NCBI GenBank assembly: GCA_934476075.1 | Contig: CAKSNH010000013.1 | Location: 1-64,000 of the forward strand | Source of the DNA: an uncultured Clostridia bacterium | GTDB taxonomy: Bacteria; Bacillota; Clostridia; UBA1381 | DNA: 64,000 nucleotides | Direction: 5' to 3' | Shown: positions 1 to 64,000 of the stretch, piece after piece | Position numbering within the stretch: position 1 is the stretch's first letter | How the letters are laid out: the number at the start of each line of letters is the position of its first letter | Notes under the pieces: model-generated | Seen by the model: the letters and a program-made list of their open reading frames with translations, nothing else | Told to the model about the DNA's origin: nothing | Databases searched by the model: none | Translations under genes and position numbers: made by a program

Positions 1-179
1 TTTGCCGTAATATTTTGTTATGAGTTTATCTCGTAACAAAATATTGCGGAATGTAACACATCTATTGTAAACCTACATTTTTTTGTTTAATCAAAGTATA
101 TTATCGGTTGACTTATTGCATTATATAATATAAAATAGTTTTATGGTGCTTTTTGCAGAACAAGGGACGGAGGTATACT

Positions 180-1184
180 GTGAAAAAAATAAAATATATA
201 GTATTAATTTTAACAGCGATAATAATATTTTCCGGAATATATGCTGCGGTGGATATTAATAAAGATATGAAGAAAAACCATCTCAAAGAAACGGTTACGA
301 TTAATATTGCCGACGGAGCAACGGGAAATTCGGTTATAAAGTCGCTTAAAGAAAACGGTGTAATCAAATATCCGACATTTTTCAAAATGAAAGCAAAGTC
401 GGACGGGAGCATAACAAAGTTTCAGCCGGGCGATTTAACGGTCGAGCCGAACACAAGCTATGAGGAGATAATAAACAGCCTTAAAACAACCAACAGGAAT
501 ATGTTTAAGGTTACTATCCCCGAGGGGTACGAAATGCGTCAGATTGCCGAAAAATTCGCCGAAACGGGTGTAATATCAACAGACGATTTTTATGCTGCCG
601 CAAAGGCAAGCGATTATGACTACAAATTTTTAAAGGATATACCAAAGCGTGAAAATGAATTGGAGGGTTATCTTTATCCCGACACATATGTATTTGGGCA
701 TAATGCGTCGGCACATGATATAATCAAAATGATGCTTGACGAATTTGATAATTGTTTTAAGGAAGAATATTATCAGCAGGCGGAAAATATGAACATGACC
801 GTTGACCAAATTGTTACGCTTGCGTCTATTATAGAGCGTGAAACCAATGTGCCCGAAGAACGTGCAAAGGTTGCCGGAGTGTTCTACAACAGAATAAATT
901 CAAACATGAAATTGCAGTCGTGTGCAACAGTACAGTATATCTTAAAGGACAGAAAAGCAAAATTGTCAAATGCAGATGTGCAGATTGATTCAAAATACAA
1001 CACATACAAATACAGCGGTCTGCCGATTGGTCCGATAGCGTCGGCAGGGGAGGAGTGCATAAAAGCGGCACTGTATCCCGAAAAAACCACCGCAAAATAT
1101 TTTGTGCTCGGCAAGGACGGAAAACACGTTTTCTCCGACACTTATCAGCAGCATTTGGCGGCAAAACAAAAAGCAGAGTCATAG
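180..1184 (+). CDS. mltG: Endolytic murein transglycosylase MltG (YceG family). The start is probably the GTG at 180 after AGGGACGGAGG; the ORF track extends to a TTG at 153.
   Basis: N-terminal TM helix followed by a YceG-like domain, with a C-terminal LPIGPIASAGEE-type motif typical of MltG. It sits next to a yrrM-like methyltransferase, as in Bacillus yrrL-yrrM. Confidence 0.75.
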   Translation: MKKIKYIVLILTAIIIFSGIYAAVDINKDMKKNHLKETVTINIADGATGNSVIKSLKENGVIKYPTFFKMKAKSDGSITKFQPGDLTVEPNTSYEEIINSLKTTNRNMFKVTIPEGYEMRQIAEKFAETGVISTDDFYAAAKASDYDYKFLKDIPKRENELEGYLYPDTYVFGHNASAHDIIKMMLDEFDNCFKEEYYQQAENMNMTVDQIVTLASIIERETNVPEERAKVAGVFYNRINSNMKLQSCATVQYILKDRKAKLSNADVQIDSKYNTYKYSGLPIGPIASAGEECIKAALYPEKTTAKYFVLGKDGKHVFSDTYQQHLAAKQKAES

Positions 1185-1204
1185 AAAGGACAGCATATTA
1201 CAAA

Positions 1205-1864
1205 ATGATAGAATACGACAGAAATGCTATAACATATGAATATGTTACAAATTATATACGCAGCGAATTGCCGAAAAAACAAGGCTTGCTCGGCGAGATG
1301 GAAAAGTATGCCGAGGAGAACAGTGTTCCGATTGTTCCGCCCGAAACGGCGGCACTTTTATCGGTATTGTCAAATTCCGTAAAGCCTATGAACATATTGG
1401 AGATTGGCTGTGCTATCGGATATTCGGCGATAACTTTGTCGGAGGGGCTGGGTATCGGCGGTCAGATTACCACGCTTGAATACAACAGCGACATGGTTAA
1501 AATTGCAAGAGCAAATATAGAAAAAGCCGGACTGTCGGATACGATAACGGTCATTGAAACCGATGCAAAGGATTATATAAAAGACTTAAACGGCGTATAC
1601 GATATGATTTTTCTGGACGGACCGAAAGCACATTACATATATATGCTTGATGATTGCGTGCGTCTGCTCAGAAAAGGCGGTCTGCTCGTTGCGGATAACG
1701 TTCTTTATAAAGGAATGACCACAACCGATGATTTGGTTATACGGCGAAAAATAACGATTGTACGCCGTCTGCGTCAATTTATAACGGAATTGAACAGCAG
1801 GGCGGATTTAAAAACATCAATACTGCCTTTGGGTGACGGAATGACAATATCGGTAAAGCTATAA
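1205..1864 (+). CDS. Class I SAM-dependent O-methyltransferase, TrmR/YrrM-like (caffeoyl-CoA OMT fold).
   Basis: SAM-binding motif LEIGCAIGYSAITL. The size (~220 aa) and the position directly downstream of mltG match Bacillus yrrL-yrrM. The upstream extension to 1055 overlaps mltG and is rejected. Confidence 0.6.
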   Translation: MIEYDRNAITYEYVTNYIRSELPKKQGLLGEMEKYAEENSVPIVPPETAALLSVLSNSVKPMNILEIGCAIGYSAITLSEGLGIGGQITTLEYNSDMVKIARANIEKAGLSDTITVIETDAKDYIKDLNGVYDMIFLDGPKAHYIYMLDDCVRLLRKGGLLVADNVLYKGMTTTDDLVIRRKITIVRRLRQFITELNSRADLKTSILPLGDGMTISVKL

Positions 1865-1886
1865 CACACTGCGGAAAGGATAAAAT

Positions 1887-2594
1887 ATGAAAGACCTACT
1901 ATTAAAGGGTGCGAAAGAACTCGGTGTACCCCTTGACGAACAACAGGCGGAACAGTTTTGCCGATATGCAAAGCTTTTGGTCGAGTGGAACGAAAAGATT
2001 AATCTTACGGCAATAACGGACGATAACGGAATAGTTACAAAACATTTTTTGGACAGTCTTACTCCGATTTTGACGGATAAGGTGAACGGTGCGGTGATTG
2101 ATGTGGGCACGGGAGCGGGATTTCCGGGGCTGCCGCTTAAAATCGCCAAACCCGAAATAAAGCTTACATTGCTTGACTCGTTAAACAAACGTGTGAAATT
2201 TCTTCAAACAGTGACCGATGAATTGGGACTTGACAATGTGGAGTGTATACATTCCCGTGCCGAGGACGGCGGAAGAAACAAGGATTTGCGTGAAAAATTT
2301 GATTTGTGCGTATCCCGTGCGGTAGCCAATTTGGCGGTGCTTTGTGAATTTTGTCTGCCGTTTGTAAAGGTGGGCGGAATGTTTATGGCTTTAAAAGGAC
2401 CTTTGGCAGATGAGGAGATTGAAAATGCAAAGCGTTCGATAAGGGAATTGGGCGGTGAAGTGTGCGATACGGCGGAGTTTGATATACCTTTTACCGACTT
2501 AAATCATAAAATAGTTATGATTAAAAAAGTGCGACATACTCCGAAACAATATCCCAGAAAAGCCGGAGTTCCGACAAAAAATCCGCTTGTTTAA
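1887..2594 (+). CDS. rsmG: 16S rRNA (guanine527-N7)-methyltransferase RsmG (GidB).
   Basis: LLVEWNEKINLTAITD...HFLDSL N-terminus and a GxGxGFPGLPLKI SAM motif. A GGA-rich RBS precedes the ATG. Confidence 0.85.
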   Translation: MKDLLLKGAKELGVPLDEQQAEQFCRYAKLLVEWNEKINLTAITDDNGIVTKHFLDSLTPILTDKVNGAVIDVGTGAGFPGLPLKIAKPEIKLTLLDSLNKRVKFLQTVTDELGLDNVECIHSRAEDGGRNKDLREKFDLCVSRAVANLAVLCEFCLPFVKVGGMFMALKGPLADEEIENAKRSIRELGGEVCDTAEFDIPFTDLNHKIVMIKKVRHTPKQYPRKAGVPTKNPLV

Positions 2595-2977
2595 ATGAGT
2601 TTATTTGTAATTAATGAATTTTATTATAATTTAATATGAAATTTAGTCGAACTGTTTTTCTTCACATTTGGGAATTTTATGATATAATTGTGAATGTAAG
2701 GCAGTTCGATTTTGTATGTAATGAAATATTCATACAATAAAAACAAGCAGATTGTGTGTCCGAAAAACACACCCCCAACAACTGCATTTTTTATAGTACC
2801 CCCAAGCACTATAAAGACAGCCTTACACCTTCCACCACCAAAAGTTGCTTTGGCAGAGTAGTTAAAATGTATAATCGGGTATGACAGTTGCTCCGACATC
2901 AGTATTATACAAATTCATCACAGACTATTGCATCAATCTCTGCCAAAAGCAGCCCATAAACAAGGAGGAATAACATT

Positions 2978-3784
2978 ATGATGCAGGCATTTAGAAATAA
3001 GTTCAGCAACGAGGAACGCATGAAAATAGTAAATATTCCTTTGGAAATAATATATCCAAATCCAAATCAGCCACGAAAGAATTTCGAGGACGGTACGCTT
3101 AATGAATTGGCGGAGTCAATCGACCAATACGGGGTTATACAGCCGATAACCGCCCGAAAGATAGACCGAGGGTATGAGATTATAGCAGGCGAACGCAGAT
3201 ACAGAGCGTGCAAGCTGTTAGGGCTTGCGACAATACCGGCTATAATCATAAATGCAGACGATAATAAGTCGGCAATTCTTGCACTTTTGGAGAATTTGCA
3301 GCGTGAGGATTTATGCTTTTTTGAGATTGCCGAGGCATATCAGAACTTAATCCGTGAACAGGGCATGACGCAGGACGAGTTGGCGAGGAAAGTGGGGAAA
3401 AGCCAATCCACGATAGCCAATAAGCTGCGTTTGCTCAGGCTCAGTCCGAAGGTAAAAAAGCTTGTGAGGGAGTTTGCTCTGACGGAGCGTCATGCAAGGG
3501 CGATACTCTCTGTCACGAATGAGGACGAGCAGCTGAGTGTACTCAGAACGGTGTATGACAAGCAGTTAAACGTTCAGCAGACCGAGGAGCTTGTGCTCAA
3601 ATTGTTAAAGGACAAGCCCGAAAAGAAAAAGAAAGAACCGTTTCCGGCATTCAAGGATTTGCGTATTTTTACAAACACAATCAAAAAGGCTTTGTCCGTT
3701 ATGGAGCAAAACGGAGTGAAAGCGAATATGAAAAAGAATGATTTTGATTGGGGGATAGAATATATTATAAAGGTTGAGAAGTAA
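2978..3784 (+). CDS. ParB/Spo0J-family protein (Noc-like nucleoid occlusion or ParB paralog). No adjacent parA.
   Basis: ParB N-terminal box (QPRKNF...IQPITARK...YEIIAGERRYRA) plus an HTH. It follows rsmG, as in the Firmicute gidB-noc arrangement. A strong RBS AAGGAGG is present. Confidence 0.7.
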   Translation: MMQAFRNKFSNEERMKIVNIPLEIIYPNPNQPRKNFEDGTLNELAESIDQYGVIQPITARKIDRGYEIIAGERRYRACKLLGLATIPAIIINADDNKSAILALLENLQREDLCFFEIAEAYQNLIREQGMTQDELARKVGKSQSTIANKLRLLRLSPKVKKLVREFALTERHARAILSVTNEDEQLSVLRTVYDKQLNVQQTEELVLKLLKDKPEKKKKEPFPAFKDLRIFTNTIKKALSVMEQNGVKANMKKNDFDWGIEYIIKVEK

Positions 3785-3812
3785 TAAAGGTGCTGCAAAA
3801 ACAGCACCTTTA

Positions 3813-4055
3813 TTAAATTTCAAGACCGTCAAAAAAGTCATCAAACGAACAGTTATATATTTCTTTCAGAGCAAGAATTACACTGATTTTGATGTTTAGT
3901 TCTCCGGCTTCGTATTTTGCATATGTGCTTCTGCCGATGTCGCAGCCGTAGAGCTGTAATTCGGCACACAGCTTTTCCTGTGAAAAATTATTGTCAAATC
4001 TTAATTTTCTTAAATTGTCACCGATATTTCGGTCACGTCTTAGTTTTTGTTCCAT
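3813..4055 (-). CDS. XRE-family helix-turn-helix transcriptional regulator.
   Basis: HTH_XRE signature (IGDNLRKLRFDNNFSQEKLCAELQ...STYAKYEAG). Confidence 0.6.
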   Translation of the reverse strand: MEQKLRRDRNIGDNLRKLRFDNNFSQEKLCAELQLYGCDIGRSTYAKYEAGELNIKISVILALKEIYNCSFDDFFDGLEI

Positions 4056-4294
4056 TAATCTTCTTCAATATCAACCAATTTATACATAGGTATGTTTAAA
4101 ACCTCTGCTATGACAAAAAGAGTTTTAAGCGAAGGGCAAAAATAACTGTTAGGACCTTCAAGCTGTGAAATATATCCTGCCGATAAATTGCAGCTTTCGG
4201 CAAGTTCCTCCTGCGTCATACCGCTTAGCTTGCGGTAGTATGCAATTTTAAGACCTATTTTGATTAAATTCATTTTGTATTGGCTTTCTAACAT
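4055..4294 (-). CDS. XRE-family helix-turn-helix transcriptional regulator, tandem with the previous one.
   Basis: HTH_XRE signature (IGLKIAYYRKLSGMTQEELAE...SQLE). Confidence 0.6.
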   Translation of the reverse strand: MLESQYKMNLIKIGLKIAYYRKLSGMTQEELAESCNLSAGYISQLEGPNSYFCPSLKTLFVIAEVLNIPMYKLVDIEED

Positions 4295-4312
4295 ACTATT
4301 CCTCCGTGCTGA

Positions 4313-5920
4313 TTATTGCATATTCTTTTTCATTTCCAAATATTCATCATAACTGCACATTCTGTCGATTATACCGTCGGGAGTTATCTCGATAATACGG
4401 TTTGCGATAGTCTGTATAAATTCATGGTCGTGCGAGGCGAATATAATATTGCCGGCAAAGCTTTCCAAGCCTTTGTTTACGGCTGTGATAGATTCAAGGT
4501 CAAGATGGTTTGTAGGCTGGTCGAGCAGCAGCACGTTTGAACCGTATACCATCATTCTCGAAAGCATACATCTTACCTTTTCACCGCCCGAAAGCACGTT
4601 TACTTCCTTAAACACATCATCGCCCGAGAACAACATTCTGCCCAGAAAACCACGAATATAAGACTCGTTTTGGGTGTCGAAACCGTCGGGAGTGTATTGC
4701 CTTAGCCAATCAATCAGATTTAGCTTGCACCCGTCAAAATATTTCGTATTGTCCTTAGGGAAGTAGCTTTGACTTGTGCTCACACCCCATTTGTAGCTGC
4801 CTGAATCGGGTTCGGCATTGCCCGAAAGAATTTCAAAAAGCATGGTAACCGCAAGTTCATTTTCGCCGATAATTGCGATTTTGTCATTTTTGTTGACGGT
4901 AAAGGTTATGTCGTTAAGCAAAAGCTGTCCGTCCTGTGATTTGGTAAGCGAGTTTACAAACAAAATGTCTTTGCCCGCCTCTCTGTCCATGGTAAATCCG
5001 ACAAACGGATATTTTCTGCTTGACGCCGGCATTTCCTCAACCGTGATTTTTTCAAGCATTTTCTTTCTTGAAGTAGCCTGTTTTGACTTTGATTTATTTG
5101 CCGAGAAACGCTGAATAAAGTTTTGCAGTTCGCTGATACGTTCTTCCGCTTTCTTGTTTTGCTGTTTCATCATTCTTTCGATAAGCTGACTCGATTCATA
5201 CCAGAACTCGTAGTTGCCGACATACATTTTAATTTTTGTATAGTCAATATCGACTATATGCGTACATACCGTGTTAAGGAAATGACGGTCATGCGATACA
5301 ACTATTATCGTACCTTCGTAGTCAAGAATAAAGTCTTCAAGCCATTCGATAGCCTGTATGTCAAGGTGGTTTGTAGGCTCGTCAAGAAGGATAATGTCGG
5401 GATTTCCGAAAAGAGCCTGTGCAAGCAGTATTTTCACCTTTTCATTGCCTGTAAGCGATGACATTTCTTGATATAAAATTGATTCGTCCAAACCAAGTCC
5501 CTGTACAAGTCTTGATGCGTTCGATTCGGCCTCCCAGCCATCAAGCTCGGCAAACTCAGCCTCTAAGTCGGCGGCACGAATACCGTCCTCATCGGAAAAA
5601 TCCTCTTTTGCATACAATGCGTCTTTTTCCTTCATAATATCATACAGGTGCTTGTTGCCGATTATTATTGTGTCAAGCACGGTGTAGCTGTCGTATGCGA
5701 AATGGTCCTGTTTTAGGACGGACATTCTTGTGTTTTCGCTGATTGATACTTCACCGGTCGTGGAGTCAAGCTCGCCCGAAAGTATTTTTAAAAATGTGGA
5801 TTTGCCCGCACCGTTCGCACCGATAACCCCGTAGCAATTACCCGGTGTAAATTTAAGGTTTACGTTTGAGAACAGATTTGTTCCGCTGAAATTTAAACTT
5901 AGATTTGTAACTGTTATCAC
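4313..5920 (-). CDS. ABC-F family ATPase (two fused ABC domains, no TMD). Subtype undetermined: translation factor-like or ARE-type. Start is the GTG at 5920 (MITVTNLSLNF) after AGGAGA.
   Basis: Two Walker A motifs (GANGAGKST and a second NBD), two ABC signature and Walker B regions, and a charged interdomain linker. Confidence 0.8.
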   Translation of the reverse strand: MITVTNLSLNFSGTNLFSNVNLKFTPGNCYGVIGANGAGKSTFLKILSGELDSTTGEVSISENTRMSVLKQDHFAYDSYTVLDTIIIGNKHLYDIMKEKDALYAKEDFSDEDGIRAADLEAEFAELDGWEAESNASRLVQGLGLDESILYQEMSSLTGNEKVKILLAQALFGNPDIILLDEPTNHLDIQAIEWLEDFILDYEGTIIVVSHDRHFLNTVCTHIVDIDYTKIKMYVGNYEFWYESSQLIERMMKQQNKKAEERISELQNFIQRFSANKSKSKQATSRKKMLEKITVEEMPASSRKYPFVGFTMDREAGKDILFVNSLTKSQDGQLLLNDITFTVNKNDKIAIIGENELAVTMLFEILSGNAEPDSGSYKWGVSTSQSYFPKDNTKYFDGCKLNLIDWLRQYTPDGFDTQNESYIRGFLGRMLFSGDDVFKEVNVLSGGEKVRCMLSRMMVYGSNVLLLDQPTNHLDLESITAVNKGLESFAGNIIFASHDHEFIQTIANRIIEITPDGIIDRMCSYDEYLEMKKNMQ

Positions 5921-6349
5921 TATGTTTTCTCCTGTCTTTGTTTCGATTATATATTGTATTTTACCATATAAGTGTAAAAACATCAATATTGCAAATTAAA
6001 AAAACGAGGTTTCAATCGCAACACGATTTCAGGTGTTGTATAAATACATTCTCAAAAGGAAAAATAAATACTGATAAGAAATTTCAAAAGGAGCTGAAAA
6101 CTTTGATATATTCGGGGTTTTCAGCTCCTTATCTTTTGTTTTCGGCATAAAAACTTGCAGCTTTCAAAGTCTTGGGTTTTGCAGAAAAATTTCATTTTGG
6201 GCAAAACAAAAGGCGTTAATGTTGTAGATTTAATGAATTATGTTCGGAGTTATAAATAAAACATATTTATCAAATTATAAATTACTAAATTATACTTTAT
6301 TGTTTTCGATATTTGTGTTATTATGATAATAACTTGAATTGGAGGTTTA

Positions 6350-6690
6350 GATTATGTTTATAGGCAGAGAGCGAGAACTTTCAGCTTGTGTTTAGGCTTT
6401 CAATGGAATACGCTTACAAAGAAAAGGCAACCGAACTGCTAAATTGGGATTTGGTTGAATACCCGAAAGAAAATGGGATAAGCCGTGTAATTTCGCTATC
6501 AAAAGAGGAAGAACAGGAATTGATACAGTGCATATATATGAATATGAAACGAAAGACCGCAGGGATTTTGATATAAAATCACTTTCGGAAATTCTCGGGC
6601 ATAAAAATGTATCATTCACCTTAAATGTGTACGGTATTGTTTCTTCGGACATAATTCTGTCGCAGTATGTCGCTTGCAGCACCGATTAAA
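6350..6690 (+). pseudogene. Remnant of a tyrosine recombinase (phage-type integrase) C-terminus, split across two frames.
   Basis: Frame A gives ...NGISRVISLSKEEEQELIQ...NMKRKTAGILI. Frame B gives LSEILGHKNVSFTLNVYGIVSSD, which is the canonical LGHxxxxxTxxYxH catalytic-Tyr C-terminal motif of integrases. Only ~100 aa survive, with no N-terminal SAM-like domain. Confidence 0.5.
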
Positions 6691-6733
6691 GAGATTTTGA
6701 ACGAGAACTATTCTCTGTTGTGTGGCTCTGTTA

Positions 6734-8335
6734 TTATTTTTCCTGTGCATACAGTGCCGCAAAATTAAGAAGCTGCTTTTTTGAGGAAACACCGAGTTTG
6801 CTGTAAATATTGCCGTTATGATATTTAAGTGTACTCTCTTTAACTTCTGCAATCTGTAAAATTTCAGGAACGGTTTTTCCGGCCAGATAGAGGTCAAATA
6901 TTGTTTTCTCCTTGGGAGTAAGGCTGCGTATACCCGAACAGAAATGATTATAATCATCCTGTACGATGATATTTTTATGCTCTTTCATTAGACGCTTGTT
7001 TTCGGTTTTGATACGTTTAATCTCGCTTTGCAGACTTTCGTTTTTTTCGGAATGCTCGTCGAAGATTTTTTGATATTCATTATCCTTTCCGGCAAGAAAT
7101 GCAAAAAGGTCGTCAATTTCCATGATACCGCTTTGACTTTCGTCAGAATATGCCTTTTCGGATTGTTTTATTTTGTCAAGCGATTTTTTTATCGGAAGGA
7201 TAAATCGTTTTGAAAAATACAGGCTAAGGCTTAAAACAGCAAACCCCAAAATCAGAATTATGAGTATAAGCTGCATGGTGTTTTTCGTTTCCAATCCGGA
7301 ATAATCCGCATACGGCATCATAACCGTGACCGAATAAGGCGTGTTTTCGGAATAAAGAGTGGTGTTTCTTGTCATGCCGACATATGCACCGTATTCGTTT
7401 TTCAAAGTGGCAAGACCCTTTTTCATAGGCTTAATTTTTAGGGAATTCTTAGGTGCAAGAAAATATCCGTTTTTTGCTCCGCAGCTTAATCCCTCTTTGA
7501 TATTAATTTCTTTATCGTCCGAGCGGGAGAATACGCAAGTTATGTGCGGAAGTGTGGACGGCTGTGCGTGCACGGATTTAAAAACGCTTTCGTTCACTTC
7601 AAAACCGCAGATGCCGTAAACACGGCCGCCATCGCCCCTGATAGGAAGAGCAATAAGCATAACTCGCTCCGACGTTCCGGGAAGTGTTATAATATTGCAG
7701 ATGTGAGCGGCTTTTTCAATCGGCTCGGAAGTATCCGAAAAAACTTCTTCAAAATTCGGAAATACCTCGGCATCAAATTCCAAATGCCATTTACGGTGAG
7801 GCATAATACCTTTGTTTATTGCAGCCTTCACATTTCCCCTGTAAAGAAGCATTGTTTCCTTGTCGGTTGTTTCAAATATGTCCCGGTTAAGATATACGCC
7901 TGCTTTTGAACCGCTTGCACCGGTTTGAGATGCGTTAATCAGAATAAAAGCACCGGAACAGCTTGCATTTAAAAGTTCGTTCTTCAATAAATCAATATAG
8001 CGTTCTTCAAGAGCATTGATATGCAAAGAAGAATTTTGAACGTCGCCGAAATCTGTATTTTCTGAATTAAGATATTGCTCTGTAAGCTGTGCGGCTTTTT
8101 CGGAAAGCTGTGCGCCACGCAAGGTAATATCATTATAGTAAGACGCCATTTCACGGTCAAAAAACTCAATCTGAAGGCTTAATATATCCGATATTTTATC
8201 CGCAGTTGTCGAAAAACGTCCGAACAGGAAGAGAAAAGCCGCAAATATAAGCAATAAAACAATAGCTAGGATAAACATATATCCAAACAGCTTTTTTTGC
8301 ATAGATTGTTTTTTGTTTCTTACCGATATTTGCAT
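6734..8335 (-). CDS. Membrane-anchored LuxR-family (GerE-type HTH) one-component regulator with a large extracytoplasmic sensor domain.
   Basis: TM1 near the N-terminus, a ~300-aa extracytoplasmic region, TM2, a cytoplasmic coiled-coil and a C-terminal LuxR HTH (LTPKEKTIFDLYLAGKTVPEILQIAEVKESTLKYHNGNIYSKLGVSSKKQL). The preferred start is MQISV at 8335, with RBS ACGGGGGA. Confidence 0.65.
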   Translation of the reverse strand: MQISVRNKKQSMQKKLFGYMFILAIVLLLIFAAFLFLFGRFSTTADKISDILSLQIEFFDREMASYYNDITLRGAQLSEKAAQLTEQYLNSENTDFGDVQNSSLHINALEERYIDLLKNELLNASCSGAFILINASQTGASGSKAGVYLNRDIFETTDKETMLLYRGNVKAAINKGIMPHRKWHLEFDAEVFPNFEEVFSDTSEPIEKAAHICNIITLPGTSERVMLIALPIRGDGGRVYGICGFEVNESVFKSVHAQPSTLPHITCVFSRSDDKEINIKEGLSCGAKNGYFLAPKNSLKIKPMKKGLATLKNEYGAYVGMTRNTTLYSENTPYSVTVMMPYADYSGLETKNTMQLILIILILGFAVLSLSLYFSKRFILPIKKSLDKIKQSEKAYSDESQSGIMEIDDLFAFLAGKDNEYQKIFDEHSEKNESLQSEIKRIKTENKRLMKEHKNIIVQDDYNHFCSGIRSLTPKEKTIFDLYLAGKTVPEILQIAEVKESTLKYHNGNIYSKLGVSSKKQLLNFAALYAQEK

Positions 8336-8348
8336 AACAATCCCCCGT

Positions 8349-9671
8349 CTATTTTTCGCAGAGCTTTTGCCACAGTCCCTCAGCAAGTGCTTCGGGAGGC
8401 GTGTTGCTTAATATAAATTGTTTCTGTTCGTTTCTTAAATAATCGTAAAATGCGTAAACTCTGCTGTAATATTCGGGATTTTGCTGTTCTGACAAAACCT
8501 CCGAGCTTTCCTTAACTTTTTTTAGAGTTGCATAGAGTTTTTCATAATCGGTTGTCTTGAAACGGTAGTCGCCTATTTTGTCAAACGCACCGTTTGTAAC
8601 CGGCATATAACCTGTTTGGCATACGAACTCAAGATTTCTTTTCGGTTCGGTAAGCCATTTGGCAAAAATCGCTGACGCTTCTGCTTTTTGAGTTGTTGTT
8701 TTATATGAACAAAGTCCAACTCCGGCTTGCGTAATATACGGTTTTTTGCCATTTTCCGATGGAACAGGCAGTATCTCCAAATTCATCGGCTCACTTGTCC
8801 CGTCCTCATATGTCACGGTATTGTTATAGTAAAGAATTGCGGCGGACGAGCCTATCCCTGCCACAACCTCACCTGTCATAACCTGCGTGTTAGAATAGAG
8901 GTTTGAAAGCATAATATGTCCTTTTGCAAACGAATCCGCAAATTTCATAAATGTCTGCTTAAATATCACGTTAGAAGTGTCATAAAATCCGTTGTCGGCA
9001 AAAATGTTCTCTACGCCATTTTCCGCAGCTGCAAGCTCAACGGCACGGAGCGGATAATCAAGAGCACAGAACGGTTTTCCGCCCGACCAGTCATAATATT
9101 TCGCAGCAGCGTCAAAAAAACCGTTCCAGTCGGAAAGGGATTCATATGTAACGCCCGTATCGGCTGAAAAACGTTCAAATTGACCCCCGGCGATAAATAA
9201 AAGATGCGTGGATTTGGACACAGGAAACACAGCTAACCTTCCGTCTGCCGTGCCGTCCTCCAAAAACTCGGGAACATATGAAGAAAGCTCTTTTTCGGAA
9301 AAATATTCGTTCCAGTCAATTAAATTATCCGTTCCAAGTTCCAGTGCGTTGCTTTTGTGTGCAAAGAAAAGGTCGGGCATTTCGGCGGAGCCGGGAATTT
9401 TTTTTTGTGCGTCAAGCAGCTTTTCGCCTATTTTGGAGGCGTTGGACATTGCCGTGACGTTGATGATAATGCCTTTTTCCATGCCAACTGTCTCGTTGAA
9501 TTCGTCAATAAGCCGATTCATAGGCGAATCCGCCTGTTCTCCGTAAACGTGCCACATTGTAAGCGTAACGGGTTTGTTTTTATCAAGTTCCGATTTTTTG
9601 CAGCCCGAAAAGCAACAAAGCGAAACAGCTAATATGAGTAAAAGCGAAAAAATTTTTCTTATTTGCCACAT
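8349..9671 (-). CDS. Extracellular solute-binding lipoprotein (ABC-type SBP family 1-like, sugar-type). No permease or ATPase genes adjacent.
   Basis: Lipoprotein signal peptide LLLILAVSLCCFSGC and an SBP-like fold pattern. It sits immediately upstream of, and in the same orientation as, the membrane LuxR regulator, with a 13-bp gap. Confidence 0.65.
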   Translation of the reverse strand: MWQIRKIFSLLLILAVSLCCFSGCKKSELDKNKPVTLTMWHVYGEQADSPMNRLIDEFNETVGMEKGIIINVTAMSNASKIGEKLLDAQKKIPGSAEMPDLFFAHKSNALELGTDNLIDWNEYFSEKELSSYVPEFLEDGTADGRLAVFPVSKSTHLLFIAGGQFERFSADTGVTYESLSDWNGFFDAAAKYYDWSGGKPFCALDYPLRAVELAAAENGVENIFADNGFYDTSNVIFKQTFMKFADSFAKGHIMLSNLYSNTQVMTGEVVAGIGSSAAILYYNNTVTYEDGTSEPMNLEILPVPSENGKKPYITQAGVGLCSYKTTTQKAEASAIFAKWLTEPKRNLEFVCQTGYMPVTNGAFDKIGDYRFKTTDYEKLYATLKKVKESSEVLSEQQNPEYYSRVYAFYDYLRNEQKQFILSNTPPEALAEGLWQKLCEK

Positions 9672-9755
9672 ACAAAAATCCCTCCGTGATAAGTTTTTAT
9701 GATTTTTTATCCGTTTTCGTATTTTTTACAACGAACGTTTGCCGCTACCTGCATT

Positions 9756-9858
9756 TTTTAATTTGTAGGAAATTGCGTAAAACGCAATGACGAAAAATCA
9801 AAAATGCTACCTTAGTCCTCCGCCCGCAGGCGGTGCTTCTATCAGAAGCTTTTTTATA
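9756..9858 (+). repeat. Intergenic repeat family 1, copy 1 (~100 bp, ends in a terminator-like double hairpin).
   Basis: TTAATTTGTAGGAAATTGCGTAAAACGCAATGACGAAAAATCAAAAATGCTACCTTAGTCCTCCGCCCGCAGGCGGTGCTTCTATCAGAAGCTTTTTTAT. Confidence 0.8.
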
Positions 9859-10286
9859 CTTTTCCCCTACTTTTTCCCCTACTTTTTCAAAAAAAACTTA
9901 AATATTTTGAAATTTATCCTATACTTTTGGCAAAAAGTATGGGGACAAAAAGATATGTTTATGTATAATGTAAATATGTAAAAACAACAATTTGCAACAC
10001 CGGAAAGAGTCGTCTGCAAAAAACAAAGATAAAGGGCATCTTTTTATGTATGTGCTTTAACATATTGTAAAGTATATTATAGTTTCTTATAAAAAGACGC
10101 ATTCCTTTTTAGCAGACATACTCTATTCAAGTATATTACACTTTTGACATTTTGTCAATGGCTTGCGGATTTTGAAGTTCCCTATTTTTTGGCAGCATCC
10201 AAAACCTATATCAGGAAACAAGGATAATTTGCATACATTTGTGAAAGAAACGGGTTTATAAGCTTTTCGGAGAGGAGGCGAGGCAT

Positions 10287-10670
10287 ATGATAAATGAGAA
10301 GCATAAAACGGCTGCGTACAAAATTATTCCGTCACAGGGCGGAAACCGTTACAGCTTTTTCTGCGAATTGTCAGGAATGCTTGTCTGTACCACAGGAACG
10401 TATTATGCAGACGATTCTGAGGCAGAGCTTTTGGCGGCATGGGAAGCGGAGGGCAAGAAAAATTTTAATTTATGCCATTTGTGCGGCAGATGGATTGATT
10501 CGATTGTATATAATCCGGATATGCTTATGTGCGTGAATTGTGCTCCTCTTGAGGAAGAAGTAAAGTATTGCAAGCACTGCGGTGCAAAAGCAAACAACGA
10601 AGATACAATTTGTTTTGTATGCGGCAAAAAACTATTATATGGAGGAGTTGATGACAGTGACGAGATATAG
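10287..10670 (+). CDS. Small double zinc-ribbon protein (127 aa), cytoplasmic.
   Basis: CxxC pairs: CHLCGRW...CVNCAP and CKHCGAK...CFVCGKK. No signal peptide. First gene of a three-gene coupled operon. Confidence 0.5.
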   Translation: MINEKHKTAAYKIIPSQGGNRYSFFCELSGMLVCTTGTYYADDSEAELLAAWEAEGKKNFNLCHLCGRWIDSIVYNPDMLMCVNCAPLEEEVKYCKHCGAKANNEDTICFVCGKKLLYGGVDDSDEI

Positions 10671-10941
10671 ACCGTTAAGAAAAGATGTTTTGGAGTATTT
10701 CGGTTTTGGTACTAAAAATATGAAAAGGCTTAAAATCTGCCGGTGCTGCGGAAATGTACAGACTGCAAAAAACAAGTTTTGCAAAGCTTGTCAGACAAAA
10801 CTGCCGGAGGAAACAGTTTTTGATATTTACAAAGCAAAGCATCGTTGTTGCACCAAATGCGAAAATGTTCTCCCTAATGATGCGGAGTATTGTCCCATTT
10901 GTGGAACAAAGCAAAACAATAAAGAAAGAGAGGCGATATGA
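10639..10941 (+). CDS. Small double zinc-ribbon protein (~100 aa).
   Basis: CRCCGNV...CKACQTK and CTKCENV...CPICGTK. Its start overlaps the stop of the upstream gene, and its stop overlaps the ATG of the downstream giant gene (ATGA). Confidence 0.5.
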   Translation: MEELMTVTRYRPLRKDVLEYFGFGTKNMKRLKICRCCGNVQTAKNKFCKACQTKLPEETVFDIYKAKHRCCTKCENVLPNDAEYCPICGTKQNNKEREAI

Positions 10942-13900
10942 ATATGAAGAAGTTTTTATCACTGTGTATGGTATTTATTATGTTGATGACGTTTTTGCCG
11001 TTTACGGCATTTGCGGACTATTCCGACGGTCAGAACTGCGGAAGCTGCGGGCACTACCACTGGGACAGCTATTGCTGCGGAAACTGCGGCCGCTGTACGG
11101 AGGATTGCAGAAGCGACTGTTTTGAAATCACTCATTGCCAAAGCTGCGGAGAATGTTTTGCCGATATGAGCGAAAACGAATACTGCACCGAATGCTGGAA
11201 TTGTATAGAATGCGGCGAAAACGAGCACTGCAAATATTGCGGAGAGTGCGGCAGGGATATTTGCAGCGACTGTCATATCTGCGAAGACTGCCGACAGACG
11301 AACGGCGCTATCTGCCAGTACTGCGATGCCTGTCTGACTTGTCTTTACGGCGAGGGAGAACTTGATGAGGAGGATATGTGCAAGACCTGTCGTGCAACTC
11401 TTGCCTGCTGTCTGTCTATCGTTTGCCAGGAATGTCTGTCCTCCTGCAATCAATGTAAATCCATAGACGAATTCTGCACAAGTTGCGAAAGGTGCGTAGA
11501 CTGTGTCACGGATAATATCATCTGCATGGAATGTGGCAAGTGTAAGGACTGCTGGGGGGGAGACCACTGTACGGAATGTAACAGCTGTGAATATGAATAC
11601 CACGGTGCCTGCGAAATGTGCGATAATTGCGCCGAAAAAGACGACAGAATCTGCGAAAGCTGCGGCAGCTGCGGTTTTTGCAGCGACTGGGAGCCAAGCG
11701 CTATTTGCCCCAACTGCAACGCTTGTCCGGAAGAATATGACAGACGCTGCGAGGACGGGGAACACTGCAATCTTTGCTGGGAGTGGATTTGTGAAAACTG
11801 TAATCAGTGCAGCCACGAAGGCAACATACTGTGTTCGGATTGCGGAGATTACTGCAGCTCGTGTGAAAATTTCTGCTACGACTGTGAGAAATGCGAGGAA
11901 TGTTGCCGTAATACCAGCGAAGAAAACGGCTGCTATCACGGTATATGCGTGGAAAGCAGTGACTGGGACGATTATTCTCACCGCTGTCAATCCTGCGGAA
12001 ATTGCTTTGAGGAAGATGAGATGTGCGACGATTGCAGTCTTTGCGCAGAGTGCTGTCTTAACGAAAGCCAAGGGAATGGCTGTGAGCACGGCATATGCGT
12101 TGAAAGTGCAGACTGGGATGCAGAGGGTCACCGTTGCAGCAGCTGCGGTGAATGTTTTGAAGAAAACGAATTCTGCCCCGACTGCGGATACTGTCTGGAT
12201 TGCTGTTTGAACAATGCCGACTTTGCCGGATGCGTCCACGGTGTCTGCATTGAGAGTAATGAATGGCTAAATCATTTTTGCGACCTGCATGATGGCTGTG
12301 TGGAGGTTTTGTGTGACACCTGCGGCGGCTGTGCCGGCTGCTGCGATAAAATGCGTGCACAGGAAAATTGTACGCACACGCACGTTTGCCCGGGCTCATC
12401 GGGCTGGAGCAAGCATTTCTGCAAAACGTGCAATAAGTGCTTTGCACCTGACGAGATGTGCCAATACTGCGGCAAGTGCCTTGTCTGCTGCAAGTCGGCA
12501 ACGCCTTGCTCCTGCGGCAATGATATATGTCCGAGCGACCCGAAATGGCTCGACCATTATTGCACATCGCACGAAACCTGTTTCTCGAAATGTGCTCACG
12601 GTGCACATACGCATACGCCGGGAAGCACCTATGTGCAGGAGGACGCCAACAGGCATTATCAGACCTGTACCATTTGCGGTATAGCGATGAACCGAAACAG
12701 ACACAGATTAGGAGAAGGGGTTCGTGAAAACTTTTCCGAAGTTTTTGGAAAGCCTACCGCAATCATGCGTTTTACCTGCCTTGACTGCGGATACTCTGAG
12801 AGAAAGATGAGCTCGGTTTCGTCTGCCTGCGTAAACGGAACGTGCGAAGGCAGTGAAGTACTGGCTTATGACACAACGCATCATTGGAGGCAATGCAGCC
12901 TTTGCGGTGACGTAAAAGTCAGCACAAAAACAACGCACGATTTCTCGAAGAACCCCTATGCCTGCGGCGCTTTGAACTGTTATTATAAGAAAATTACCGC
13001 ACCGGCAATAGATACGGTCGGAGGCAAAGAACTTGAATGGGACTATGTTACCTATGTTGACGGCAAAGAAAAATATTACGCTGCGGACGAATTTACGGCG
13101 ATATTCGGTGAAAAACTGGTAATTCCGTATACGCTGTTAAGCGGCGAAAACGTAAAAATGTCGATTATCGACCCCGAAACGGGGATAAAGATAAATCCAC
13201 AACAGAGCACGCCATTTTGGAATATGTATGCCCAGCAACTGGTAACCTATACCAAAGACAGCGTTGTTTTGGATTTACAGGAGCCGCAGTGCCAACGTCT
13301 GTTTAAACACTTGTACGGTCAGTGCGGCAGATATGAATTTATCCTGCGTGCACATAACGAGCTTGGAGATTATGAGGCATACTACAACAGCAACGTGCGG
13401 TTCTTTATCAACCTGCCGCACGAAACGGATGAGTGGCAGATGAATGAAACGCAACACTGGAAGATTTGCTCCAATTCTGATTGCCCCGACGGCGGCAAGC
13501 GTGTGAATATCGGTGCACATGACTGGCGCCACGGCGATTCCTGCGTTGCTTGCGGAAAAATCCGTCCCGTGCGTATCACCTGGCAGACAACCGACCCGAA
13601 GCCGACTTACCGTCACGGACGTGATGACGAAAACTTCGTTAAACTCTCAGTCAAGGCACGAGGCAATAATCTTACTTATCAGTGGTACGGTGCTTATTAC
13701 GATTCTAACGGAGATGTTAAGATATTTAATATCAGTGACATAACGGACGACCCCGTAAACGGTCATGCGGGAACAAAAACCGATACGCTGACCGTTGGAC
13801 TGTATGACGCAATGTGCGGCGAGGTTTTGCAATATGAGGATGAATTTATGTATGTCTGCGTTGTTACCGGCGACGGCGGTACTGTGCAGTCCAAGCCGAT

Positions 13901-14891
13901 TCGCATTACTCCTCAGCACGACACCTCGTCTTACGAATACAGAAATAATTCGATATATACAAACAATCAGACAGACCAACATATGGTAATATGCAAAAAC
14001 TGCCACGAAGAATTTTATATGAAGCCGCACACACCTGGGTATTGGAAAACCACCAAGGAACCTACGGTTGACGATGAGGGCGAGCAGACCTATTACTGTG
14101 CTGACTGTGGCTTAACCAGGCAAAAACAGAAAATTCCCAAACTTGCCGCACCGCATACGCACAACTTCACTGTGGTGGCACATGACGGCATTGCACACTG
14201 GAATACCTGCTCCGATGAAGCTTGCGGACGCTCCGATAACTCCTATGTTCGCCATACATACAGCGACTGGGTGACCGTTACGGCACCAACAATATCTGCG
14301 TCCGGTATTAAGAAACGCATCTGCACGCAAGCCGGCTGCTGGAACGAACAAACCGCACCGATAGCACCGCTGACTCACACCTGCTCCTTTGTCAACAGCT
14401 CATATGTGTATGACGAAACAAGTCACTGGCTGGAATGTGAGAGTTCGGACTGTTCCGAAAAGCTCCGCGTGATACCGCACCGTTATAATCAGATGGTATT
14501 TCCTAAGAAACCTACTCTGACAGAGGAAGGAATCGGTCATCATAGCTGTGCCGTATGCCTTTACGAAGAGGACGTAACGCTTCAGAAGATTACCGAAGAA
14601 CCCGTCTTGCAGCTGTTTGAAAAAAACGGTGAATATTGCATACACGCTTCCAACGGCGGAATTTCTGCCTATGTTTGGATAGCAAGCTATAAAAACGGGC
14701 AGATGATTGATGTGAAAAGAGAAGTTATCCGCCAAATAGATATGCCGGTACTTGACGCTTCTGTCGACACCCTTGAACTGAATATTTTGGAGGCGGATGA
14801 GATTAGGGCGTTTATGTTCAGCTATGATAAGCAGATAAAGCCTCTTTTGCCTGCGGCAAGACTGAAAATAACAATTACAGAGGACATTTGA
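10938..14891 (+). CDS. Giant secreted, extremely cysteine-rich repeat protein (1317 aa). The N-terminal ~530 aa are a dense array of CxxC/CxC knuckles. The C-terminal ~790 aa contain repeated HxW-C...C modules interspersed with beta-rich segments.
   Basis: Signal peptide MNMKKFLSLCMVFIMLMTFLPFTAFA. Roughly one residue in four to five is Cys across the first ~100 mature residues (e.g. NCGSCGHYHWDSYCCGNCGRCTEDCRSDCFEITHCQSCGECF...). There are three consecutive ~45-aa modules GC[YEV]HG[IV]C[VI]ES.DW...C.[SD]CG.CFEE.E.C.DC..C..CC. Translationally coupled to two zinc-ribbon genes. Confidence 0.7.
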   Translation: MNMKKFLSLCMVFIMLMTFLPFTAFADYSDGQNCGSCGHYHWDSYCCGNCGRCTEDCRSDCFEITHCQSCGECFADMSENEYCTECWNCIECGENEHCKYCGECGRDICSDCHICEDCRQTNGAICQYCDACLTCLYGEGELDEEDMCKTCRATLACCLSIVCQECLSSCNQCKSIDEFCTSCERCVDCVTDNIICMECGKCKDCWGGDHCTECNSCEYEYHGACEMCDNCAEKDDRICESCGSCGFCSDWEPSAICPNCNACPEEYDRRCEDGEHCNLCWEWICENCNQCSHEGNILCSDCGDYCSSCENFCYDCEKCEECCRNTSEENGCYHGICVESSDWDDYSHRCQSCGNCFEEDEMCDDCSLCAECCLNESQGNGCEHGICVESADWDAEGHRCSSCGECFEENEFCPDCGYCLDCCLNNADFAGCVHGVCIESNEWLNHFCDLHDGCVEVLCDTCGGCAGCCDKMRAQENCTHTHVCPGSSGWSKHFCKTCNKCFAPDEMCQYCGKCLVCCKSATPCSCGNDICPSDPKWLDHYCTSHETCFSKCAHGAHTHTPGSTYVQEDANRHYQTCTICGIAMNRNRHRLGEGVRENFSEVFGKPTAIMRFTCLDCGYSERKMSSVSSACVNGTCEGSEVLAYDTTHHWRQCSLCGDVKVSTKTTHDFSKNPYACGALNCYYKKITAPAIDTVGGKELEWDYVTYVDGKEKYYAADEFTAIFGEKLVIPYTLLSGENVKMSIIDPETGIKINPQQSTPFWNMYAQQLVTYTKDSVVLDLQEPQCQRLFKHLYGQCGRYEFILRAHNELGDYEAYYNSNVRFFINLPHETDEWQMNETQHWKICSNSDCPDGGKRVNIGAHDWRHGDSCVACGKIRPVRITWQTTDPKPTYRHGRDDENFVKLSVKARGNNLTYQWYGAYYDSNGDVKIFNISDITDDPVNGHAGTKTDTLTVGLYDAMCGEVLQYEDEFMYVCVVTGDGGTVQSKPIRITPQHDTSSYEYRNNSIYTNNQTDQHMVICKNCHEEFYMKPHTPGYWKTTKEPTVDDEGEQTYYCADCGLTRQKQKIPKLAAPHTHNFTVVAHDGIAHWNTCSDEACGRSDNSYVRHTYSDWVTVTAPTISASGIKKRICTQAGCWNEQTAPIAPLTHTCSFVNSSYVYDETSHWLECESSDCSEKLRVIPHRYNQMVFPKKPTLTEEGIGHHSCAVCLYEEDVTLQKITEEPVLQLFEKNGEYCIHASNGGISAYVWIASYKNGQMIDVKREVIRQIDMPVLDASVDTLELNILEADEIRAFMFSYDKQIKPLLPAARLKITITEDI

Positions 14892-15239
14892 AAAATCTTA
14901 CGGTATGCGGCAAGCTATACAAAAACCATTCTTAATGAGCAGGACATAAGGTTGAGAAGGGTTATTGTATCGGCGGTGTAATAATGTTTGACGGGTGTTG
15001 GGATATAAATATTGATAAATGCTGCCTGTACGGCTGCAACGGTGTAAGCGTAACAAACTCGGCAATTAAAAATAACAGCAGCTCGGAGAATTCGTATTTT
15101 ATAAGCACTTACGATTGCTCGGATATTGAATTTTCCGGCTGTGACTTTTCAAATAATTCTTATTATAATTTCTTGCAGCGTCGATGCTGTAAAATTTATC
15201 GGATGCAAATGATGATAAGCATATTAAGGGAGTGAAATT

Positions 15240-16319
15240 ATGGAAACAGTACAAAACTATAAGTGTCCTTGCTGCGGTGCTTCGCTGATTTTTCGGAATG
15301 AGGCGCTGCACTGCGATTCTTGTGGAAATGATTTTGAACTTGACGCCATGCAGCAAATTGACGATGCCGGAGCACAAATGCAGGGTGAATCAAAATATGA
15401 CTGGGAGCATTACGAACCGAGAAGTTATGAAGCAGACGGAGAGATTGAACTCGCAAGCTATACCTGTCCCTCCTGTGGTGCGGAAATAACCGGTGACGAT
15501 ACAATGGGGTCAACCGTTTGTCCATACTGTGGCGATGCAGCGGTGATTAAGGGACAGTTTGAAGGTGCTCTCCGACCTGACTATATTATTCCGTTTAAGA
15601 CAGATAAGAAGGCGGCAATGGAGGCATTTGAGGCAGATTTCAAAAATGCACCGTTCCTACCGGATGAATTTAAGGTTAAAAAGAAAATAGAAGAAATGGT
15701 GGGTGTTTATGTGCCGTTTTGGATGTTTGACTGCGATTGCAGTGCGGCAATAACTTACGGTGCACAAATAGTTGCAAGTTGGAGTGATTCCAATTATCAT
15801 TATACCAAAACAGATTATTACAGACTTTTCAGAAGCGGCAGTGTGGGTTTTGCCAACATTCCTGTTGACGGCTCAAAAAAAGCGGATGACGCATATATGG
15901 AGGCGGTAGAACCTTTTTGTTATGATGATGCAGTGGAGTTTAACGGTGCATATCTTTCGGGGTATATGGCGGATAAATATGATGTTTCGGTAGAGGAAAG
16001 CATAGAGCGAGCGAACGAACGTGTAAAAAATTCAACGGTTTCGGTATTTAAGGAAACGACGAGCGGTTACACTGCGGTGATTCCCGAAAGTACAAAAATC
16101 AGTTTTTCAGACGGTAAAATAAGGTATTCCCTGCTCCCGGTTTGGATGCTCAATATTAAATATATGAACAATACATATAAGTTTGCTATCAACGGACAGA
16201 CCGGTAAGGTTGTCGGTGAATACCCTATTGATAACAGAAAAAAATGGAGATATTTTGCGAAAATTGCCGGCTTTGCTTATATAGCAGCGGCAGTTATAGC
16301 ATATTTCTTGCTGCATTAG
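15240..16319 (+). CDS. Double zinc-ribbon protein with a C-terminal TM anchor. Resembles the B. subtilis YdjG-like partner of the TPM/SPFH stress module.
   Basis: CPCCGAS...CDSCGND and CPSCGAE...CPYCGD ribbons, then a ~250-aa domain and a terminal hydrophobic helix (FAKIAGFAYIAAAVIAYFLL). RBS AAGGGAG. Confidence 0.55.
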   Translation: METVQNYKCPCCGASLIFRNEALHCDSCGNDFELDAMQQIDDAGAQMQGESKYDWEHYEPRSYEADGEIELASYTCPSCGAEITGDDTMGSTVCPYCGDAAVIKGQFEGALRPDYIIPFKTDKKAAMEAFEADFKNAPFLPDEFKVKKKIEEMVGVYVPFWMFDCDCSAAITYGAQIVASWSDSNYHYTKTDYYRLFRSGSVGFANIPVDGSKKADDAYMEAVEPFCYDDAVEFNGAYLSGYMADKYDVSVEESIERANERVKNSTVSVFKETTSGYTAVIPESTKISFSDGKIRYSLLPVWMLNIKYMNNTYKFAINGQTGKVVGEYPIDNRKKWRYFAKIAGFAYIAAAVIAYFLLH

Positions 16320-16330
16320 GAGGGAGCAAA

Positions 16331-17107
16331 ATGAAAAGAATTGTTACAATCATGATTGGCTTTCTCTGCTTTGTATTGACAATTACCGTATATGCGGATT
16401 TTAACAAACCTACGATTACGGATTCGGTCGGATACCTGACAGAGGAACAGAATAAAGAACTGTCGGCAAGGCTTGATAAAATTCGTGAACAATATAGTTT
16501 TGACATCGCATTTGTTTCAGAGGATAGATTATCTGCCTATGACGCACAAACGTCAGCAGACGACATTTACGATTATAATGGCTACGGCTACGGTGAAAAT
16601 TATGACGGAATACTTTTTTATATAGCAGATTCCGAAAGAGAATATCATTTTACCGTCTGCGGCAGCGGTGAAACGATATTTAACGAAAACGGTCTTGCCT
16701 ATCTGGAAAAAAATATTGTTCCGTATTTGAAGAAAGACAATTATTATGCTGCGGTCAAATCATACGCCAATCATACGGAAGAACTTTTGGAGATGGCAGC
16801 AGATGGCAAGCCATTCAACAAAACTCAGCACAGCATGAAGTATATCCTGTGTGTGGTTGCCGGGGGGCTTCTTCTTCCCCTTATTCTTGCATATTTTATG
16901 ATGCACAAAAAGCTCTGTGCAATGAAAACGGCGGTCAAAGAGGATTATGCCGGCAATTATATGAAACCGAACAGTATGAATCTTGACTTTTCAAGGGATA
17001 TATTCCTTTACAGCACCGTGACAAAAACGGAAAAACCGAAATCGGATTCCGGAAGCCATACATCGTCTTCCGGCAGAAGTCACGGCGGAAGAGGCGGAAG
17101 TTTTTAA
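16331..17107 (+). CDS. TPM-domain (TLP18.3/Psb32/MOLO-1, DUF477) membrane protein, YdjH/YgcG-like.
   Basis: Signal/TM segment, then the TPM motif VGYLTEEQNKELSARLDKIREQYSFDIAFV, a C-terminal TM and a Gly/Ser/Arg-rich tail (SSGRSHGGRGGSF). Confidence 0.65.
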   Translation: MKRIVTIMIGFLCFVLTITVYADFNKPTITDSVGYLTEEQNKELSARLDKIREQYSFDIAFVSEDRLSAYDAQTSADDIYDYNGYGYGENYDGILFYIADSEREYHFTVCGSGETIFNENGLAYLEKNIVPYLKKDNYYAAVKSYANHTEELLEMAADGKPFNKTQHSMKYILCVVAGGLLLPLILAYFMMHKKLCAMKTAVKEDYAGNYMKPNSMNLDFSRDIFLYSTVTKTEKPKSDSGSHTSSSGRSHGGRGGSF

Positions 17108-17133
17108 TAAAAAAATTTAAGGAGGAAAAAAAT

Positions 17134-18012
17134 ATGGGACTTGGTGATTTTTTCAAGAACATTTTCGGCAAAAAGAATTGTGCATTATGCGGAAAGGAAT
17201 GCGGTATGATGCATCGTTCAAAAATCAAGAACAAGGAATTTTTATGTGACGATTGCGGAAATCTATGTTCAAAGTACATTAGGCTGAGCGAGCTGACATT
17301 GGACGAAGTTAAGGGACATATAGAATATATGAAACGGCAGAACAGACTTTTTGAGGAGGTCTATTCCAAAGAAGGAAACAAGGACACATACCCTTCGTCG
17401 CTCAAGGAAATGGGTATTGAATTTTGCGATGATTTGGGGATGTTTCGGATTAAACACAGAAACAACACGGGCAGAGGCAAAATGAACGAGCTTTTCCGCT
17501 ACGACCAGGTGGCAGGCTATGAGGAATACATAGATGAAACACCGTCAACCGAGCCGGGGAAAAAACCTGAATTTAAGGAATGCGGATTAAAAATCAAGCT
17601 TTTGGGCGGAAATATGAGCAAGGTGAATACAGACAACAAAAAAGGTCTTCGTCCTCATCCGTATATCAAGCAAGAACTTAAAATCTGTTTCAGCAAAAAC
17701 AATCGTTCGGACGCACAGTATGCACATAATGCAAAATGCAAGTTTGATTATATTTTCGGTGTTCATGATGATGAAAGAGGTTTGTTCGGCTTTGGCAGAA
17801 GTAATGCAGAAAAAAGAGAGGATGCGGCAGCGATTGGAATGGCGGCGGCATTCGGAACGGCTTTTAAGGCTGCAACAAAAGGAGAGGAAGCCATAACGGA
17901 GGCGGACAAAGAAAAATTGAAGGAAGGCATAAATGCTATGAATGACGCAGCGACCGGCGGTATGGCGGTTTACACAAGACGTGCGGACGATGCGGAAGCC
18001 AAAATAAAGTAA
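17134..18012 (+). CDS. Hypothetical zinc-ribbon protein (292 aa).
   Basis: N-terminal CALCGKEC...CDDCGNLC ribbon. The N-terminus MGLGDFFKNIFG resembles that of the downstream SPFH-like gene. Ala-rich C-terminus. RBS AAGGAGG. Confidence 0.45.
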   Translation: MGLGDFFKNIFGKKNCALCGKECGMMHRSKIKNKEFLCDDCGNLCSKYIRLSELTLDEVKGHIEYMKRQNRLFEEVYSKEGNKDTYPSSLKEMGIEFCDDLGMFRIKHRNNTGRGKMNELFRYDQVAGYEEYIDETPSTEPGKKPEFKECGLKIKLLGGNMSKVNTDNKKGLRPHPYIKQELKICFSKNNRSDAQYAHNAKCKFDYIFGVHDDERGLFGFGRSNAEKREDAAAIGMAAAFGTAFKAATKGEEAITEADKEKLKEGINAMNDAATGGMAVYTRRADDAEAKIK

Positions 18013-18027
18013 CGGGAGGTGCAAAAC

Positions 18028-19212
18028 GTGAAAAAACTATCATTATTGCTTGCAATATTGCTGATTTTAAACGTCACTGTTGTCTGTGCGGAATGGGAAA
18101 CATTCAAATCGGCGGACGGTATGTATGAATACACAAATGATGGAGTAATTACCGCTTATTACGGTGATGAATTTGCCTTTTTTCCGGAAGAAATAGACGG
18201 AACAAAAATCAATGAAATCGGCGTTATGGCTTGTTTTGACTTAGGAATTAAATTCATATCCTTTGCCGAAGGAATTGAATTGATAAACACAAATGCTTTT
18301 GAAGGCTGCAATGCCGAAAGTGCATATATTCCGTCAAGTGTGAAAAATATTGGTGAGCGTGCTTTTGCAAACTGTGCAAATCTTAATGAGGTTACATTGA
18401 ATTCAGAGGAAATAACATTTGATTTTGATGTGTTTATCGGAACCGGATTTATAAAGTTTTATATCCCGTGCACGGCAGATAAGGATGTGATGTACGAAAA
18501 AATATTCAATGCAAAGGGTGATGGGAATTTTAGTTTTTCACTTATGCACACTGCGATTGTTGAAAGTATGACGGAAAAGGATATTTTCGGTGAGAACATG
18601 ATATACTGCGAGAACTGCGGTTTTAAAGGAAGTAGATATTTGGAGGATACATCTCTGCCGTTTGCGGACGTATCGCAGGACGCATGGTACTATTCTTATG
18701 TACAGATGGCGTACAGCTTCGGCATCATAAACGGGAAAAATGAAATGGAATTTGACCCGAATGCAGGGCTTACCTGTGCGGAGGCAGCCAAAATTGCCGC
18801 AGTAATTCACAATAAAAGCCAATACGAAAGAGAGGAAGTTGAATTCCAAATGACCGGTGAAAACTGGTATGATGTTTATGTGGATTATTGCTATGACAAT
18901 GCAATAATTGAAGATTATATCATCTTTGATTGGGAGAAAAACGCAACGCGTGCACAGATGGCATATCTGTTTTCAAGGTGCGACGTCAATCCGTATTTTA
19001 TAAACGATGTCCCGATAACCGATATTCCGGACGTTTATGACACAACGCCCTTCGCATATGAAATTTTGGATCTTTACAATAAGGGAGTCGCAGTGGGAGG
19101 CAATGAATACATGGCATTTTATCCGGATTCACAGGTTAAACGGAGCGAAGCAGCAGCACTGATTTCGAGAATTCTTTGCTATGATATGAGAATTGAATTG
19201 CCGAAAGGGTGA
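18028..19212 (+). CDS. Cell-surface protein with BspA-type leucine-rich repeats and C-terminal SLH-like repeats.
   Basis: Signal peptide. LRR_5-type units (INTNAFEGCNAESAYIPSSVKNIGERAFANCANLNEVTL). SLH-like segments (FADVSQDAWYYSYVQMAYSFGIINGKNEMEFDP; FINDVPITDIPDVYDTTPFAYEILDLYNKGVAVG). The start is alternatively the GTG at 18019. Confidence 0.6.
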   Translation: MKKLSLLLAILLILNVTVVCAEWETFKSADGMYEYTNDGVITAYYGDEFAFFPEEIDGTKINEIGVMACFDLGIKFISFAEGIELINTNAFEGCNAESAYIPSSVKNIGERAFANCANLNEVTLNSEEITFDFDVFIGTGFIKFYIPCTADKDVMYEKIFNAKGDGNFSFSLMHTAIVESMTEKDIFGENMIYCENCGFKGSRYLEDTSLPFADVSQDAWYYSYVQMAYSFGIINGKNEMEFDPNAGLTCAEAAKIAAVIHNKSQYEREEVEFQMTGENWYDVYVDYCYDNAIIEDYIIFDWEKNATRAQMAYLFSRCDVNPYFINDVPITDIPDVYDTTPFAYEILDLYNKGVAVGGNEYMAFYPDSQVKRSEAAALISRILCYDMRIELPKG

Positions 19213-19757
19213 TTAAGGTGAGGCTGATGAAAGTAATTGCGATATTTACGATTATTGCCGGTCTTTTCGGATGCAAGGCTCCCGGAGAAAAACCTTTTAT
19301 GCTGGACGGACCGGGCATGGTGTATGTCGACAGTGAGCATCGCACAGAATACGCAAATACTCTTCCGTTCGATGAAATTGATGATTATCCTTATTGGGCG
19401 GTCGCATATTTCGGAGAGGGAGATGAGGGTGAAAAAGCAGCAAAGGAATATGTAGAAAAACTTTTTTCAGAACTTTCAGAGGAAAAACGCCGAGCAATAG
19501 GGCATTACGATTACGGCAGAGAAAAATGGTATCTTGTTATTCCACGGTACGGAGAGGAAAACGAGTTGATTCAAAACGGCGATAAGAAAAATTTGCAAAA
19601 AGTACATGACGGTACACCGTATATAATAAACTGCGGCGGCGATGTTGAATTTTATATCTCCATGCGTGGCGGACATAAAATCACGCTTGATACAGATGAA
19701 AACGGCAGACTGATATGTACACCCGATATATGGGATATAACAGAGTATAAAAAATAA
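19209..19757 (+). CDS. Hypothetical lipoprotein. An alternative ATG start lies at 19227.
   Basis: Lipobox AIFTIIAGLFGC. The GTG start overlaps the upstream stop (GTGA). Confidence 0.5.
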   Translation: MIKVRLMKVIAIFTIIAGLFGCKAPGEKPFMLDGPGMVYVDSEHRTEYANTLPFDEIDDYPYWAVAYFGEGDEGEKAAKEYVEKLFSELSEEKRRAIGHYDYGREKWYLVIPRYGEENELIQNGDKKNLQKVHDGTPYIINCGGDVEFYISMRGGHKITLDTDENGRLICTPDIWDITEYKK

Positions 19758-19781
19758 AATAATTGAGAGGAGAACATAATT

Positions 19782-21089
19782 ATGGGACTTTTAAAAGCAG
19801 GTGCAGGGGCGTTCGGCGGTGTTTTAGCTGACCAGTGGAGAGAATTTTTCTACTGCGAAAGCTTGGATGCCGACACACTTGTGGCAAAAGGCGAAAAACG
19901 AGTGGGAAAAAGAAGCTCCAACAAAAAGGGAGATGACAACATTATTTCAAACGGTTCAATCATTTCAATAAATGAGGGACAGAGCATGATTATCGTGGAA
20001 TCGGGCAAAATTGTTGAATTTTGTGCCGAGGCCGGAGAGTTTGTCTACGATAATTCCACCGAACCGAGTATTTTCTGTGGCAGCTTAGGCGAAAGCATTA
20101 AGCAAAGCTTTGTACAGGTAGGCAAGCGTTTTACTTTCGGCGGTGAACCCGGTAAGGACCAGAGGGTTTATTATTTTAACACAAAGGAAATAACGGGAAA
20201 TAAATTCGGCACGTCTTCACCGGTACCATTTAGGGTAACGATAGATGAAACTATGAACTATAAGCTGTCGGTGGATTTAAGATGTAATGGTGTGTATTCC
20301 TATAAAATAGTTGATCCTGTGATGTTTTATACGAATGTAAGCGGTAATGTCGAATATGTATACAGCCGTTCGGAAATTGATGAAATGTTAAAGAGTGAGC
20401 TTTTGGATGCTCTCAGACCGGCATTTGCACAGATTTCGGCAATGAAAATAATGTATTCAGAAATACCGGCACATACAAAAGAGGTTACAAAGGCTCTTTC
20501 CGAGGAGCTTAAAGCCGAGTGGAGAGAAAAGCGTGGAATTGAGCTTTTCGCCGTAAGCATTAACGGTGTATCTATTCCTGAGGAACAGAGAAAGAAGATT
20601 ACCGAGTGGGAGGAAAACATTATGACAACCAACCCGAATATTGCGGCGGCACGTATTGTCGGCGGGCAGACAGACGCTATGAGAACGGCTGCGGCAAATG
20701 CAGGCGGAATGGGTGCAATGGGCGGCTTTTTCGGAATGAATATGGCACAGAATGCAGGCGGTATGAATGCAGGCAATCTTTTTGCGATGGGTCAGCAGCA
20801 GACACAGCAGCCGCAAGCGGCAGGCTGGAGCTGTGAATGCGGGCAAACCGGAAATGCGGGCAAATTCTGTATGAATTGCGGAAAGCCGCAACAGGTATCG
20901 GACGGCTGGACTTGCTCGTGCGGAACGGTCAACAAGGGTAGGTTCTGCCAGAACTGCGGTAATCCAAAGCCTGTGGGCACACCAACCTATAAATGCGACA
21001 AATGCGGCTGGGAGCCTGAGAATCCCCAAAATCCACCGAAATTCTGCCCTGAATGCGGCGACATATTTGATGATAATGATAAACAGTAA
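19782..21089 (+). CDS. SPFH/band-7-like protein of the YdjI / virion-core-protein-like (COG4260-like) family, with a low-complexity Gly/Met/Ala/Gln linker and a C-terminal triple zinc-ribbon.
   Basis: N-terminus MGLLKAGAGAFGGVLADQWREFFYC typical of this family. C-terminus WSCECGQ...CMNCGKP, WTCSCGT...CQNCGNP and YKCDKCGW...CPECGD. RBS GAGAGGAGAA. Confidence 0.5.
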   Translation: MGLLKAGAGAFGGVLADQWREFFYCESLDADTLVAKGEKRVGKRSSNKKGDDNIISNGSIISINEGQSMIIVESGKIVEFCAEAGEFVYDNSTEPSIFCGSLGESIKQSFVQVGKRFTFGGEPGKDQRVYYFNTKEITGNKFGTSSPVPFRVTIDETMNYKLSVDLRCNGVYSYKIVDPVMFYTNVSGNVEYVYSRSEIDEMLKSELLDALRPAFAQISAMKIMYSEIPAHTKEVTKALSEELKAEWREKRGIELFAVSINGVSIPEEQRKKITEWEENIMTTNPNIAAARIVGGQTDAMRTAAANAGGMGAMGGFFGMNMAQNAGGMNAGNLFAMGQQQTQQPQAAGWSCECGQTGNAGKFCMNCGKPQQVSDGWTCSCGTVNKGRFCQNCGNPKPVGTPTYKCDKCGWEPENPQNPPKFCPECGDIFDDNDKQ

Positions 21090-21227
21090 AATTGCGACAG
21101 CAAAAGCTGTGTGATGAATAAGAAAAGGAGCAAGTAACAATGAGATGACAGTTTTATCTGTTCAGAACATTCACCGCCGGAATACAATAATGATAAAAAA
21201 TAAAAGAATAAGGAGGAATTCAGTATT

Positions 21228-22400
21228 ATGAAAAAGTTATTAGCATTGATTTTGATAATTGGAATGATATTCACACTTGCATCGTGCGGAGATGACAAGA
21301 CCGGAAACGGCGAGCAACAAGCCGAGGGAACTAAAAAGATTGACTACGCAAATATGACAGAGGACGATTTAATCAAGGAATTCATCAAAGATGAAAATAA
21401 TATAACCTTGGACGAATTTGTAAATCTTGCTTCCACATATTCATATACAACAATCAACGATAAGCTTGAACTTGATGAAAATATAACAGATAAAGCAATC
21501 AAAAAACTTAAGGATAACAAGGCAACACTTCCGGCGGCAAAGGAGTTTGTCGAACCTCTTTTAAAAAGCGACTCGCCGCAGGTAAGGGGATATGCTTTTT
21601 CAAACATCGCCACATTTTTCGGGGCAAGTGATTCACATAAAGTGATGGCAAAGGAGATTCTGAAAACCGAAAAAGAGCCTTATGTTATTAAATGTGCGGT
21701 GAGAGTTCTTGGAAATGAAGGTGGCAAGGATGCAGAAATCGGCAAATTCCTACTTGATGCGGCAAAGAATGAAAACGCAGTTGTAAGAAGGCAGGCGGCG
21801 GTTGCTCTCGGAAGCACATGGAACAAAACTCTTGATGGTGCGGTTGATGCGGAAATCGAACTGATGAAGGATTCGGATAACGAGGTTCGGAAAGCAGCGT
21901 ATGAGTATGCCGGTATTCTTGGTGATGATAGGGTGGTTGCACCTATCTCGGAAATGCTGAAAAACGAGGCTGACGCAGACCTTCATTCAAGCGGTGTGAG
22001 AGGGCTTGTTTGGCTGTGGTACGATTATCCGTCGCACGAAAATACAAGCGAAGCGGCATACAGGGCTACGATAGACTACCTTAAAACCACACCGGGCAGT
22101 GATACAGTTCCCACATGGGCAGCTGTGACAAGCTTTACAAACAAATCCGCTCAGAATTATGCCGCATGGAGAGAAAAAGCTACATATTTCAATACGGATG
22201 AACTTTATGAGGTTATGCTCGGACTTGTAAAAAACGAAAATTTAGGACGTATGACGCGCGGATATGCCTGCAAGCCCGTTGCGGTACACTGCTCAAAAGA
22301 GCAGTTTGAAGCATTTGGTGAGGTTGTAAATGCTCTTACCGATAAGGACGCGAAATTTATACAGGACGAGTATCAAAATCAGGCAAAAAGACTTGAATAG
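21228..22400 (+). CDS. HEAT/PBS-lyase-repeat lipoprotein.
   Basis: Lipobox IFTLASCG. Repeated HEAT-like units (VRRQAAVALGS, EVRKAAYEYAGILGDDR, VRGYAFSNIATF). RBS AAGGAGG. Confidence 0.55.
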   Translation: MKKLLALILIIGMIFTLASCGDDKTGNGEQQAEGTKKIDYANMTEDDLIKEFIKDENNITLDEFVNLASTYSYTTINDKLELDENITDKAIKKLKDNKATLPAAKEFVEPLLKSDSPQVRGYAFSNIATFFGASDSHKVMAKEILKTEKEPYVIKCAVRVLGNEGGKDAEIGKFLLDAAKNENAVVRRQAAVALGSTWNKTLDGAVDAEIELMKDSDNEVRKAAYEYAGILGDDRVVAPISEMLKNEADADLHSSGVRGLVWLWYDYPSHENTSEAAYRATIDYLKTTPGSDTVPTWAAVTSFTNKSAQNYAAWREKATYFNTDELYEVMLGLVKNENLGRMTRGYACKPVAVHCSKEQFEAFGEVVNALTDKDAKFIQDEYQNQAKRLE

Positions 22401-22415
22401 TCACAGAATGGAGGA

Positions 22416-23264
22416 ATGACTATGAAAAAAATAATCGGCGTTATACTGATTATAGGAGGCTTGCTCTTTGCTTCGCTTGCCGTAAAAGCTCTTATGTCAG
22501 CACCGCAGTCCTACGAGAGAATCAGAACTGCGGCAACGATTAAGGACGGCAGAATTCTTCCCGAAAATGAGGGGAAGCTTGTAGTTGTTTCGGGAACTCT
22601 TAAACCTGTCGAACAGCTTCAAGACCCAATAACGGGCGTTAAGCTTCCGGGTGTAACGGCGAAAAGAACGGTTTGGACTTATAAACAGGATACCGGCAGC
22701 GGTGATGAAAAAGTATGGGACTGGCAGCCGGAGAATACCGATTACAGTGAAAAGGCAAATTTCGGAATCAATGCCGAGATACTTACAACGACCGTGCTCG
22801 CCGCACCTACCGTGCTCGGTGAGTTTAAGGTAGAGAGCAAGCTGCTTAATCCGCTTATAAGAAACACGGAATTTACGCAATATGACGAGGAGAGCCTTAA
22901 TGTGGGCTGGAAGGTGCTTTCGGGCGGAAAAGAAAGCAGCTACTGCGTTTCAAAAGAACATTGGCTGCCGAAAAAAACAACAGGTATGTACTCATCAACG
23001 GGATACGGAGCTCAAAAAATATCCTACGGTATTGTTTCGCCGGATGATTCGCTCGAATATACGATTGTCGGCGTACAAAAAGGCGATACCCTGATAAAAA
23101 GCGAAGATGTAGATTCGGTTACAACCGTTAAGGGAATTATGACGGCGGAAGAATTTGCCGTTGAAAACAAAAAAGGCGTGCGAGGCGGTTCGATTTTCGG
23201 CATAATAACAGGTATACTGCTTGCAATAATCGGTGTTGGCATGATGGCATTTCGGAGGCAGTAA
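22416..23264 (+). CDS. Hypothetical bitopic membrane protein (N-terminal and C-terminal TM helices).
   Basis: Hydrophobic helices at both termini (IIGVILIIGGLLFASLAV; IFGIITGILLAIIGVGMMAF) bracketing a soluble domain. Confidence 0.4.
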   Translation: MTMKKIIGVILIIGGLLFASLAVKALMSAPQSYERIRTAATIKDGRILPENEGKLVVVSGTLKPVEQLQDPITGVKLPGVTAKRTVWTYKQDTGSGDEKVWDWQPENTDYSEKANFGINAEILTTTVLAAPTVLGEFKVESKLLNPLIRNTEFTQYDEESLNVGWKVLSGGKESSYCVSKEHWLPKKTTGMYSSTGYGAQKISYGIVSPDDSLEYTIVGVQKGDTLIKSEDVDSVTTVKGIMTAEEFAVENKKGVRGGSIFGIITGILLAIIGVGMMAFRRQ

Positions 23265-23266
23265 AA

Positions 23267-23842
23267 ATGAAGATGAACAAAAAAATATTTTCGGGCGGCG
23301 AAACATATATTTCAGCAGCGGCAATCGCAAAACTTACATTAAAGAAGCATATACAAATGATTATAGGCGGATTCTTCACGGCGGTTTTTCTGTTTGGAAT
23401 TATTTCGGGGGTTACAGGGTATAACGAAAATCTTCGCGATAATTTGATTACCAATATAGTTATGCTTGTTCCGTCCGCGCTGATGTTGATAAACGGCATA
23501 AAAAACGGAATAAGAGCGAATCTTGCACGCCGTTATGACTCCATATTTATGTGCGACCGGGACGGCACGGTGACAATCAATGAACTTTCAAAACAGGCGG
23601 GAAAACCATCCTATAAGGTGCTTTCCGAACTGGAATGGCTTTTCGGAAAGGGTGTCTTTCGGGATTGTACACTGCAAAAGCAGGGAGCACCATGCGTGAT
23701 TCTTTTGGGCAGAGAGAACAGCAAAACAAGCTTTGTCAACGTTGTATGCGAAAAATGCAACGGAATAACAAGAATCCGCAACGGAAGTTCCGGAAAATGC
23801 GAGTATTGCGGAAATGTAATCTCAAGCCGCAATACCGGATAA
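23267..23842 (+). CDS. Hypothetical membrane protein with a C-terminal zinc ribbon.
   Basis: Two TM helices, then CEKCNG...CEYCGN. The start overlaps the upstream stop region. Confidence 0.4.
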   Translation: MKMNKKIFSGGETYISAAAIAKLTLKKHIQMIIGGFFTAVFLFGIISGVTGYNENLRDNLITNIVMLVPSALMLINGIKNGIRANLARRYDSIFMCDRDGTVTINELSKQAGKPSYKVLSELEWLFGKGVFRDCTLQKQGAPCVILLGRENSKTSFVNVVCEKCNGITRIRNGSSGKCEYCGNVISSRNTG

Positions 23843-24112
23843 ATGCAAAAATCAAAAAGAGAGGAGATGCAAAGCTATATCGAAAGGTATTAACGCAGAT
23901 AAAGAACTCAACAATTCGGATTATATTGTTATTTAATCCGGCACATTCCGACACAGTTTGCAGAGAAATGTAAAATATCGCATTATGATATTCTGTAACT
24001 GTATCACCGTCATAGCATACGCTGAGGAGCAAAAAAGCACAGAAGAAAACAAAAAGCCTCCAAACAATCGGACGACTATCATGACGGACAAAATAAACAC
24101 GCTGACCGTACA

Positions 24113-24160
24113 GCCAAATTTACCCGTGTTTTTCAAGCGGGTAGGTTTGGCTGTTTTTAA
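24113..24160 (+). terminator. Rho-independent terminator-like hairpin.
   Basis: CCAAATTTACCCG-loop-CGGGTAGGTTTGG followed by CTGTTTTTA. It lies immediately upstream of the partial repeat-family-1 copy. Confidence 0.4.
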
Positions 24161-24182
24161 TTTGTAGGAAATTGCGTAAACA
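24155..24182 (+). repeat. Intergenic repeat family 1, truncated copy (5' ~28 nt only).
   Basis: TTTTTAATTTGTAGGAAATTGCGTAAACA, then diverges. Confidence 0.6.
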
Positions 24183-24227
24183 TAGCCGAGCACTGCTTAA
24201 TGTGGGATTAAAGGACAATCTGCTTGA

Positions 24228-24262
24228 ATTAAAAAAACGAGGTTTCTGCTTTTGCAAAAACC
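24228..24262 (-). terminator. Intrinsic terminator of tRNA-Ser.
   Basis: On the minus strand: ACGAGGTTT-loop-AAACCTCGT followed by TTTTTTT, directly 3' of the tRNA CCA end. Confidence 0.7.
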
Positions 24263-24267
24263 TCGTC

Positions 24268-24358
24268 TGGCGGACAGGGTGGGATTCGAACCCACGAGCC
24301 GCTTACGCGGCTACCTGATTTCGAGTCAGGGCCGTTATGACCACTTCGATACCTGTCC
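24268..24358 (-). tRNA. tRNA-Ser (anticodon CGA).
   Basis: Cloverleaf read manually: acceptor GGACAGG/CCTGTCC with discriminator G and an encoded CCA. Anticodon stem CCTGA/TCAGG with loop CTCGAAA. Long variable arm. T-arm GGTTCGAATCC. Confidence 0.85.
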
Positions 24359-24390
24359 GTATAAACGGAATATATCCACTGCAATTATAG

Positions 24391-24419
24391 ATTATATCAT
24401 AATGTTGAAATACAGTCAA
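24391..24419 (-). promoter_or_regulatory. Sigma-A-type promoter for tRNA-Ser.
   Basis: On the minus strand: TTGACT, a 17-nt spacer, then TATAAT, ending ~30 nt upstream of the tRNA 5' end. Confidence 0.55.
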
Positions 24420-24541
24420 GATTTTTAGAACAAATTTTTTAAATAAAATTTTAAAAAAGTACTTGACTTGGAGTTTACTCCAAATGCTATAATAAATTTG
24501 CAAATAACAGAAAAACTATTTATAGTACGAGAAAAGGAGAT

Positions 24542-26302
24542 TTGAATATGTACATTGAGAATATAAACGGCCCGTCTGATGTCAAAAAGCTGAGTATTGA
24601 CCAGCTTAATGTTTTGGCTGAGGAAATGCGTCACGCATTATTGACAAGACTAAGCAAGCACGGCGGACATTTCGGACCGAATTTCGGTATGGTGGAAGCG
24701 ACTATCGCAATGCACTATGTATTTAATTCGCCGGCAGATAAAATAGTGTATGACGTTTCGCATCAGTCATATCCGCACAAAATGCTTACAGGCAGAAAAG
24801 ACGCATATCTTTACGAAGAACATTATGACGATGTATCGGGTTACAGCAATCCCGACGAAAGTGAACACGATTTCTTCACTATAGGACACACCTCCACATC
24901 GGTCAGCCTTGCGTGCGGTCTTGCAAAGGCAAGGGATTTAAAAGGCGAAAACGGTAATGTTATTGCAGTTATCGGTGACGGTTCTTTAAGCGGCGGCGAG
25001 GCTTTGGAAGGCTTGGATATTGCGGCGGAGCTAAACGGCAACTTTATCATTGTTGTAAACGACAACGATATGTCTATCGCCGAAAACCACGGCGGTATTT
25101 ACAGCAACCTGAAATTACTTCGTGACACAAACGGTACTGCGGAATGTAATCTGTTCAAAGCAATGGGACTTGATTATGTCTATGTCAATGAAGGAAATAA
25201 TGTCGCTGACCTGATTGAGGCATTTGATAAGGTAAAGGACAGCACAAAACCGGTTGTTGTACATATCAACACATTAAAGGGAAAAGGCTATGCTCCTGCC
25301 GAACAAAACAAGGAAAATTGGCATTATTGCAGTCCGTTTGACGTTGAAACGGGCAAACCGCTATATTCGTTTGACGGCGAGGATTATTCGAGCGTTACCG
25401 CCGATTATCTTTTAAAGAAAATGAAAGAGGATAAGAGCGTAGTTGCCATCACATCGGCTACACCTACCGTTCTTGGATTTACGGAGGATAAGAGAAAAGA
25501 AGCCGGAGCACAGTTTATTGATGTGGGTATTGCGGAAGAAACTGCGGTTGCACTTGCATCGGGTATCGCTAAAAACGGCGGCAAACCTGTTTACGGTGTG
25601 TACAGCACGTTTATACAAAGAACGTTCGACCAGATTTCACAGGATATGTGTATCAACAACAGTCCCGCAACAATAATTACATTCTGGGGTTCTGTATACG
25701 GCATGAACGATGTTACACACTTGGGATTGCAGGATATACCTATGATGAGCAACATTCCAAATCTTGTATACCTTGCTCCTACAACAAAGGAAGAATACCT
25801 TGCAATGCTTGATTGGAGTATCGAGCAGACAAAACATTCCGTTGCAATCAAGCTGCCGGGCGGAGCGATGGTATCTGACGGCAAGACAATAACAAAGGAT
25901 TTCGGCAAGCTTAACACTTATGAGGTTACTCAAAAGGGAAGTAAAGTTGCCGTTGTCGGCTTGGGAACATTTTATAATCTGGGACAGCAGGCTGCCGATT
26001 TGATAGAAAAGAAAACAGGCACAAAGCCTACTGTTATTAACCCTTATTATATCACAGGTCTTGACGGAAAATTGCTGACCGAATTAAAGAATGACCATGA
26101 TGTGGTAATCACATTGGAGGACGGTATCTTAGACGGCGGTTTCGGCGAGAAGATTGCACGTTTCTACGGTGCGTCTGACGTTAAGGTATTAAACTTCGGT
26201 TTGAAGAAAGAATTCCTTGACAGATATGATGTCAATGAAGTATTAAAGGAAAATCATCTTACAGCAGAACAGATTGCGGAAGATGTAATCGAATTATTGT
26301 AA
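24542..26302 (+). CDS. 1-deoxy-D-xylulose-5-phosphate synthase-family protein (Dxs-like TPP enzyme). At 586 aa it is shorter than canonical Dxs.
   Basis: Dxs N-terminal pattern GGHFGPNFGMVEATIAMHYVFNSPADKIVYDVSHQSYPHKMLTGR and TPP-binding GDGSLSGGEALEGL...NDNDMSIAEN. RBS AAAGGAG. Confidence 0.6.
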   Translation: MNMYIENINGPSDVKKLSIDQLNVLAEEMRHALLTRLSKHGGHFGPNFGMVEATIAMHYVFNSPADKIVYDVSHQSYPHKMLTGRKDAYLYEEHYDDVSGYSNPDESEHDFFTIGHTSTSVSLACGLAKARDLKGENGNVIAVIGDGSLSGGEALEGLDIAAELNGNFIIVVNDNDMSIAENHGGIYSNLKLLRDTNGTAECNLFKAMGLDYVYVNEGNNVADLIEAFDKVKDSTKPVVVHINTLKGKGYAPAEQNKENWHYCSPFDVETGKPLYSFDGEDYSSVTADYLLKKMKEDKSVVAITSATPTVLGFTEDKRKEAGAQFIDVGIAEETAVALASGIAKNGGKPVYGVYSTFIQRTFDQISQDMCINNSPATIITFWGSVYGMNDVTHLGLQDIPMMSNIPNLVYLAPTTKEEYLAMLDWSIEQTKHSVAIKLPGGAMVSDGKTITKDFGKLNTYEVTQKGSKVAVVGLGTFYNLGQQAADLIEKKTGTKPTVINPYYITGLDGKLLTELKNDHDVVITLEDGILDGGFGEKIARFYGASDVKVLNFGLKKEFLDRYDVNEVLKENHLTAEQIAEDVIELL

Positions 26303-26311
26303 TTTTAATCA

Positions 26312-26348
26312 TACGGGCAAGTCTTTTAACGGCTTGCCTTTTTTGTTT
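26312..26348 (+). terminator. Intrinsic terminator after the dxs-like gene.
   Basis: GGCAAG-loop-CTTGCC followed by TTTTTTG. Confidence 0.5.
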
Positions 26349-26391
26349 TGCAAATTTGATTTATCCGAAGATTAGTGGTATAATAACCTCA

Positions 26392-26460
26392 CGAAATAAA
26401 ACGAAATCAGAGATTTCTGTATCTCGGAGAACATTTTATCATAATACTGCGGCGACATAC
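26392..26460 (+). repeat. Intergenic repeat family 2, copy A (promoter -10 plus conserved leader-like element).
   Basis: TGGTATAATAACCTCACGAAATAAAACGAAATCAGAGATTTCTGTATCTCGGAGAACATTTTATCATAATACTGCG, upstream of the MATE gene. Confidence 0.7.
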
Positions 26461-26519
26461 AGCCGCCTGCGTTGTTATGGTATACTTTAATCACGAAACA
26501 ACAGAGGATATTTATAAAG

Positions 26520-27854
26520 ATGCAGCGAAATTTTACACGGGGGAAAATAACGATTAATATATTGCTTTTTGCACTGCCGCTTATGGCGGGCAATCTCTTG
26601 CAGCAAATGTACAATATAACCGACACATGGATAGTCGGACACTATCTTGGCAGCGGCACACTGGGTGCGGTCGGCTCGGCGTATACGCTTATGGTGTTTT
26701 TGACATCTATAATTCTCGGACTTTGCATGGGCGGCGGAGCGGTTGTTTCCATGCAGTACGGCGAAAATAATATGCCGAAAATGAGAAGAAGTATATTCAT
26801 GTCATTCATGTTCATTTTGGCGGCGACACTGGTGCTTAATGCTATGGTATATATATTTGACGATTTTATTCTGTACATTCTGCGTGTGCCAGACCAAATA
26901 AGACAGCTCATGAAAGATTATCTTTTGGTGATTTATGCCGGTATAACGGCAACGTTTTTGTATAACTATTGCTCGGCGGTATTGAGGGCGATAGGAAATT
27001 CGGTCACACCGCTTATATTTTTGGCGGTGTCGGCGGTGTTGAACGTTTTTCTCGATATTTACCTCGTGGCGGTTGTCGGCTGGGGTGTGAAAGGTGCGGG
27101 AATTGCCACCGTATTTTCACAATTTGTATCGGGAGTGGGAATACTCATATACACACTTAAAAAGTTCCCCGAATTAGTGCCCCAAAAAGAGGACAGGAGA
27201 TGGAATAAAGGCGAATTTGCAGCGGTGCTCAATCTGTCGGCAATGACTTGCTTGCAGCAGTCTATAATGAATTTCGGTATACTTATGGTGCAGGGGTTGG
27301 TAAACAGCTTCGGCACAGCCGTTATGGCTGCATTTGCCGCTGCGGTCAAGATTGATTCGTTTGCATATATGCCCGTTCAGGATTTCGGCAACGCTTTTTC
27401 GACATTTGTTGCACAAAACTACGGTGCGGACAACAAGCAGAGGATTAACAAGGGTGTTGTAAGTGCGGCGGTTACATCGGCGGTTTTCTGCGTTATAATC
27501 AGCACGCTTGTGTTCATTTTCGCAAAACCGCTTATGCAGATTTTTATCAGCCCGTCTGAAACGGAGGTTGTAAATATAGGCATAAATTATCTGCGGATTG
27601 AAGGCTCGTGCTACATAGGCATAGGAATATTGTTTTTGCTTTACGGCTACTACCGTGCGGTGGATAAACCGCTTATGTCGGTAATTCTTACGGTTTTGTC
27701 GCTCGGAACAAGGGTTCTGCTTGCATATTTGCTCTCGGCAATATCTTTCATCGGTGTAACGGGGATATGGCTGTCCGTGCCGATTGGGTGGTTTCTGGCG
27801 GATATGGTCGGAGTGCTGGCGTATTTATACGGACAAAGGAAAAATAAAAACTGA
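26520..27854 (+). CDS. MATE-family multidrug/oligosaccharidyl-lipid efflux transporter.
   Basis: 12-TM profile with the MATE N-terminal motif ILLFALPLMAGNLLQQMYNITDTWIVGHYLG. The ORF-track start at 26472 is replaced by the ATG at 26520. Confidence 0.8.
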   Translation: MQRNFTRGKITINILLFALPLMAGNLLQQMYNITDTWIVGHYLGSGTLGAVGSAYTLMVFLTSIILGLCMGGGAVVSMQYGENNMPKMRRSIFMSFMFILAATLVLNAMVYIFDDFILYILRVPDQIRQLMKDYLLVIYAGITATFLYNYCSAVLRAIGNSVTPLIFLAVSAVLNVFLDIYLVAVVGWGVKGAGIATVFSQFVSGVGILIYTLKKFPELVPQKEDRRWNKGEFAAVLNLSAMTCLQQSIMNFGILMVQGLVNSFGTAVMAAFAAAVKIDSFAYMPVQDFGNAFSTFVAQNYGADNKQRINKGVVSAAVTSAVFCVIISTLVFIFAKPLMQIFISPSETEVVNIGINYLRIEGSCYIGIGILFLLYGYYRAVDKPLMSVILTVLSLGTRVLLAYLLSAISFIGVTGIWLSVPIGWFLADMVGVLAYLYGQRKNKN

Positions 27855-27859
27855 TATAT

Positions 27860-27885
27860 TCCGCCCCACGGGGCGGAACTTTGAA
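27860..27885 (+). terminator. GC-rich hairpin terminator after the MATE gene.
   Basis: CCGCCCC-ACG-GGGCGG. Confidence 0.45.
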
Positions 27886-27894
27886 ATAAATATC

Positions 27895-27923
27895 TTGACA
27901 TATATAAAAAATAGGTGCATAAT
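27895..27923 (+). promoter_or_regulatory. Sigma-A-type promoter for tRNA-Gly.
   Basis: TTGACA (27895-27900), a 17-nt spacer, then CATAAT (27918-27923), 10 nt before the tRNA 5' end. Confidence 0.55.
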
Positions 27924-27933
27924 AATGGTATAT

Positions 27934-28007
27934 GCGGGTGTAGTTTAGTGGCAGAACTTTTGCTTCCCAAGCAAATAGTGTGGGTTCGATTCCCATCACT
28001 CGCTCCA
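27934..28007 (+). tRNA. tRNA-Gly (anticodon CCC).
   Basis: GCGGGTG acceptor. Anticodon stem TTTGC/GCAAA with loop TTCCCAA (U33, A37). T-arm GGTTCGATTCC. Encoded CCA. Confidence 0.8.
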
Positions 28008-28046
28008 AAAAGTAAAATCGTCGCACCAATGCGGCATTAATGATTA

Positions 28047-28076
28047 AATCAACTAATAGTAGTTGATTTTTTTTTG
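28047..28076 (+). terminator. Intrinsic terminator of tRNA-Gly.
   Basis: ATCAACTA-ATAG-TAGTTGAT followed by T9. Confidence 0.7.
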
Positions 28077-28651
28077 TAGAAATGAAAATCACAGCAATCT
28101 CCGCCGCAGCCCAAGGTTTTTGAACGTGAAAATCCCAATTTTTTAAGCTCCCCGTAAGTTACATTATCTACATCACAGAAAAGACGGCATAATTGTGCAC
28201 AATCATTTTCTGTGCAAGCTGTATGCCAAAGGCATTTTTTCATCGTCACATCAAAGTAATCCTTGCCATGTTTTTGTGTGCTTTCCCACAGGTCGGTTTT
28301 ACGAACAACTTGAAGAAATATATTACTGTAAAGAAAGTAGAAACATGGTAATTTTTCTAATTTAACCATAGATAAATGTTTCTGTTTTGCTACTATATCA
28401 ATCATGTATTTTTGCATATGCTTGTAAACTTCTTCTGCTGACATTTCGTCTTGCAGAATAGCTTTGTATAATGCTATTCTCGGAAGAATTGTTTGAATAA
28501 GAGTTTTTATTTGATTTTCTGACTTGTTTTTTATATTTTGAATAAGTTTATTAAATATTATTTCCTGCTTGTTAAACAATTCATTTCCTTTATCCGCTCC
28601 GAATTCTTCGTTTAAAAATTCTTTTATTTGCTTTTGCTGTTTTATTTTCAT
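28049..28651 (-). CDS. Hypothetical protein with a C-terminal cysteine cluster (possibly ATC-hydrolase-like; uncertain).
   Basis: C-terminal CLWHTACTENDCAQLCRLFCD...GCGGDCCDF. The start is reassigned to MKIKQQ at 28651, with RBS GAAGGTG. Confidence 0.4.
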   Translation of the reverse strand: MKIKQQKQIKEFLNEEFGADKGNELFNKQEIIFNKLIQNIKNKSENQIKTLIQTILPRIALYKAILQDEMSAEEVYKHMQKYMIDIVAKQKHLSMVKLEKLPCFYFLYSNIFLQVVRKTDLWESTQKHGKDYFDVTMKKCLWHTACTENDCAQLCRLFCDVDNVTYGELKKLGFSRSKTLGCGGDCCDFHFYKKKSTTIS

Positions 28652-28744
28652 ATCTGTAACACCTTCATAAATTATGATTTGACGAGTTAATATACACAAC
28701 AAACACTCACTCGAATTTCTCTCAAACCCACTCTTACTCACCAA

Positions 28745-29520
28745 ACTCGGTCAACGTCAGTAGCACTATACTTTCATTCATATCTATGTTTGCACTTTCC
28801 CACTAAACTCACCCCAACGGACACGCAAAAAGCGTATATCTACATTCCGTGGGCACAGAGGGTATGCCGTATCTATGTTTTGTTTGTGCAATATGTTCAA
28901 TCATGTTTACCACAAGCACTACGCTCTGACGGCACAAAATTCATGCGTCTAGGCAATAAATGAATTTTGCCGACACATTTGGAATATCTATGCTCGCAAT
29001 AGCTTTGCAGCGTGTGGGTCAAGGGTGTCCCTTGCGGACTTTTCCGTTTGCTTTGTGGACGCGGACAAAGCGAACTCCAAAGGGTTCGCTATAATTTGAT
29101 AATGTCTATGCCTATGGGGAAGTGAAACGTCCCCGTCGCTAAATGGGGGCAACGTCAGTCGCACTACACTTTGATGCTGTCTATGCTAGGATAGAACAAC
29201 AAATTGTAGCTTTGTGCATAGTCCACCGCAAGATGTATTTAGTTCACAGTAGCGTCATTCTTCCGCTACACAAATGTAGATATAGCCGAAAACATAGGGA
29301 TTTCGCTTGTTGCGACAAGCGACAAACTTTTAGAAAGTTTGAACAAATTTGGACGCTAAGGGGTGTTTCGCCGTCTGCGGACGGCGATTTAAGGCTCTGC
29401 CTTAAAAATTCGCAAGCCTTTAAAAAGGCTTGACCTAAACTTTGATGGGCTACGCTTTGTGTAAGCGACAAATTACTGTTCAGTGATTAGATTTACACAT
29501 TAATTATACTATTTTTTGTT
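28745..29520. ncRNA. Candidate large structured noncoding RNA region (ORF-free, hairpin-dense, GC-richer than the flanks).
   Basis: ~780 bp with no convincing ORF. It contains many short GC-rich hairpins (AGCGAAC/GTTCGCT, GGGGA/TCCCC, TCGCCGTC/GACGGCGA, CGCTTGT/ACAAGCG, GCCTTT/AAAGGC). It also contains a 25-nt imperfect direct repeat (CAACGTCAGT[AC]GCACTA[TC]ACTTT at ~28756 and ~29151) and five TCTATG-centred motifs. It lies downstream of tRNA-Gly. Confidence 0.3.
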
Positions 29521-29696
29521 GATTTAATCAATCTTGGGAGTATATTTTTCAAATAAGAAAAGTTAAGACCCAAAATAATACATAAAAGCGGACAGATTTT
29601 GCGAATATTTTAACAAAAATTCCTTTACAAAGCACATGATTAAGTATATAATAAAATAGTTCGTCATAAAATGAACATATAAATAATTTTGTTGGA

Positions 29697-30284
29697 GTGA
29701 GTTTTTTGGATTTATTTTCATTGTTTCTTATAGCGATTGGTTTGGCAATGGACGCATTCTCCGTATCCGTTACCGACGGTATCATTTTAAAGGGAAAACT
29801 GAAATTTAGAAATGCACTTAAAATAGGCTTGTTTTTCGGAATATTTCAGGCGGTTATGCCGTGTATAGGTTACGTTTTGGGATTTAATTTCAAAAGCTAC
29901 ATAGAAAGCGTAGACCATTGGGTGGCACTTATTCTGCTTGGATTTATAGGCGGTAAAATGCTGTATGACGGTATCAGGGGCGGCGATGACGAGGAAGCCG
30001 AGCTTGAAGGCAAAAATCCGCTCGACAACAAGGTATTGACCATACTTGCGGTAGCCACAAGCATTGACGCACTTGCTGTGGGGATAACACTTGCCACGAT
30101 GGATTGCAGTCTTGCACTTGCGTCGGGGGTAATCGGCACGGTGGCATTCGTATTGTCGATAGTCGGAGTTTATATAGGAAATAAGTGCGGTAACCTGTTC
30201 GGGAACAAGGCGGACATTGTCGGAGGCTTGGTTCTTGTGGGTATTGGCTTAAAAATACTGATTGAACACTTATTTTTCGTATAA
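29697..30284 (+). CDS. mntP: Manganese efflux pump MntP (GTG start).
   Basis: MSFLDLFSLFLIAIGLAMDAFSVSV... duplicated DUF204 halves with a Gly-rich acidic loop. Confidence 0.8.
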   Translation: MSFLDLFSLFLIAIGLAMDAFSVSVTDGIILKGKLKFRNALKIGLFFGIFQAVMPCIGYVLGFNFKSYIESVDHWVALILLGFIGGKMLYDGIRGGDDEEAELEGKNPLDNKVLTILAVATSIDALAVGITLATMDCSLALASGVIGTVAFVLSIVGVYIGNKCGNLFGNKADIVGGLVLVGIGLKILIEHLFFV

Positions 30285-30392
30285 AATGTAAAATTAAAAG
30301 AAATTTTTGATTTTTTTAAATTTACCTATTGCAAACTTTTTTGTAGTGTGGTATAATGCTAATAAATTAACAAAGAGATATTGAAACAACAA

Positions 30393-30452
30393 AGGTGTTG
30401 TGTATAGAGGACTTAATTGTACGGTTGAGTTCTGTATACATAACACCTTTTT
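30393..30452 (+). terminator. Long near-perfect hairpin plus a T tract between mntP and gatC (terminator or attenuator).
   Basis: AAAGGTGTTGTGTATAGAGG...CTGTATACATAACACCTTT followed by TTTTA. Confidence 0.55.
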
Positions 30453-30500
30453 TAGTTCAATCGGTTCTAAAATATTTTGTTGCATAAAGGGGAGAAGATT

Positions 30501-30779
30501 ATGTTTGATATTGAGCTTACCAAGCACCTTGCGGAACTTAGTAAAATATCATTTACCGATGATGAGCTTGAAAAGATGAATGCTCAGATGGGTGACATTA
30601 TAAATTTAATGGACAAAGTTAAGAACTTCGATAAAAACGATAAAACATATGCACTTGACGCAGTAAACTACCCGAATTTGCGTGCAGATGAACCACAGGA
30701 CTCATTTGATACGGACAAGATTTTATCAAATTCAAAGAAGGTACAGAATAACAGCTTTGTAGTGCCGAAAGTGGTTTGA
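30501..30779 (+). CDS. gatC: Glutamyl/aspartyl-tRNA amidotransferase subunit C.
   Basis: MFDIELTKHLAELSKISFTDDELEKM...NLRADE...VPKVV. RBS AAAGGGGAG. Confidence 0.8.
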   Translation: MFDIELTKHLAELSKISFTDDELEKMNAQMGDIINLMDKVKNFDKNDKTYALDAVNYPNLRADEPQDSFDTDKILSNSKKVQNNSFVVPKVV

Positions 30780-30808
30780 TTGAATTTTTAACGGAAGGAG
30801 CATGGGAT

Positions 30809-32245
30809 ATGTCTATTGCTAAATTGCGTGAGCAGCTTGATAAAAAAGAAATAAGTGCAAGGGAACTTACACAATCCTATTTGGATAAAATTAAAAATAC
30901 AGATAAAGAGTTAAACAGTTACATTACGGTCTGCGAAGAATCGGCACTTGACGAAGCCGACAAAGCACAGGAGATGATTGACGGCGGAAACAGCGGTGCA
31001 TTAACGGGAATACCGCTAAGCATTAAAGATAACATCTGTACAATCGGTACAAGAACAACGTGTGCGTCTAAAATGCTTGAAGATTTTGTGCCGATATACA
31101 ATGCGACCGCAATGGAAAAATTAAATAATGCCGGTGCGGTTATATTGGGCAAAACCAATATGGACGAGTTTGCGATGGGCGGTTCGTCACAGACATCGTA
31201 TTTCGGCGGTGTACATAATCCGTATGATACCTCTCGTGTAACGGGCGGTTCATCGGGCGGAGCGGCTGCAAGTGTAGCCGGCGGACTTTGCGTCGGAGCG
31301 TTAGGCTCGGATACGGGCGGTTCGGTTCGTCAGCCGGCATCATTCTGCGGCGTCACAGGCTTAAAGCCGACATACGGCAGAGTTTCACGTTACGGACTTA
31401 TCGCATTTGCATCATCGCTTGACCAAATCGGTACGCTTGCGAAAAGTGCCGAGGACTGCGGACTGATACTTTCGGCTATTTCGGGGTATGACTGCAACGA
31501 CAGAACTTCGGCAAAGGTTGAAGATGTGAATGTAAACGCAAAAATCGGTATGAGCCTGAAAGGAATTAAAATCGGTATACCGGCAGAATTTTTTGCGGAG
31601 GGTGTCCGTGAGGACGTTAAAAATACGGTTATGGCGGCGGCAAAAGCATACGAGAGCATGGGTGCGGAATTGGTTTCGGTATCGCTGCCGAGCCTTGAAT
31701 ATGCGGTTTCGGCTTACTATTTGATTTCATCGGCTGAGGCGGCAAGCAACCTATCACGTTATGACGGTGTTAAGTACGGCTACCGTTCGCAAGTCGGCGA
31801 AAACTTTAACGAGCTTATCAAAAATACACGCCGTGAGGCGTTCGGCGATGAGGTTAAGAGAAGAATTTTACTCGGTAACTACGCATTGTCAAGCGGTTAC
31901 TATGACGCATATTATAAAGGAGCGTCAAAAATCCGCACACAGATTAAGAAAGAGTATAACGATATTTTTGAAAAATGCGACTGCATATTGACACCGACAG
32001 CCCCGACAACGGCTTATAAAATCGGTCAGCAGGAAAATGACCCCGTTAAAATGTACACGGCGGATATTTGCACGGTTACGGTTAATATTGCCGGACTGCC
32101 GGCAATATCCACAACCTGCGGTTATGACAGCGACGGTATGCCGATTGGTATGAGCATTGTGGGAAAAATGTTTGATGAGGCTACAATTATTGCGGTTTGT
32201 GACGCTTTTGAAAAGAGTTTTGTAAGAAAAGAGGTGCAAGGCTAA
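30809..32245 (+). CDS. gatA: Glutamyl/aspartyl-tRNA amidotransferase subunit A (amidase signature).
   Basis: Amidase signature GGSSGGAAASVAGG. RBS GGAAGGAG, with the start at MSIAKLREQL. Confidence 0.9.
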   Translation: MSIAKLREQLDKKEISARELTQSYLDKIKNTDKELNSYITVCEESALDEADKAQEMIDGGNSGALTGIPLSIKDNICTIGTRTTCASKMLEDFVPIYNATAMEKLNNAGAVILGKTNMDEFAMGGSSQTSYFGGVHNPYDTSRVTGGSSGGAAASVAGGLCVGALGSDTGGSVRQPASFCGVTGLKPTYGRVSRYGLIAFASSLDQIGTLAKSAEDCGLILSAISGYDCNDRTSAKVEDVNVNAKIGMSLKGIKIGIPAEFFAEGVREDVKNTVMAAAKAYESMGAELVSVSLPSLEYAVSAYYLISSAEAASNLSRYDGVKYGYRSQVGENFNELIKNTRREAFGDEVKRRILLGNYALSSGYYDAYYKGASKIRTQIKKEYNDIFEKCDCILTPTAPTTAYKIGQQENDPVKMYTADICTVTVNIAGLPAISTTCGYDSDGMPIGMSIVGKMFDEATIIAVCDAFEKSFVRKEVQG

Positions 32246-33663
32246 TGAAATATATTCCTGTAATCGGTCTTGAAATTCACGCAGAAATGCTTACTCATTC
32301 AAAGGTATTCTGTTCCTGTTCGGCGGAATTCGGCGGCGACGCAAACAGCAGAGTCTGCCCAAGATGTTCGGGACTTCCGGGCACACTTCCCGTTGTAAAT
32401 CAAGGGGCGGTGACTTTGGCGGCTCGTGCCGGCTTTGCACTCGGCTGTTCGGTAAACGGATATTCTTCGTTCGACAGAAAGAACTATTTTTATCCCGATT
32501 TGCCGAAAGCATATCAGATTACGCAGTTTGAAAATCCTATATGCGGAGCGGGAGCGATTGAGGTAAACGGTAAAAAGTTCAGAATTAATCATATACATAT
32601 AGAGGAAGATGCCGGTAAATTGGTGCATGACGATTATGAGGGTGTATCAATGGCAGACTATAATCGCTGCGGTGTTCCGCTTATTGAAATTGTTACCGAA
32701 CCCGACATGAGGAGTGCCGAGGAGGCAAGGGATTTTGTTGCTGAAATTGCACTTCGTTTAAGATATGCCGGTGTATGCGATGCGAAAATGGAGCAAGGCT
32801 CACTTCGAGTTGACGTAAACATTTCGCTTATGCCGTATGATTCGGACGTATTCGGTACTCGTGCTGAAATTAAGAATTTGAACTCGCTTAAATCTATCGT
32901 GAGAGCTATTGAATATGAAATTGAAAGACAGAGCGAGATTTTGGATAAAGGCGAAAAAGTCATTCAGGAAACAAGACATTTCAACGATAACCACGGGACT
33001 ACAAAATCGCTTCGTTCAAAGGAAGAAGCACACGATTACCGCTATTTCCCCGAACCGGATATACCGCCTGTATTTTTGACAGACGAGGAAATTGAGGAAA
33101 TACGAAACAGTATGCCCGAAATGCCGTACAAGAGATACGAAAGATATACAAGCGAATATAATCTGCCGGAGGCGGACGCTAATCTGCTTATAGCAGACAA
33201 GGATTTATCGGACTTTTATGACAGTGCGGTAAAGGAATATCCGAACTATAAAGCGGTTTCAAATATGGTTTTGGGTGAATTTTTGAGAAATATCAATGAT
33301 ACGGCGGTTGCGGTGGCGGACGTTAAGATTGCTCCGAGCGATTTGGCACAAACGGTTAAAATGAGTGAGGACGGTATTGTCAGCAAGAATGCCGCAAAGG
33401 ATATTGTAAAAATCATGTTTGAAAAGGGCGGCAAGCCACAGGATATTGCAAAGGCAAACGGTCTTATTATGGAAAATGACTCGTCGGCACTTGAAGAAGT
33501 TATCGACAGGGTAATAGGCGAAAATGCAGAATCTGTCCAAAGCTTTAAGGACGGCAACCAAAAGGTGTTCGGTTTCTTGATGGGACAGGTAATCAGATAT
33601 GCCGGCAAGGGTGCTAACCCGAAAATGGCAAAGGATTTATTGATGAAAAAGATTAACGGCTAA
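32245..33663 (+). CDS. gatB: Glutamyl/aspartyl-tRNA amidotransferase subunit B.
   Basis: MKYIPVIGLEIHAEMLTHSKVFCSC... The ATGA overlap with gatA indicates translational coupling. Confidence 0.9.
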   Translation: MKYIPVIGLEIHAEMLTHSKVFCSCSAEFGGDANSRVCPRCSGLPGTLPVVNQGAVTLAARAGFALGCSVNGYSSFDRKNYFYPDLPKAYQITQFENPICGAGAIEVNGKKFRINHIHIEEDAGKLVHDDYEGVSMADYNRCGVPLIEIVTEPDMRSAEEARDFVAEIALRLRYAGVCDAKMEQGSLRVDVNISLMPYDSDVFGTRAEIKNLNSLKSIVRAIEYEIERQSEILDKGEKVIQETRHFNDNHGTTKSLRSKEEAHDYRYFPEPDIPPVFLTDEEIEEIRNSMPEMPYKRYERYTSEYNLPEADANLLIADKDLSDFYDSAVKEYPNYKAVSNMVLGEFLRNINDTAVAVADVKIAPSDLAQTVKMSEDGIVSKNAAKDIVKIMFEKGGKPQDIAKANGLIMENDSSALEEVIDRVIGENAESVQSFKDGNQKVFGFLMGQVIRYAGKGANPKMAKDLLMKKING

Positions 33664-33699
33664 AATATTTTATAATATACAATGAATGGGGGAGTGAAT

Positions 33700-35010
33700 A
33701 TGCAGACAGCAGACGGTGCAAGCCTTTTAAAGACAGTTACACTCGATGATATGGAAAAGGCTGTCGGCGGAAGTATCACATTTTGTGCTTGTGTACATAA
33801 GGTGCGAAGTATGAAAAATTTTGCTTTCGTATTGCTCAGAACAGGCAGATATGTATTCCAGTCGGTTTATTCCGAGGATACCTGCAAAGGCAGTCTTGAC
33901 GATATAAGCGAGGGTGTTTATGTGAAAATCACAGGCAGTGTGAAAGAGGATAAGCGTGCAAATTACGGCTATGAAATCACACTTGAAGATTTTGAGGTTT
34001 TGTCAAGACCGGCGGCGGATTATCCGCTTCATGTGTCGGACAAAAATATCGGTTGTCCGATTGAAACAAATTTGAATTACAGAAGTGTGGCACTCAGAAA
34101 TCCACGTCAGAGAGCGGTGTTTAAAATCAGTGAGGGCGTATGTGAGGGATTCAGACGGTTTATGCTGGAAAACGGTTTTACGGAAATTCACAGCCCTAAG
34201 ATTGTTGCCGCCGGTGCGGAGGGCGGTGCGAATATTTTCAAATTGAAGTATTTCGGAAACGATGCGTTTTTGGCACAAAGTCCGCAGTTTTACAAGCAGA
34301 CCTGCGTGGCATTCTTTGACAGAGTGTTTGAGGTTGCACCCGTATACCGTGCGGAAAAGCACAACTCGACACGTCACTTAAACGAATATATCGGTCTTGA
34401 CTTTGAAATGGGCTTTATCGACAGTATGCGTGATGTAATGCAGATGGAAACGGCGATGCTTAAATATGTGGTTGATTATATAAAAGAGCCGTACAAAAAT
34501 GAATTGGAGCTGCTTGGGGCAGAATTGCCGGAGATTAAGAAAATTCCGATTGTGACTTTCTTTGAGGCACTTGATATAGTGGGTTCGAGCCACAACAAGG
34601 CTGACCTTGACCCACAGGACGAAATTGATTTGTGCAATTATGCAAAGGAAAAGTACGGCAGTGAATTTATATTTGTTGAGAAATTCCCTGCATTAAAGCG
34701 TCCGTTCTATGCGATGAATTCAAAGGAAGACGAAAAGCTTGCCGAAAGTTTCGACTTGCTGTTCAGAGGTCTTGAAATCACCACGGGCGGACAGCGTATA
34801 CACGATTATAACGAACAGGTTGCCAAAATGGAGAAGTTCGGTATGAATCCCGATGATTTGAAGGTATATCTTGATATTCATAAATACGGTATGCCGCCTC
34901 ACGGAGGGTTGGGTATCGGTCTTGAAAGATTGGTAATGAAATTGCTTGGCTTGCAGAATATCAGAGAGGCGAGCCTGTTCCCAAGAGATATTACACATCT
35001 TGACCCATAA
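33700..35010 (+). CDS. aspS: Aspartate--tRNA ligase, archaeal/eukaryal type (AspRS2, ~435 aa), probably non-discriminating.
   Basis: Class II aaRS motifs. The C-terminus GGQRIHDYNEQ...YGMPPHGGLGIGLERLVMKLLGLQNIREASLFPRD matches archaeal-type AspRS motif 3, not bacterial AspRS or AsnRS. It is the last gene of the gatCAB cluster. Confidence 0.7.
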   Translation: MQTADGASLLKTVTLDDMEKAVGGSITFCACVHKVRSMKNFAFVLLRTGRYVFQSVYSEDTCKGSLDDISEGVYVKITGSVKEDKRANYGYEITLEDFEVLSRPAADYPLHVSDKNIGCPIETNLNYRSVALRNPRQRAVFKISEGVCEGFRRFMLENGFTEIHSPKIVAAGAEGGANIFKLKYFGNDAFLAQSPQFYKQTCVAFFDRVFEVAPVYRAEKHNSTRHLNEYIGLDFEMGFIDSMRDVMQMETAMLKYVVDYIKEPYKNELELLGAELPEIKKIPIVTFFEALDIVGSSHNKADLDPQDEIDLCNYAKEKYGSEFIFVEKFPALKRPFYAMNSKEDEKLAESFDLLFRGLEITTGGQRIHDYNEQVAKMEKFGMNPDDLKVYLDIHKYGMPPHGGLGIGLERLVMKLLGLQNIREASLFPRDITHLDP

Positions 35011-35381
35011 AAATAAACAGTAAAGTGTAGATTTTGGTTATTAATTTGTATATCTTTTACGGAATTTAATAGTGCATAAAAAATACTTGTAAAAAGAATA
35101 GTTTGTTGATATAATAGAAAATGTTAGTATGGATTAACTTGTCGCATGGGTGCGTGACAATCCGAACATTGTTTATAATATCAACAGTATGTAAAACAAA
35201 GGCGTTTTATATTCCGTTATATTAGGATTATAGTACGCCTTGTTGTGTATATATAGTTATTAACACTTGAAAAAGTGTGATTATAAAATCAGAGTACATA
35301 TGTATTTTGAAACTTAATTTAGTAAATTTATAAACAATATGCGTGGATAACCATGCGGTTAATATTTAGGAGGTAAAATAT

Positions 35382-37457
35382 ATGTCAGTATCAGAAATCT
35401 TCGGAAGCAACGTGTTTAACCTAACAGTTATGAAGGAACGTCTTCCAAAAGACACATTCAAATCAATCGAAAAAACTATCAAGGAAGGAACACCGCTTGA
35501 ACCGTCGGTAGCAGAAGTTGTTGCAAATGCTATGAAAGACTGGGCAATCGAAAAAGGTGCTACACACTACACACACTGGTTCCAGCCGATGACAGGTATC
35601 ACAGCTGAAAAACATGACGCTTTCATTACTCCGGCAGAGGACGGCAAAGTAATCATGGAGTTTTCGGGTAAGGAGCTTATCATGGGCGAACCTGACGCAT
35701 CAAGCTTCCCGTCAGGCGGTTTGAGAGCAACATTTGAGGCTCGTGGCTACACAGCATGGGACCCTACATCATATGCGTTCATCAAAGACGGTTCACTTTG
35801 TATTCCAACAGCTTTCTGCTCATACTCAGGTGAAGTTTTGGATAAAAAGACTCCGCTTTTGCGTTCAATGGAGGCTGTAAATAAAGAGGCTTTGAGAGTA
35901 TTGAAGTTCTTTGATTCAAAAGCTACAAGAGTTGTGTCATATGTCGGCCCTGAACAAGAATATTTCCTAACAGATGTTAAGCTATACAAACAACGTAAAG
36001 ACTTGATTTTGACAGGCAGAACACTATTCGGTGCAAAACCGTCAAAAGGTCAGGAACTTGAAGACCACTATTTCGGTACAATCAAAGAGCGAGTATCTGA
36101 GTTCATGAAAGAAATCGACGATGAACTTTGGAAATTGGGCGTACTTGACAAGACAAAACATAACGAAGTTGCTCCTGCTCAGCACGAACTTGCTCCTATT
36201 TTCTCAACAGCGAATATCGCTTGTGACCACAACCAGCTGACAATGGAAATCATGAAGAAAGTAGCTAACCGTCACGGTTTGGTATGCTTGCTGCATGAAA
36301 AGCCGTTCGAGGGTGTAAACGGTTCGGGTAAGCACAACAACTGGTCAATCGGTACAAATGACGGTGAACAATTATTAAAGCCGGGCAAAAACCCAATCAA
36401 GAACAAACAATTCCTATTGTTCCTAAGTGCGGTAATCAAAGCGGTTGACGAATACGGCGATTTGCTTAGAGTATCTGTTGCAACAGCCGGCAACGACCAC
36501 CGTTTGGGTGCTAACGAAGCTCCTCCGGCTATCGTATCAATGTTCTTGGGCGAACAATTAACTTCTGTTCTGCACGCTTTAAAAGAGGGCAAGACAACAA
36601 TGGAACAAACAGTATCTGTTCTTGAAACAGGTGTTGATACACTTCCTGTAATCAATAAGGACGCAACAGACAGAAACAGAACATCACCGTTTGCATTCAC
36701 AGGAAACAAGTTCGAGTTCAGAATGCCGGGTTCTGCACAATCTATCGCAGGTATCAACATTGTTATCAACACAATCGTTGCGGAAACATTGTCACAATTT
36801 GCCGACAGATTGGAAAAAGCAACAGATGTGGATACAGAAATCATGAACATCGTTATGGATACAATCAAAGAAAACAGCAGAATTATCTTCAACGGCAACA
36901 ACTATTCAGATGAATGGGTACAAGAGGCTGAAAGACGAGGCTTGCCAAATCTTAGAACATCAGCAGACGCACTTCCGTTGTTTGCATCTGAAAAGAGCGT
37001 TAAGCTATTTGAAAAGCACAACGTATTTACAAGAGCGGAAACAGAATCTCGTACAGACATCATGATTGAGGATTACAGCAAGGCATTGCACATTGAGGCT
37101 CTTACAATGCTTGAAATGGCAAACAGAGAAATTCTTCCTGCTTGTATTGCATACTCAACAGATGTTCTTCAATCAATCACAATGAAGAAATCAATCGGTT
37201 TGGAAGTACCTAACCAAGAAAAGCTTGTAGGCGAAATTTCAGCTTTGACAGAAACAATGATTTCACAAATTAATTCATTGCAAGCCATTATGGACAGCGT
37301 TCCGGAAGAATCTGTTATCGGTACAGCCAACTATTACAGAGATACCGTTATCCCTGCAATGGACGATTTGAGAGCAACAGCAGATACTTTGGAAACAAAA
37401 GTAAGCAAAGACTTCTGGCCGTTCCCTACATACGAAGATTTGTTATATAATGTTTGA
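35382..37457 (+). CDS. glnN: Glutamine synthetase type III (GlnN).
   Basis: 691 aa with a GSIII-type N-terminus ([11 protein letters not shown]) and catalytic core. RBS TAGGAGG. Confidence 0.85.
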
Positions 37458-37492
37458 TTTTTGTAATTGAATATGGTAATATAGAATTATGA

Positions 37493-37527
37493 TAAAGCAC
37501 GATTAGTATTAATCGTGCTTTGTTTTT
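37493..37527 (+). terminator. Intrinsic terminator of glnN.
   Basis: AAAGCACGATTA-GTATTA-ATCGTGCTTT followed by GTTTTTG. Confidence 0.7.
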
Positions 37528-37616
37528 GTAAAGGTAAATAAATCATAATTTAATATACCCCAAAAAAACAAACAGGATATACGAATAAATATAATGTATT
37601 TATAAGGAATGGTAAA

Positions 37617-38300
37617 ATGAATATAAACGAGTATGTGTCAGAGATAAAGGACGACAATACAAAAATAGATGTATTCATTGAAGAATACAAACCGTTCATT
37701 ATGGGTGTGGTTTCAAGAAAACTGGGCGGTTTTTTTGAATATGGCGTGGACGAGGAACTGAGTGTGGCACTCGGTGCGTTTTTGGAGGCGATAAACGGCT
37801 TCGACCAAAACAAAGGAAATTTCCTATCCTTTGCGTCTACCGTCATTCACAGACGCTTGATTGATTTTCTGCGGCGGAAAAAACATAATGAACTGTCCAT
37901 AGAGGACTGCGAGGAGAATAACCCCGCTTTGCTTGGTAAAAGCTCCGTTGAGTCGTACAATCAGAGTGAGTATGAAGAAAATCTGCGTATTGAACTTGAA
38001 ATGTTCCGCCGTGAATTGTCCGTGTTCGGAATAAGCATGGAAAAGCTGGTTAAAGCGTCACCAAAGCAGAAAGGAACACGAAAACTGTATAATACAGTTG
38101 TTTCGTACATAACCCAAAATGAAGAAATTTTAACCCAGATTTTGCAAAAAGGCTATATGCCCGTTACGGCAGTGAGCGAGAATTTGGGTATTAACCGCAA
38201 GAAAATAGAACGTGGACGTGATTATATTATTGCGTGCGTGATTATTCAGCATGGAGATTATGTGTATATGAAAGAATATATTAAGTGGGAGGTGATATAA
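37617..38300 (+). CDS. sigI: SigI-family RNA polymerase sigma factor.
   Basis: Sigma-70 region 2 plus the SigI-type C-terminal domain. It is followed, with a 1-nt overlap, by an RsgI_N-containing anti-sigma factor. Confidence 0.7.
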   Translation: MNINEYVSEIKDDNTKIDVFIEEYKPFIMGVVSRKLGGFFEYGVDEELSVALGAFLEAINGFDQNKGNFLSFASTVIHRRLIDFLRRKKHNELSIEDCEENNPALLGKSSVESYNQSEYEENLRIELEMFRRELSVFGISMEKLVKASPKQKGTRKLYNTVVSYITQNEEILTQILQKGYMPVTAVSENLGINRKKIERGRDYIIACVIIQHGDYVYMKEYIKWEVI

Positions 38301-40459
38301 TGAAGGGCAGAATAATAGAAATCAATAACGGATATGCAATAGTAATCACCAAAAACGGTGAGTTTGTGAAAACAAGAAATTACAAAAAAGCGTCTGTGGG
38401 CGATGAAATAACCGTATGCACAGGATTTGCGGGATATACAAAAGCAATAGCGGCGGCTGCGGCTATGGTGGCGGTATTTTGCGGTACGGCGGTGTCATAT
38501 TGTATGCCCACGAGTTATGTCGATATATGTATAAACCCCGAAATTGAACTCAAACTTAATATGTATGACATTGTTATCGGTGCGGAAGGGAAAAATGATG
38601 ACGGTGCTGCGGTGCTCGGCAGGGAAAATGTGAAAAATGTAAAGCTGAAAAACGCACTTGACGATATAATCGAGAATGCACAGAGTTTAGGATTTATTCC
38701 CGAAAATGAGGAAAAGACGGTTGTATTGTCGGTGTTTGCGAAAAATGAGGGTACGGCAAAAAGCCTGTATGAAAGCGTTAAGGCTTATGAAGTGCCGGAG
38801 AGAATTAACAAGGTAGTGAAAATTGCAAGCAGTGACGATGTTACAAATGCAAATGCGGAGAATTTGTCCGTGGGCAAATATTTGCTTGTGAACGAGGTTG
38901 CGGACGCTGTGCCCGAAATGTCAAAAGAGGAATGGAAAAATCATTCGGTTAAAGAGATTATAACAACGCTTGACAAGGTAAAGGACAACAGCGTAACAAC
39001 AACATCTGCACAGGCGGAAAATCCGCAGAATACAGTCGGCGGAACGGAAAACGTTATCGAAAATAAGCCGAAAATCAGTCCGAAACCCGAAACGGGTACG
39101 GCGGAACGTCCGACAACCTTTACAGAGCGTAAAACTGAGGATATTCCAAAACCGCAGACTATAAAAGCTGACGAGAGAAATACGCAAAAGCCGACTGAAA
39201 CAAGGTTTGGTGTGCCTGTCGGGGATATTGCTCCGAAAGAGGAAAAGAAACCTGTGATATTTGCCGACAGCGAGCCTATGCCAAACCACGATGGCGGCAA
39301 TGCAGAGCCGAATGACGAGCCTAAACCGCCGGAGATTGAAAGCCGAGATAATGAACCGCCGTCAAACAACAGTGAGTTTGAGAAACCGCCGATAACAAGC
39401 GGTGACGATTTTGGCGAAAACAATATTTTTGATGACGGCAGAAAAGACGATAACAATAATGTGCTTGATAATGAGCCTGTAAATGGCGATGGGGATATGA
39501 CACTTCAAAACGGCGATAAGACTCATTCGGGCGGCGGTGCAAAAGCAGATAGTAACAAGTCAAATATTGACAATCGACCGAATGAGAACCCGAACGGCGG
39601 ATTTGGTGACAGACAAGACGAGCCGAGCAACAAAGATTTTGACAGTCGACCGAATGAGAACCCGAACGGCGGATTTGGTGACAGACAAGACGAGCCGAGC
39701 AACAAAGATTTTGACAGTCGACCGAATGAGAACCCAAACGGTGGGTTTGGTGACAGGAAAGACGAGCCGAGCGACAAGGATTTTGGCAATCGACCGAATG
39801 AGAACCCAAACGGTGGGTTTGGTGACAGGCAAGACGAGCCGAGCGACAAAGATTTTGGCAATCGACCGAATGACAATCCAAACGGTGGGTTTGGTGACAG
39901 GCAAGACACACCGCCGGACAGGGATTTTGGCAATCGACCGAATGAGAACCCAAACGGTGGGTTTGATAACAGGCAAGACGAGCCGAGCGATAAGGATTTT
40001 GGCAATCGACCGAATGAGAACCCAAACGGTGGGTTTGATAACAGGCAAGACGAGCCGAGCGATAAGGATTTTAACAGTCAACTGAATGAGAACCCAAACG
40101 GCGGATTTGGTGACAGACAAGACGAGCCGAGCGACAAGGATTTTGACAACCGACCGAATGAGAATCCAAACGGTGGGTTTGGTGACAGGCAAGACGAGCC
40201 GAGCGACAAGGATTTTGACAATCGACCGAATGAGAATCCAAACGGTGGGTTTGATGACAGGCAAGACACACCGCCGGACAGGGATTTTGATGACAGAACG
40301 TATTTTGATATGCCAAGCTTTGACGGCGGACATGATGAGATGCCGTCAGAATGGGATTTTGGCGACAGCGGATTTGACGGAGAATGGAATGATGCTCCCG
40401 ACGACAATCCTCCGCCGGAGCATGAAAACGGTTTTAATGACGGGCCGTTTGGCGAATAA
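38300..40459 (+). CDS. rsgI: RsgI-family anti-sigma-I factor with a single TM helix and a long extracytoplasmic repeat domain of low complexity.
   Basis: RsgI N-terminal domain (MKGRIIEINNGYAIVITKNGEFVKT...GDEITV). TM helix AIAAAAAMVAVFCGTAV. Then ~10 tandem 24-aa units RPNENPNGGFGDRQDEPSDKDFDN. Confidence 0.7.
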   Translation: MKGRIIEINNGYAIVITKNGEFVKTRNYKKASVGDEITVCTGFAGYTKAIAAAAAMVAVFCGTAVSYCMPTSYVDICINPEIELKLNMYDIVIGAEGKNDDGAAVLGRENVKNVKLKNALDDIIENAQSLGFIPENEEKTVVLSVFAKNEGTAKSLYESVKAYEVPERINKVVKIASSDDVTNANAENLSVGKYLLVNEVADAVPEMSKEEWKNHSVKEIITTLDKVKDNSVTTTSAQAENPQNTVGGTENVIENKPKISPKPETGTAERPTTFTERKTEDIPKPQTIKADERNTQKPTETRFGVPVGDIAPKEEKKPVIFADSEPMPNHDGGNAEPNDEPKPPEIESRDNEPPSNNSEFEKPPITSGDDFGENNIFDDGRKDDNNNVLDNEPVNGDGDMTLQNGDKTHSGGGAKADSNKSNIDNRPNENPNGGFGDRQDEPSNKDFDSRPNENPNGGFGDRQDEPSNKDFDSRPNENPNGGFGDRKDEPSDKDFGNRPNENPNGGFGDRQDEPSDKDFGNRPNDNPNGGFGDRQDTPPDRDFGNRPNENPNGGFDNRQDEPSDKDFGNRPNENPNGGFDNRQDEPSDKDFNSQLNENPNGGFGDRQDEPSDKDFDNRPNENPNGGFGDRQDEPSDKDFDNRPNENPNGGFDDRQDTPPDRDFDDRTYFDMPSFDGGHDEMPSEWDFGDSGFDGEWNDAPDDNPPPEHENGFNDGPFGE
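39575..40295 (+). repeat. Tandem array of about 10 copies of a 72-bp unit inside rsgI.
   Basis: The unit cgaccgaatgagaacccaaacggtgggtttggtgacaggcaagacgagccgagcgacaaggattttgacaat recurs with a few substitutions per copy. It is in frame and encodes the 24-aa repeats. Confidence 0.85.
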
Positions 40460-40465
40460 CTGAAT

Positions 40466-40514
40466 AAAGCCTCAAAGGTCAAACCGAAAATCTGACCTTT
40501 GAGGCTTTTGTTTT
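40466..40514. terminator. Bidirectional intrinsic terminator between rsgI (+) and the Ca/Na exchanger gene (-).
   Basis: AAAGCCTCAAAGGTCA-loop-TGACCTTTGAGGCTTT flanked by T/A runs. Confidence 0.7.
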
Positions 40515-40521
40515 GAGAAAA

Positions 40522-41487
40522 TTATCTCAATATGATATATGCCGAATAGGCTATATAGGTAATCAGCATGGAAATTGCAAACGGTTTTGTAGTCTTTTTG
40601 GTTTTGATGAACACAAGATACATTGCGATACTTATGACAGTTAGAATAATTGTGTCATATATAGCAAGCATATCAACATTTATCGGGTGGATTGCCGCCG
40701 AAACACCAAGCACAAAGAACACGTTAAAAATGTTTGAGCCGAGCACGTTGCCGAGTGCAATATCACTCTCATTCTTTTTCAGAGCAACAACAGATGTGAC
40801 AAGCTCCGGAAGTGATGTGCCTATTGCAATGATGGTTAAGCCTATCAGCGTTTCGCTGACGTGGAGTGTCAGTGCAATGGATTGGGCGGACATTACCGTA
40901 AGCTTGCCGCCGATTGAAATTCCCGCAATTCCAAGCAGCGAGAAAAGTATGTACATAGGAACGGATTTTAGCTTTTCATCGGGTTCTTCATCGGCAAGAG
41001 ATGCTTTGTACTTTAATGCACTTCTTACGTTGAATATTATAAAAAGTACAAAAAATGCAAGAAAGATTATGCCGTCAATATGTGATAATGTAAGTGTTGA
41101 GTTTCTTTTGTATATGCGGTCAAAAGCCAGCATAAACATCAGGACGGCGGATAATATGGCAAGCGGAAAATCACGCTTTAAGACGGATTTATCAACGGCT
41201 ATCGAGCCTACCAATGCAGATATACCCGTTACCATAAGCAAGTTGAAAATATTCGAGCCGATAACGTTGCTCACGGCAATCTCATTGCTGCCTGCCAGTG
41301 CTGCGGCGATACTTACCGCTGCTTCGGGCAGACTTGTGCCGAATGCAACTACGGTAAGACCTATTACTATTGACGGTATTTTAAGTTTTTTGGCGATACC
41401 CGACGCACCGTCAACAAATACGTCCGCACCTTTGATAAGCAGGAAAAATCCCACTATAAGCAAAAGTATGTCCAGTAAAGTTTTCAT
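40522..41487 (-). CDS. CaCA-family Na+/Ca2+ (K+-dependent type) exchanger, YrbG-like.
   Basis: Two alpha-repeat halves (GTSLPE...; second GTSLPELVTS). The start is MKTLLDILLL at 41487, with RBS AAAGGAGAA. Confidence 0.8.
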   Translation of the reverse strand: MKTLLDILLLIVGFFLLIKGADVFVDGASGIAKKLKIPSIVIGLTVVAFGTSLPEAAVSIAAALAGSNEIAVSNVIGSNIFNLLMVTGISALVGSIAVDKSVLKRDFPLAILSAVLMFMLAFDRIYKRNSTLTLSHIDGIIFLAFFVLFIIFNVRSALKYKASLADEEPDEKLKSVPMYILFSLLGIAGISIGGKLTVMSAQSIALTLHVSETLIGLTIIAIGTSLPELVTSVVALKKNESDIALGNVLGSNIFNVFFVLGVSAAIHPINVDMLAIYDTIILTVISIAMYLVFIKTKKTTKPFAISMLITYIAYSAYIILR

Positions 41488-41520
41488 ATAAATTTTCTCC
41501 TTTTGTATTTGGGGGCAGTC

Positions 41521-41625
41521 ATAAAAAAGCTTCTGATAGAAGCACCGCCTGCGGGCGGAGGAATAATGTAGCATTTTTGATTTTTCGTCATTGCGTTTTA
41601 CGCAATTTCCTACAAATTAAAAAAA
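41521..41625 (-). repeat. Intergenic repeat family 1, copy 2 (inverted orientation).
   Basis: The reverse complement matches copy 1 over ~100 nt with a few substitutions. It lies between the Ca/Na exchanger gene and yebC. Confidence 0.8.
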
Positions 41626-41627
41626 GA

Positions 41628-41668
41628 CTTTTATTGCCGCACAAAAGTAACAATAAAAGTCTTGCTAA
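41628..41668 (-). terminator. Intrinsic terminator downstream of yebC.
   Basis: 13-bp stem AAGACTTTTATTG / CAATAAAAGTCTT with a T run on the minus strand. Confidence 0.6.
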
Positions 41669-41762
41669 TTATAAATGGTACGGATTGAATAAAATCAATC
41701 GGGACTGTCGACACCATTAACGTTAAAACGTAAGCTACTCCCTTTTATTTTAAACAAATTAA

Positions 41763-42506
41763 TCAGTCTTCATCGGGTTCTTCCGGCATATCCCAGTTGT
41801 GATATACTTCCTGAACGTCATCGTTTTCTTCCATAGCTTCAAGCAATTTGGTCATCATAAGAATTTGCTTTTCATCGGTAAGCTGTACCATAGTTTGAGG
41901 AACAAGCTGTACTTCGGCTGATGAAATAACGTATTTTTGTTCAAGAGCGTCACGAACCTCGTGGAAAGCCTCCGGAGAAGTTGTGATTTCGTAGTAATCT
42001 TCTTCAACGGCAATATCATCAGCACCTGCGTCAAGAGCGTCCATGGTGATAGTGTCCTCGTCAAAGTTTGCGTCATTTTCTATAACGATAATGCCCTTTT
42101 TGTCAAACATAAAGCTTACACAGCCGTTTTGACCAAGGTTGCCGCCGAATTTATCGAAGTAGTGACGCATATCGCCGGCAGTACGGTTTTTGTTGTCGGT
42201 CAAGGTTTCAACGATAACCGCTACACCGTTAGGACCGTAACCCTCGTATGTATTGTTTTCGTAATTTGTTGTGTCGCCGGCACCGGCAGCTTTTTTGATT
42301 GTACGATTTATGTTGTCATTAGGCATATTGTTGCTGCGTGCCTTTGAAATAACGTCTTTAAGACGTGAGTTGTTGTCGGGGTCGGGACCGCCGGCTTTAA
42401 CAGCAACGATAATTTCTCTTGCAATCTTTGTGAAAATTTTTGCTCTTTGTGCGTCATTAGCACCTTTTTTTCTCTTAATTGTACTCCACTTAGAGTGTCC
42501 TGACAT
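41763..42506 (-). CDS. yebC: YebC/PmpR-family transcriptional regulatory protein.
   Basis: MSGHSKWSTIKRKKGANDAQRAKIFTKIAREI... Confidence 0.85.
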   Translation of the reverse strand: MSGHSKWSTIKRKKGANDAQRAKIFTKIAREIIVAVKAGGPDPDNNSRLKDVISKARSNNMPNDNINRTIKKAAGAGDTTNYENNTYEGYGPNGVAVIVETLTDNKNRTAGDMRHYFDKFGGNLGQNGCVSFMFDKKGIIVIENDANFDEDTITMDALDAGADDIAVEEDYYEITTSPEAFHEVRDALEQKYVISSAEVQLVPQTMVQLTDEKQILMMTKLLEAMEENDDVQEVYHNWDMPEEPDED

Positions 42507-42545
42507 TGTTCTATCTCTCCTTTGTAAATTTATTCGTATACATAG

Positions 42546-43441
<896 letters not shown>

Positions 43442-43732
43442 TTTAAAAATCTCCTTATCGATAAGCATTTTAAAACACAAGCAACAGTGTGTTATAAAAC
43501 AGCTTTTTTAATTTTCCGCCCGAAAGCGGTATCTTGTATTAACATATTATTATGCAATGTAAGATATTATATCACAAACTGCGAAAGATTACAATACATA
43601 ATTAACGATATACGGCAGTTTTTTTGTAGGATAAAAAGGAGAGGGGGATGGGAATAGTATAAATTATAATTTATCTAAATCATACCCAAAAATCACCAAT
43701 AAAAAAATTATTCCGTTTTTATAAACAATTAA

Positions 43733-43761
43733 TTGTAATTATACAAAATATGTGGTATAAT
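43733..43761 (+). promoter_or_regulatory. Sigma-A-type promoter with an extended -10, upstream of the SLH protein gene.
   Basis: TTGTAA, a 17-nt spacer, then TGGTATAAT. Confidence 0.45.
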
Positions 43762-43895
43762 TATTAAAAGGCAAATTTGGCAAATAAAATCAAAGTAACG
43801 GTATGTGCCGATAAAAAATACAATATAAGGAGGGGATTCATTTACAAAAATGAGTGCATACCTGTGAAATGACAAAAAGAAAGAGGGGAATAAAA

Positions 43896-45092
43896 ATGAT
43901 AAAGAAAATATTAAGTTTTTTTGTGACAGTATGTATATTGTGCACGGTTTTCCCGTGTGCGGTTTTTGCGATTGACGAAAGCGGTGAGATTGACGCCGCA
44001 AGAAAGGCTATCAGAAAGAGTGAAAGTACGCTTACAGCGTATAATGATATGCCAATGGAAGCATTTATAAGCCTTGTAAAGACAGTTATTCCGGCAGACA
44101 GCAGTGTGGAGCTCTCTTTTGAGAAAGAATCTGATTACCGTATATACAACGCAACGAGCGAAAAAGACGGTTCGATTTTTGCAAATATCCGGTTCACCTG
44201 CGGGCCTTACACAAGACACGATATGTATACCATTAAAATACCGGCACTTACCGGTGCGGCGGCTGAAAACAATCAGGACGCTGAAAATGTGGCAAAGGAT
44301 ATTGCAGAGGCAAGGGAAATTTTCAAGAGCGTTTCACTTGACCCGAACGTTACGCCGGACGATATTTTAAACTCGATAAGAGCGGTTATCACACACGGCA
44401 GTACGGTAACGCTTGACGGCGAATTTACAAAGGTAGATTCTACCGCAAAGAAAAAAGGCTCGGTAAAATGTTTTGTTAAATTTACAATCAACAGTGCGTC
44501 TGATACATTGAAGGTGTACAATACACTTAAATTGCTTGGCGACAATTCAGCCAACATACCTACAACTCCGGCAGCACCGGCAGGATTTACAGACGTGGCA
44601 GACGATGCATACTATGCAGATGCGGTTAAATGGGCGGTTGAAAAGAATATCACTCAGGGTACAAGCGATACAACTTTCTCTCCTGACGAAACCTGTACAA
44701 GAGCACAAATTCTGACATTCCTATGGCGTGCGGTAGGCTCGCCGAAAACAGGTGACGCAAATCCTTTTGCAGACGTAACGGCAAACGATTATTACTATGA
44801 CGCAGCTATTTGGGCGGCTAAGATGGGTATGGTTTCTGGCGACAGATTTAACGGCGATACCCCTTGCACAAGAGCACTTACCGTTACATATCTATGGCAG
44901 AATGACGGTGCGGAAGAATACGAGGATTTGGGCGTATTTGATGATGTTGACGCTAATGCGAGTTATTGTGCGGCGGTATCATGGGCAGTTGAAAACGGCG
45001 TTACAAGCGGTGTGTCCGATACGGAATTTGCACCTAATGAAATTTGTTCGAGAGGTCAGATTGTGACTTTCCTGAAAAGAGCATTGGGCTGA
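43896..45092 (+). CDS. S-layer-homology (SLH) domain cell-wall-anchored protein.
   Basis: Signal peptide FFVTVCILCTVFPCAVFA. Three C-terminal SLH repeats (FTDVADDAYYADAVKWAVEKNITQG; FADVTANDYYYDAAIWAAKMGMVSG; FDDVDANASYCAAVSWAVENGVTSG). Confidence 0.7.
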   Translation: MIKKILSFFVTVCILCTVFPCAVFAIDESGEIDAARKAIRKSESTLTAYNDMPMEAFISLVKTVIPADSSVELSFEKESDYRIYNATSEKDGSIFANIRFTCGPYTRHDMYTIKIPALTGAAAENNQDAENVAKDIAEAREIFKSVSLDPNVTPDDILNSIRAVITHGSTVTLDGEFTKVDSTAKKKGSVKCFVKFTINSASDTLKVYNTLKLLGDNSANIPTTPAAPAGFTDVADDAYYADAVKWAVEKNITQGTSDTTFSPDETCTRAQILTFLWRAVGSPKTGDANPFADVTANDYYYDAAIWAAKMGMVSGDRFNGDTPCTRALTVTYLWQNDGAEEYEDLGVFDDVDANASYCAAVSWAVENGVTSGVSDTEFAPNEICSRGQIVTFLKRALG

Positions 45093-45174
45093 TTTGGTTT
45101 AAATAGTTAAATTGATGTGACTCCAAAAAGTTAGACTTTTTATAGCGTGGTAGTTTTAATGACTGCTACGCTAT

Positions 45175-45276
45175 TTTTAATTTGTAGGAAATTGCGTAAC
45201 ACGCAATGACGAAAAATCAAAAATGCTACCATAGTCCTCCGCCCGCAGGCGGTGCTTCTATCAGAAGCTTTTTTAT
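45175..45276 (+). repeat. Intergenic repeat family 1, copy 3.
   Basis: Near-identical to copy 1 (TTTAATTTGTAGGAAATTGCGTAACACGCAATGACGAAAAATCAAAAATGCTACCATAGTCCTCCGCCCGCAGGCGGTGCTTCTATCAGAAGCTTTTTTATG). Confidence 0.8.
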
Positions 45277-45336
45277 GCGTAAATTTTTAAAACATGATAG
45301 TAAATGATAGTTTTTTATGCGTTAAAATTAAGGTAC

Positions 45337-45410
45337 AATAACTTAACGAAACAGAACGAAATCAGAGAATTTCTATGTTTTGGAAAACATTGCATCATAA
45401 TACCGTGTTG
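45337..45410 (+). repeat. Intergenic repeat family 2, copy B.
   Basis: CAATAACTTAACGAAACAGAACGAAATCAGAGAATTTCTATGTTTTGGAAAACATTGCATCATAATACCGTG, upstream of the DnaD-like gene. Confidence 0.7.
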
Positions 45411-45445
45411 TTATTATATAAAAAATATATCGGAGGCGGAAAAAA

Positions 45446-46276
45446 ATGACATACATTGATATGATTAACGCATTTTGGAATTGGAGAAAGTTTAATGTAA
45501 TTCCTCATTCAACGGCGGATTTGTTTTACTGCATTTTGGACTTTGCAAACTCTACAAGGTGGCAGGATAAAATTACTATCCCAAATTCACGCATAATGGG
45601 TAAAATCGATATTTCTGAAAAAAGCCTGTTTACGTCACGCAGTTTATTAATTGAATTCGGACTTATAAATTACGAGAGCGGTAAAAAAGGTCAGGCGGGT
45701 ACATACCAAATCAATCTGACAACTCTGCAAAGTTTCAGCAATAAGTTCTGCAATGAGGACAGCAATGATGGAAACAATAGCAGAGCAATTCGGGAAACAA
45801 TAACGGAGCAGCAGGGGGGACATAATAAAGATATAGATAAAGAGATAGAAATAGAAAAAGAGAAAGAAAAAGACGAAGATGAAGACAATAATAAATTATC
45901 GTCGGTCATCGTCTGCTATGAAAATAATATTTCGTCAATCACAAATGTTATTCGTGACAGTATTGCCGATTGGCTGAAAAGTGTGGACAGTGATGTGATT
46001 ATATGGGCGATAAATGAGGCAGTGAAACTGAATAAGCGTAACTGGAAATATATCGAGGGGATAATTCGCAATCAATTAAACAGCGGAAATACCACTCTCG
46101 AAAAGATTATCGCAAGCGAAAAACAGCGTGAAAACAATACCAAATCCGACAGCTATACAAGCAACAACACCTATGATTTCGACGGGATAGAAAAGCAGAT
46201 GTGGGCAAATTACAAAAAGGAAAATACAAAGCACGATGCTTATGCGGATTTATTTAAAAAGTTTGAGCTTGGCTGA
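45446..46276 (+). CDS. DnaD-domain replication-initiation / replisome-organizer-like protein, probably phage- or mobile-element-derived.
   Basis: The N-terminal winged-helix-like region and the C-terminal DnaD/DnaB_2-type motif (VIIWAINEAVKLNKRNWKYIEGIIRNQL) are separated by an acidic low-complexity linker (KEIEIEKEKEKDEDEDNN). Intergenic repeat families 1 and 2 lie immediately upstream. Confidence 0.55.
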   Translation: MTYIDMINAFWNWRKFNVIPHSTADLFYCILDFANSTRWQDKITIPNSRIMGKIDISEKSLFTSRSLLIEFGLINYESGKKGQAGTYQINLTTLQSFSNKFCNEDSNDGNNSRAIRETITEQQGGHNKDIDKEIEIEKEKEKDEDEDNNKLSSVIVCYENNISSITNVIRDSIADWLKSVDSDVIIWAINEAVKLNKRNWKYIEGIIRNQLNSGNTTLEKIIASEKQRENNTKSDSYTSNNTYDFDGIEKQMWANYKKENTKHDAYADLFKKFELG

Positions 46277-46412
46277 TTGATAAGCAATTTTAAATCAATA
46301 AATACCGTTATCGGTTACTGTAATTATGTCCGCCGGCAATATACAACTGTGACTGCTTTTTGTATAAATGCGGATAACGGCGATTTATCACCATTCGGTC
46401 GGACAGTTATTA

Positions 46413-46441
46413 TTGATTTATTATACAAAGTATGGTATTAT
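46413..46441 (+). promoter_or_regulatory. Candidate sigma-A promoter of the rnf operon.
   Basis: TTGATT, a 17-nt spacer, then TATTAT, ~40 nt upstream of the rnfC RBS. Confidence 0.4.
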
Positions 46442-46481
46442 TAATACTGTTTAAAAATATTTTATTAAGGAGTTGAAGAAT

Positions 46482-47807
46482 ATGCCTGTAACATTCAAGG
46501 GTGGTATGCATATGCATGACTTCAAGGAACTTACAAACAATGTGGCAATAAAAAAATTGCCGGATTGTCCGCTGCATATATTCCCGTTGCAGCAACATAT
46601 AGGAGCACCGCTGAATCCGCTTGTGGCAGTAGGCGATACTGTTAAAGTGGGACAGAAAATAGCGGACAGCGACGCATTTGTATCATCACCGCTGCACAGC
46701 AGTATTTCAGGTAAGGTAACCGCAATCAAGCCTCATTATCATCCTTCGGGAGCAATGGTTACATCAATTTTTATCGAAAACGATATGGAGTATACCGTTG
46801 ATGAGAGCATAAAGCCGAAGGGCGAGCCGTCACAGTATACGCCGGAACAGATTGTGAAATTTGTCCGAGAGGCGGGTATTGTCGGTCTTGGCGGAGCGGG
46901 TTTTCCCACTCATGTTAAATTGTCACCGCCGAAGGACAGGGAAATTACTCATGTCATAGTAAACGGTGCGGAGTGCGAACCATATCTTACATCAGACCAC
47001 AGACGTATGCTTGAAACACCTGAAAATATTTTTTACGGTTTGGAAACTGTAATGGGTATATTCGGATTGAAAAAAGGATATATAGGTATTGAAACAAATA
47101 AGGCGAATGCAATCGAGGTTATGCGTGAGGAGGCTAAAAAGCATGACGGAGTGGAGATTGTTACGCTTAAAACAAAATATCCGCAGGGTGCTGAAAAACA
47201 GCTTATAAAAGCCGTTGCAAACAAGACAGTGCCGTCAAAGGGCTTGCCGAGCGACGTCGGTGCGGTTGTATTGAATATAGATACCGTTACCGCTATTGCA
47301 AATATCTTTAAAACAGGTATGCCGCTGCTTACAAGAATTGTTACGGTTTCGGGCGACTGCGTGAAAGAGCCGGCTAATTTTGAAGTACCGATTGGTGTGC
47401 CGTTTGAATTTATATTTGAGAGTGCGGGCGGATTTGTGAAAGAGCCTAAAAAGATTATCATGGGCGGCCCTATGATGGGTATGGCTCAGTATACGCTTGA
47501 AACTCCCGCAATAAAGACAACATCGGGTCTTTTGGCTATTTCAGATGTTGCGGATACTTATGATGAGGAATCACCGTGTATCAGATGCGGTAAATGTGTA
47601 TCCAAATGTCCTATGCGTTTAATGCCGCTTTATCTTAACAAATATGCCTTAGACGGCAATTTGGAAATGGCGGAAAAATATAATATTATGGATTGTATAG
47701 AATGTGGTCTTTGCTCATATCTCTGTCCGGGTAAACGTAATCCTTTGCAGAATATAAGAATGGCAAAACAACAGATTATCGAAAAATCAAGAAAGAACAA
47801 ATCATAA
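46482..47807 (+). CDS. rnfC: Rnf electron-transport complex subunit C.
   Basis: NADH/FMN-binding region plus two 4Fe-4S CxxCxxCxxxCP motifs. RBS AAGGAG. Confidence 0.85.
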   Translation: MPVTFKGGMHMHDFKELTNNVAIKKLPDCPLHIFPLQQHIGAPLNPLVAVGDTVKVGQKIADSDAFVSSPLHSSISGKVTAIKPHYHPSGAMVTSIFIENDMEYTVDESIKPKGEPSQYTPEQIVKFVREAGIVGLGGAGFPTHVKLSPPKDREITHVIVNGAECEPYLTSDHRRMLETPENIFYGLETVMGIFGLKKGYIGIETNKANAIEVMREEAKKHDGVEIVTLKTKYPQGAEKQLIKAVANKTVPSKGLPSDVGAVVLNIDTVTAIANIFKTGMPLLTRIVTVSGDCVKEPANFEVPIGVPFEFIFESAGGFVKEPKKIIMGGPMMGMAQYTLETPAIKTTSGLLAISDVADTYDEESPCIRCGKCVSKCPMRLMPLYLNKYALDGNLEMAEKYNIMDCIECGLCSYLCPGKRNPLQNIRMAKQQIIEKSRKNKS

Positions 47808-47843
47808 TATTGTTTAATATACAGGAAGGAATGGTATAAATTT

Positions 47844-48809
47844 ATGCAAAAATTTGTTGTGTCATCATCACCGCATATACATCAGAACGAGTCTATAAGT
47901 TCTATTATGCTTGATGTGATTATTGCGCTGCTGCCGGCAACGATAGCCGGAGTGTATTTCTTTGGATTTCGTGCACTGTTTGTGGTTTTAACCGCTATTG
48001 TGTCATGCGTTGCGGCAGAGGGTATCTATCAGAAACTTATGCACAAGCGTGTTGCGATAAAGGATTTGAGTGCGGTTGTAACGGGCTTGCTAATCGGTCT
48101 TAATATGCCTGCCGGTATACCGCTCGGTATGGTGGTTATCGGTTCGGTATTTGCGATAATTATTGTAAAACAGTTGTACGGCGGTTTGGGAAAGAATTTC
48201 TTAAATCCGGCTTTGGCGGCAAGATGTTTCATGCTTGTTGCGTGGGCGGGTGCAATGACCACATTTGTAATTCCGTTTAAGGGCACGGGCGTTGATGCGG
48301 TTGCGTCGGCTACACCGCTTGCTATTTTAAAAGGTACGTCGGAGGGCACTCTGCCTACAATCACAAACGCATTTTTGGGTATTATTCCGGGCAGTATCGG
48401 CGAAACATCGGCATTGATGCTGCTTATCGGATTTGTATATCTTTTGGTAAGACGTGTTATCAGCTGGAAGATACCTGTTACATATATTGCGGTCTTTGCC
48501 GTTTTGACATTCCTGTTCGGCGGCGAAAAGTTTGATATTCACTATACATTGCTGCAAATACTTACAGGCGGTCTGTTCCTTGGTGCATTCTTTATGGCAA
48601 CAGACTACACAACCACTCCGACTTCACCTGTCGGACAGTTTATTTTCGGTATAGGCTGCGGTGTTTTGACTTTTGTAATTCGTAAATTCGGCGGTTATCC
48701 TGAGGGTGTATCGTTCTCGATATTGCTTATGAATTTGGCTACACCGCTTATTGACAGATACATTATTCCAAGGAAGTTCGGGGAGGTGTCCAAACATGGC
48801 GGAAAGTAA
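47844..48809 (+). CDS. rnfD: Rnf complex subunit D.
   Basis: NqrB/RnfD-type polytopic membrane protein. Confidence 0.85.
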   Translation: MQKFVVSSSPHIHQNESISSIMLDVIIALLPATIAGVYFFGFRALFVVLTAIVSCVAAEGIYQKLMHKRVAIKDLSAVVTGLLIGLNMPAGIPLGMVVIGSVFAIIIVKQLYGGLGKNFLNPALAARCFMLVAWAGAMTTFVIPFKGTGVDAVASATPLAILKGTSEGTLPTITNAFLGIIPGSIGETSALMLLIGFVYLLVRRVISWKIPVTYIAVFAVLTFLFGGEKFDIHYTLLQILTGGLFLGAFFMATDYTTTPTSPVGQFIFGIGCGVLTFVIRKFGGYPEGVSFSILLMNLATPLIDRYIIPRKFGEVSKHGGK

Positions 48810-49395
48810 TACAAATAACGCATCTTCAATCATAAAAACAGGTTTGATTTTGTTTGCGATTACTGCGGTTGCGGCATTGGCTTTGGCGGTTGTAAACAAT
48901 GTCACTTATCCTGTTATTGAGAAGAATGATATCGAAAAGACAAATATGTCAATGGAAAACGTTATGAAAACTGCGGTTGAATTTGTCCCGACCGAAAATG
49001 ACGGTCAAAACGACAAGACGGTATCCGAAATATACACCGCAAAAGATGGCGAGGGCAATGTCATCGGCGTTTGCGTATGTGTGTCGCCTAACGGCTACGG
49101 CGGTGCGATAGATATGGTTGTCGGCGTGGATAAGGACAGCAAGGTTACGGGCGTGGATATTATAAATCAGTCCGAAACGGCGGGTCTTGGTGCGAATGCG
49201 GTAAAACCCGAATTTAAAGACCAATACATCGGCAAGAGCAAAATAGGCAAGGTTGTAAAGAACAATGTTACAGACAAAAAGGACGATGAAATAAACGCTA
49301 TTTCAAGTGCGACAATTACGTCAAAGGCGGTTACAAGCGGTGTAAATACTGCGATTGAAACAGCGGAACGTATTATGGCAAAGGAGGTTAAATAA
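48796..49395 (+). CDS. rnfG: Rnf complex subunit G (FMN-binding).
   Basis: TM anchor, then an FMN_bind domain (SGATITSKAVT). Confidence 0.8.
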   Translation: MAESNTNNASSIIKTGLILFAITAVAALALAVVNNVTYPVIEKNDIEKTNMSMENVMKTAVEFVPTENDGQNDKTVSEIYTAKDGEGNVIGVCVCVSPNGYGGAIDMVVGVDKDSKVTGVDIINQSETAGLGANAVKPEFKDQYIGKSKIGKVVKNNVTDKKDDEINAISSATITSKAVTSGVNTAIETAERIMAKEVK

Positions 49396-50015
49396 TGGAT
49401 AAGAAAAATTCAAATTTATCAATACTTTTAAACGGTTTAATTAAAGAAAATCCTACCTTTGTTCAGCTTTTGGGAATGTGTCCCACATTGGCGGTTACAA
49501 CAAGTCTTAAAAACGGTATCGGTATGGGATTGTCGGCGGCGGTTGTACTTACTGCGTCAAATATGCTTGTATCGCTTTTGCGTAAGATTATACCGTCAAA
49601 GGTTCGTATAGCGGCATATATCGTAATTATCGCTACGTTCGTTACAATTATACAAATGTGCCTTAATGCGTTTTTGCCCGACTTGGCGTCACAGCTTGGT
49701 ATATTCATACCGCTTATAGTTGTAAACTGTATTATATTGGCTCGTGCGGAGTCGTTTGCGTCAAAAAACGGTGTAGGCAAATCCGCACTTGACGGCTTGG
49801 GTATGGGACTTGGATTTACGGTCGCTTTGTCTATCATATCGGCAGTGAGAGAATTTTTCGGCTACGGCACAATTTTCGATATTCCCGTTTATGCCGATAA
49901 ACTTCCGCCGATTTCCATTATCTCACTTCCGCCGGGCGGATTTATCGTATTGGGATTATTGATTGCATTGATTAATTATATTATAGCAAAGAAAAAGGGG
50001 GATAAAGCAGTATGA
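49395..50015 (+). CDS. rnfE: Rnf complex subunit E.
   Basis: RnfE/NqrD-type sequence. Translationally coupled to rnfG. Confidence 0.85.
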   Translation: MDKKNSNLSILLNGLIKENPTFVQLLGMCPTLAVTTSLKNGIGMGLSAAVVLTASNMLVSLLRKIIPSKVRIAAYIVIIATFVTIIQMCLNAFLPDLASQLGIFIPLIVVNCIILARAESFASKNGVGKSALDGLGMGLGFTVALSIISAVREFFGYGTIFDIPVYADKLPPISIISLPPGGFIVLGLLIALINYIIAKKKGDKAV

Positions 50016-50590
50016 AAGAAGCAATTACGATTATAATTGCGGCATTGTTTACTCAAAACTTTGTTATGGTTAAGTTTATGGGAATATGTCCGTTTTTAGG
50101 TGTATCAAAGAAGATTGAAACGGCGGCAGGTATGGGAATGGCGGTAACATTCGTTATGGCTATTGCGTCTATGTTCACATATGCGGCAAATAAATTTCTG
50201 CTTGTTCCGTTCGGACTTGAATATTTGCAGACAATAGCGTTCATTTTGATTATTGCGGGTTTGGTGCAGTTTGTGGAAATGTTTGTGCAAAAGTCGATGC
50301 CGTCGCTGTATAATGCACTTGGTATATACTTGCCGCTTATCACAACAAACTGTGCGGTATTGGGTGTTACATTGCTTAACGTGCAAAACGAATACAACTT
50401 CATATATTCTGTTTTGTATGCGGTGTTTGCGGCACTTGGATTTACGCTTGCAATTATACTTTTTGCGGGTATTCGTGAATCGCTTAGTGAAAAGGAAATT
50501 CCAAAGCCGTTTAAAGGTTTCCCTATTGCGTTGATTACAGCCGGTTTGATGGCAATAGCATTTATGGGATTTTCGGGATTTACAATATGA
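50012..50590 (+). CDS. rnfA: Rnf complex subunit A.
   Basis: RnfA/NqrE-type sequence. Overlaps rnfE. Confidence 0.85.
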   Translation: MKEAITIIIAALFTQNFVMVKFMGICPFLGVSKKIETAAGMGMAVTFVMAIASMFTYAANKFLLVPFGLEYLQTIAFILIIAGLVQFVEMFVQKSMPSLYNALGIYLPLITTNCAVLGVTLLNVQNEYNFIYSVLYAVFAALGFTLAIILFAGIRESLSEKEIPKPFKGFPIALITAGLMAIAFMGFSGFTI

Positions 50591-50605
50591 TATAGGAGGG
50601 ATAAC

Positions 50606-51394
50606 ATGAATTCTATTTTAATAGCAGTTTTGGTCATAGGGGGAATAGGACTTTTGTTCGGTTGTCTGCTTGCCTATGCATCAATCATATTTGCAGTGAA
50701 GAAAGACCCTCGTATTGATGAGATTATAGAAGTATTGCCGGGTGCTAACTGCGGTGCGTGCGGATATGCCGGTTGCAGTGCGTTTGCGACTGCGGTGACG
50801 GAGGGCAATGCTCCCGTAAACGGCTGTGCGGTCGGTAAGGACGCAGTTGCGGCTAAGGTTGCCGATGTTATGGGTGTGAAAGCCGATAAGGTGGAAAAGA
50901 AAGTGGCAAAGGTTCGCTGTAACGGTACTTGCAGCAGTGCGGCGGATAAATACGAATATTTCGGCGTGGATAACTGTATTGCGGCAAATAAACTTGCGGG
51001 AGGCCCGAAAGCCTGTCCGTCGGGCTGTTTGGGTTTGGGTACTTGTGCAAGCGTTTGTCAGTTCGGTGCTATCAGTATTGTTGACGGCGTTGCGGTGATA
51101 GACAGTGAAAAGTGTACCGCCTGCGGTCAGTGTGCGAATATCTGCCCTAAGCATTTGATTGATATTGTACCCGACAAGAATGAATATTGGGTATTGTGCC
51201 ACAACAATGACAAGGGTGCAATGGTTAATAAATATTGCAAGGTCGGCTGTATCGGCTGTAAGATTTGCGAGAAAAATTGTCCGACCGGTGCGATTACGGT
51301 GGAAGATAATCTTGCAAGAATAGATTATGAAAAATGTGTGAACTGCGGTGCGTGTGCTGAGAAGTGCCCGAAGAAAGTAATTCATATTAAATAA
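50606..51394 (+). CDS. rnfB: Rnf complex subunit B (polyferredoxin).
   Basis: N-terminal TM followed by multiple CxxCxxCxxxCP ferredoxin motifs. Confidence 0.85.
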   Translation: MNSILIAVLVIGGIGLLFGCLLAYASIIFAVKKDPRIDEIIEVLPGANCGACGYAGCSAFATAVTEGNAPVNGCAVGKDAVAAKVADVMGVKADKVEKKVAKVRCNGTCSSAADKYEYFGVDNCIAANKLAGGPKACPSGCLGLGTCASVCQFGAISIVDGVAVIDSEKCTACGQCANICPKHLIDIVPDKNEYWVLCHNNDKGAMVNKYCKVGCIGCKICEKNCPTGAITVEDNLARIDYEKCVNCGACAEKCPKKVIHIK

Positions 51395-51542
51395 TATGTT
51401 TTGAAAGAATGGCTTGTGTATACGGGTCATTCTTTTTGTATTTGCGGTACAAAAATTATAGGATATGATTAATTTTATTGACAAAAGAGATAATTATATG
51501 TAAAATAAAGATAATAAATATTTTGGCAATGAGAGGAATTTT

Positions 51543-51716
51543 ATGTATAACAGTATTGTTTTTTTTGTGATGTGCATAGTTTTGGTTGCTTTGTTAATTT
51601 TCTTAATCAATAAAAAATATGTTCCGTCAATAGTGCTTGCCTGTATTGCAATATTGTTATATGTTGCGATTAATTGGAATGAGCTGTTTAAATTATATGT
51701 TTATATAATAAATTAG
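51543..51716 (+). CDS. Candidate small hydrophobic membrane protein (57 aa, two predicted TM helices). Not in the ORF track because it is shorter than 60 aa.
   Basis: MYNSIVFFVMCIVLVALLIFLINKKYVPSIVLACIAILLYVAINWNELFKLYVYIIN, preceded by GAGAGGAA 5 nt upstream of the ATG. Confidence 0.3.
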   Translation: MYNSIVFFVMCIVLVALLIFLINKKYVPSIVLACIAILLYVAINWNELFKLYVYIIN

Positions 51717-51731
51717 TATTAAGGAGAAATT

Positions 51732-52268
51732 ATGAAAATAAAAATTGTGACAGGCTGCATTGTAATTTTTGCGGTAATATTTTGTATAAAAATACTGCCG
51801 CTGTTTATGCCTATAAAATATGCGGTAAAAGAATTACCGCAAAACAGTGAATATTTTATTGTAGAGGGAATAAAAACAACAGGATATGAATGGCTGATTG
51901 TGGGTAATCAAAACGGGTGTGACAAGAGTTTATACAGAGAGATTAATATTTTAGGTAAAGCACCGTTTTATAAATTTTACAATGATGACAGTTCACGAGA
52001 TAATAGATATATATGCTATGGTGAAATTATTCACGATATACCTCGTCCCCGTCCGAATATGGGAGATGACAGGCTTATTGAAGAAGATGTACTGAGTGTG
52101 GATAGGTGGGATATTATGTATCCTGTGCAAAGAGATATGCTTTTTTTATCCGGAAATTATATTTGTCTTTATGATATATATTATGGCGAGCATTATACGG
52201 TCAAGGAAATGCTTAAAGGACTGTATATTTGGAACTATAAGTCCTTTATACCGGAAAATTTAAAATAA
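51732..52268 (+). CDS. Hypothetical protein with an N-terminal TM/signal segment.
   Basis: MKIKIVTGCIVIFAVIFCIKILPLF..., RBS AAGGAG. Confidence 0.4.
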   Translation: MKIKIVTGCIVIFAVIFCIKILPLFMPIKYAVKELPQNSEYFIVEGIKTTGYEWLIVGNQNGCDKSLYREINILGKAPFYKFYNDDSSRDNRYICYGEIIHDIPRPRPNMGDDRLIEEDVLSVDRWDIMYPVQRDMLFLSGNYICLYDIYYGEHYTVKEMLKGLYIWNYKSFIPENLK

Positions 52269-52274
52269 AAACAA

Positions 52275-52308
52275 CAGCAAAGCCAAGGGCTTTACTGTTG
52301 TTTTTTCA
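52275..52308. terminator. Bidirectional intrinsic terminator between the 51732 gene (+) and ndoA (-).
   Basis: AACAACAGCAAAGCC-AAG-GGCTTTACTGTTGTT followed by TTTT. Confidence 0.6.
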
Positions 52309-52401
52309 TATATGCTTATGTAGCCGTAAATTAAATAACAGCTACACCAGCCATATTATATTTCATTTTAAACCTCCCAAAACAATTCTTGTTTTGCCAA
52401 A

Positions 52402-52752
52402 TCAGAAATCTACCAAACCAAAACTTATGTTTAAGGCATCGTTCACCTGAGCCATAAGCCGGCTGTCCAAATGCCCGATTTTTTCTCTCAGACGCTTTTT
52501 GTCGATAGTACGCACTTGTTCCAGAAGAATTACCGAATCCTTGTTAAGACCGTATTCCTCGGCGGACAATTCTATGTGCGTAGGCATTTTCGCCTTATTG
52601 ATTTGTGAGGTAATTGCCGCTGCAATCACTGTGGGGCTGTACTTGTTCCCAATGTCGTTTTGAATAATCAAAACAGGACGGACTCCGCCTTGCTCCGAGC
52701 CGACAACGGGACTTAAATCGGCGTAATAAATATCTCCTCGTTTTACTATCAC
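52402..52752 (-). CDS. ndoA: Type II toxin, MazF/PemK-family endoribonuclease (EndoA/NdoA-like).
   Basis: [33 protein letters not shown]... Confidence 0.85.
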
Positions 52753-52754
52753 TG

Positions 52755-53030
52755 CTATTCACACTCCGCTAGTTTTTCCTCATAATGTTTCAAATTTTCT
52801 TCATCTGAACACAAGCACTCCTGTGCTATACTGAGATTAATTTTAGCCATTTCCTGATAACCACGAGCCAATTCCGCTTTTAATTCACGTTTGTGCTTTT
52901 CGCCAAGATAACTTTTCATCACATCACGAACTATATCACTGCGGTTTTTATTCTCTTTTTCTGCCAATTTATCTATTTCATCAACCAAATAATCGGGCAG
53001 GGTTATCAACACCTCTTTAAATTGTGACAA
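52755..53030 (-). CDS. ndoAI: Cognate antitoxin (ribbon-helix-helix/CopG-like, EndoAI/MazE-like).
   Basis: RHH-like N-terminus ([33 protein letters not shown]). A 2-nt gap before the toxin gene. Confidence 0.7.
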
Positions 53031-53093
53031 AGCAACCGAACCCCCTGTTTATTTAATATATCGCATTTTAGCAAGTGCTAAAAATACAGGCTC

Positions 53094-54281
53094 TTAATTG
53101 TAACAGTTTAAATAATTCAGTACCTTCACCGCCTTTCCGTCCGAAATATAAATTCTCGGAACTCGCTTTCCAATCATACAGATAATCTCATAATTGATTG
53201 TTCCAATCCAATTTGCAACGTCATCTGCCGTAATTGTATCAGCACCAAATATTGTTACTTCGTCACCGATATTTATATTCTTAACATTTGTGACGTCAAT
53301 CATACATTGGTCCATACAAATTCTTCCGATAACTTTTGCATTTTCTCCGTTTACATACATTTCTGCCTTACCGCTTAACAAACGTGAATATCCATCAGCA
53401 TAACCAACAGGAACAGTAGCTATTTTAGTTGTCTTATCGGTTATGTACGTTTTGCCGTAACTTACACCACGCTCGGCAGGCGTATTCTTGACGTGAGTGA
53501 CATCGGCTTTTACGCTCATTGCTGGTATCAGGTCAAGTTTTGATTTATCCACATCGTCCGACGGATACAAGCCGTAAAGGATAATCCCCGGACGCACCAT
53601 ATCCAAGTGCATTTCGGGATACATCATAATTCCGGCACTGTTGCATATATGTTTTATAGGTATATTGATATTTCTCTTTTCAAGCTCCGAGCACACCTTC
53701 ATAAACAAATCAAATTGCTTGTGGGTATAGCTTGTGTCCTTTTCATCGGAACAGGCAAAATGTGAGAAAATACCGTCTATCTGAATTGACGGCAGATTAT
53801 ATATCTTTTCTATTTCATTTATAGTATCTTCATTTTCAGCCAGAAAACCTATTCTGCTCATACCTGTGTCGATTTTAATATGAATTTTTGCCGTTTTGCC
53901 CATTTTAACAGCCTCATCGGATATGATTTTTGCAAATTCATAGCTGAATACGGACGGCATAATATCGTTTTCTATCATTTCCCCGACAGCCTCATAGCTG
54001 ACGCCGCCAAGCACCAAAATAGGTACGTCTATATTGTTCTTTCTAAGCTGCAACGCTTCCTCGACAAGTGCGACCGCCAAATAGTCCGCACCGTTTTCAA
54101 GCAGGGTTTTGGTCACCTCCAAAAAGCCGTGACCGTATGCGTCAGCTTTTACAACCGCCATGATTTTAGCGGATTTATTCGTAATATCTCTTATTGCTCT
54201 CATGTTATGTGCGATAGCGTCTAAATTAATTTCTGCCCATACACGTTTATTCATTTTTTGTTCCATAGCCTTTCCGCCCAC
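53094..54281 (-). CDS. alr: Alanine racemase (PLP-dependent). The start is ambiguous: 54281, 54266 or 54257.
   Basis: PLP-binding AVVKADAYGHG and Ala racemase C-terminal domain motifs. Confidence 0.85.
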   Translation of the reverse strand: MGGKAMEQKMNKRVWAEINLDAIAHNMRAIRDITNKSAKIMAVVKADAYGHGFLEVTKTLLENGADYLAVALVEEALQLRKNNIDVPILVLGGVSYEAVGEMIENDIMPSVFSYEFAKIISDEAVKMGKTAKIHIKIDTGMSRIGFLAENEDTINEIEKIYNLPSIQIDGIFSHFACSDEKDTSYTHKQFDLFMKVCSELEKRNINIPIKHICNSAGIMMYPEMHLDMVRPGIILYGLYPSDDVDKSKLDLIPAMSVKADVTHVKNTPAERGVSYGKTYITDKTTKIATVPVGYADGYSRLLSGKAEMYVNGENAKVIGRICMDQCMIDVTNVKNINIGDEVTIFGADTITADDVANWIGTINYEIICMIGKRVPRIYISDGKAVKVLNYLNCYN

Positions 54282-54401
54282 AAATTTATTGTCAGCCGAT
54301 ACATTGTGGGAATGTATCGGGTATGCTCATATCTGTTTCGGAACATACATAGTATATCATATATTTATGCTTACTTCCACAGGTAATATACGCACAATCG
54401 A

Positions 54402-55919
54402 CTATATTATTCCTGTCAAAGCACGGTAAATATTATCTGTTATCAAGGTAGGTGTAAGCGAATTTTCGCCCGAAGTTTCACTTGCAATATCGCCCGCTCT
54501 GCCGTGCAGATACACCGCCATGGCAGCCGCAGTCGGCTCATCGACACCACGTCCGATAAGCGAGGCAATCATTCCGGCAAGCACATCGCCGCTTCCGCCT
54601 GTCGCCATGCCCGAATTGCCCGTAGTATTAATATATTGCACACCGTCACAAGCGGTGACAATGGTATGATGTCCTTTCAGAACCAATGTAAGTCCGTATT
54701 TTGTCGCAAAATCCTCCGACAGCTTAAATCTGTTCCGCTCGCTCGGCATACATTTTGCCAGACGTGCAAATTCAACGTTGTGCGGAGTTATAATCACATT
54801 GGTCGAACAATCGTTAAGCATATCCATATCGAGTGCATACAAGCCGTCTGCGTCAAGCACAACGGGAACTTGTGCCTCTGCCAGTACACGCTTTAATATT
54901 TTGCGTATTTCGGGAGAACGTCCTATTCCGCAGCCGAACAGAATTACATCGGAGCTGTTCATTTTTTCGACAATCAAATCGGTTGCATCGTAGATTAGAT
55001 GTCCGTTGCTGTCGGGCAGGGGAACAGTCATAACTTCGGTAAGCTTGTTTTCCATTATCTCGTTAAGACTTGACGGAATACCAAGCGTTATAAGTCCGCT
55101 GCCCATATTAAGTGCCGCCTGTGATGCCATATAAGCCGCACCGGTCATACCGACGCTGCCGCCGACAATAAACACTTTCCCGTAAGTGCCCTTATGCGAA
55201 TTTGCCGTTCTTTTAGGAAAATTGTCCTTTACAAATTCATCGTCCAATACATTTTTATTGATTTTCTGTTCATCGATAATATACTGCGGTATGGATATAT
55301 CCGCACATACCAATTTTCCCATATAGTCCGCACCGTCAAAAAGGAACATACCCAATTTGTAACCTGCAAATGTAACGGTGGTATCGGCTTTTATGCAGAT
55401 TCCGCACACCTCTCCCGTATCTCCGTTTACACCGCTCGGTATGTCAACCGCAAGAGTATATTTTGACAGTGTGTTTATCGCCTCTATAATATCATGCGGC
55501 AAATCGAACACAAGACCGTGTATGCCCGTACCGTATATTGCGTCGATAACAATGTCGCATGATGAAATATAGTCGCTCGGAATATCGCACAAAAGGTCAA
55601 TATCTGCGTCCATATTTTCAAGTATTTCATAATTTATCAGTGCATCGCCCTTGAAGGTATTTCCGCACACCAAAAGAACACGCACATCAGCACCCGAATT
55701 TATCAAATGTCTGGCAATGGCAAATCCGTCACCGCCGTTGTTGCCCTTACCGCAAAATACACCTATACGCTTGTTTTTGAGGTCGCCGAACTCGGCTTTA
55801 AGTTCGTTTATACAAGCAATGGCGGCATTCTCCATCAAAATTATACTCGGTATTCTGCCCATGTCGCTTGCACAGCGGTCTATCTCACGCATTTGTGATG
55901 TATAACAAGCCTTTTTCAT
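54402..55919 (-). CDS. nnr: Bifunctional NAD(P)H-hydrate repair enzyme Nnr (epimerase plus ADP-dependent dehydratase; YjeF N- and C-domains).
   Basis: GKGNNGGDGFAIARHL (YjeF_N) and a C-terminal carbohydrate-kinase-like domain. Confidence 0.85.
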   Translation of the reverse strand: MKKACYTSQMREIDRCASDMGRIPSIILMENAAIACINELKAEFGDLKNKRIGVFCGKGNNGGDGFAIARHLINSGADVRVLLVCGNTFKGDALINYEILENMDADIDLLCDIPSDYISSCDIVIDAIYGTGIHGLVFDLPHDIIEAINTLSKYTLAVDIPSGVNGDTGEVCGICIKADTTVTFAGYKLGMFLFDGADYMGKLVCADISIPQYIIDEQKINKNVLDDEFVKDNFPKRTANSHKGTYGKVFIVGGSVGMTGAAYMASQAALNMGSGLITLGIPSSLNEIMENKLTEVMTVPLPDSNGHLIYDATDLIVEKMNSSDVILFGCGIGRSPEIRKILKRVLAEAQVPVVLDADGLYALDMDMLNDCSTNVIITPHNVEFARLAKCMPSERNRFKLSEDFATKYGLTLVLKGHHTIVTACDGVQYINTTGNSGMATGGSGDVLAGMIASLIGRGVDEPTAAAMAVYLHGRAGDIASETSGENSLTPTLITDNIYRALTGII

Positions 55920-55935
55920 AGCATTTGCCCCCTAA

Positions 55936-56304
55936 TTATTTTTCAGCAATTACATATGCTGTGGCATAATCTCTGCAATGTGAAATAGATACATGAAATC
56001 TTTTTATCCATTTTTTCTGTGCGGCTTTTTGAGCGTCACCCGATAATTCGATATAAGGCTTGCCCAATTCGTCACGCAGAATTTCAACTTCTCTCAAAGC
56101 AAAATTGCGTATACCCGTACCCAACGCTTTTGAAAAAGCCTCTTTTGCCGCATAATTACCGGCGATTTTTTCGTACTTATTCTTTTTGCTTTCAAAATAC
56201 TCGTTTTCTCTGTCGCTGAAATATTTCCGGCAGAAATTTTCCTTGTCTACCAATTCGGCAATTCTGTCAATTTCGATAATATCCGTACCGATTCCGATAA
56301 CCAT
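55936..56304 (-). CDS. acpS: Holo-[acyl-carrier-protein] synthase.
   Basis: MVIGIGTDIIEIDRI... 4'-PP transferase motif. The start is reassigned to 56304. Confidence 0.8.
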   Translation of the reverse strand: MVIGIGTDIIEIDRIAELVDKENFCRKYFSDRENEYFESKKNKYEKIAGNYAAKEAFSKALGTGIRNFALREVEILRDELGKPYIELSGDAQKAAQKKWIKRFHVSISHCRDYATAYVIAEK

Positions 56305-56329
56305 ACTTTTACCTCCCAATATTCCCAGT

Positions 56330-56845
56330 CTATGCATGAACATTCCGTGGATTTGCTTTTGCCAGTCCGTCTACAATTTTTTCGGTAGGCTGGAAAAGAA
56401 CCCTTTTCCTTTCTCCGTCACTGTAAAAATCGGCAAAATATATATTGTCGGCATTCTTGTCGCCGACCAATACCAATTTCTGTGACAAATTATTTTCGTT
56501 TTCATATTGATGTTTAAATTCAGGATTGTGTATGTTTGCACACAATTCCACTTCTTTAAAATTAATTGTGATGATTCGTTTTCTGCCGTTTTTGGCGATA
56601 ATTTTGTCGATGTCCAATTCGCCGTTGGTAAGGATATATTCATATTCAAGGTTTCTGCTGTTTATAATCAGATATACACCGTACCATGTAAAAGCCGCAA
56701 GCAGAACACCCAAACCCAGAATCAATGCGTTCAAAAGCATAAACGCAAGCGACAAAACAATCCCCAATATCACGCTTAAAACTATGATGACATAGTCTTT
56801 CGTGTCTTTTTTCTTTTTAATAATATATTCTGTATAAATATCCAT
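56330..56845 (-). CDS. Hypothetical small membrane protein.
   Basis: Two TM helices (VIIVLSVILGIVLSLAFMLLNALILGLGVLLAAFTWYGVYLII) followed by a soluble domain. RBS AAGAGGTG. Confidence 0.45.
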   Translation of the reverse strand: MDIYTEYIIKKKKDTKDYVIIVLSVILGIVLSLAFMLLNALILGLGVLLAAFTWYGVYLIINSRNLEYEYILTNGELDIDKIIAKNGRKRIITINFKEVELCANIHNPEFKHQYENENNLSQKLVLVGDKNADNIYFADFYSDGERKRVLFQPTEKIVDGLAKANPRNVHA

Positions 56846-56921
56846 AAAGCACCTCTTAATTAAAAAAACTTCTGATATAAAAGCCAAAAAAGGAAAATGC
56901 GGAACGCATTTCCCCTCTGTA

Positions 56922-57512
56922 CTATTTTTCGAGTCTATCCGCAAGTTTTGTATATAAGTTTTCCAATGCTCTTGCTCGGTGGCTTATTTTGTTTTTTTCT
57001 TCCTCGGTTGCCTGAGCAAAAGTTTTTTTCAACTCGTCCGAATAAAAAATAGGGTCATATCCGAACCCGCCGTCACCAATCGGTTCGTGGGTGATAGTAC
57101 CGGACACTGTTCCTTCGGCGGTTATCTCGTCACCGTCGGGGAATATCAGTGCGACAACCGATACAAACTGTGCTTTTCTGTTTTTGGTTTCGCCAAGCTC
57201 GTCAAGCACTTTCTGCATTTTTTCGGCATCGGTGGCATTTTCACCGGCATATCTTGCCGAATATACTCCCGGTCTGCCGTCCAATGCGTCAACGCAAAGC
57301 CCCGAATCGTCTGCTAAAACAGGTTCATCACACATCATCGCAATGGCTCTTGCTTTAATCAGAGCATTCTTTTCAAATGTGTCGCCCGTTTCTTCCACAT
57401 CAACATCAAGTCCGATTTCTTCGGAGGACACAATCGTAATATTCAGATTTCCGAGAATTGCCTCCAATTCTTTAATTTTGCCTTTATTTTTCGTAGCTGC
57501 AATAATTCTCAT
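56922..57512 (-). CDS. rdgB: Non-canonical purine NTP pyrophosphatase (RdgB/HAM1 family).
   Basis: MRIIAATKNKGKIKELEAIL... Ham1 family motifs. Confidence 0.85.
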   Translation of the reverse strand: MRIIAATKNKGKIKELEAILGNLNITIVSSEEIGLDVDVEETGDTFEKNALIKARAIAMMCDEPVLADDSGLCVDALDGRPGVYSARYAGENATDAEKMQKVLDELGETKNRKAQFVSVVALIFPDGDEITAEGTVSGTITHEPIGDGGFGYDPIFYSDELKKTFAQATEEEKNKISHRARALENLYTKLADRLEK

Positions 57513-57816
57513 TATTCTTCACCGTACCAATCCGCCGCTGATAACGCAGCATATATGTCATTTGTCATAGAGTAGTTTTCCGCAAAATGCAAAAACTCAT
57601 TCCGACAGTCGGCATATTCTGTATTTTCGGCTGTCAATACAGGCATAATATCCCTCCCGTACAATGGCATTATTATACATGACATTGCATTTTTTTCACA
57701 CTCATATATTATATTTTACTACATATGCGATGATTTTGCAAGCAGTAAATTATATAATGTTGAACAGGGTGTACACAGGCATGTAAATATTGATTTTGGG
57801 GAGAATAAGTGTTAGA

Positions 57817-57868
57817 ATAACCTCACGAAACAGGACGAAAGCAGAGATTTCTATGTTTCCTAACTTAA
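57817..57868 (+). repeat. Intergenic repeat family 2, copy C (5' part only; points into the 3' end of the histidine kinase gene on the opposite strand).
   Basis: GAATAACCTCACGAAACAGGACGAAAGCAGAGATTTCTATGTTTCC. Confidence 0.65.
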
Positions 57869-59139
57869 ATGTTAATATTTACTATATGAACAAATTCGTT
57901 ATCTTTAAGGACATGATAGTCATTTCCGTTATACTTGTCAGAAATACTTTTAATAATTTTCATACCCAGTCCGTGAAGCTTTTTGTCGGATTTATCTGTA
58001 TTGGGGTTATAGCTTGTACAGAAATTACGGCAGTCAAACACCAAATAGCAGTTTTTCCTGTAAATATTAAAGGTAATATATTTGTTGGCTGTTTCTTTTT
58101 CGCAATTTTCTATGGCATTGTCGAGCAGGTTTGAAATAATGCTGCATAAGTCCATGTCCGAAACGGATATATTGCTGATATTGACGGAGTTGATTTGAAT
58201 GTCGATATGACATTTTTGAGCATATTGCAGTTTGTTATATAATACCGCATCAGCAGCGGCATTGCTGCAAAAAGTGATGTTATTGGTCTTTTGTATGCTC
58301 TCGGTTAATTCGCTGATATATTTTGACAGTTCATCATTGGAATTGGTAAGATATAATGATTGAATTGTTTGCAGATGGTTTTTAAAATCATGTTGCAGTT
58401 TGCGAATATCCGTATACTTTTGTTTTAAATCTTCATAGTGCTGCTGTTGGAGCATTGTTTGATGTTCAATAAATGCACTTTCGGCGGCTCGTTTCCTTTG
58501 CAGTTTTGTGTGCTTATAAAGAAAGAAGAATGCGATAATACTAAATGTAAATGTGGTCACAGCAAGTGCTATAAAAGGTATATTTTTGTATTTATATATA
58601 TACAATGCGATAAAATATAAATTTACGCCGAGTATAAACAGGAATATGGAAATTGCTACGGTAAGATATTCCATGTTAAGCGATGAACTATCGGTATACT
58701 TGTGCACAAGCATTACAGTTAAACCGCATAATATAGCCATAACGCTGTATATCAGTATAACAGAAAGAATTGTGTAGATAGGGAAGTCCATAATGTCGGC
58801 ATAATTCATATGGAACACATATATCCCCATAAGACCGACAAATATTTCGCCGATAAATCCGTACAGACAATATGATACAACGGCGAGGAGTTTATGAGAT
58901 ATTTTTGCTTTATAAAAATAATTATAAATCAGAAATTGTACAACAAGAAAAGTGGGAAGTTTTATCATAAAATATTTGCTTATCGGCAAAAATATTATTT
59001 TTACGATTACTCTTGTTATGAAAAGCAGAATTGTGTTTTTGCGTACATCATCGGTTTTGTACGGAAATAATTTCATTCCGTATACAATTTGCAAAACCTC
59101 GTCTATCAAATAGCCGAGTGTGATATAAATATTTAACAT
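57865..59139 (-). CDS. Sensor histidine kinase of the AgrC/VirS/ComD type (HPK10, GHKL ATPase) with a 6-7 TM sensor domain.
   Basis: Polytopic N-terminus, H-box KLQHDFKNHLQTI, ATPase motifs SNLLDNAIEN ... GLGMKI. Confidence 0.75.
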   Translation of the reverse strand: MLNIYITLGYLIDEVLQIVYGMKLFPYKTDDVRKNTILLFITRVIVKIIFLPISKYFMIKLPTFLVVQFLIYNYFYKAKISHKLLAVVSYCLYGFIGEIFVGLMGIYVFHMNYADIMDFPIYTILSVILIYSVMAILCGLTVMLVHKYTDSSSLNMEYLTVAISIFLFILGVNLYFIALYIYKYKNIPFIALAVTTFTFSIIAFFFLYKHTKLQRKRAAESAFIEHQTMLQQQHYEDLKQKYTDIRKLQHDFKNHLQTIQSLYLTNSNDELSKYISELTESIQKTNNITFCSNAAADAVLYNKLQYAQKCHIDIQINSVNISNISVSDMDLCSIISNLLDNAIENCEKETANKYITFNIYRKNCYLVFDCRNFCTSYNPNTDKSDKKLHGLGMKIIKSISDKYNGNDYHVLKDNEFVHIVNINI

Positions 59140-59858
59140 AATATGTCCCCCAGATAAAGCGTAAATAAATTATTTATATGAGCCAGATAGCGTTTGCTGA
59201 TTGGAATTTGTGTGTGGTTTTCCAGAAATACGGTTTGTTTTTCGATTTTAAAAATTTTAGTAAGATTAACTATATAGCTTTGGTGACAGCGTGCAAAAAT
59301 ATCCGTGTCAAGCTGTTTTTCGAGTTCGGACAGTTTCAGTGAGTGCAGCAGCTGAGTTCCGTTTGAAAATGCAGCTGTAATATTATGTGCAGAGCTTTCA
59401 AAGTAGAATATATCATCAAAATTAAGTCTTATTATAGATTTTTTTGTTTTTATGCAAAGTGAAGTATTTCTGATTTTATCGGCAGCTTTTAAAGCCTTTT
59501 CAAGTGCATTGTTAAAATGGTGTTCGTTAAACGGTTTTTTCAGAAAATATACATGTTCGGTTTCATAGACGTTTTCGTAATAATCGGAATACCCCGACAT
59601 AAATATTATTATAATGTTTGGATATTTATTGTGCAGCTCCTTAACAATGTCAATGCCGTTTTCGTGGCTGTTTTCAAGCACAATATCCATAAAAATTATA
59701 TATACATCATGATTATTGCAATTTGAAAATAATTCGTACAGTGCATTTCTGTTTTCTGCCGTAAATATATCATGGCTGACCGTACAATGTTTATTAATCA
59801 GATTTTTTAAATATCGAGTATGTTCTTTAATATCATCGCAAACAATAAAATTAATCAT
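59133..59858 (-). CDS. LytTR-family response regulator (AgrA/VirR-like). Overlaps the downstream kinase gene by 7 nt.
   Basis: REC domain (MINFIVCDD...) and LytTR DNA-binding domain (FARCHQSYIVNLTKI...). Confidence 0.8.
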   Translation of the reverse strand: MINFIVCDDIKEHTRYLKNLINKHCTVSHDIFTAENRNALYELFSNCNNHDVYIIFMDIVLENSHENGIDIVKELHNKYPNIIIIFMSGYSDYYENVYETEHVYFLKKPFNEHHFNNALEKALKAADKIRNTSLCIKTKKSIIRLNFDDIFYFESSAHNITAAFSNGTQLLHSLKLSELEKQLDTDIFARCHQSYIVNLTKIFKIEKQTVFLENHTQIPISKRYLAHINNLFTLYLGDILC

Positions 59859-60489
59859 AAGTTCCCCCGCAATTTACAATTATATTAATAATTATATTCT
59901 GACAATAAAATAATGTCAATGCAAATAGCACTAAAAATATTATTTTTTCGACATGAAAAAATGATAAACGGAGCTAAATTTGCTTTTTTAAAGGCTAATT
60001 TTGCGTATAACTTGATTTGTTATATTTTTTTATGATAAATTAAAAAGGAGTAAAAGTAATAATTTTATTGCAAATAGTTAAATTAACGGAGGGGATTTAT
60101 GAAAAGGATAATAAGTTTTATAGTAATTCCAAAAAAAATAAAAAAATTTTAAAAATGTAGGTTTGTCAATGATGTGTTACACAATCGGTCAAAAAATTTC
60201 GCCGTCTTGCAGGAAAGCTTTAATGTAATCAACAGGGGCTTTCCAATTAAGAGGACGCATAGGAAACGGAAAAATATTTCAACAGTGTTGAAATGCAGAA
60301 CAAGGCAACCATCGTTGCCTACGAAAAATCTAAGGGATGGAGGTAGCAGCATAGATAATTATTTACAATTTGTAAGCGACGTATGTGTCTTATCATAATG
60401 TTACAGATTACACGAATGTTAAGTCGATTACCAACTCGTGTACTGATATTAAAGAAAAATTATAACTGTAGAAAGTTGAGGGGAAATTT

Positions 60490-61509
60490 ATGTATTGTAA
60501 ATTTTGCGGAAAAGAAATTGATGATAACAATTTATTTTGCAATCATTGCGGAAGGACATTACAAAGTACCAACAGTAAAGAAATTGGCAAGAATACTAAA
60601 ATCAACAAAAAAGCGATAACAGACCATTTGGAACAGGTAAAAATACTTGAAACAAGAATTTTTACCTTAGACAATATGATAGGTGTTCTAAACGATAAAA
60701 TACTGGAGCTGAGAAGTGAGCCGTTTGTAGAGAATATATACTTAGACAATCATGACCTTGTGTTATGGCCGTTTTGGGTGGTCTTCCCTATTGCTCTGTT
60801 GATAATGGCAGCTTTAACTGGTGACTTTATTGGTACCATATTGTGCATATTAAGCGTAATTCTGATGTTTTTTTCAGATACAGTAATGGAAGCGGTTATT
60901 TCAAGTCTTGCTATTGCTGCTGGGGCAGTAGTTTTGATAAATATAATCGGAGCAGTAATAGCGGCAATACGTAATACAAAAATAAGAAAACAATATAAGA
61001 ATTATGTCAATAACATACAAACACAACACAAAATAGACTTGACACAGGCAAGTGCAATAGAAAAGAATAAAAGGTTGTTAATTGATAAAAGAAAAAAGGC
61101 ATCTGTTTATTTGAAAAAAATATACGGAGCCAATATCATATACCCCAAATACAGGAATCTCATTGCCGTTTTATCTATATATGAGTATTTTGTATCAGGG
61201 CGTTGTGATGAACTTACAGGACATGAAGGAGCTTATAACATATACGAAAGCGAATTGAGATTGAACAGAATAATCAACACTTTAGATGATATACTGTATC
61301 GTCTTGATGAAATAAAACAGAATCAGTATTATTTGTATCAGGCTCTGTGTGATACGAGAAATATGATAGATAGTTTATCAAGTGAAATGAATTCTATTTC
61401 TTCGGGAATGTCAAGGATAGAAAACAGTGCAAGCATATCAGCGTATAATACCAGAATTGCTGCTGAAGATACCAAATTGCTTACATATATGAACTTGATG
61501 CAGTTATGA
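60490..61509 (+). CDS. Hypothetical zinc-ribbon membrane protein (N-terminal ribbon, ~3 TM, C-terminal coiled-coil domain).
   Basis: MYCKFCGKEIDDNNLFCNHCG, then hydrophobic segments, then a heptad-rich C-terminus. Confidence 0.45.
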   Translation: MYCKFCGKEIDDNNLFCNHCGRTLQSTNSKEIGKNTKINKKAITDHLEQVKILETRIFTLDNMIGVLNDKILELRSEPFVENIYLDNHDLVLWPFWVVFPIALLIMAALTGDFIGTILCILSVILMFFSDTVMEAVISSLAIAAGAVVLINIIGAVIAAIRNTKIRKQYKNYVNNIQTQHKIDLTQASAIEKNKRLLIDKRKKASVYLKKIYGANIIYPKYRNLIAVLSIYEYFVSGRCDELTGHEGAYNIYESELRLNRIINTLDDILYRLDEIKQNQYYLYQALCDTRNMIDSLSSEMNSISSGMSRIENSASISAYNTRIAAEDTKLLTYMNLMQL

Positions 61510-61547
61510 ATATATAGATTGATTCAATTTGATGAAGCTATGAGAGT

Positions 61548-61572
61548 GGAGATTTGATTTTTTCAAATCTCC
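61548..61572 (+). terminator. Perfect 10-bp hairpin downstream of the 60490 gene (terminator-like; weak T tail).
   Basis: GGAGATTTGA-TTTTTT-TCAAATCTCC. Confidence 0.4.
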
Positions 61573-61795
61573 ATCTTGACATTAAAATGATCGGCATTAA
61601 ATCAAAGACTTTTCTATACCGTTTAGATCTATATAAGCAAGCTAAAAGGTATTGAAAAATCTGTGGATTAACAGTTTTCGATTTCTCGGTAAATTGCCAT
61701 AGTGTCAAATGAAATCAATGGGAGGGAGGTGAAATTTATGAGCAAATTATTTATATCCCCCAACGAGCTGGACATGATCTCCGATGCTTTGATGC

Positions 61796-62569
61796 GTGAG
61801 GAAAAAAGTAGAGGAACAGCATGCTATTCTTATACTGCTTCAAGTTCGTGGGGTTGTAGGCGTTGGGACTGCATACAGCGGAGATGAGGTTACGGCGAAT
61901 GTAATTTTGAATGATGCAAAGTCGGTGTATGACGGAAATTTCAATGTTGTTTATGATAATGCGGTATTAAAATTAGAGAGTTACAATATCTGTTCGGCAC
62001 TGTCGGCGAGCAGTGTGCAAGTGAACACAGAGTATGGCGAGAATAAGGCGAGAGTGACATTTGCAGGTACGTCCGAGGTGAATACCGGAACGATGGTTTC
62101 GTTTGTATTTAAAGTTATTTCCGATAATAAAGAAACAGCTGCATTGGAAATATCAGATGCAAATATGTATAATGTATCCGGCAACAGTCTTGATACAACT
62201 GTTCAAAATACAAATATAACAATCAAGAAAAGCGATTATACAATCAACAGTATATATTTGATGAATGAGGATAATGAGTATTTAGATAGGGTTGACGGGT
62301 TGGATAAATTTTATGCGGGAATAAGATTTAATAAAAATTCAGCCGATATGCAGCGTCCGACTATTGTATTTGCAATATATGATGAAAATGATAATTTGGC
62401 GGATATAAAGATTGCCGAAAATCGTTACTCACAGGGTGAGGGGCTTGAATGTGAGGTTATGTTTAATACATTGGGAAATTATACTCCGTCATATATAGCG
62501 GCATTTATATTTGATGATTTTGAGAATATAAAACCAATGTGTGGTAAATTTGTGAGAGAGGATATATAA
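61796..62569 (+). CDS. Cohesin-domain-like protein. The 5' end is uncertain and may be frameshifted relative to the ORF starting at 61702.
   Basis: Beta-sandwich pattern typical of cohesins (GDEVTANVILNDAKSVYDGNFNVVYDNAVLKLES ... GTMVSFVFKVISD). The upstream 61702 ORF, in a different frame, carries the better RBS (GGGAGGGAGG). Confidence 0.45.
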   Translation: MRKKVEEQHAILILLQVRGVVGVGTAYSGDEVTANVILNDAKSVYDGNFNVVYDNAVLKLESYNICSALSASSVQVNTEYGENKARVTFAGTSEVNTGTMVSFVFKVISDNKETAALEISDANMYNVSGNSLDTTVQNTNITIKKSDYTINSIYLMNEDNEYLDRVDGLDKFYAGIRFNKNSADMQRPTIVFAIYDENDNLADIKIAENRYSQGEGLECEVMFNTLGNYTPSYIAAFIFDDFENIKPMCGKFVREDI

Positions 62570-62580
62570 GGTGAGAAAAA

Positions 62581-64000
62581 ATGACAAAAACGGGAATTAA
62601 ATTGATAACTTTTGTATTTGTAATATTTATGATGTCTGTTATGTCGGTTATGGCTGCCGAAAGCGGAACTTGCGGAGATAATCTGACTTGGAAATTGGAA
62701 AGCGGTACATTAACCGTAAGCGGAAATGGAAGTATGAAAAATTATTTATATGGTTCAGTACCATGGGAAGACAGTAAAACAGGTATAAGAAAAGTTGTAA
62801 TAGAAGATGGGGTAACCAATATAGGCACAGGTGCATTCAGAAAATGTACGGGAATTACACAGGCAGTAATAGGTGATGATGTACAAAGTATAGGAGATAG
62901 TGCATTTTACGGCTGTACAGGTTTGCGAAATGTGGAAATGGGAAACGGTGTGACGGATATAGGGCAGAATGTATTTAACGGCTGTACAGGTTTGCAGAGT
63001 ATTACATTGGGAAATAATGTTGAGAATATAGGAAACTCAGCTTTTTGTGATTGCATCGGATTGAAAGAAATTGAAATGGGGAAGAAATTAAAAACAATAA
63101 AAAACAGTGTATTTAGTAATTGTAAGGTGTTAAATAATGTAACTATTCCTGCCGGTGTAACGAGTATAGGAAACAATGCGTTTGAAAAATGTGTTGGGCT
63201 AGAAGAAATATCCATTCCAATCAATGTTAAGAGTATAGGAACGTCTGCTTTTTATAATTGCAGCGGTTTAACGAGTGTCGAAATAGGAAGGGGAATGGAG
63301 GTTATAGCCGAAAAGACATTTCAGGGGTGCACAAGTTTAATAAATGTGACAATACCGGAAAATATAACTGATATAGGCGCAGGTGCGTTTAGCGGTTGTA
63401 CCAAATTGCAGAATGCAGTAATAGGCAGTGGGGTGACCAATATAGGCACAAGCGCATTTAGCCAATGCGGGGGAATGAAGAAAGTATCGATTGGAAAGAA
63501 TGTAGAAAAAATAGGAGGTTCGGCATTTAGTAAATGCAGTAGTTTGGAAGGAGTAACAATTCCGGATAGTGTCAGAGAATTGGGGAATAACGCATTTTTG
63601 CAGTGCACAAGCTTAAAAGGCGTAAAATTAGGTGAAGGGTTAAGTATTATAGACGAGTATACTTTTAAAGGATGCAGCAGCTTAACCGATATAATAATAC
63701 CTGACAATATAACAAGTATTGGAAGTAGTGCGTTTAGCGGTTGTACAGGACTAAAAAATGCAGTAATAGGAAATAATGTAACAATAATAGGAAGCGGTGC
63801 GTTTAGCGGCTGTACAGGTTTAATAAATGTGACAATACCGTCAAGTGTAACGAGTATAAATAACAATGCATTTAATAAGTGTACAAGTTTAAAAAAAGTG
63901 AATATCGGAAATAACGTTACTTTGCTAGGGGCTAATGCTTTTGCAAATTGCAGCAGTCTGACGGATTTGAGAATTCCTGTTAGTGTAACAAGCATAGGAA
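62581..64000 (+). CDS. BspA-type leucine-rich-repeat surface protein. It is partial and continues beyond the window end.
   Basis: Signal peptide MTKTGIKLITFVFVIFMMSVMSVMAA. At least 14 tandem ~23-aa LRR_5 units (NV/IT.IG..AF..C..L..V.I). It is not in the ORF track because no stop codon falls inside the window. Confidence 0.65.
   Translation, partial: MTKTGIKLITFVFVIFMMSVMSVMAAESGTCGDNLTWKLESGTLTVSGNGSMKNYLYGSVPWEDSKTGIRKVVIEDGVTNIGTGAFRKCTGITQAVIGDDVQSIGDSAFYGCTGLRNVEMGNGVTDIGQNVFNGCTGLQSITLGNNVENIGNSAFCDCIGLKEIEMGKKLKTIKNSVFSNCKVLNNVTIPAGVTSIGNNAFEKCVGLEEISIPINVKSIGTSAFYNCSGLTSVEIGRGMEVIAEKTFQGCTSLINVTIPENITDIGAGAFSGCTKLQNAVIGSGVTNIGTSAFSQCGGMKKVSIGKNVEKIGGSAFSKCSSLEGVTIPDSVRELGNNAFLQCTSLKGVKLGEGLSIIDEYTFKGCSSLTDIIIPDNITSIGSSAFSGCTGLKNAVIGNNVTIIGSGAFSGCTGLINVTIPSSVTSINNNAFNKCTSLKKVNIGNNVTLLGANAFANCSSLTDLRIPVSVTSIG

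Follow-up and report, generated by a model that had tools for sequence, protein, structure and literature searches.

What is the short sequence that recurs between the genes of this locus, and how did it come to lie there? The locus is a stretch of 64,000 nt, here called the window, of ordinary chromosomal DNA from a Clostridia-type organism with 41% G+C. Its genes include those for a solute-binding protein, YebC, a Na+/Ca2+ exchanger, an SLH protein and a DnaD-like protein, as well as the Rnf complex, GatCAB, ParB and RsmG. The initial annotation had described an intergenic repeat of about 100 bp, for which it offered two readings: a REP/MITE-like dispersed element or a multi-copy small RNA gene.

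Copies of the element in the window

A repeat finder and BLAST both recovered the three full copies and the one truncated copy that had been annotated, the latter being a 22-nt stub of the 5' end. The full copies are 95-98% identical, in line with the more than 90% identity claimed for them, and they occur in both orientations (Table 1). With the repeat finder, 9754-9857 matched 41521-41624 at 98% and 41520-41626 matched 45171-45277 at 95% within the window. A BLAST search of the element against the window gave 98% identity over 103-104 nt for both other full copies. The stub appeared as a perfect 27-nt 5' match at 24154-24180 in BLAST and as a 30-nt match at 24150-24179 in the repeat finder. 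No further copies were found in the window by BLAST at E<0.01.

The copies were aligned together with 60-100 nt of flank on each side. Similarity begins and ends abruptly in these alignments and the flanks are unrelated on both sides, which shows that the copies in the window are independent units and not fragments of a larger duplication. The element is not restricted to this locus either, as copies are present in other genomes.

The length of the repeat had to be revised. In one related locus (L018) two copies form a head-to-tail tandem that repeats every 96 nt exactly. The unit is therefore AATTTGTAGG...GCTTTTTT, although its ends may equally be placed elsewhere within the T-run and A that both sides share. 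The annotated repeat of about 100 bp is thus real, but its repeating unit is 96 nt in all three full copies. Similarly, the truncated piece annotated at 24155-24182 is present with shifted bounds, and its 22 nt of element follow the T-run of the target. The stub sequence is identical in three other assemblies. The element starts with AATTTGTAGGAAATTGCG... at its 5' end and finishes with ...GCTTTTATCAAAAGCTTTTTT at its 3' end.

Copy 1 is located in a divergent region upstream of an SBP_bac_8 gene (8349-9671, minus strand). Copy 2 is followed by the exchanger gene, whose ATG at 41487 lies 35 nt past the unit.

Table 1. Positions in the window of the element copies, their targets and the parts of the element (parts are given for copy 1).
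Feature	Position	Strand	Remarks
Copy 1, full 96-nt unit AATTTGTAGG...GAAGCTTTTTT	9760-9855	+	T6 before it (9754-9759), without a strong hairpin
5' subterminal hairpin TTGCGT-AAA-ACGCAA	9773-9787	+	13 nt from the 5' end; six of six pairs kept in 19 variants
A-rich core GACGAAAAATCAAAA	9789-9803	+	Best-conserved block between families F1 and F2
GC-rich hairpin CCGCC-CGCA-GGCGG	9820-9833	+	
3' hairpin GCTTCT-ATC-AGAAGC and T6	9835-9855	+	Terminator-like end of the element
5' stub, first 22 nt of the element, remainder deleted	24159-24180	+	Behind a strong hairpin and T5 (about 24110-24158)
Copy 2, full unit	41523-41618	-	Between the hairpin and T-run downstream of YebC and the ribosome-binding site of the Na+/Ca2+ exchanger gene
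Copy 2 target, hairpin AAGACTTTTATTG...CAATAAAAGTCTT and T7	41619-41663	-	Unchanged, with T6, at the L051 empty site
Copy 3 target, 14-bp terminator hairpin and T5	45142-45178	+	
Copy 3, full unit	45179-45274	+	Directly 3' of the terminator of the SLH-domain gene (43854-45092)

Structure of the element

The element codes for nothing. The ORFs predicted over the copies had been called spurious, and this is borne out: their ATG frame enters a different flank in each copy, and the ATG is an ATA in one relative (L025). The internal inverted repeat and the two 3' hairpins with their T6 were all found as annotated (Table 1).

The predicted fold of the element is more stable than that of shuffled controls, with z = -3.7 for RNA and -4.9 for DNA. 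All three hairpins are kept among 19 variants, where 94% of the pair cells are standard pairs. One pair in the last stem covaries, being C-G in five variants and U-A in 11, with three mismatched intermediates. The three remaining stem changes all lead to G-U. In the predicted folds, the A-rich core pairs with the T-run of the target and the following AATTT.

A diverged relative, family F2, is about 65% identical to the main family F1 and lies in tandem behind an F1 copy in two loci (L029 and L060). An HMM search of about 400 kb of related loci found no other partial or longer relatives. F2 retains the 5' ATTGGCAGGA, the central GACGAAAAATCAAAA, a CCTTATT motif and a GC-rich hairpin, and the 5' hairpin is absent from it. 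Its last hairpin, GGCTTT/AGAGCC as against GCTTTT/AAAAGC in F1, covaries and is followed by T5A. The comparison of the two families indicates that the conserved features are the terminator-like 3' end and the A-rich core. F2 may be a decayed copy. F1 itself is highly uniform, and the alignment of F2 to F1 is ambiguous.

Distribution and copy number

We scanned a collection of species-representative genomes (one genome per species) with the 5' 20-mer ATTTGTAGGAAATTGCGTAA. Copies were carried by 42 DNA stretches from eight genome assemblies. About 29 of these stretches belong to the human-gut MAG CAKSJU01, five to the MAG RQCD01 and three to CAKSGP01. Single stretches came from CAKSGG01, CAKSJF01, CAKSTI01, CASFSH01 and the cultured Ructibacterium gallinarum DSM 107454 (Oscillospiraceae). 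Alignment of the 42 stretches revealed one and the same element, with flanks that show virtually no resemblance to the window or among themselves. The 39 full-length copies comprise 18 distinct variants with 93-100% identity, and 19 of these copies are identical to one another. Only seven true copies, in addition to four chance matches, were found when the JGI metagenome collection was scanned with the conserved core. Two scans of viral contigs and BLAST searches of plasmids and phages returned zero copies.

Many of the element matches lie at contig ends, and contigs from other strains of the window's species start or stop inside the element. Contigs that break in this way are the usual signature of a dispersed repeat. 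Chimeric joins at repeats are possible in metagenome assemblies, and one locus (L060) may be such a case. There, the left flank of L023 is joined to the right flank of L029 via the element, which reflects a chimeric assembly or else genuine recombination between two copies. As an explanation of the element as a whole, however, a segmental duplication or assembly error is ruled out by the independent assemblies, which come from different studies and include an isolate genome, and by the unrelated flanks; we regard its probability as negligible.

The Ructibacterium copy is located just upstream of genes for a type IV secretion coupling protein, a pilin-like protein and a VirB4-like protein. These neighbors suggest that this copy resides inside a conjugative element, which would offer a route by which near-identical copies reach different species. 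Spread between species would proceed by horizontal transfer.

Presence and absence of the element at orthologous sites

One locus, L051, from a near-identical strain, shows the site of copy 2 without the element. The exchanger encoded there is the closest relative of that of the window (98% identical), and the intergenic region between YebC and the exchanger is ~97% identical to that of the window and 97 nt shorter. The empty site reads ...CAGTAAAAGTC-TTTTTT-ATGTCTGC (...AAAAGTC-T6-ATG). The filled site in the window reads ...CAATAAAAGTC-TTTTTTT-AATTTG...GAAGC-TTTTTT-ATGACTGC, with T7 before the element and T6-ATG after it. This was the only clean empty site found, and its T-run is one T off the prediction. 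A second polymorphism consists of a single copy in L059 versus the tandem of two in L018.

No orthologous empty sites were found when the window was compared with the 42 loci by blastn and tblastx, as these loci are too diverged and share a conserved gene with the window only in the case of L020. Contigs carrying exact-protein neighbors of copies 1, 3 and the stub likewise contained no empty sites, and in every other assembly the copy is present or the contig ends within it. In sister-species loci, with proteins 69% and 63% identical, the gene order differs and the element is absent.

The 19 identical copies at unrelated loci, together with the precise presence/absence polymorphism, indicate recent active spread. 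We conclude with high confidence that the element is mobile and non-autonomous. The annotated reading as a REP/MITE-like dispersed element thus stands, with a precise empty site, copies in eight assemblies, 19 identical copies, a tandem and assembly breaks in its favor.

Probable insertion at T-runs behind terminator hairpins

The junctions of the element are sharply defined. At the left junction of 48 copies, positions -6 to -2 are T in 46-48 of the 48, and A occupies position -1 in 46. Variant left junctions were seen four times: TTTTTG, TTTTTC and, twice, TTCTTA. Farther upstream of the T-run, the sequences of the copies are unrelated. The upstream T-run varies in length from about 5 to 9, and at the 3' end of the element itself the run is T6 in 36 of 40 copies. 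At the right junction, this T6 is followed by A (40/40), then by T or C (40/40), and then by A or T (38/40). The polarity relative to the T-run is the same in all 48 copies, the run being on the top strand of the element. The target T5A equals the 3' end of the element, so a duplication of up to 6 bp is compatible with the junctions, despite the scarless-looking empty site in L051.

A hairpin and T-run had been annotated before every copy. In the window, hairpins of -16 to -29 kcal/mol with a T-run do precede copies 2 and 3 and the stub; the T-run before copy 1 is accompanied by no more than a weak one (-4.8 kcal/mol). To put numbers on this feature, a strong hairpin was defined as one at or below -8 kcal/mol and no more than 2 nt from the T-run. 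Such hairpins precede 28 of 47 occupied sites versus 12 of 82 unoccupied sites in the same loci, the latter being T-runs of at least six outside ORFs followed by A and T or C (odds ratio 8.6, p = 3e-7). An earlier, looser test gave 30 of 46 occupied sites with a hairpin and 30 of 254 unoccupied T5A sites outside ORFs. By eye, a good stem abuts the T-run in about 36 of 46 copies. The hairpin and T-run were noted in the initial annotation, which did not take them as the insertion target; they are the most informative feature of the locus.

Gene orientation points the same way. The upstream gene is co-oriented with the element in 30 cases versus 9 otherwise, and the downstream gene is convergent in 17 versus 11. 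In six cases, the TAA stop codon of the downstream gene is the complement of the terminal TTA. The junctions and the orientation of the genes place the element exactly where the transcript of the upstream gene would end. Since hairpins are enriched at occupied sites, we suggest that the element homes to intrinsic terminators, and we consider it likely that terminators, or T-runs followed by A and T or C (A-Y), are what it targets.

Some copies have the T-run and A without the hairpin. These include copy 1 of the window, the copies in L010, L015, L020 and L033, and a few others, mostly in divergent promoter regions. Judging from these exceptions, the T-run with A-Y looks like the minimal target. 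The target hairpin would then be either a strong enhancer of insertion or a correlate of where insertions survive. The preference for hairpins could partly stem from selection, with terminators as safe landing sites, instead of from recognition.

What moves the element

The proteins encoded near the copies do not point to a mover. The 148 genes within 2.5 kb of the copies are functionally unrelated, and no Pfam family recurs among them beyond chance. The 25 most recurrent of the 211 Pfam families found in these 148 flanking proteins include no transposase family. There is no transposase among the called genes that cover most of the window, no longer element sharing the ends in the 42 aligned stretches or in about 400 kb of related loci, and no related IS in plasmid, phage or viral collections. 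One locus, L067, was considered as an autonomous parent and rejected, because a convergent gene's 3' end follows the break, which is therefore a deletion or rearrangement.

The best-known strand-specific mechanism is that of the IS200/IS605 family. Its members insert beside a short motif, bear a related one at their right end, are excised scarlessly without target duplication, have hairpins at their ends and include gene-less derivatives called PATEs (PMC10055086). They transpose as a single strand by "peel and paste" (PMC10055086). In a survey of ISs, terminator-like sequences were enriched just upstream of the elements, most strongly for IS200/IS605 (PMC13548323).

The lack of terminal inverted repeats, the fixed orientation, the hairpins near both ends and the scarless-looking empty site all argue for a strand-specific mechanism. 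The best overall explanation, in which we have moderate confidence, is a gene-less mobile element that targets T5-A-Y sites and terminators and moves as single-stranded DNA by HUH chemistry. Insertion occurs in a single fixed orientation, where a stretch of five or more Ts ends and an A followed by T or C comes next. T-runs right after hairpins, i.e. the intrinsic terminators of other genes, would be preferred. Because the element ends in its own 3' hairpin and T6, each insertion would recreate a terminator-like site at which the next copy can insert, giving rise to tandems. The element would travel as one DNA strand, cut and joined by a HUH/Y1-type transposase encoded elsewhere in the genome. 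The subterminal hairpins and the T5A motif would serve as recognition signals for this enzyme, and terminator hairpins extruded on the lagging-strand template may be favored as targets.

Our assignment of the mover to a trans-acting, IS200/IS605-like HUH enzyme with strand-specific single-strand transposition is tentative. It is held back by the unlike end hairpins, the misfit to the guide rule, the constrained base that follows the insertion and the fact that no partner was found. Movement by undescribed machinery, which would recognize the hairpin, T-run and A-Y as both element end and target, seems improbable. Such machinery could be a novel kind of nuclease or recombinase, or a process begun by RNA released at the element's own terminator. 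If it exists, terminators throughout the genome would be dispersed homing sites for a 96-nt parasite, with the shape of the terminator as its only "address label".

Alternative explanations

Two alternatives concern the way in which the element moves. It might be a classical cut-and-paste MITE mobilized by a DDE transposase, with a strict TTTTTA duplicated and an element proper of about 90 nt (ATTTG...GCT). TTTTTA is indeed found at both junctions, the tandem period of 96 equals 90 + 6, and subsequent point mutation could account for the four variants among the left junctions. The 5' TTTGTAGGAA also weakly resembles the complement of TTCTATCAGA near the 3' end. However, inspection and alignments did not reveal genuine terminal inverted repeats: the two ends agree in no more than 6-7 of 12 bases, and this match is gapped and not terminal. 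In addition, double-strand insertion does not explain the uniform orientation of 48 copies relative to an asymmetric target, nor is the enrichment of hairpins at the target explained. We therefore find a DDE MITE rather unlikely; a mariner-type TA duplication was rejected for the same absence of inverted repeats. Alternatively, an RNA released at the element's own terminator could be copied into DNA at other terminators, or the element could be a parasite of group IIC intron machinery. The 3' boundary (GC and T6) coincides with the point of RNA release at an intrinsic terminator, the insertion point with the end of other transcripts, and the three one-sided stem changes all lead to G-U pairs, which RNA tolerates. 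Group IIC introns are also the one known class that inserts right after terminator motifs in the same orientation (PMC1702495). Conversely, 96 nt is too short for the ribozyme domains of a group II intron, no Rfam intron, ribozyme or other family matches even at E<=10, no promoter was found that would produce the RNA, and no reverse transcriptase is among the neighbor families listed. Under a target-primed scheme, the element would further be expected between the hairpin and its T-run, or else with a 3' T-run of varying length, at odds with the exact T6 in 36 of 40 copies; target-primed reverse transcription was rejected for its wrong junction geometry. An RNA route is thus very unlikely.

The other two alternatives assign the element a function in the host. 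It could be a module that serves as an extra terminator, a stabilizer of mRNA 3' ends or an insulator, kept by selection and spread by recombination or gene conversion in the manner of REP sequences instead of as an active parasite, and an equivalent idea has been proposed for SPRITE (PMC3049150). Its positions at gene 3' ends and between convergent genes and its terminator-like 3' end would suit this role, and at one Ructibacterium locus the element is ~98% conserved versus flanks that are 90-93% identical overall. Yet the 19 identical copies at unrelated loci and the precise presence/absence indicate recent active spread, and a good terminator already precedes the copies, so that little would be gained from another. 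In the commonest subfamily, the 3' hairpin is weak (GCUUUU/AAAAGC, with two G-C pairs), and several copies lie 20-35 nt upstream of a start codon, where efficient termination is impossible. A host-serving module is hence an unlikely origin; domestication of the element after insertion is possible. Finally, the element could represent a multi-copy family of small RNA genes or cis-regulatory leaders, as the initial annotation had also proposed. It has a stable fold of three hairpins with a terminator end, copy 2 and several relatives lie just upstream of genes, and the CCUCC of the window subfamily could pair with ribosome-binding sites. This anti-Shine-Dalgarno-like CCTCC is confined to the window subfamily, however, and is CCTAC or CCCAT in other subfamilies, so an anti-Shine-Dalgarno small RNA was rejected. 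A promoter scan found no sigma-70-like promoter inside the copies and none conserved in front of them, and copies sit directly behind the terminators of other genes. The neighbors have no common function (148 neighbors, 211 Pfam families), and a near-identical strain has an empty site. In Rfam, only two tRNAs of the window reach the gathering threshold, and the best matches of the element at E<=10 are noise. A small RNA or leader is, in our view, highly improbable, and this part of the initial annotation is not upheld. The preferred reading remains that of a gene-less mobile element, perhaps moved in trans as a single strand.

Comparison with known repeats and mobile elements

We compared the element with described systems and conclude that it represents a new family of small non-autonomous interspersed elements, distinguished by its sharp terminator target and by a 3' end that mimics this target. 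The nearest systems are SPRITE in appearance and niche, the IS200/IS605 PATEs in likely mechanism and group IIC introns in target choice only.

SPRITE is a terminator-like repeat of Streptococcus pneumoniae with about 30 copies that are enriched between convergent genes, and no empty site, target or transposase is known for it (PMC3049150). Both SPRITE and the element are small, AT-rich, non-coding interspersed repeats with tens of copies per genome. Both have a terminator-like stem with a T-rich tract, are enriched near gene 3' ends or between convergent genes, and lack convincing terminal inverted repeats and a known transposase. SPRITE differs in its Bacilli host, as opposed to Clostridia, and no sequence relationship is apparent, the comparison being one of described architecture. 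Its structure is one 18-bp duplex with a long U-rich tract (PMC3049150), whereas the element has three short hairpins. For the element, in contrast, an unoccupied site and a tandem are on record, and its target can be stated precisely (hairpin, T>=5, A, T/C).

Like PATEs (PMC10055086), the element lacks terminal inverted repeats, carries a hairpin near either end, inserts with a fixed orientation by a short T-rich motif (TTTAT for ISGst2, TTTTTA for the element) and has a similar motif at its right end. Its empty site looks scarless, as those of PATEs do, although a duplication of up to 6 bp would also fit. PATEs are mobilized in trans, as we propose for the element. In contrast to PATEs, the left and right hairpins of the element are unrelated (TTGCGT/ACGCAA versus GCTTTT/AAAAGC); in IS608-type elements, the two hairpins are alike. 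The bases 5' of the element's right-end hairpins also do not fit the guide rule, and no tnpA-bearing relative of the element was found. The base after the insertion is T or C in 40 of 40 copies, and to our knowledge such a constraint is not a property of IS200/IS605 elements. We likewise know of no description of a target-hairpin preference as a property of this family.

Group IIC introns insert directly 3' of terminator motifs, which consist of an inverted repeat with trailing Ts; they take on the orientation of the terminator and cause no target duplication (PMC1702495). They have in common with the element the site just after a terminator hairpin and the shared orientation. Unlike the element, which has 96 nt and no match to an intron model, they span 600 nt or more, contain conserved ribozyme domains and in most cases encode a reverse transcriptase.

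Classical MITEs (RUP, Correia, ERIC) and REP/REPIN sequences resemble the element in being short, non-coding, intergenic, structured, multi-copy, assembly-breaking and possibly rearranging. Classical MITEs also show presence/absence polymorphism, as the element does, but they have terminal inverted repeats and a clear duplication (e.g. TA), a pattern not seen in the element. REP/REPIN sequences are palindromes of 20-40 nt, often in inverted pairs and linked to RAYTs, as opposed to 96 nt and three different hairpins. Copies of the element are single or in direct tandem, never in inverted pairs.

Consequences for hosts and assemblies

For most short gene-less repeats of bacteria, neither the target nor the mover is known; the target of this element is sharp and is used in one orientation. 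Terminators may be safe landing sites for a very small parasite, a habit documented mainly for group IIC introns and, statistically, for IS200/IS605. The culturable host Ructibacterium gallinarum DSM 107454 provides a test case defined by sequence. For metagenomics, the element matters because it breaks assemblies of gut Clostridia and may create chimeric joins or real rearrangements.

Copy 2 of the window and the copies in L029 and L016 are those found 20-35 nt upstream of a start codon. Given the weak last hairpin of the main subfamily and this short distance, termination at the element would be leaky or the genes would need read-through. Copies that lie between a terminator and the next start codon may thus alter read-through and gene expression.

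Joins and breakpoints within the element

Metagenome contig L060 joins two sequences through the mobile repeat F1: on its left is the left flank of stretch L023 (98.2% over 3.8 kb), and on its right is the right-hand flank of L029 (98.8% over 1.8 kb). Either two copies of the element have recombined, or the assembly is chimeric at this repeat. Stretch L067, whose locus is orthologous to that of L038, has the element in the last ~120 nt of a 1302-nt contig, counted on the element's strand. There, the element ends after ...CCTTATTCCTA, and what follows is a convergent ORF, joined by its 3' end (...GNASSTLS*). L067 is a deletion or rearrangement with its breakpoint within the element. The element in L038 has a 12-nt internal deletion in nearly the same place as the L067 break.

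L029 and L060 also contain F2, a diverged relative with about 65% identity to the element, which was seen only in tandem, immediately behind an F1 copy. F2 lacks the 5' hairpin of the element but retains the A-rich core, CCTTATT and an end made of a hairpin + T5A.

Genomic context of the copies

About 60 nt downstream of the only element copy in Ructibacterium lies a gene for a type IV secretion coupling protein, followed by TrbC/VirB2-like and VirB4-like genes. Considering these downstream genes, this copy lies within a conjugative element.

The target of copy 2 in the window, a hairpin and T-run, has a promoter-like TTGATT-N17-TTTATA upstream (region 41619-41760, minus strand). At the empty site, it is only about 35 nt ahead of the start of the exchanger gene. 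The target may be a 5' attenuator, instead of or besides the YebC terminator. Several copies in human-gut MAG CAKSJU01 (L017, L022, L031 and L037) have terminator-like flanks in which the motif GCGTTCCGGAC / GTGTTCCGAAC and then T7 are found again and again. This motif may represent a further short repeat, or else a terminator family shared within this MAG.

For positions 1-5000 and the window as a whole, the presence of ParB, RsmG (GidB) and YceG genes, together with a positive GC skew over nearly the whole window, suggests that the window is located on one replication arm, fairly near the origin. The G-rich strand is the top strand of the element in three of the four window copies.

Other repeats in the window

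Copies of a second repeat family in the window consist of a promoter-like TTGATT...TGGTATAAT and then a conserved leader, AACCTCACGAAACAGAACGAAATCAGAGATTTCTATGTTTC, and possess a small hairpin (GAAATC-AGA-GATTTC). The family had no Rfam match at the gathering threshold and may represent a common 5' leader or regulatory motif.

Repeats were also found within genes. The RsgI-like anti-sigma factor gene is adjoined by a sigma-70 family gene. Proteins of the LRR_5 + SLH type are encoded at other places in the window too.

Locations of the repeats and their context
Feature	Location	Strand	Context
Region with the sole Ructibacterium element copy	L064:538-9927		same locus in L016, L061, L063
F2	L029:7321-7413	-	
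F2	L060:3827-3919	+	
Second family	window 26356-26425		MatE transporter gene downstream
Second family	window 45311-45380		DnaD-like gene downstream
Second family	window 57790-57859		no assigned gene downstream
Tandem 72-nt (24-codon) repeats, at least 10	window 39492-40439		within RsgI-like anti-sigma factor gene (38285-40459)
69-nt (23-codon) leucine-rich-repeat-type units	window 62813-63927		in gene at window's end

Follow-up and report, generated by a model that had tools for sequence, protein, structure and literature searches.

This locus raises the question of what a putatively exported bacterial protein with 148 cysteines is for, and whether the two small zinc-ribbon proteins encoded immediately upstream are devoted to it. 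The window, that is, the whole 64,000-nucleotide stretch that was analysed, carries three adjacent genes on the forward strand, here called A (10287..10670; 127 aa), B (10639..10941; 93-100 aa) and C (10938-14891; 1317 aa). The stop/start overlaps described for them are present, including the ATGA shared by the stop of B (TGA, 10939-10941) and the start of C (ATG, 10938-10940). The start of B is ambiguous among ATG 10639 (100 aa), ATG 10651 (96 aa) and GTG 10657 (93 aa); A's stop at 10670 overlaps B from every one of these candidates, and relatives of B are annotated at 93-96 aa. Genes for GSIII, RnfC and RnfB are found in the same window, confirming the Rnf/GSIII anaerobe context that had been assumed for the host.

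The Cys content of C is 11.2%, as compared to 0.3-4.8% for other open reading frames of the window, and the sole other high-Cys outlier is the Fe-S protein RnfB (9.9%). The extreme Cys density of the original prediction holds, although the first 105 mature residues contain 24 Cys and not about 26. Residues 27-555 contain 115 Cys, 22 His and 60 overlapping CxxC motifs, and of the 67 overlapping CxxC motifs in the 3.95 kb of the gene 60 lie within the first 1.67 kb. The N-terminal module is also highly acidic (103 Asp+Glu vs 28 Lys+Arg). It is preceded by a putative Sec-type signal peptide (residues 1-26; 10938..11015, forward strand), which was read by eye as MNMKKFLSLCMVFIMLMTFLPFTAFA followed by DY, with a basic n-region (KK), a 17-residue hydrophobic core and a cleavage-like site between AFA and DY. 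A twin-arginine (Tat) motif is absent from the leader by the same reading. Equivalent leaders directly precede the Cys-rich region in most of the family members listed, and C is predicted to be exported by Sec. The reading frame was checked for being an artefact and proved genuine. It is intact in about 20 complete related metagenome loci (1304-1449 codons, 144-153 Cys), and 134 of the 148 Cys are retained by every one of six full-length homologues, the most distant of which is 29% identical; outside the Cys, identity is down to 21-30%. At one related locus (L002), C is the most diverged gene, with 44-48% identity vs 59-93% for its neighbours, in line with a scaffold that is conserved and an exposed surface that varies.

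The view that C belongs to no described family is supported by all searches. Comparison of C with Pfam and NCBIfam gave zero matches at E<=1, the zinc-finger family HMMs of Pfam included, and comparison with PDB sequences gave no real match, the best being a FYVE finger at E=0.04. Fold searches with the N-terminal module returned nothing significant; the weak matches belong to zinc-ribbon and cross-brace zinc-finger classes. Three known types were considered and rejected. 4Fe-4S ferredoxin types (Fer4 clan) are recognised by a Fer4 HMM or the motif CxxCxxCxxxCP. C has no Fer4 match at E<=1 and a leader without a Tat motif; RnfB and RnfC in the same window match 5-10 Fer4 models, with E from 1e-6 down to 5e-21. 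Giardia variant-specific surface proteins (VSPs; Pfam PF03302) are recognised by an HMM match and a conserved C-terminal transmembrane segment with a CRGKA tail; C has no such match at E<=1 and ends in ...KITITEDI with no hydrophobic tail. In EGF, LDLR-A, defensin-like or furin-like repeats the Cys positions are strictly Cys, without substitution by His, Asp or Glu, and the family HMM matches; no such HMM matches C, and in the repeat described below position 22 is H, C, D or E and position 39 tolerates H or D.

A profile search of 1.84 billion proteins has revealed a family of about 200 clusters at E<=1e-3, 132 of them at E<=1e-10. Clusters matching the Cys-rich module mostly carry leader peptides, and the members inspected are large surface proteins with the module at the extreme N-terminus. 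Pfam partners in 26 diverse members are Flg_new, LRR_5, SLH, dockerin, Big_2/3, Cu_amine_oxidN1 and fn3, and no enzyme domain was detected by Pfam in these 26. Anchors in the relatives include dockerin (P0007, P0009, P0012), SLH (P0015, P0018) and, in P0017-type proteins, a transmembrane segment and, after it, a basic tail of the KKRK type. Since the C-terminus of the relatives is anchored by SLH, dockerin or a transmembrane tail and the module is distal, the module would be the outward-facing working end of the protein.

The N-terminal module consists of two parts. Residues 27-312 (11016..11873, forward strand) form an irregular poly-Cys region, delimited from the list of Cys spacings, in which 66 Cys occur mostly in CxxCxxC(xxC) clusters with linkers of 5-9 residues; 60 of the 66 are invariant in the six homologues, and AF2 pLDDT is mostly 35-68, i.e., of low confidence. 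Residues 313-553 (11874..12596, forward strand) are five tandem repeats of ~48 aa, as established by spacing and repeat alignment, with the pattern C-x2-C-x2-C-x2-CC-x8-C-x-[H/C]-x2-C-x10-12-H-x-C-x2-[C/H]-x2-C, which has 12 ligand-type positions. All 49 Cys of this part are invariant in the same homologues, and AF2 predicts a repeated hairpin-knuckle and short-helix pattern at pLDDT 70-85 (N-terminal half overall: mean pLDDT 62, pTM 0.29).

The repeat was compared in 313 non-redundant copies from 119 repeat-bearing family proteins, six near-identical sequences having been dropped. Position 22 is His (.44), Cys (.26), Asp (.10) or Glu (.09), position 34 is His (.98), and position 39 is Cys (.81), His (.07) or Asp (.07). 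Gly follows the second Cys of a knuckle at a frequency of.63-.66, making CxxCG knuckles frequent, and His and Cys are swapped at two positions among C's own five repeats. Most known extracellular Cys-rich repeats are disulfide-bonded, and the N-terminal half of C could likewise be a disulfide-knotted domain of the EGF, LDLR, defensin or furin type, with its Cys as cross-links. This is unlikely, because ligand-type substitutions at otherwise-Cys positions, a near-invariant His inside the repeat and CxxCG knuckles are the signature of a metal site and not of a disulfide, and the His/Cys swaps within C itself point in the same direction. The host is also of a strict-anaerobe type with Rnf and GSIII, and Firmicutes largely keep Cys out of exported proteins, often without Dsb systems. 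On the side of cross-links stand a weak Foldseek match of the N-terminal module to the LDLR repeats of megalin (E=0.22) and the report that zinc in Giardia VSPs is present just at substoichiometric amounts (PMC2996952). Judged from the sequences, metal coordination suits C better than disulfides, and the original proposal of coordination by Cys/His knuckles is strengthened by the interchange of His, Cys, Asp and Glu at ligand positions across the 313 copies.

The explanation that we favour, and consider probable by a modest degree only, is that C is a new extracellular poly-metal scaffold, the metal probably being zinc, carried on an adhesin-like surface protein, with A and B belonging to a conserved gene frame and C to a slot within it. 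In this view an uncultured Clostridia lineage of the gut would export C by Sec to the cell surface, where the adhesin-like protein would have an adhesive or protective function. Residues 27-553 would form an uncatalogued extracellular module whose Cys/His knuckles most likely chelate structural metal, zinc being the default candidate. The module may hold roughly 30 sites, the five repeats contributing three tetrahedral sites each and the irregular part about 16. Bound metal would keep a small-residue, highly acidic chain compact and probably protease-resistant, with no need for disulfide formation. Extracellular four-thiolate zinc sites would be prone to oxidation and would bring more negative charge to an already very acidic chain, and this counts against the favoured explanation, as do the modest AF2 confidence for the N-terminal half and the lack of a recognised anchor in C.

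The C-terminal half has a different construction. Residues 554-1214 (12597..14579, forward strand) comprise Ig-like domains and six zinc-ribbon-like modules, as seen from sequence, AF2 and Foldseek. The modules follow the pattern H-x-W/Y-x2-C-x2-4-C ... C-x2-4-C and begin near residues 574, 649, 840, 1015, 1088 and 1163. Their Cys, read from the sequence, are C577/580...C614/617, C653/656...C676/681 and C844/849...C869/872 in modules 1-3, and C1019/1022...C1054/1057, C1091/1096...C1129/1134 and C1167/1172...C1204/1207 in modules 4-6. By sequence pattern, all six have the two CxxC-type knuckles 15-35 residues apart and the four putative ligands of a zinc ribbon, and the Cys positions are nearly invariant, with the same consensus across the family alignments. 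AF2 models the C-terminal half as all-beta (mean pLDDT 71.8), and Foldseek against PDB gave 168 matches at E<=1e-3, of which the best 50 are mostly multi-Ig adhesion molecules; the top matches are CEA, contactin, Robo and titin, at probability 1.00. As modelled, this half is a string of Ig-like beads, into which the six four-Cys modules would be inserted. Residues 1215-1317 (14580..14891, forward strand) are a C-terminal beta-sandwich domain in the AF2 model (pLDDT 80-90), which is single in C and duplicated in the relatives P0002 and P0004 (seen in L001, L002 and L025), and which may give non-covalent attachment. SLH, dockerin, LPXTG and transmembrane-tail anchors were sought in C by Pfam and motif inspection and none was found; C may therefore be released rather than displayed on the surface.

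The second part of the question concerns A and B. Both have four CxxC knuckles, the arrangement of a double zinc ribbon. They had been described as made almost purely of CxxC pairs, and this is correct for the four knuckles of each protein and incorrect for the N-terminal ~55 residues of A, which form a separate region without knuckles; those of A (C63/66, C82/85, C95/98 and C109/112) are confined to residues 63-112. The curated gathering threshold of the Pfam double zinc ribbon model DZR (PF12773) is 27.3 bits. B scores above it (33.0 bits, E=6.7e-8) and A, a small, predicted cytoplasmic protein, below it (24.3 bits, E=3.5e-5); A is DZR-like only by its four CxxC knuckles. Homologues of A are restricted to a clade, as just 45 clusters exist and every one is at least 52% identical. 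A always adjoins B, downstream of a divergent pair on the reverse strand (6734..9671) consisting, by Pfam, of an SBP_bac_8 solute-binding lipoprotein and a membrane-bound LuxR/GerE-type regulator. This pair is kept upstream of A-B in all loci with enough flank, and its members are candidate regulators of the cassette.

A, B and C do not form the self-contained three-gene operon that had been envisaged, because no terminator-like site was found between the stop of C (14891) and the next gene (15240), and same-strand genes extend downstream of C to about 23.8 kb. The interval 14892..15239 (forward strand) itself holds what is left, in decayed form, of the 3' end of a Cu_amine_oxidN1/beta-helix surface-protein gene, of which L001 has an intact copy; tblastn with the 392-aa protein of that locus gives E=6.6e-24, and blastn aligns three collinear pieces at 90-96% identity. 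It is followed (15240..18012, forward strand) by genes assigned by Pfam to a 359-aa protein with two Zn ribbons and a C-terminal transmembrane segment (D359), a TPM-domain protein and a DUF4428 protein. The D359, TPM and DUF4428 genes adjoin the cassette in close relatives, and in five further loci (L004, L083, L087, L096 and L100) distant Cys-rich homologues are paired with D359/TPM/DUF4428/Band_7_1. In L108 and L109, a 361-aa Zn-ribbon protein (70% identity) and TPM (51%) come immediately after A (53%) and B (35%), with no surface-protein gene in between. In L093, A-B precede a different surface protein, of 909 aa, and extra surface genes follow C in L001, L105 and L112. The direct A-B-D359-TPM order in L108/L109 and the other cargo in L093 put A-B in one conserved frame with the genes downstream. 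Within this frame the place of C is a variable slot, at which surface-protein genes are gained and lost. The frame would consist of A, B and the Zn-ribbon/transmembrane, TPM, DUF4428 and Band_7_1 genes, with C as variable cargo.

A and B had been proposed as dedicated cytoplasmic chaperones, metallochaperones or regulators of C, which would make A-B-C a self-contained cassette. We hold this to be decidedly improbable, since A-B occur without C in L108/L109, where they run straight into D359-TPM, and A and B are missing at the loci of distant C homologues for which 8 kb or more of upstream sequence is available. The family of A is also small (45 clusters, vs about 200 for the Cys-rich module), and a Sec substrate crosses the membrane unfolded, by which any metal loaded in the cytoplasm would be lost. 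The tight stop/start overlaps speak for dedication, as does a second lineage (L093/L070) in which A-B lie directly upstream of a large exported protein with Cys-containing ribbon modules. The B-C overlap is kept in close relatives, and some functional coupling of B and C within the clade is possible.

The domain composition of the frame, and only that, resembles Bacillus subtilis PspA-YdjGHI (SamGHI), in which, according to the literature, YdjG combines a zinc ribbon with a transmembrane segment, and YdjI, of the band-7 type, is recruited by YdjG/H (PMC9239133; PMC8581546). The frame likewise has a Zn-ribbon and transmembrane protein (like YdjG) and a Band_7_1/SPFH protein (like YdjI; Band_7_1 match at E=8e-18), and a membrane TPM-domain protein is also present. 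No PspA gene was seen in the cluster of the window, and unlike YdjGHI the frame includes A, B, DUF4428, an LRR/SLH protein, HEAT and TMEM43-like genes and the variable surface-protein slot. A frame and slot beside an SPFH/TPM membrane module would be a lead on the exchange, and perhaps the regulation, of surface genes.

The CxxCG knuckle pair is the ligand geometry of rubredoxin as well as of zinc ribbons. The metal held by the Cys/His arrays of C could on this ground be redox-active or exchangeable, in the form of rubredoxin-type Fe(Cys)4, Cu(I) or Fe-S clusters built extracellularly, and C would serve as a conduit for extracellular electrons, a metal sink or a scavenger instead of a purely structural scaffold. 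Very dense sites (about 3 per 48 residues), a very acidic N-terminal region and the distal position of the module on surface-anchored relatives agree with this reading, for which we nevertheless see a very small chance. C has no Fer4 or rubredoxin Pfam match at E<=1. Export by Sec without Tat would place folding and metal loading outside the cell, with no known insertion machinery, and cytochrome, flavin-transfer and metal-transporter genes are absent from the conserved neighbourhood. The position of every ligand is strictly conserved, a feature more usual in structural sites than in sinks of the metallothionein kind. The bolder version, in which ~30 close Cys4/Cys3His sites bind rubredoxin-type redox iron or copper instead of zinc and form either a non-haem conduit for electrons or a surface layer that buffers redox state or metal, is a far-fetched prospect; if it were true, cytochrome-poor gut Firmicutes would carry the module at the outermost end of their surface proteins, as a functional counterpart to the multihaem cytochrome wires known from Gram-negative bacteria.

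Returning to a structural metal scaffold, the closest resemblance is to Giardia VSPs and other protozoan CXXC-rich coats. Like these, C is a signal-peptide surface protein, as predicted, with a high, CXXC-dominated Cys content, from an anaerobe or microaerophile of the gut lumen, and in both a conserved Cys scaffold bears variable non-Cys residues. VSPs average 12.6 CXXC per kb, and they are reported to bind zinc and to carry weak RING-like motifs (PMC2996952); protease resistance has been reported as well (PMC6341118). Unlike VSPs, C is bacterial, and is without their C-terminal transmembrane tail or a match to their Pfam model at E<=1; its repeat, 48 aa long, has 12 defined ligand-type positions, an invariant His among them, and Ig-like and zinc-ribbon beads come after the Cys-rich module. 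The resemblance is one of analogy only. In DZR (PF12773), RING/RBR, ClpX ZBD, LIM and FYVE domains, as in C, CxxC(G) knuckles are paired and His and Cys stand in for each other as ligands, and the six C-terminal modules of C have the canonical four-Cys, two-knuckle spacing of zinc ribbons. These zinc ribbons and fingers are found in the cytoplasm or the nucleus, one or a few at a time, whereas C concatenates more than 100 ligand-type residues behind a secretion signal. Clostridia adhesins with Ig-like domains (Big_2/Big_3, Flg_new, BspA-type LRR_5; SLH or dockerin) are similar in their Ig-like beads, and the relatives of C carry those domains and anchors. C itself differs in that Pfam detects no such domain in it and no anchor is recognised, and its N-terminal Cys-rich module belongs to no described adhesin family.

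The general view is that Firmicutes keep Cys out of the proteins that they export; the opposite is seen in a family of giant surface proteins, about 200 sequence clusters in all, from anaerobes of the gut and rumen. What is new is the placing of over 100 invariant Cys/His immediately after a secretion signal, in a repeat architecture for which neither Pfam nor NCBIfam has a model and no solved structure gave a significant match. If zinc is bound, the module would represent a new way to a rigid, probably protease-resistant extracellular scaffold without disulfides, convergent with the CXXC coats of Giardia, and the roughly 35-40 metal ions that each chain might then carry could make a difference to the zinc economy where host and microbe meet. 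The module would define a new domain family for annotating abundant proteins of human-gut metagenomes; the clusters of close relatives of C each stand for up to about 500 member sequences.

The three genes of the cluster are closely packed on the forward strand, and ORF calls bear out the coordinates of the original prediction. Gene A (127 aa) occupies 10287–10670 and gene C (1317 aa) 10938–14891. Gene B ends at 10941, and its three candidate starts (ATG 10639, ATG 10651, and GTG 10657) are all overlapped by the stop of A; B homologues in relatives are annotated at 93–96 aa. The TGA of B and the ATG of C share the sequence ATGA, as had been described, and a ribosome-binding site, GGAGAGGAGG, was found 5' of A. 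The product of C contains 148 Cys (11.2%), against 0.3–4.8% in the remaining ORFs of the window, with the exception of the Fe-S protein RnfB (9.9%). Residues 27–555 hold 115 Cys, 22 His, 103 Asp and Glu, and only 28 Lys and Arg. The extreme Cys density claimed for the mature N-terminus holds, with a corrected count of 24 rather than about 26 in the first 105 mature residues. The leader, MNMKKFLSLCMVFIMLMTFLPFTAFA followed by DY, looks by eye like a Sec signal peptide. Exported proteins of Firmicutes largely exclude cysteine, and C runs counter to this. Within 10001–14000 the G+C content reaches 0.44–0.49 over gene C versus about 0.40 in the flanks, which is probably due to the Cys, Gly, Asp, and Glu codon content and not to foreign origin. 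Several long spurious ORFs overlie C in other frames, such as 10959–12239 on the minus strand.

Comparison with relatives indicates that the reading frame of C is genuine. A word-index search found only 22 homologues, of which five were full-length with identities of 87, 81, 80, 46, and 29%. Aligning the six full-length proteins leaves 134 of the 148 Cys unchanged throughout, including all 49 in residues 316–555, and the non-Cys identity of C to the 29% relative is only 21–30%. A complete ORF of 1304–1449 codons with 144–153 Cys is present in about 20 related metagenome and MAG loci, so that neither the interruption nor the loss of Cys conservation expected of an artefactual frame was found across these loci. 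The related genomes are MAGs of uncultured Clostridia, Oscillospiraceae, and "Christensenellaceae" from the human (Hadza) gut and rumen. Interrupted-looking homologues occur in two loci: in L012 (CP091729.1, a complete MAG) the gene is seemingly frame-shifted near its 3' end at about 13276–13824, and in L056 it is seemingly truncated at 3598–4848. These interruptions could be real decay or long-read or assembly error. In the related locus L002, C is the most divergent gene (44–48% identity vs 59–93% for its neighbours), which would fit a fixed Cys scaffold whose exposed surface evolves rapidly.

Searches of Pfam and NCBIfam with C returned no match at E≤1, and the sole match of a PDB sequence search was a FYVE finger at E=0.04, in keeping with the earlier remark that its architecture was not recognised as a described family. 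An exhaustive profile search with residues 27–560 against 1.84 billion representative proteins recovered about 200 clusters at E≤1e-3, of which 132 were at E≤1e-10. The members listed are mostly 1000–3600 aa long. In most of them the leader peptide is followed directly by a Cys-rich region with 40–60 Cys per 200 residues, and the C-terminal ends are SLH-like, dockerin-like, or transmembrane-plus-basic tails. Pfam partners in 26 diverse members are limited to Flg_new/Flg_new_2, LRR_5, SLH, dockerin, Big_2/3, Cu_amine_oxidN1, fn3, and in one case the carbohydrate-binding domain Cthe_2159; none is an enzyme domain. This architecture of leader, Cys-rich N-terminus, and anchored tail marks the module as the predicted distal head, at the N-terminus of surface proteins whose anchor is C-terminal. 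In C itself, Pfam and motif inspection revealed no recognisable anchor. The family proteins P0008, P0011, P0043, P0054, P0074, P0089, P0095, P0139, and P0161 end in ...G(R/K)KV..K, some of them in ...GKKVLKK, and locus L007 is listed with this subgroup; the endings are reminiscent of Bacteroidota T9SS C-terminal domains. Because NCBIfam and Pfam detected no such domain in members of the ...GKKVLKK type, a spread beyond Firmicutes to Bacteroidota is unconfirmed. The contig of another member, P0009, also carries a DUF4923 gene.

The Cys-rich module of C has two parts. Residues 27–312 form an irregular poly-Cys region of CxxCxxC(xxC) clusters with linkers of 5–9 residues, and residues 313–553 form five repeats of about 48 aa with the pattern C-x2-C-x2-C-x2-CC-x8-C-x-[H/C]-x2-C-x10-12-H-x-C-x2-[C/H]-x2-C. 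Two positions swap His and Cys among the five repeats of C itself. A repeat HMM matched 119 proteins of the family, with 328 copies in all; 313 copies were analysed after near-identical relatives were dropped. Ten positions are mainly Cys, eight of them at 93–100%, position 11 at 86%, and position 42 at 78%. His stands at position 34 in 98% of the copies, position 22 is occupied by His (.44), Cys (.26), Asp (.10), or Glu (.09), position 39 by Cys (.81), His (.07), or Asp (.07), and Gly follows the knuckles at.63–.66. Exchange among the four classical metal ligands, a fixed His, and knuckles of the CxxCG type are hallmarks that would fit tetrahedral metal sites, unlike disulfide partners. A disulfide-knotted fold of the N-terminal half is unlikely, as the ligand-type substitutions in the repeats speak against it. 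The 12 ligands of each repeat would make three metal sites; adding about 16 for the irregular part and six or seven for the C-terminal half gives a possible load of some 35–40 metal ions per chain. The reading that we favour, at somewhat better than even odds, makes C an adhesin-like surface protein exported by Sec, with an extracellular poly-metal scaffold, probably of zinc, as its distal head. The metal sites would give the head a compact, probably protease-resistant fold that would need no disulfide chemistry in an anaerobe. The anaerobic setting proposed earlier stands, since GSIII, RnfC, and RnfB were all detected in the window.

Structural models are suggestive only for the N-terminal half. 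AF2 on residues 27–560 gave a mean pLDDT of 62 and a pTM of 0.29, with a pLDDT of 70–85 over the repeats and a recurrent hairpin-knuckle plus short helix; Foldseek against the PDB returned nothing significant for this model (best E=2.6e-3, probability 0.10). The model of residues 556–1317 is all-beta with a mean pLDDT of 71.8 and gave 168 Foldseek matches at E≤1e-3. The best 50 of these are mostly multi-Ig adhesion molecules (CEA, contactin, Robo, titin), with a few complement/TEP-type proteins, and on this model the stalk of C is an ordinary string of Ig-like beads. Between the beads lie six H-x-W...CxxC...CxxC modules whose Cys spacing is that of zinc ribbons, and the module consensus recurs in family alignments. 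AF2 predicts the last ~100 residues with confidence as a beta-sandwich, which is duplicated in some relatives. This C-terminal domain was considered as a shared sorting module and rejected, since BLAST matched only C homologues and not the neighbouring slot proteins.

A, B, and C occur together in all close relatives with a C at least 46% identical, as a search for homologous three-gene cassettes found. These relatives also keep the same-strand downstream genes for D359 (a 359-aa two-zinc-ribbon protein with a C-terminal transmembrane segment), a TPM-domain membrane protein (TPM), DUF4428, LRR_5+SLH, a 182-aa protein, Band_7_1, and a HEAT protein. In the window this cluster lies at 15240–23842 on the plus strand, with the 182-aa ORF lipoprotein-like, Band_7_1 of the SPFH type, and the HEAT-repeat protein a lipoprotein, and it also includes a TMEM43-like protein and a 191-aa ORF. 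Divergent from A, at 6734–9671 on the minus strand, are genes for a solute-binding SBP_bac_8 lipoprotein with a lipobox-like LCCFSGC and for a membrane-bound LuxR/GerE-type protein of 550 aa. The two are kept in the same close relatives, precede A-B wherever the flank of a relative reaches far enough, and may act as sensor and regulator of the cassette. Rfam found only two tRNAs in the whole window and nothing in the 615-nt leader 5' of A. A scan of 9500–15400 gave promoter and terminator counts at or near shuffle expectation, so operon boundaries cannot be set from it; no terminator-like site was found between the C stop (14891) and the next start (15240).

The original prediction took A and B as dedicated chaperones, metallochaperones, or regulators in a cassette with C, which now appears quite improbable. 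In two related loci, L108 and L109, A and B run straight into D359-TPM with no surface gene between them (identities: A 53%, B 35%, D359 homologue 70%, TPM 51%). Conversely, A and B are missing from distant loci that have a C homologue and 8 kb or more of sequence upstream of it, and are absent from the family at large; the A family comprises only 45 clusters, none below 52% identity. Nor is the cassette fixed, as the content between B and D359 differs from locus to locus. B and D359 adjoin directly in L108, only C separates them in the window and in L002, and C is joined by He_PIG, Flg_new, or Cu_amine_oxidN1 surface proteins in L001, L105, and L112. Several kb of extra sequence lie between C and D359 in L025, L027, L035, and L038. 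L093, of a second lineage, has a 909-aa transmembrane-anchored ribbon-repeat protein directly after A-B (2542–5271), three small ORFs, and, about 2 kb further downstream (7340–11293), a hyper-Cys protein of the P0017 type, with 1317 aa, 222 Cys, and very regular ~48-aa CxxC repeats. In L070 (9651–11293) a deletion, or else an assembly chimera, seems to fuse the signal peptide of the first L093-type protein to the tail of the second. P0017-type Cys-rich proteins that are distant from C also adjoin D359/TPM/DUF4428/Band_7_1 in L004, L083, L087, L096, and L100. The ~349-nt gap after C (14892–15239) is the decayed 3' end of an intact 392-aa gene of L001 (tblastn E=6.6e-24; three collinear blastn pieces of 90–96% identity), and therefore records recent gene loss in the slot. 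The L001 product is a Cu_amine_oxidN1/beta-helix surface protein, and an 83-aa ORF at 14984–15235 belongs to the remnant. From A-B without C, C without A-B, the variable slot, and the distant homologues beside D359/TPM, we conclude that A and B are part of a conserved frame, and C cargo in a surface-protein slot inside it.

A redox-active or exchangeable metal on C, as in an electron conduit or metal sink, is very unlikely. C has no Fer4 or rubredoxin match while RnfB and RnfC match Fer4 strongly, and by-eye inspection found no twin-arginine (Tat) motif in its leader. The size of C (1317 aa), its status as a Sec substrate, and the lack of a maturase gene in the conserved neighbourhood led us to reject a RiPP/radical-SAM substrate.

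C is closest in composition and niche to the VSP coat of Giardia, which is CXXC-rich with reported zinc binding (PMC2996952) and reported protease resistance (PMC6341118); the two are not homologous and differ in architecture. By local motif, zinc ribbons and cross-brace fingers are closest, with no significant HMM or fold score. Literature searches for surface proteins of bacteria with extracellular Cys-rich or zinc-finger regions yielded only Giardia papers and unrelated eukaryotic work. [quoted passage not shown] We infer that C uses a zinc-finger-like array outside the cell on a bacterial surface protein. The domain family is uncatalogued. In domain composition the frame resembles the YdjG/H/I (SamGHI) module of B. 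subtilis, a membrane-stress module of YdjG (a transmembrane zinc ribbon), YdjH, and YdjI (band 7) (PMC9239133; PMC8581546), although no PspA gene was seen in the cluster. Further envelope-related products of the window are an RsgI-like anti-sigma factor (724 aa, 38285–40459), a second SLH protein (412 aa, 43854–45092), and a protein of 339 aa with a zinc ribbon at its N-terminus (60490–61509). Zinc-ribbon-headed membrane proteins seem unusually common in the source genome.

Follow-up and report, generated by a model that had tools for sequence, protein, structure and literature searches.

The 64-kb window analyzed here, a stretch of 64,000 nucleotides from an uncultured human-gut Clostridia bacterium, carries a sigI-rsgI gene pair on the forward strand. 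The sigI gene (37617-38300, + strand) encodes a protein of 227 aa that matched the complete TIGR02895 (spore_sigI) model (positions 1-219 of 219) with 199.5 bits at a curated cutoff of 185 bits. A Sigma70_r2 match covers aa 21-89 and no Sigma70_r4 match was obtained in the profile search, as is characteristic of the SigI family (TIGR02895 / PRK08311), in which a SigI-specific C-domain replaces sigma-4. Downstream, rsgI (38300-40459, + strand; 719 aa) gave both RsgI_N and RsgI_M matches, and the SigI/RsgI pair of the original prediction was thus confirmed. The sigI stop and the rsgI start codon share one base (TAATG overlap), and rsgI, preceded by the Shine-Dalgarno sequence GGGAGGTG at 38287-38294, is translationally coupled to sigI. 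This Shine-Dalgarno sequence, the TAATG overlap, and homologues beginning with MKGRIIE favor ATG 38300 over GTG 38285, which was rejected as start codon. The RsgI protein is identical to database protein P0006.

A candidate autoregulatory SigI-type promoter (37557-37586, + strand) with ACCCC, an A7 tract, and a TACGAAT block is located upstream of sigI. SigI promoters have been defined by an A-tract in the -35 and CGWA in the -10 region (PMC10575876), and the candidate was the sole match to CCCCAAAA-N12-20-CGWA in the 64-kb window. The blocks T-TACCC(C/T)AAAAAA and TACGAAT are invariant 5' of sigI in the orthologous loci L003, L006, and L007, the sequence around them diverges, and a SigI-type promoter is conserved across orthologues of ~60% identity. 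At the motif level, rsgI is therefore co-operonic with sigI behind a SigI-type promoter, and our best reading of these motifs is that the operon is autoregulated from the candidate promoter. The SigI regulon was to be defined from such motifs according to the original prediction, which could not be realized since a window containing only sigI's own promoter cannot define a regulon. On the opposite strand follows a Ca2+/Na+ antiporter gene (40522-41487, - strand; TIGR00367, 259 bits at a cutoff of 180), in agreement with the predicted convergent Na+/Ca2+ exchanger. It belongs to a separate transcription unit. Between the two stop codons, a strong hairpin at 40462-40513 (19-20-bp stem, dG -25.8 kcal/mol, z -6.7) is followed by a U-run on the + strand, the whole feature extending over 40462-40516. 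It likely terminates rsgI and, judging from its position and an A-rich stretch upstream, probably the antiporter gene as well.

RsgI starts with a cytoplasmic sigma-binding RsgI_N domain (38303-38413, + strand; aa 2-38; PF12791, E 7.9e-10), the model of which matches C. thermocellum RsgI1-N (6ivs). It is followed by a single Ala-rich TM helix at aa about 46-68 (38435-38503, + strand; AIAAAAAMVAVF); the top Kyte-Doolittle window comprises aa 50-68 and the AF2 helix aa 48-61. Residues A51, A53, and A54 of this helix are invariant in the homologue alignment. In the TM helices of RsgI proteins, XAA sites act as degrons for ClpXP once RseP has cleaved (PMC12203970). The RsgI_N domain, TM helix, and stalk of the original prediction were recovered, but an RsgI_M / SEAL juxtamembrane autoproteolytic domain between TM helix and stalk had been omitted (38513-38992, + strand; aa 72-231; PF23750, E 1e-19). 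Its AF2 model reached a pLDDT of about 70-86 across most of the domain, and Foldseek matched it to RsgI of B. subtilis (8t9n, TM 0.76) and RsgI2 of C. thermocellum (8hdj, TM 0.80). At the sequence level, it shares only ~23% identity with its B. subtilis counterpart. The domain contains the conserved (D/C)(I/V)NP(S/E) hairpin, in which autocleavage is predicted at N79|P80 (ICINPEIEL; 38534-38539, + strand) from the alignment and solved fragments. Both residues are invariant in alignment A1, and in solved structures of RsgI domains from C. thermocellum, the chains of the C-terminal fragment (8u9o_B, 8heq_B, 8hdj_B) begin exactly at query residue 80. In homologues, N|P cleavage has been mapped by experiment (bioRxiv 10.1101/2023.06.27.546760).

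The extracytoplasmic tail comprises 488 aa (aa 232-719) with a net charge of -67 and a pI of 4.2. Its composition is dominated by D (15%), N (14%), P (12%), G (11%), and E (9%), and Phe accounts for 7% of the tail and for 8-11% in the array and C-terminal tail. The proximal stalk (38993-39574, + strand; aa 232-425) is N/P/E/D/T/K-rich with a net charge of -19 (computed over aa 229-425) and a pLDDT of 26-37; it is devoid of predicted secondary structure and Pfam matches and is classified as disordered by the Uversky plot. It leads to ten tandem 72-bp / 24-aa acidic units (39575-40294, + strand; aa 426-665; net charge -33, 8% Phe), which bears out the prediction of about ten near-identical units encoded by a 72-bp array. 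TRF described the array with a period of 72, 9.7 copies, 91% matches, and a score of 1080, and it is the only tandem repeat scoring at least 80 in the window. ORFs on other frames and strands across the array were dismissed as repeat artefacts; homologues and pN/pS below 1 were found in the rsgI frame only. A degenerate acidic F/G/D-rich C-terminal tail (40295-40456, + strand; aa 666-719; net charge -15) completes the protein, and a 216-bp TRF row runs past the array into this tail, to 40361.

Twelve positions of the 24-aa consensus rpNeNPNGGFgdRqDePsdkDFdn are invariant in all ten units. The between-unit pN/pS is 0.29, and NPNGGF, R13, D15, P17, and DF remained invariant despite synonymous changes. 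This pattern suggests that the units are under purifying selection, although concerted evolution can mimic such a signal because the units are not independent. In the tail as a whole, G-F adjacency was observed 27 times compared to 7.7 +/- 2.6 in shuffles.

The tail is predicted to be disordered. AF2, run on a shallow alignment of 6 sequences, assigned pLDDT values below 50 to almost the entire region of aa 232-719, where means over blocks of 10 residues ranged from 26 to 41, and predicted no secondary structure there. The Uversky plot also places the tail among disordered sequences. Modeled alone, the array reached a pLDDT of 47 and a pTM of 0.12, again without secondary structure. A folded solenoid or beta-roll was predicted neither for the full protein nor for the array alone. 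No Pfam family was found in aa 229-719 even at E<=10, and Foldseek yielded no match of the RsgI model outside the N and SEAL domains. CW_binding_1 cell-wall repeats or GW modules, raised by the G-F/G-W dipeptides, had no Pfam support. A CBM3, PA14, or GH-like C-terminal sensor as in cellulosome-type RsgI proteins was likewise not recognizable. Hence, the C-terminal region shows the predicted disorder without a folded domain that is typical of IDR-type RsgI proteins. It also shares their charged/polar composition but, with its Phe content, not their aromatic depletion.

About 86 Clostridia relatives were extracted, 42 of which have tails of at least 60 aa. All 42 long tails were low-complexity by eye, 3 of them also containing a short structured-looking stretch (judged without a Pfam scan), and 22 of the 42 contain in-frame tandem repeats. 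The assumption that RsgI proteins normally end in a folded module is contradicted by these tails and by the IDR of B. subtilis RsgI (PMC9732909). Homologues with a conventional folded C-terminal domain had been named as evidence against the original prediction; the closest homologues, P0002-P0005 and L007, likewise lack such a domain. Most tails of the relatives contain 0-3% F+Y+W. A PNGGF[GE]x(1-6)R motif is situated within the final 8-14 residues of P0002-P0005, L014, and L021, and the only Phe of the P0005 IDR falls inside it. The L007 tail contains related GFGGWHAEREPSDED units. G-[FW] adjacency exceeded composition shuffles in P0004 and L007 (0/2000 each) and in P0003 (6/2000). From these sequences, the units look like an amplified version of the PNGGFGxR motif that orthologues carry at their very C-terminus.

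When homologues of full-length RsgI were searched, the list of candidates was flooded by low-complexity words, and only 5 hits were obtained; a search with the N-terminal 235 aa alone gave 0 scoring hits although identical proteins exist. An exhaustive HMMER search with the repeat region and tail (294 aa) returned 25 hits, which were rejected as homologues, all those inspected being unrelated periodic or low-complexity proteins. The hits include a protein of 6952 aa that has a period of 24 aa, SYGDRPDRPARP repeats, and nucleoporin-like proteins with FG repeats. Since only such compositional or periodicity matches resulted, the 24-aa unit is not a widespread module. A metagenome scan with the N-domain alignment found nothing, and a scan with a degenerate DNA pattern for NPNGGFGDR found 7 single chance matches, mostly on environmental contigs, and no arrays. 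The FG-repeat proteins among the weak compositional hits (P0015, P0023, P0028, P0030) share with our units Gly-flanked Phe, regular spacing, and a polar disordered context. This resemblance to cohesive FG-type repeats such as those of nucleoporins (GFGN/FG) comes without homology, and FG nucleoporins are mostly uncharged in contrast to the highly acidic, bacterial, extracytoplasmic tail described here.

Across assemblies, the array comprises 10, 9, 9, 8, 8, 3, and 2 units. The variants with 3-10 copies share identical flanks (0 mismatches over 4.7 kb), whereas the 2 units, together with the C-terminal tail, were retained in a divergent strain. The 10-copy array with an identical protein was found on 3 contigs, one of them a MEGAHIT k141 assembly, and the longest exact repeat inside the array measures 90 bp. 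Because this is shorter than k=141 and ten copies recur on 3 contigs, the array is resolvable and its expansion by the assembly, considered a possible artefact in the original prediction, is unlikely. All sources of copy numbers are short-read metagenome assemblies (SPAdes, MEGAHIT), and short-read collapse may contribute to the differences. Thus, the array differs in copy number between assemblies as predicted, although collapse may account for the variation.

Taken together, the locus is an ordinary SigI/RsgI envelope-stress switch with an unusual outward-facing sensor tail. Domain identity, cleavage-site conservation, predicted disorder, promoter conservation, and the repeat structure with its variation between assemblies were observed here, and we consider it probable that the switch is of the IDR type known from B. 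subtilis. RsgI of B. subtilis ends in an IDR of 157 aa without which wall defects do not activate SigI, and heterologous as well as scrambled IDRs also function (PMC9732909). Such a disordered-tail sensor fits our data better than a calcium sensor. The array is best explained as the way in which this lineage builds and resizes its IDR, rather than as a folded or Ca2+-specific sensor.

By analogy with homologues, from which the cleavage event, the sensing of force, proteolysis within the membrane, and the stimulus are adopted, membrane-held RsgI would sequester SigI through its N-domain. The SEAL domain would cut itself at N79|P80 with the fragments remaining associated, as SEAL autoproteolysis is established (bioRxiv 10.1101/2023.06.27.546760). 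The disordered 488-residue tail with its P/T/N/E-rich stalk, ten units, and short acidic end would reach into or through the wall, and a change in the wall or in the polymer meshwork around the tail may be transmitted by the tail as a pull that draws the SEAL fragments apart. A site-2 protease (RasP/RseP) would then cut the stub in the Ala-rich TM helix and ClpXP would degrade it; both steps of RsgI processing are established (PMC12203970). Freed SigI would transcribe its targets, among them the sigI-rsgI operon with its conserved ACCCC-A7...CGAA promoter. Several observations do not fit this IDR-type reading easily. [quoted passage not shown] The apparent purifying selection on the units, together with PNGGFGxR at orthologue C-termini, hints at a sequence-specific function beyond disorder. 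The tail is 3x as long as that of B. subtilis and bipartite like the C. thermocellum RsgIs with their distal sensor. Finally, among the window ORFs scanned no M50 / site-2 protease gene was seen, and a SigI target gene was not visible within the window.

Compared with RsgI-SigI of B. subtilis (Brunet et al. 2022, PMC9732909; Brogan et al. 2023, 8t9n), our locus shares the RsgI_N domain, one TM helix, an N|P SEAL domain with superposing models (TM 0.76), a disordered end, and an operon with a SigI-type promoter. Its tail differs from the aromatic-depleted IDR of about 157 aa in length, charge, and Phe content, a near-perfect array of 10 x 24 aa with a conserved PNGGFGxR core makes up half of its length, and the host is an SLH-bearing gut Clostridia bacterium. 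RsgI1-9 of Clostridium (Acetivibrio) thermocellum, the cellulosome regulators (8hdj, 8heq, 8u9o, 6ivs), have in common with our protein RsgI_N, a TM helix, a periplasmic autoproteolytic domain (TM-score <=0.80) with a C-terminal fragment starting at the same Pro, and a long P/T-rich linker that presumably threads the wall. Processing by RseP and ClpXP would be compatible with the Ala-rich TM helix. In contrast, the C-terminus of these proteins is formed by a folded sensor (CBM, PA14, or GH-like), whereas here a repeat array without a detectable folded module is found.

This bipartite organization raises the possibility, in our view rather unlikely, that the array is a multivalent sensor head of short linear motifs. 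Ten PNGGFGDR...DF units would bind a specific polymer with low affinity and high avidity, the stalk would thread the wall as in C. thermocellum RsgIs, tension on the SEAL domain would result from binding, and the threshold would be set by copy number. Candidate ligands, bound via Phe CH-pi contacts, are a secondary cell-wall polymer, the S-layer, or a glycan of dietary or host origin, and the organism encodes SLH-anchored surface proteins. The between-unit pN/pS of 0.29, the invariance of NPNGGF despite synonymous changes, the C-terminal motif of the orthologues with the single P0005 Phe inside, the related L007 units, and the G-[FW] excess in relatives are consistent with such a head. However, the array has no known domain or fold, concerted evolution may have produced the selection signal, scrambled IDRs function in B. 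subtilis (PMC9732909), the gene context points to no ligand, and the unit is not widespread. In a more elaborate version, which we regard as quite doubtful, a lineage-specific linear motif (PNGGFGxR...DF) from the ancestral C-terminus was amplified ten-fold, the array binds a wall, S-layer, or gut polymer in a sequence-specific manner, and the 2-10-copy polymorphism, with its 3-10-copy variants in clonal backgrounds, acts as a heritable rheostat of the SigI threshold.

It is improbable that the array merely is filler arising from neutral slippage in an unconstrained tail, or that copy number and variation are largely a short-read artefact. The identical flanks of the 3-10-copy variants, the exclusively short-read sources, and the commonness of tandem repeats in RsgI tails would agree with this, and each loss takes whole units beside the most similar neighbor, as de Bruijn collapse would. 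On the other hand, ten copies are resolved on 3 contigs, the frame is always kept at a pN/pS of 0.29, 2 units and the tail persist in the divergent strain, and the IDR is essential for signaling in the B. subtilis homologue (PMC9732909).

The calcium reading, in which Ca2+ or another divalent cation occupies the acidic D/E/N/G units, compacts or stiffens the tail, and thereby gates SigI in functional connection with the exchanger, is very unlikely and unsupported because a canonical Ca2+ motif, a Pfam match, and a predicted fold are missing. Polyanions bind divalent cations non-specifically to some degree, which would apply to a tail of this charge and pI. Like the canonical Ca2+ repeats (EF-hand, RTX nonapeptide, thrombospondin type 3, dockerin), the units are D/N/G-rich, periodic, and extracellular. 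NENPNG of each unit fits only the relaxed [DN]x[DN]x[DN]G (NxNxNG) pattern, and the units gave zero matches to PROSITE EF-hand PS00018, DxDxDG, RTX GGxGxDxUx, TSP3 DxDxDGxxDxxD, and dockerin-like patterns. In the register NENPNGGFGDRQ, loop position 1 is N instead of D, 4 is Pro, 7 is Gly, and 12 is Gln. In contrast to the canonical repeats, hydrophobic core positions are missing from the unit, a beta-roll, solenoid, or helix-loop-helix is not predicted, and no match to a Pfam Ca-binding family (EF-hand, RTX/HemolysinCabind, TSP type 3, dockerin) was found at E<=10. The suggested resemblance to Ca2+-binding loops was therefore not upheld by strict patterns, Pfam, or AlphaFold; the proposed check of disorder and metal binding yielded predicted disorder but no canonical Ca2+ motifs. 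Adjacency of the exchanger is conserved within the species, including the divergent strain L003, but lost in other genera. The gene is missing beside the orthologues P0002, where glycosyltransferases and an SLH protein are located, and P0004, where a flavodoxin gene is found. Given also its convergent orientation beyond the hairpin with U-run, a functional link to the exchanger is not supported.

The gene pair alone is an ordinary SigI/RsgI module, and the calcium idea that made the locus look special is unsupported. Unusual are the long acidic Phe-bearing IDR, which departs in composition from Bacillus IDRs, its units apparently under purifying selection, the probable amplification of a C-terminal motif, and the 2-10 copies. 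Repeats in 22 of 42 long tails mark tandem duplication as a general route of RsgI tail evolution in Clostridia. If the proposed linear-motif array were true, it would add a third mode of RsgI sensing to those based on generic IDRs and on folded CBMs. How long an RsgI IDR must be, and of what composition, in order to function has been named as the next step by the authors of the B. subtilis study (PMC9732909). Identical genomes with 3, 8, 9, and 10 units and a divergent strain with 2 provide a natural allelic series, which, if the copy numbers are real, can separate length, charge, and motif as the determinant of the signaling threshold.

The two genes are genuine members of the SigI/RsgI family. 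The product of sigI (37617-38300, + strand) scored 199.5 bits on the curated SigI equivalog TIGR02895 (cutoff 185), and the 719 aa protein encoded by rsgI (38300-40459, + strand) matched the RsgI_N (E 7.9e-10) and RsgI_M (E 1e-19) profiles. The stop codon of sigI and the ATG of rsgI at 38300 share one base (TAATG). A GTG at 38285, chosen as start of rsgI by the ORF finder, was rejected; it lies inside the Shine-Dalgarno sequence GGGAGGTG, and database homologues begin with MKGRIIE.

Numbered from this ATG, the RsgI_N profile match (aa 2-38) is followed by an Ala-rich transmembrane helix, AIAAAAAMVAVF (about aa 46-68), in which A51, A53 and A54 are invariant, and by a juxtamembrane RsgI_M/SEAL domain (aa 72-231; predicted structure, pLDDT about 70-86). 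The domains named in the original prediction were all found, but this folded domain had been omitted from it. Foldseek matched the predicted folded part to B. subtilis RsgI (8t9n, TM 0.76) and C. thermocellum RsgI2 (8hdj, TM 0.80), and the N-domain model fell on RsgI1-N (6ivs). The SEAL hairpin ICINPEIEL holds N79 and P80, both invariant across five homologues, and in a PDB sequence search of four C. thermocellum RsgI domains the chain of the C-terminal fragment starts exactly at query residue 80. An N-P autocleavage site has been mapped experimentally in RsgI homologues (bioRxiv 10.1101/2023.06.27.546760); N79-P80 is its counterpart and the predicted cleavage point in this protein.

The remainder of RsgI (aa 232-719) is predicted to be disordered: block-mean pLDDT in the AlphaFold model was 26-41, without secondary structure, and the Uversky plot classed the region (net charge -67, pI 4.2) as disordered. 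It starts with a stalk rich in N/P/E/D/T/K (about aa 229-425, net -19), continues with the array (aa 426-665; net -33; D 19, N 17, P 13, G 13, R 9, F 8%) and ends in a degenerate, acidic tail rich in F and G (aa 666-719, net -15). Modelled alone, array and tail reached a pLDDT of 47 and a pTM of 0.12, again without secondary structure. Pfam searches of aa 229-719 returned no family even at E<=10, and Foldseek returned no match for the tail of the RsgI model. In comparison with the described Bacillus IDRs, this region is longer (488 vs about 157 aa) and stands apart through its pronounced acidity, its Phe content, a nearly perfect 24-aa period and a conserved motif core.

In B. subtilis the SEAL domain is constitutively autocleaved while the fragments remain associated, the extracytoplasmic IDR is needed for SigI activation under impaired peptidoglycan synthesis, probably via a pulling force, and RasP cuts the RsgI stub, which is then removed by ClpXP through XAA sites of the transmembrane helix (PMC9732909; bioRxiv 10.1101/2023.06.27.546760; PMC12203970). 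Because all sequence-testable elements of this pathway are present here (RsgI_N, Ala-rich transmembrane helix, SEAL fold, N-P site, disordered tail and SigI-type promoter), the protein is probably an IDR-type RsgI, belonging to the IDR-ended class and not to the CBM-ended cellulosome class.

Direct parsing divided the array (39575-40294, + strand) into ten 24-aa units. TRF reported a period of 72 bp with 9.7 copies, 91% matches and a score of 1080, and found no other tandem repeat with a score of at least 80 in the whole 64 kb. Together with the profile matches, this bears out the original prediction of a SigI/RsgI pair with a 24-aa array encoded by a 72-bp repeat. Unit-to-unit DNA identity ranged from 74 to 100%, units 1 and 2 being identical, and summed over all unit pairs pS was 0.311 and pN 0.089 (pN/pS 0.29). 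All ten units keep NPNGGF, R13, D15, P17 and D21-F22, and synonymous variants occur in four codons of the NPNGGF block, leaving the peptide unchanged. Judged from this ratio and from residues that are invariant despite synonymous variants, the unit peptide is constrained, with the caveat that units in one array are not independent.

The four closest homologues, P0002-P0004 (N-part about 60% identical) and P0005 (about 29%), share the N-domain, transmembrane helix and SEAL domain, followed by long acidic D/N/G/F-rich tails without Pfam domain. A scan of relatives with one genome per species yielded 80 loci, mostly from Lachnospiraceae, Oscillospiraceae and other Clostridia MAGs, of which 37 encode proteins of at least 300 aa. 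By eye, all 37 tails were low-complexity and charged or polar; three contained a short structured-looking stretch (L023, L030, L043), and a CBM-like module, sought by eye alone, was seen in none. The absence of a folded sensor, held to be exceptional in the original prediction, is the norm for the RsgI family outside the cellulosome regulators. In-frame-period tandem DNA repeats were detected by TRF in 22 of 42 RsgI-like Clostridia tails of at least 60 aa (39 from loci L007-L086, plus L004-L006), the best being those of L007 (27 aa x 2.7, score 413, the contig end cutting the array) and L037 (KPSETPGQDN x7-10; by TRF 10 aa x 6.9, score 300). The window array is the largest by comparison with these 42 tails (score 1080), and its unit has G-aromatic and EPSD(E/K)D elements in common with the L007 unit GFGGWHAEREPSDEDMRGDVPKDEPT. 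Tandem duplication seems to be a general evolutionary route of these anti-sigma tails.

Six orthologues whose disordered tails otherwise diverge have the conserved pattern [PNG][NQGP]GGF[GEN]x(1-6)R, which begins 8-14 residues before the C-terminus. The proteins end in PQGGFEPRR (P0002), ENGGFEPSVRGDWR (P0003), PNGGFGNRSPFDR (P0004), GNGGFGGDNR (P0005 and L021) and GPGGFNGGRQ (L014), and the sole Phe of the P0005 IDR lies within this motif. This motif recurs as the core of the window unit (PNGGFGDR), and the array therefore looks as if an ancestral terminal motif had been amplified ten-fold. In P0004 and L007 (0/2000) and P0003 (6/2000), G-[F/W] adjacency was higher than in shuffles of equal composition. 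An exhaustive HMMER search with the array revealed no true homologues outside the clade; the matches were periodic or compositional and included eukaryote-like FG-repeat proteins.

Conservation of the terminal motif, purifying selection on the units, the unusual Phe content and the layout of a stalk plus distal module would also suit a tail that binds a wall, S-layer or gut polymer multivalently through a specific motif. However, fold and known family are both absent, and Bacillus IDRs tolerate scrambling, which makes such a binder rather unlikely. The Ca2+/cation switch of the original prediction is still harder to maintain and appears improbable, although a polyanion with a net charge of -67 may bind cations non-specifically. 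The supposed Ca2+-binding loops gave no matches to strict EF-hand (PS00018), DxDxDG, RTX, TSP3 or dockerin patterns; NxNxNG was the sole match, in a loop with Pro at 4, Gly at 7 and Gln at 12, a Pfam match was absent and a beta-roll was not predicted. A Ca2+/Na+ antiporter gene (40522-41487; TIGR00367, 259 bits) is indeed adjacent and convergent with rsgI, the two being parted by a hairpin with a 19-20-bp stem (dG -25.8, z -6.7) and a U-run, but the adjacency is lost beside P0002, where glycosyltransferases and an SLH protein are found, and beside P0004, which neighbors a flavodoxin.

The 90%-identity cluster of this RsgI protein contained seven distinct sequences of 719, 695, 695, 671, 671, 551 and 521 aa, corresponding to 10, 9, 9, 8, 8, 3 and 2 units, and the reading frame is kept in every variant. 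No unit is missing from L002 (10 units, MEGAHIT k141). One of the identical units 1/2 is missing from L001 (9 units, SPAdes), unit 6 from L095 (9, SPAdes), one of 1/2 plus 6 from L096 (8, k141) and units 6 and 9 from L097 (8, k141), while L094 (k141) is left with three units (8-like, 9 and 10). The flanks of these six loci show 0 mismatches over 4.7 kb. The more divergent strain GCA_964309295.1 has 2 units. The copy-number variation anticipated originally was thus found (2-10 units across assemblies), but short-read collapse would look alike: the pattern matches slipped-strand or unequal recombination and equally what collapse would give, because the lost units sit beside their most similar neighbor. 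The longest exact repeat inside the array is 90 bp, the remaining ones being 46 bp or less; therefore the 10-copy form, seen on three contigs, should resolve at k=141. Ten units, as a minimum, are credible for the window strain, the shorter forms are candidate alleles, and it is doubtful that the array is neutral filler or an assembly artefact.

Upstream of sigI, glnA is followed by a hairpin-like inverted repeat with a T-run and then by ACCCC-AAAAAAA-N-TACGAAT (37557-37586), a SigI-type promoter candidate and the one match to this pattern in the whole window. By definition, a SigI promoter has CGWA at -10 and, in its -35 region, an A-tract (PMC10575876). Both blocks are invariant 5' of sigI in the divergent strain (L003) and also in L006 and L007, two orthologous loci whose protein identity is about 60%, whereas neighboring bases vary. 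L003 carries NUDIX, heparinase-like and GH88 genes in place of glnA, and similarity (L003:5255-5320 vs window 37530-37619) begins about 25 nt upstream of the ACCCC block; hence the promoter-sigI-rsgI unit is intact across a synteny break. The conserved candidate promoter supports a putative autoregulation of sigI-rsgI.

The remaining window genes are housekeeping or unrelated (mltG, gidB, parB, gatCAB, an asnS/aspS-type synthetase, type III glnA, yebC, rnf genes, alr). Two encode SLH-domain surface proteins (18121-19212 and 43869-45092, both + strand), one of them containing BspA-type leucine-rich repeats. Their presence means that the organism attaches proteins to a secondary cell-wall polymer or an S-layer. 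An intergenic element of ~105 nt occurs in three dispersed copies (9754-9860, 41520-41623, 45171-45277; about 95-98% identical, both orientations), one of them between yebC and the antiporter gene. Its three hairpins with a U-run after the last look terminator-like, and Rfam gave no family at threshold. A 1317-aa protein without Pfam match (10938-14891, + strand) has a signal-peptide-like N-terminus and is extremely Cys-rich over its first ~560 aa, with dozens of CxxC-type motifs; GC around its gene is 0.49 vs about 0.41 elsewhere. Adjoining yebC in every same-species contig, the gene at 42620-43468 (- strand) encodes a 282-aa protein without Pfam match. Judged from its translation, the N-terminus is acidic and of low complexity, the C-terminus is rich in T/S/N/D/A, and there is one hydrophobic segment resembling a TM helix. 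A response regulator of the LytTR type is paired with a GHKL (SpoOB-type) histidine kinase at 57865-59858 (- strand), in a region (58-62 kb) with a GC of 0.32-0.33, far under the window average.

A full-text literature search for RsgI and "tandem repeat" found no relevant paper. The locus is chiefly valuable for the natural allelic series that it would offer, provided that the copy numbers are true, to find out what an RsgI IDR requires for signalling.
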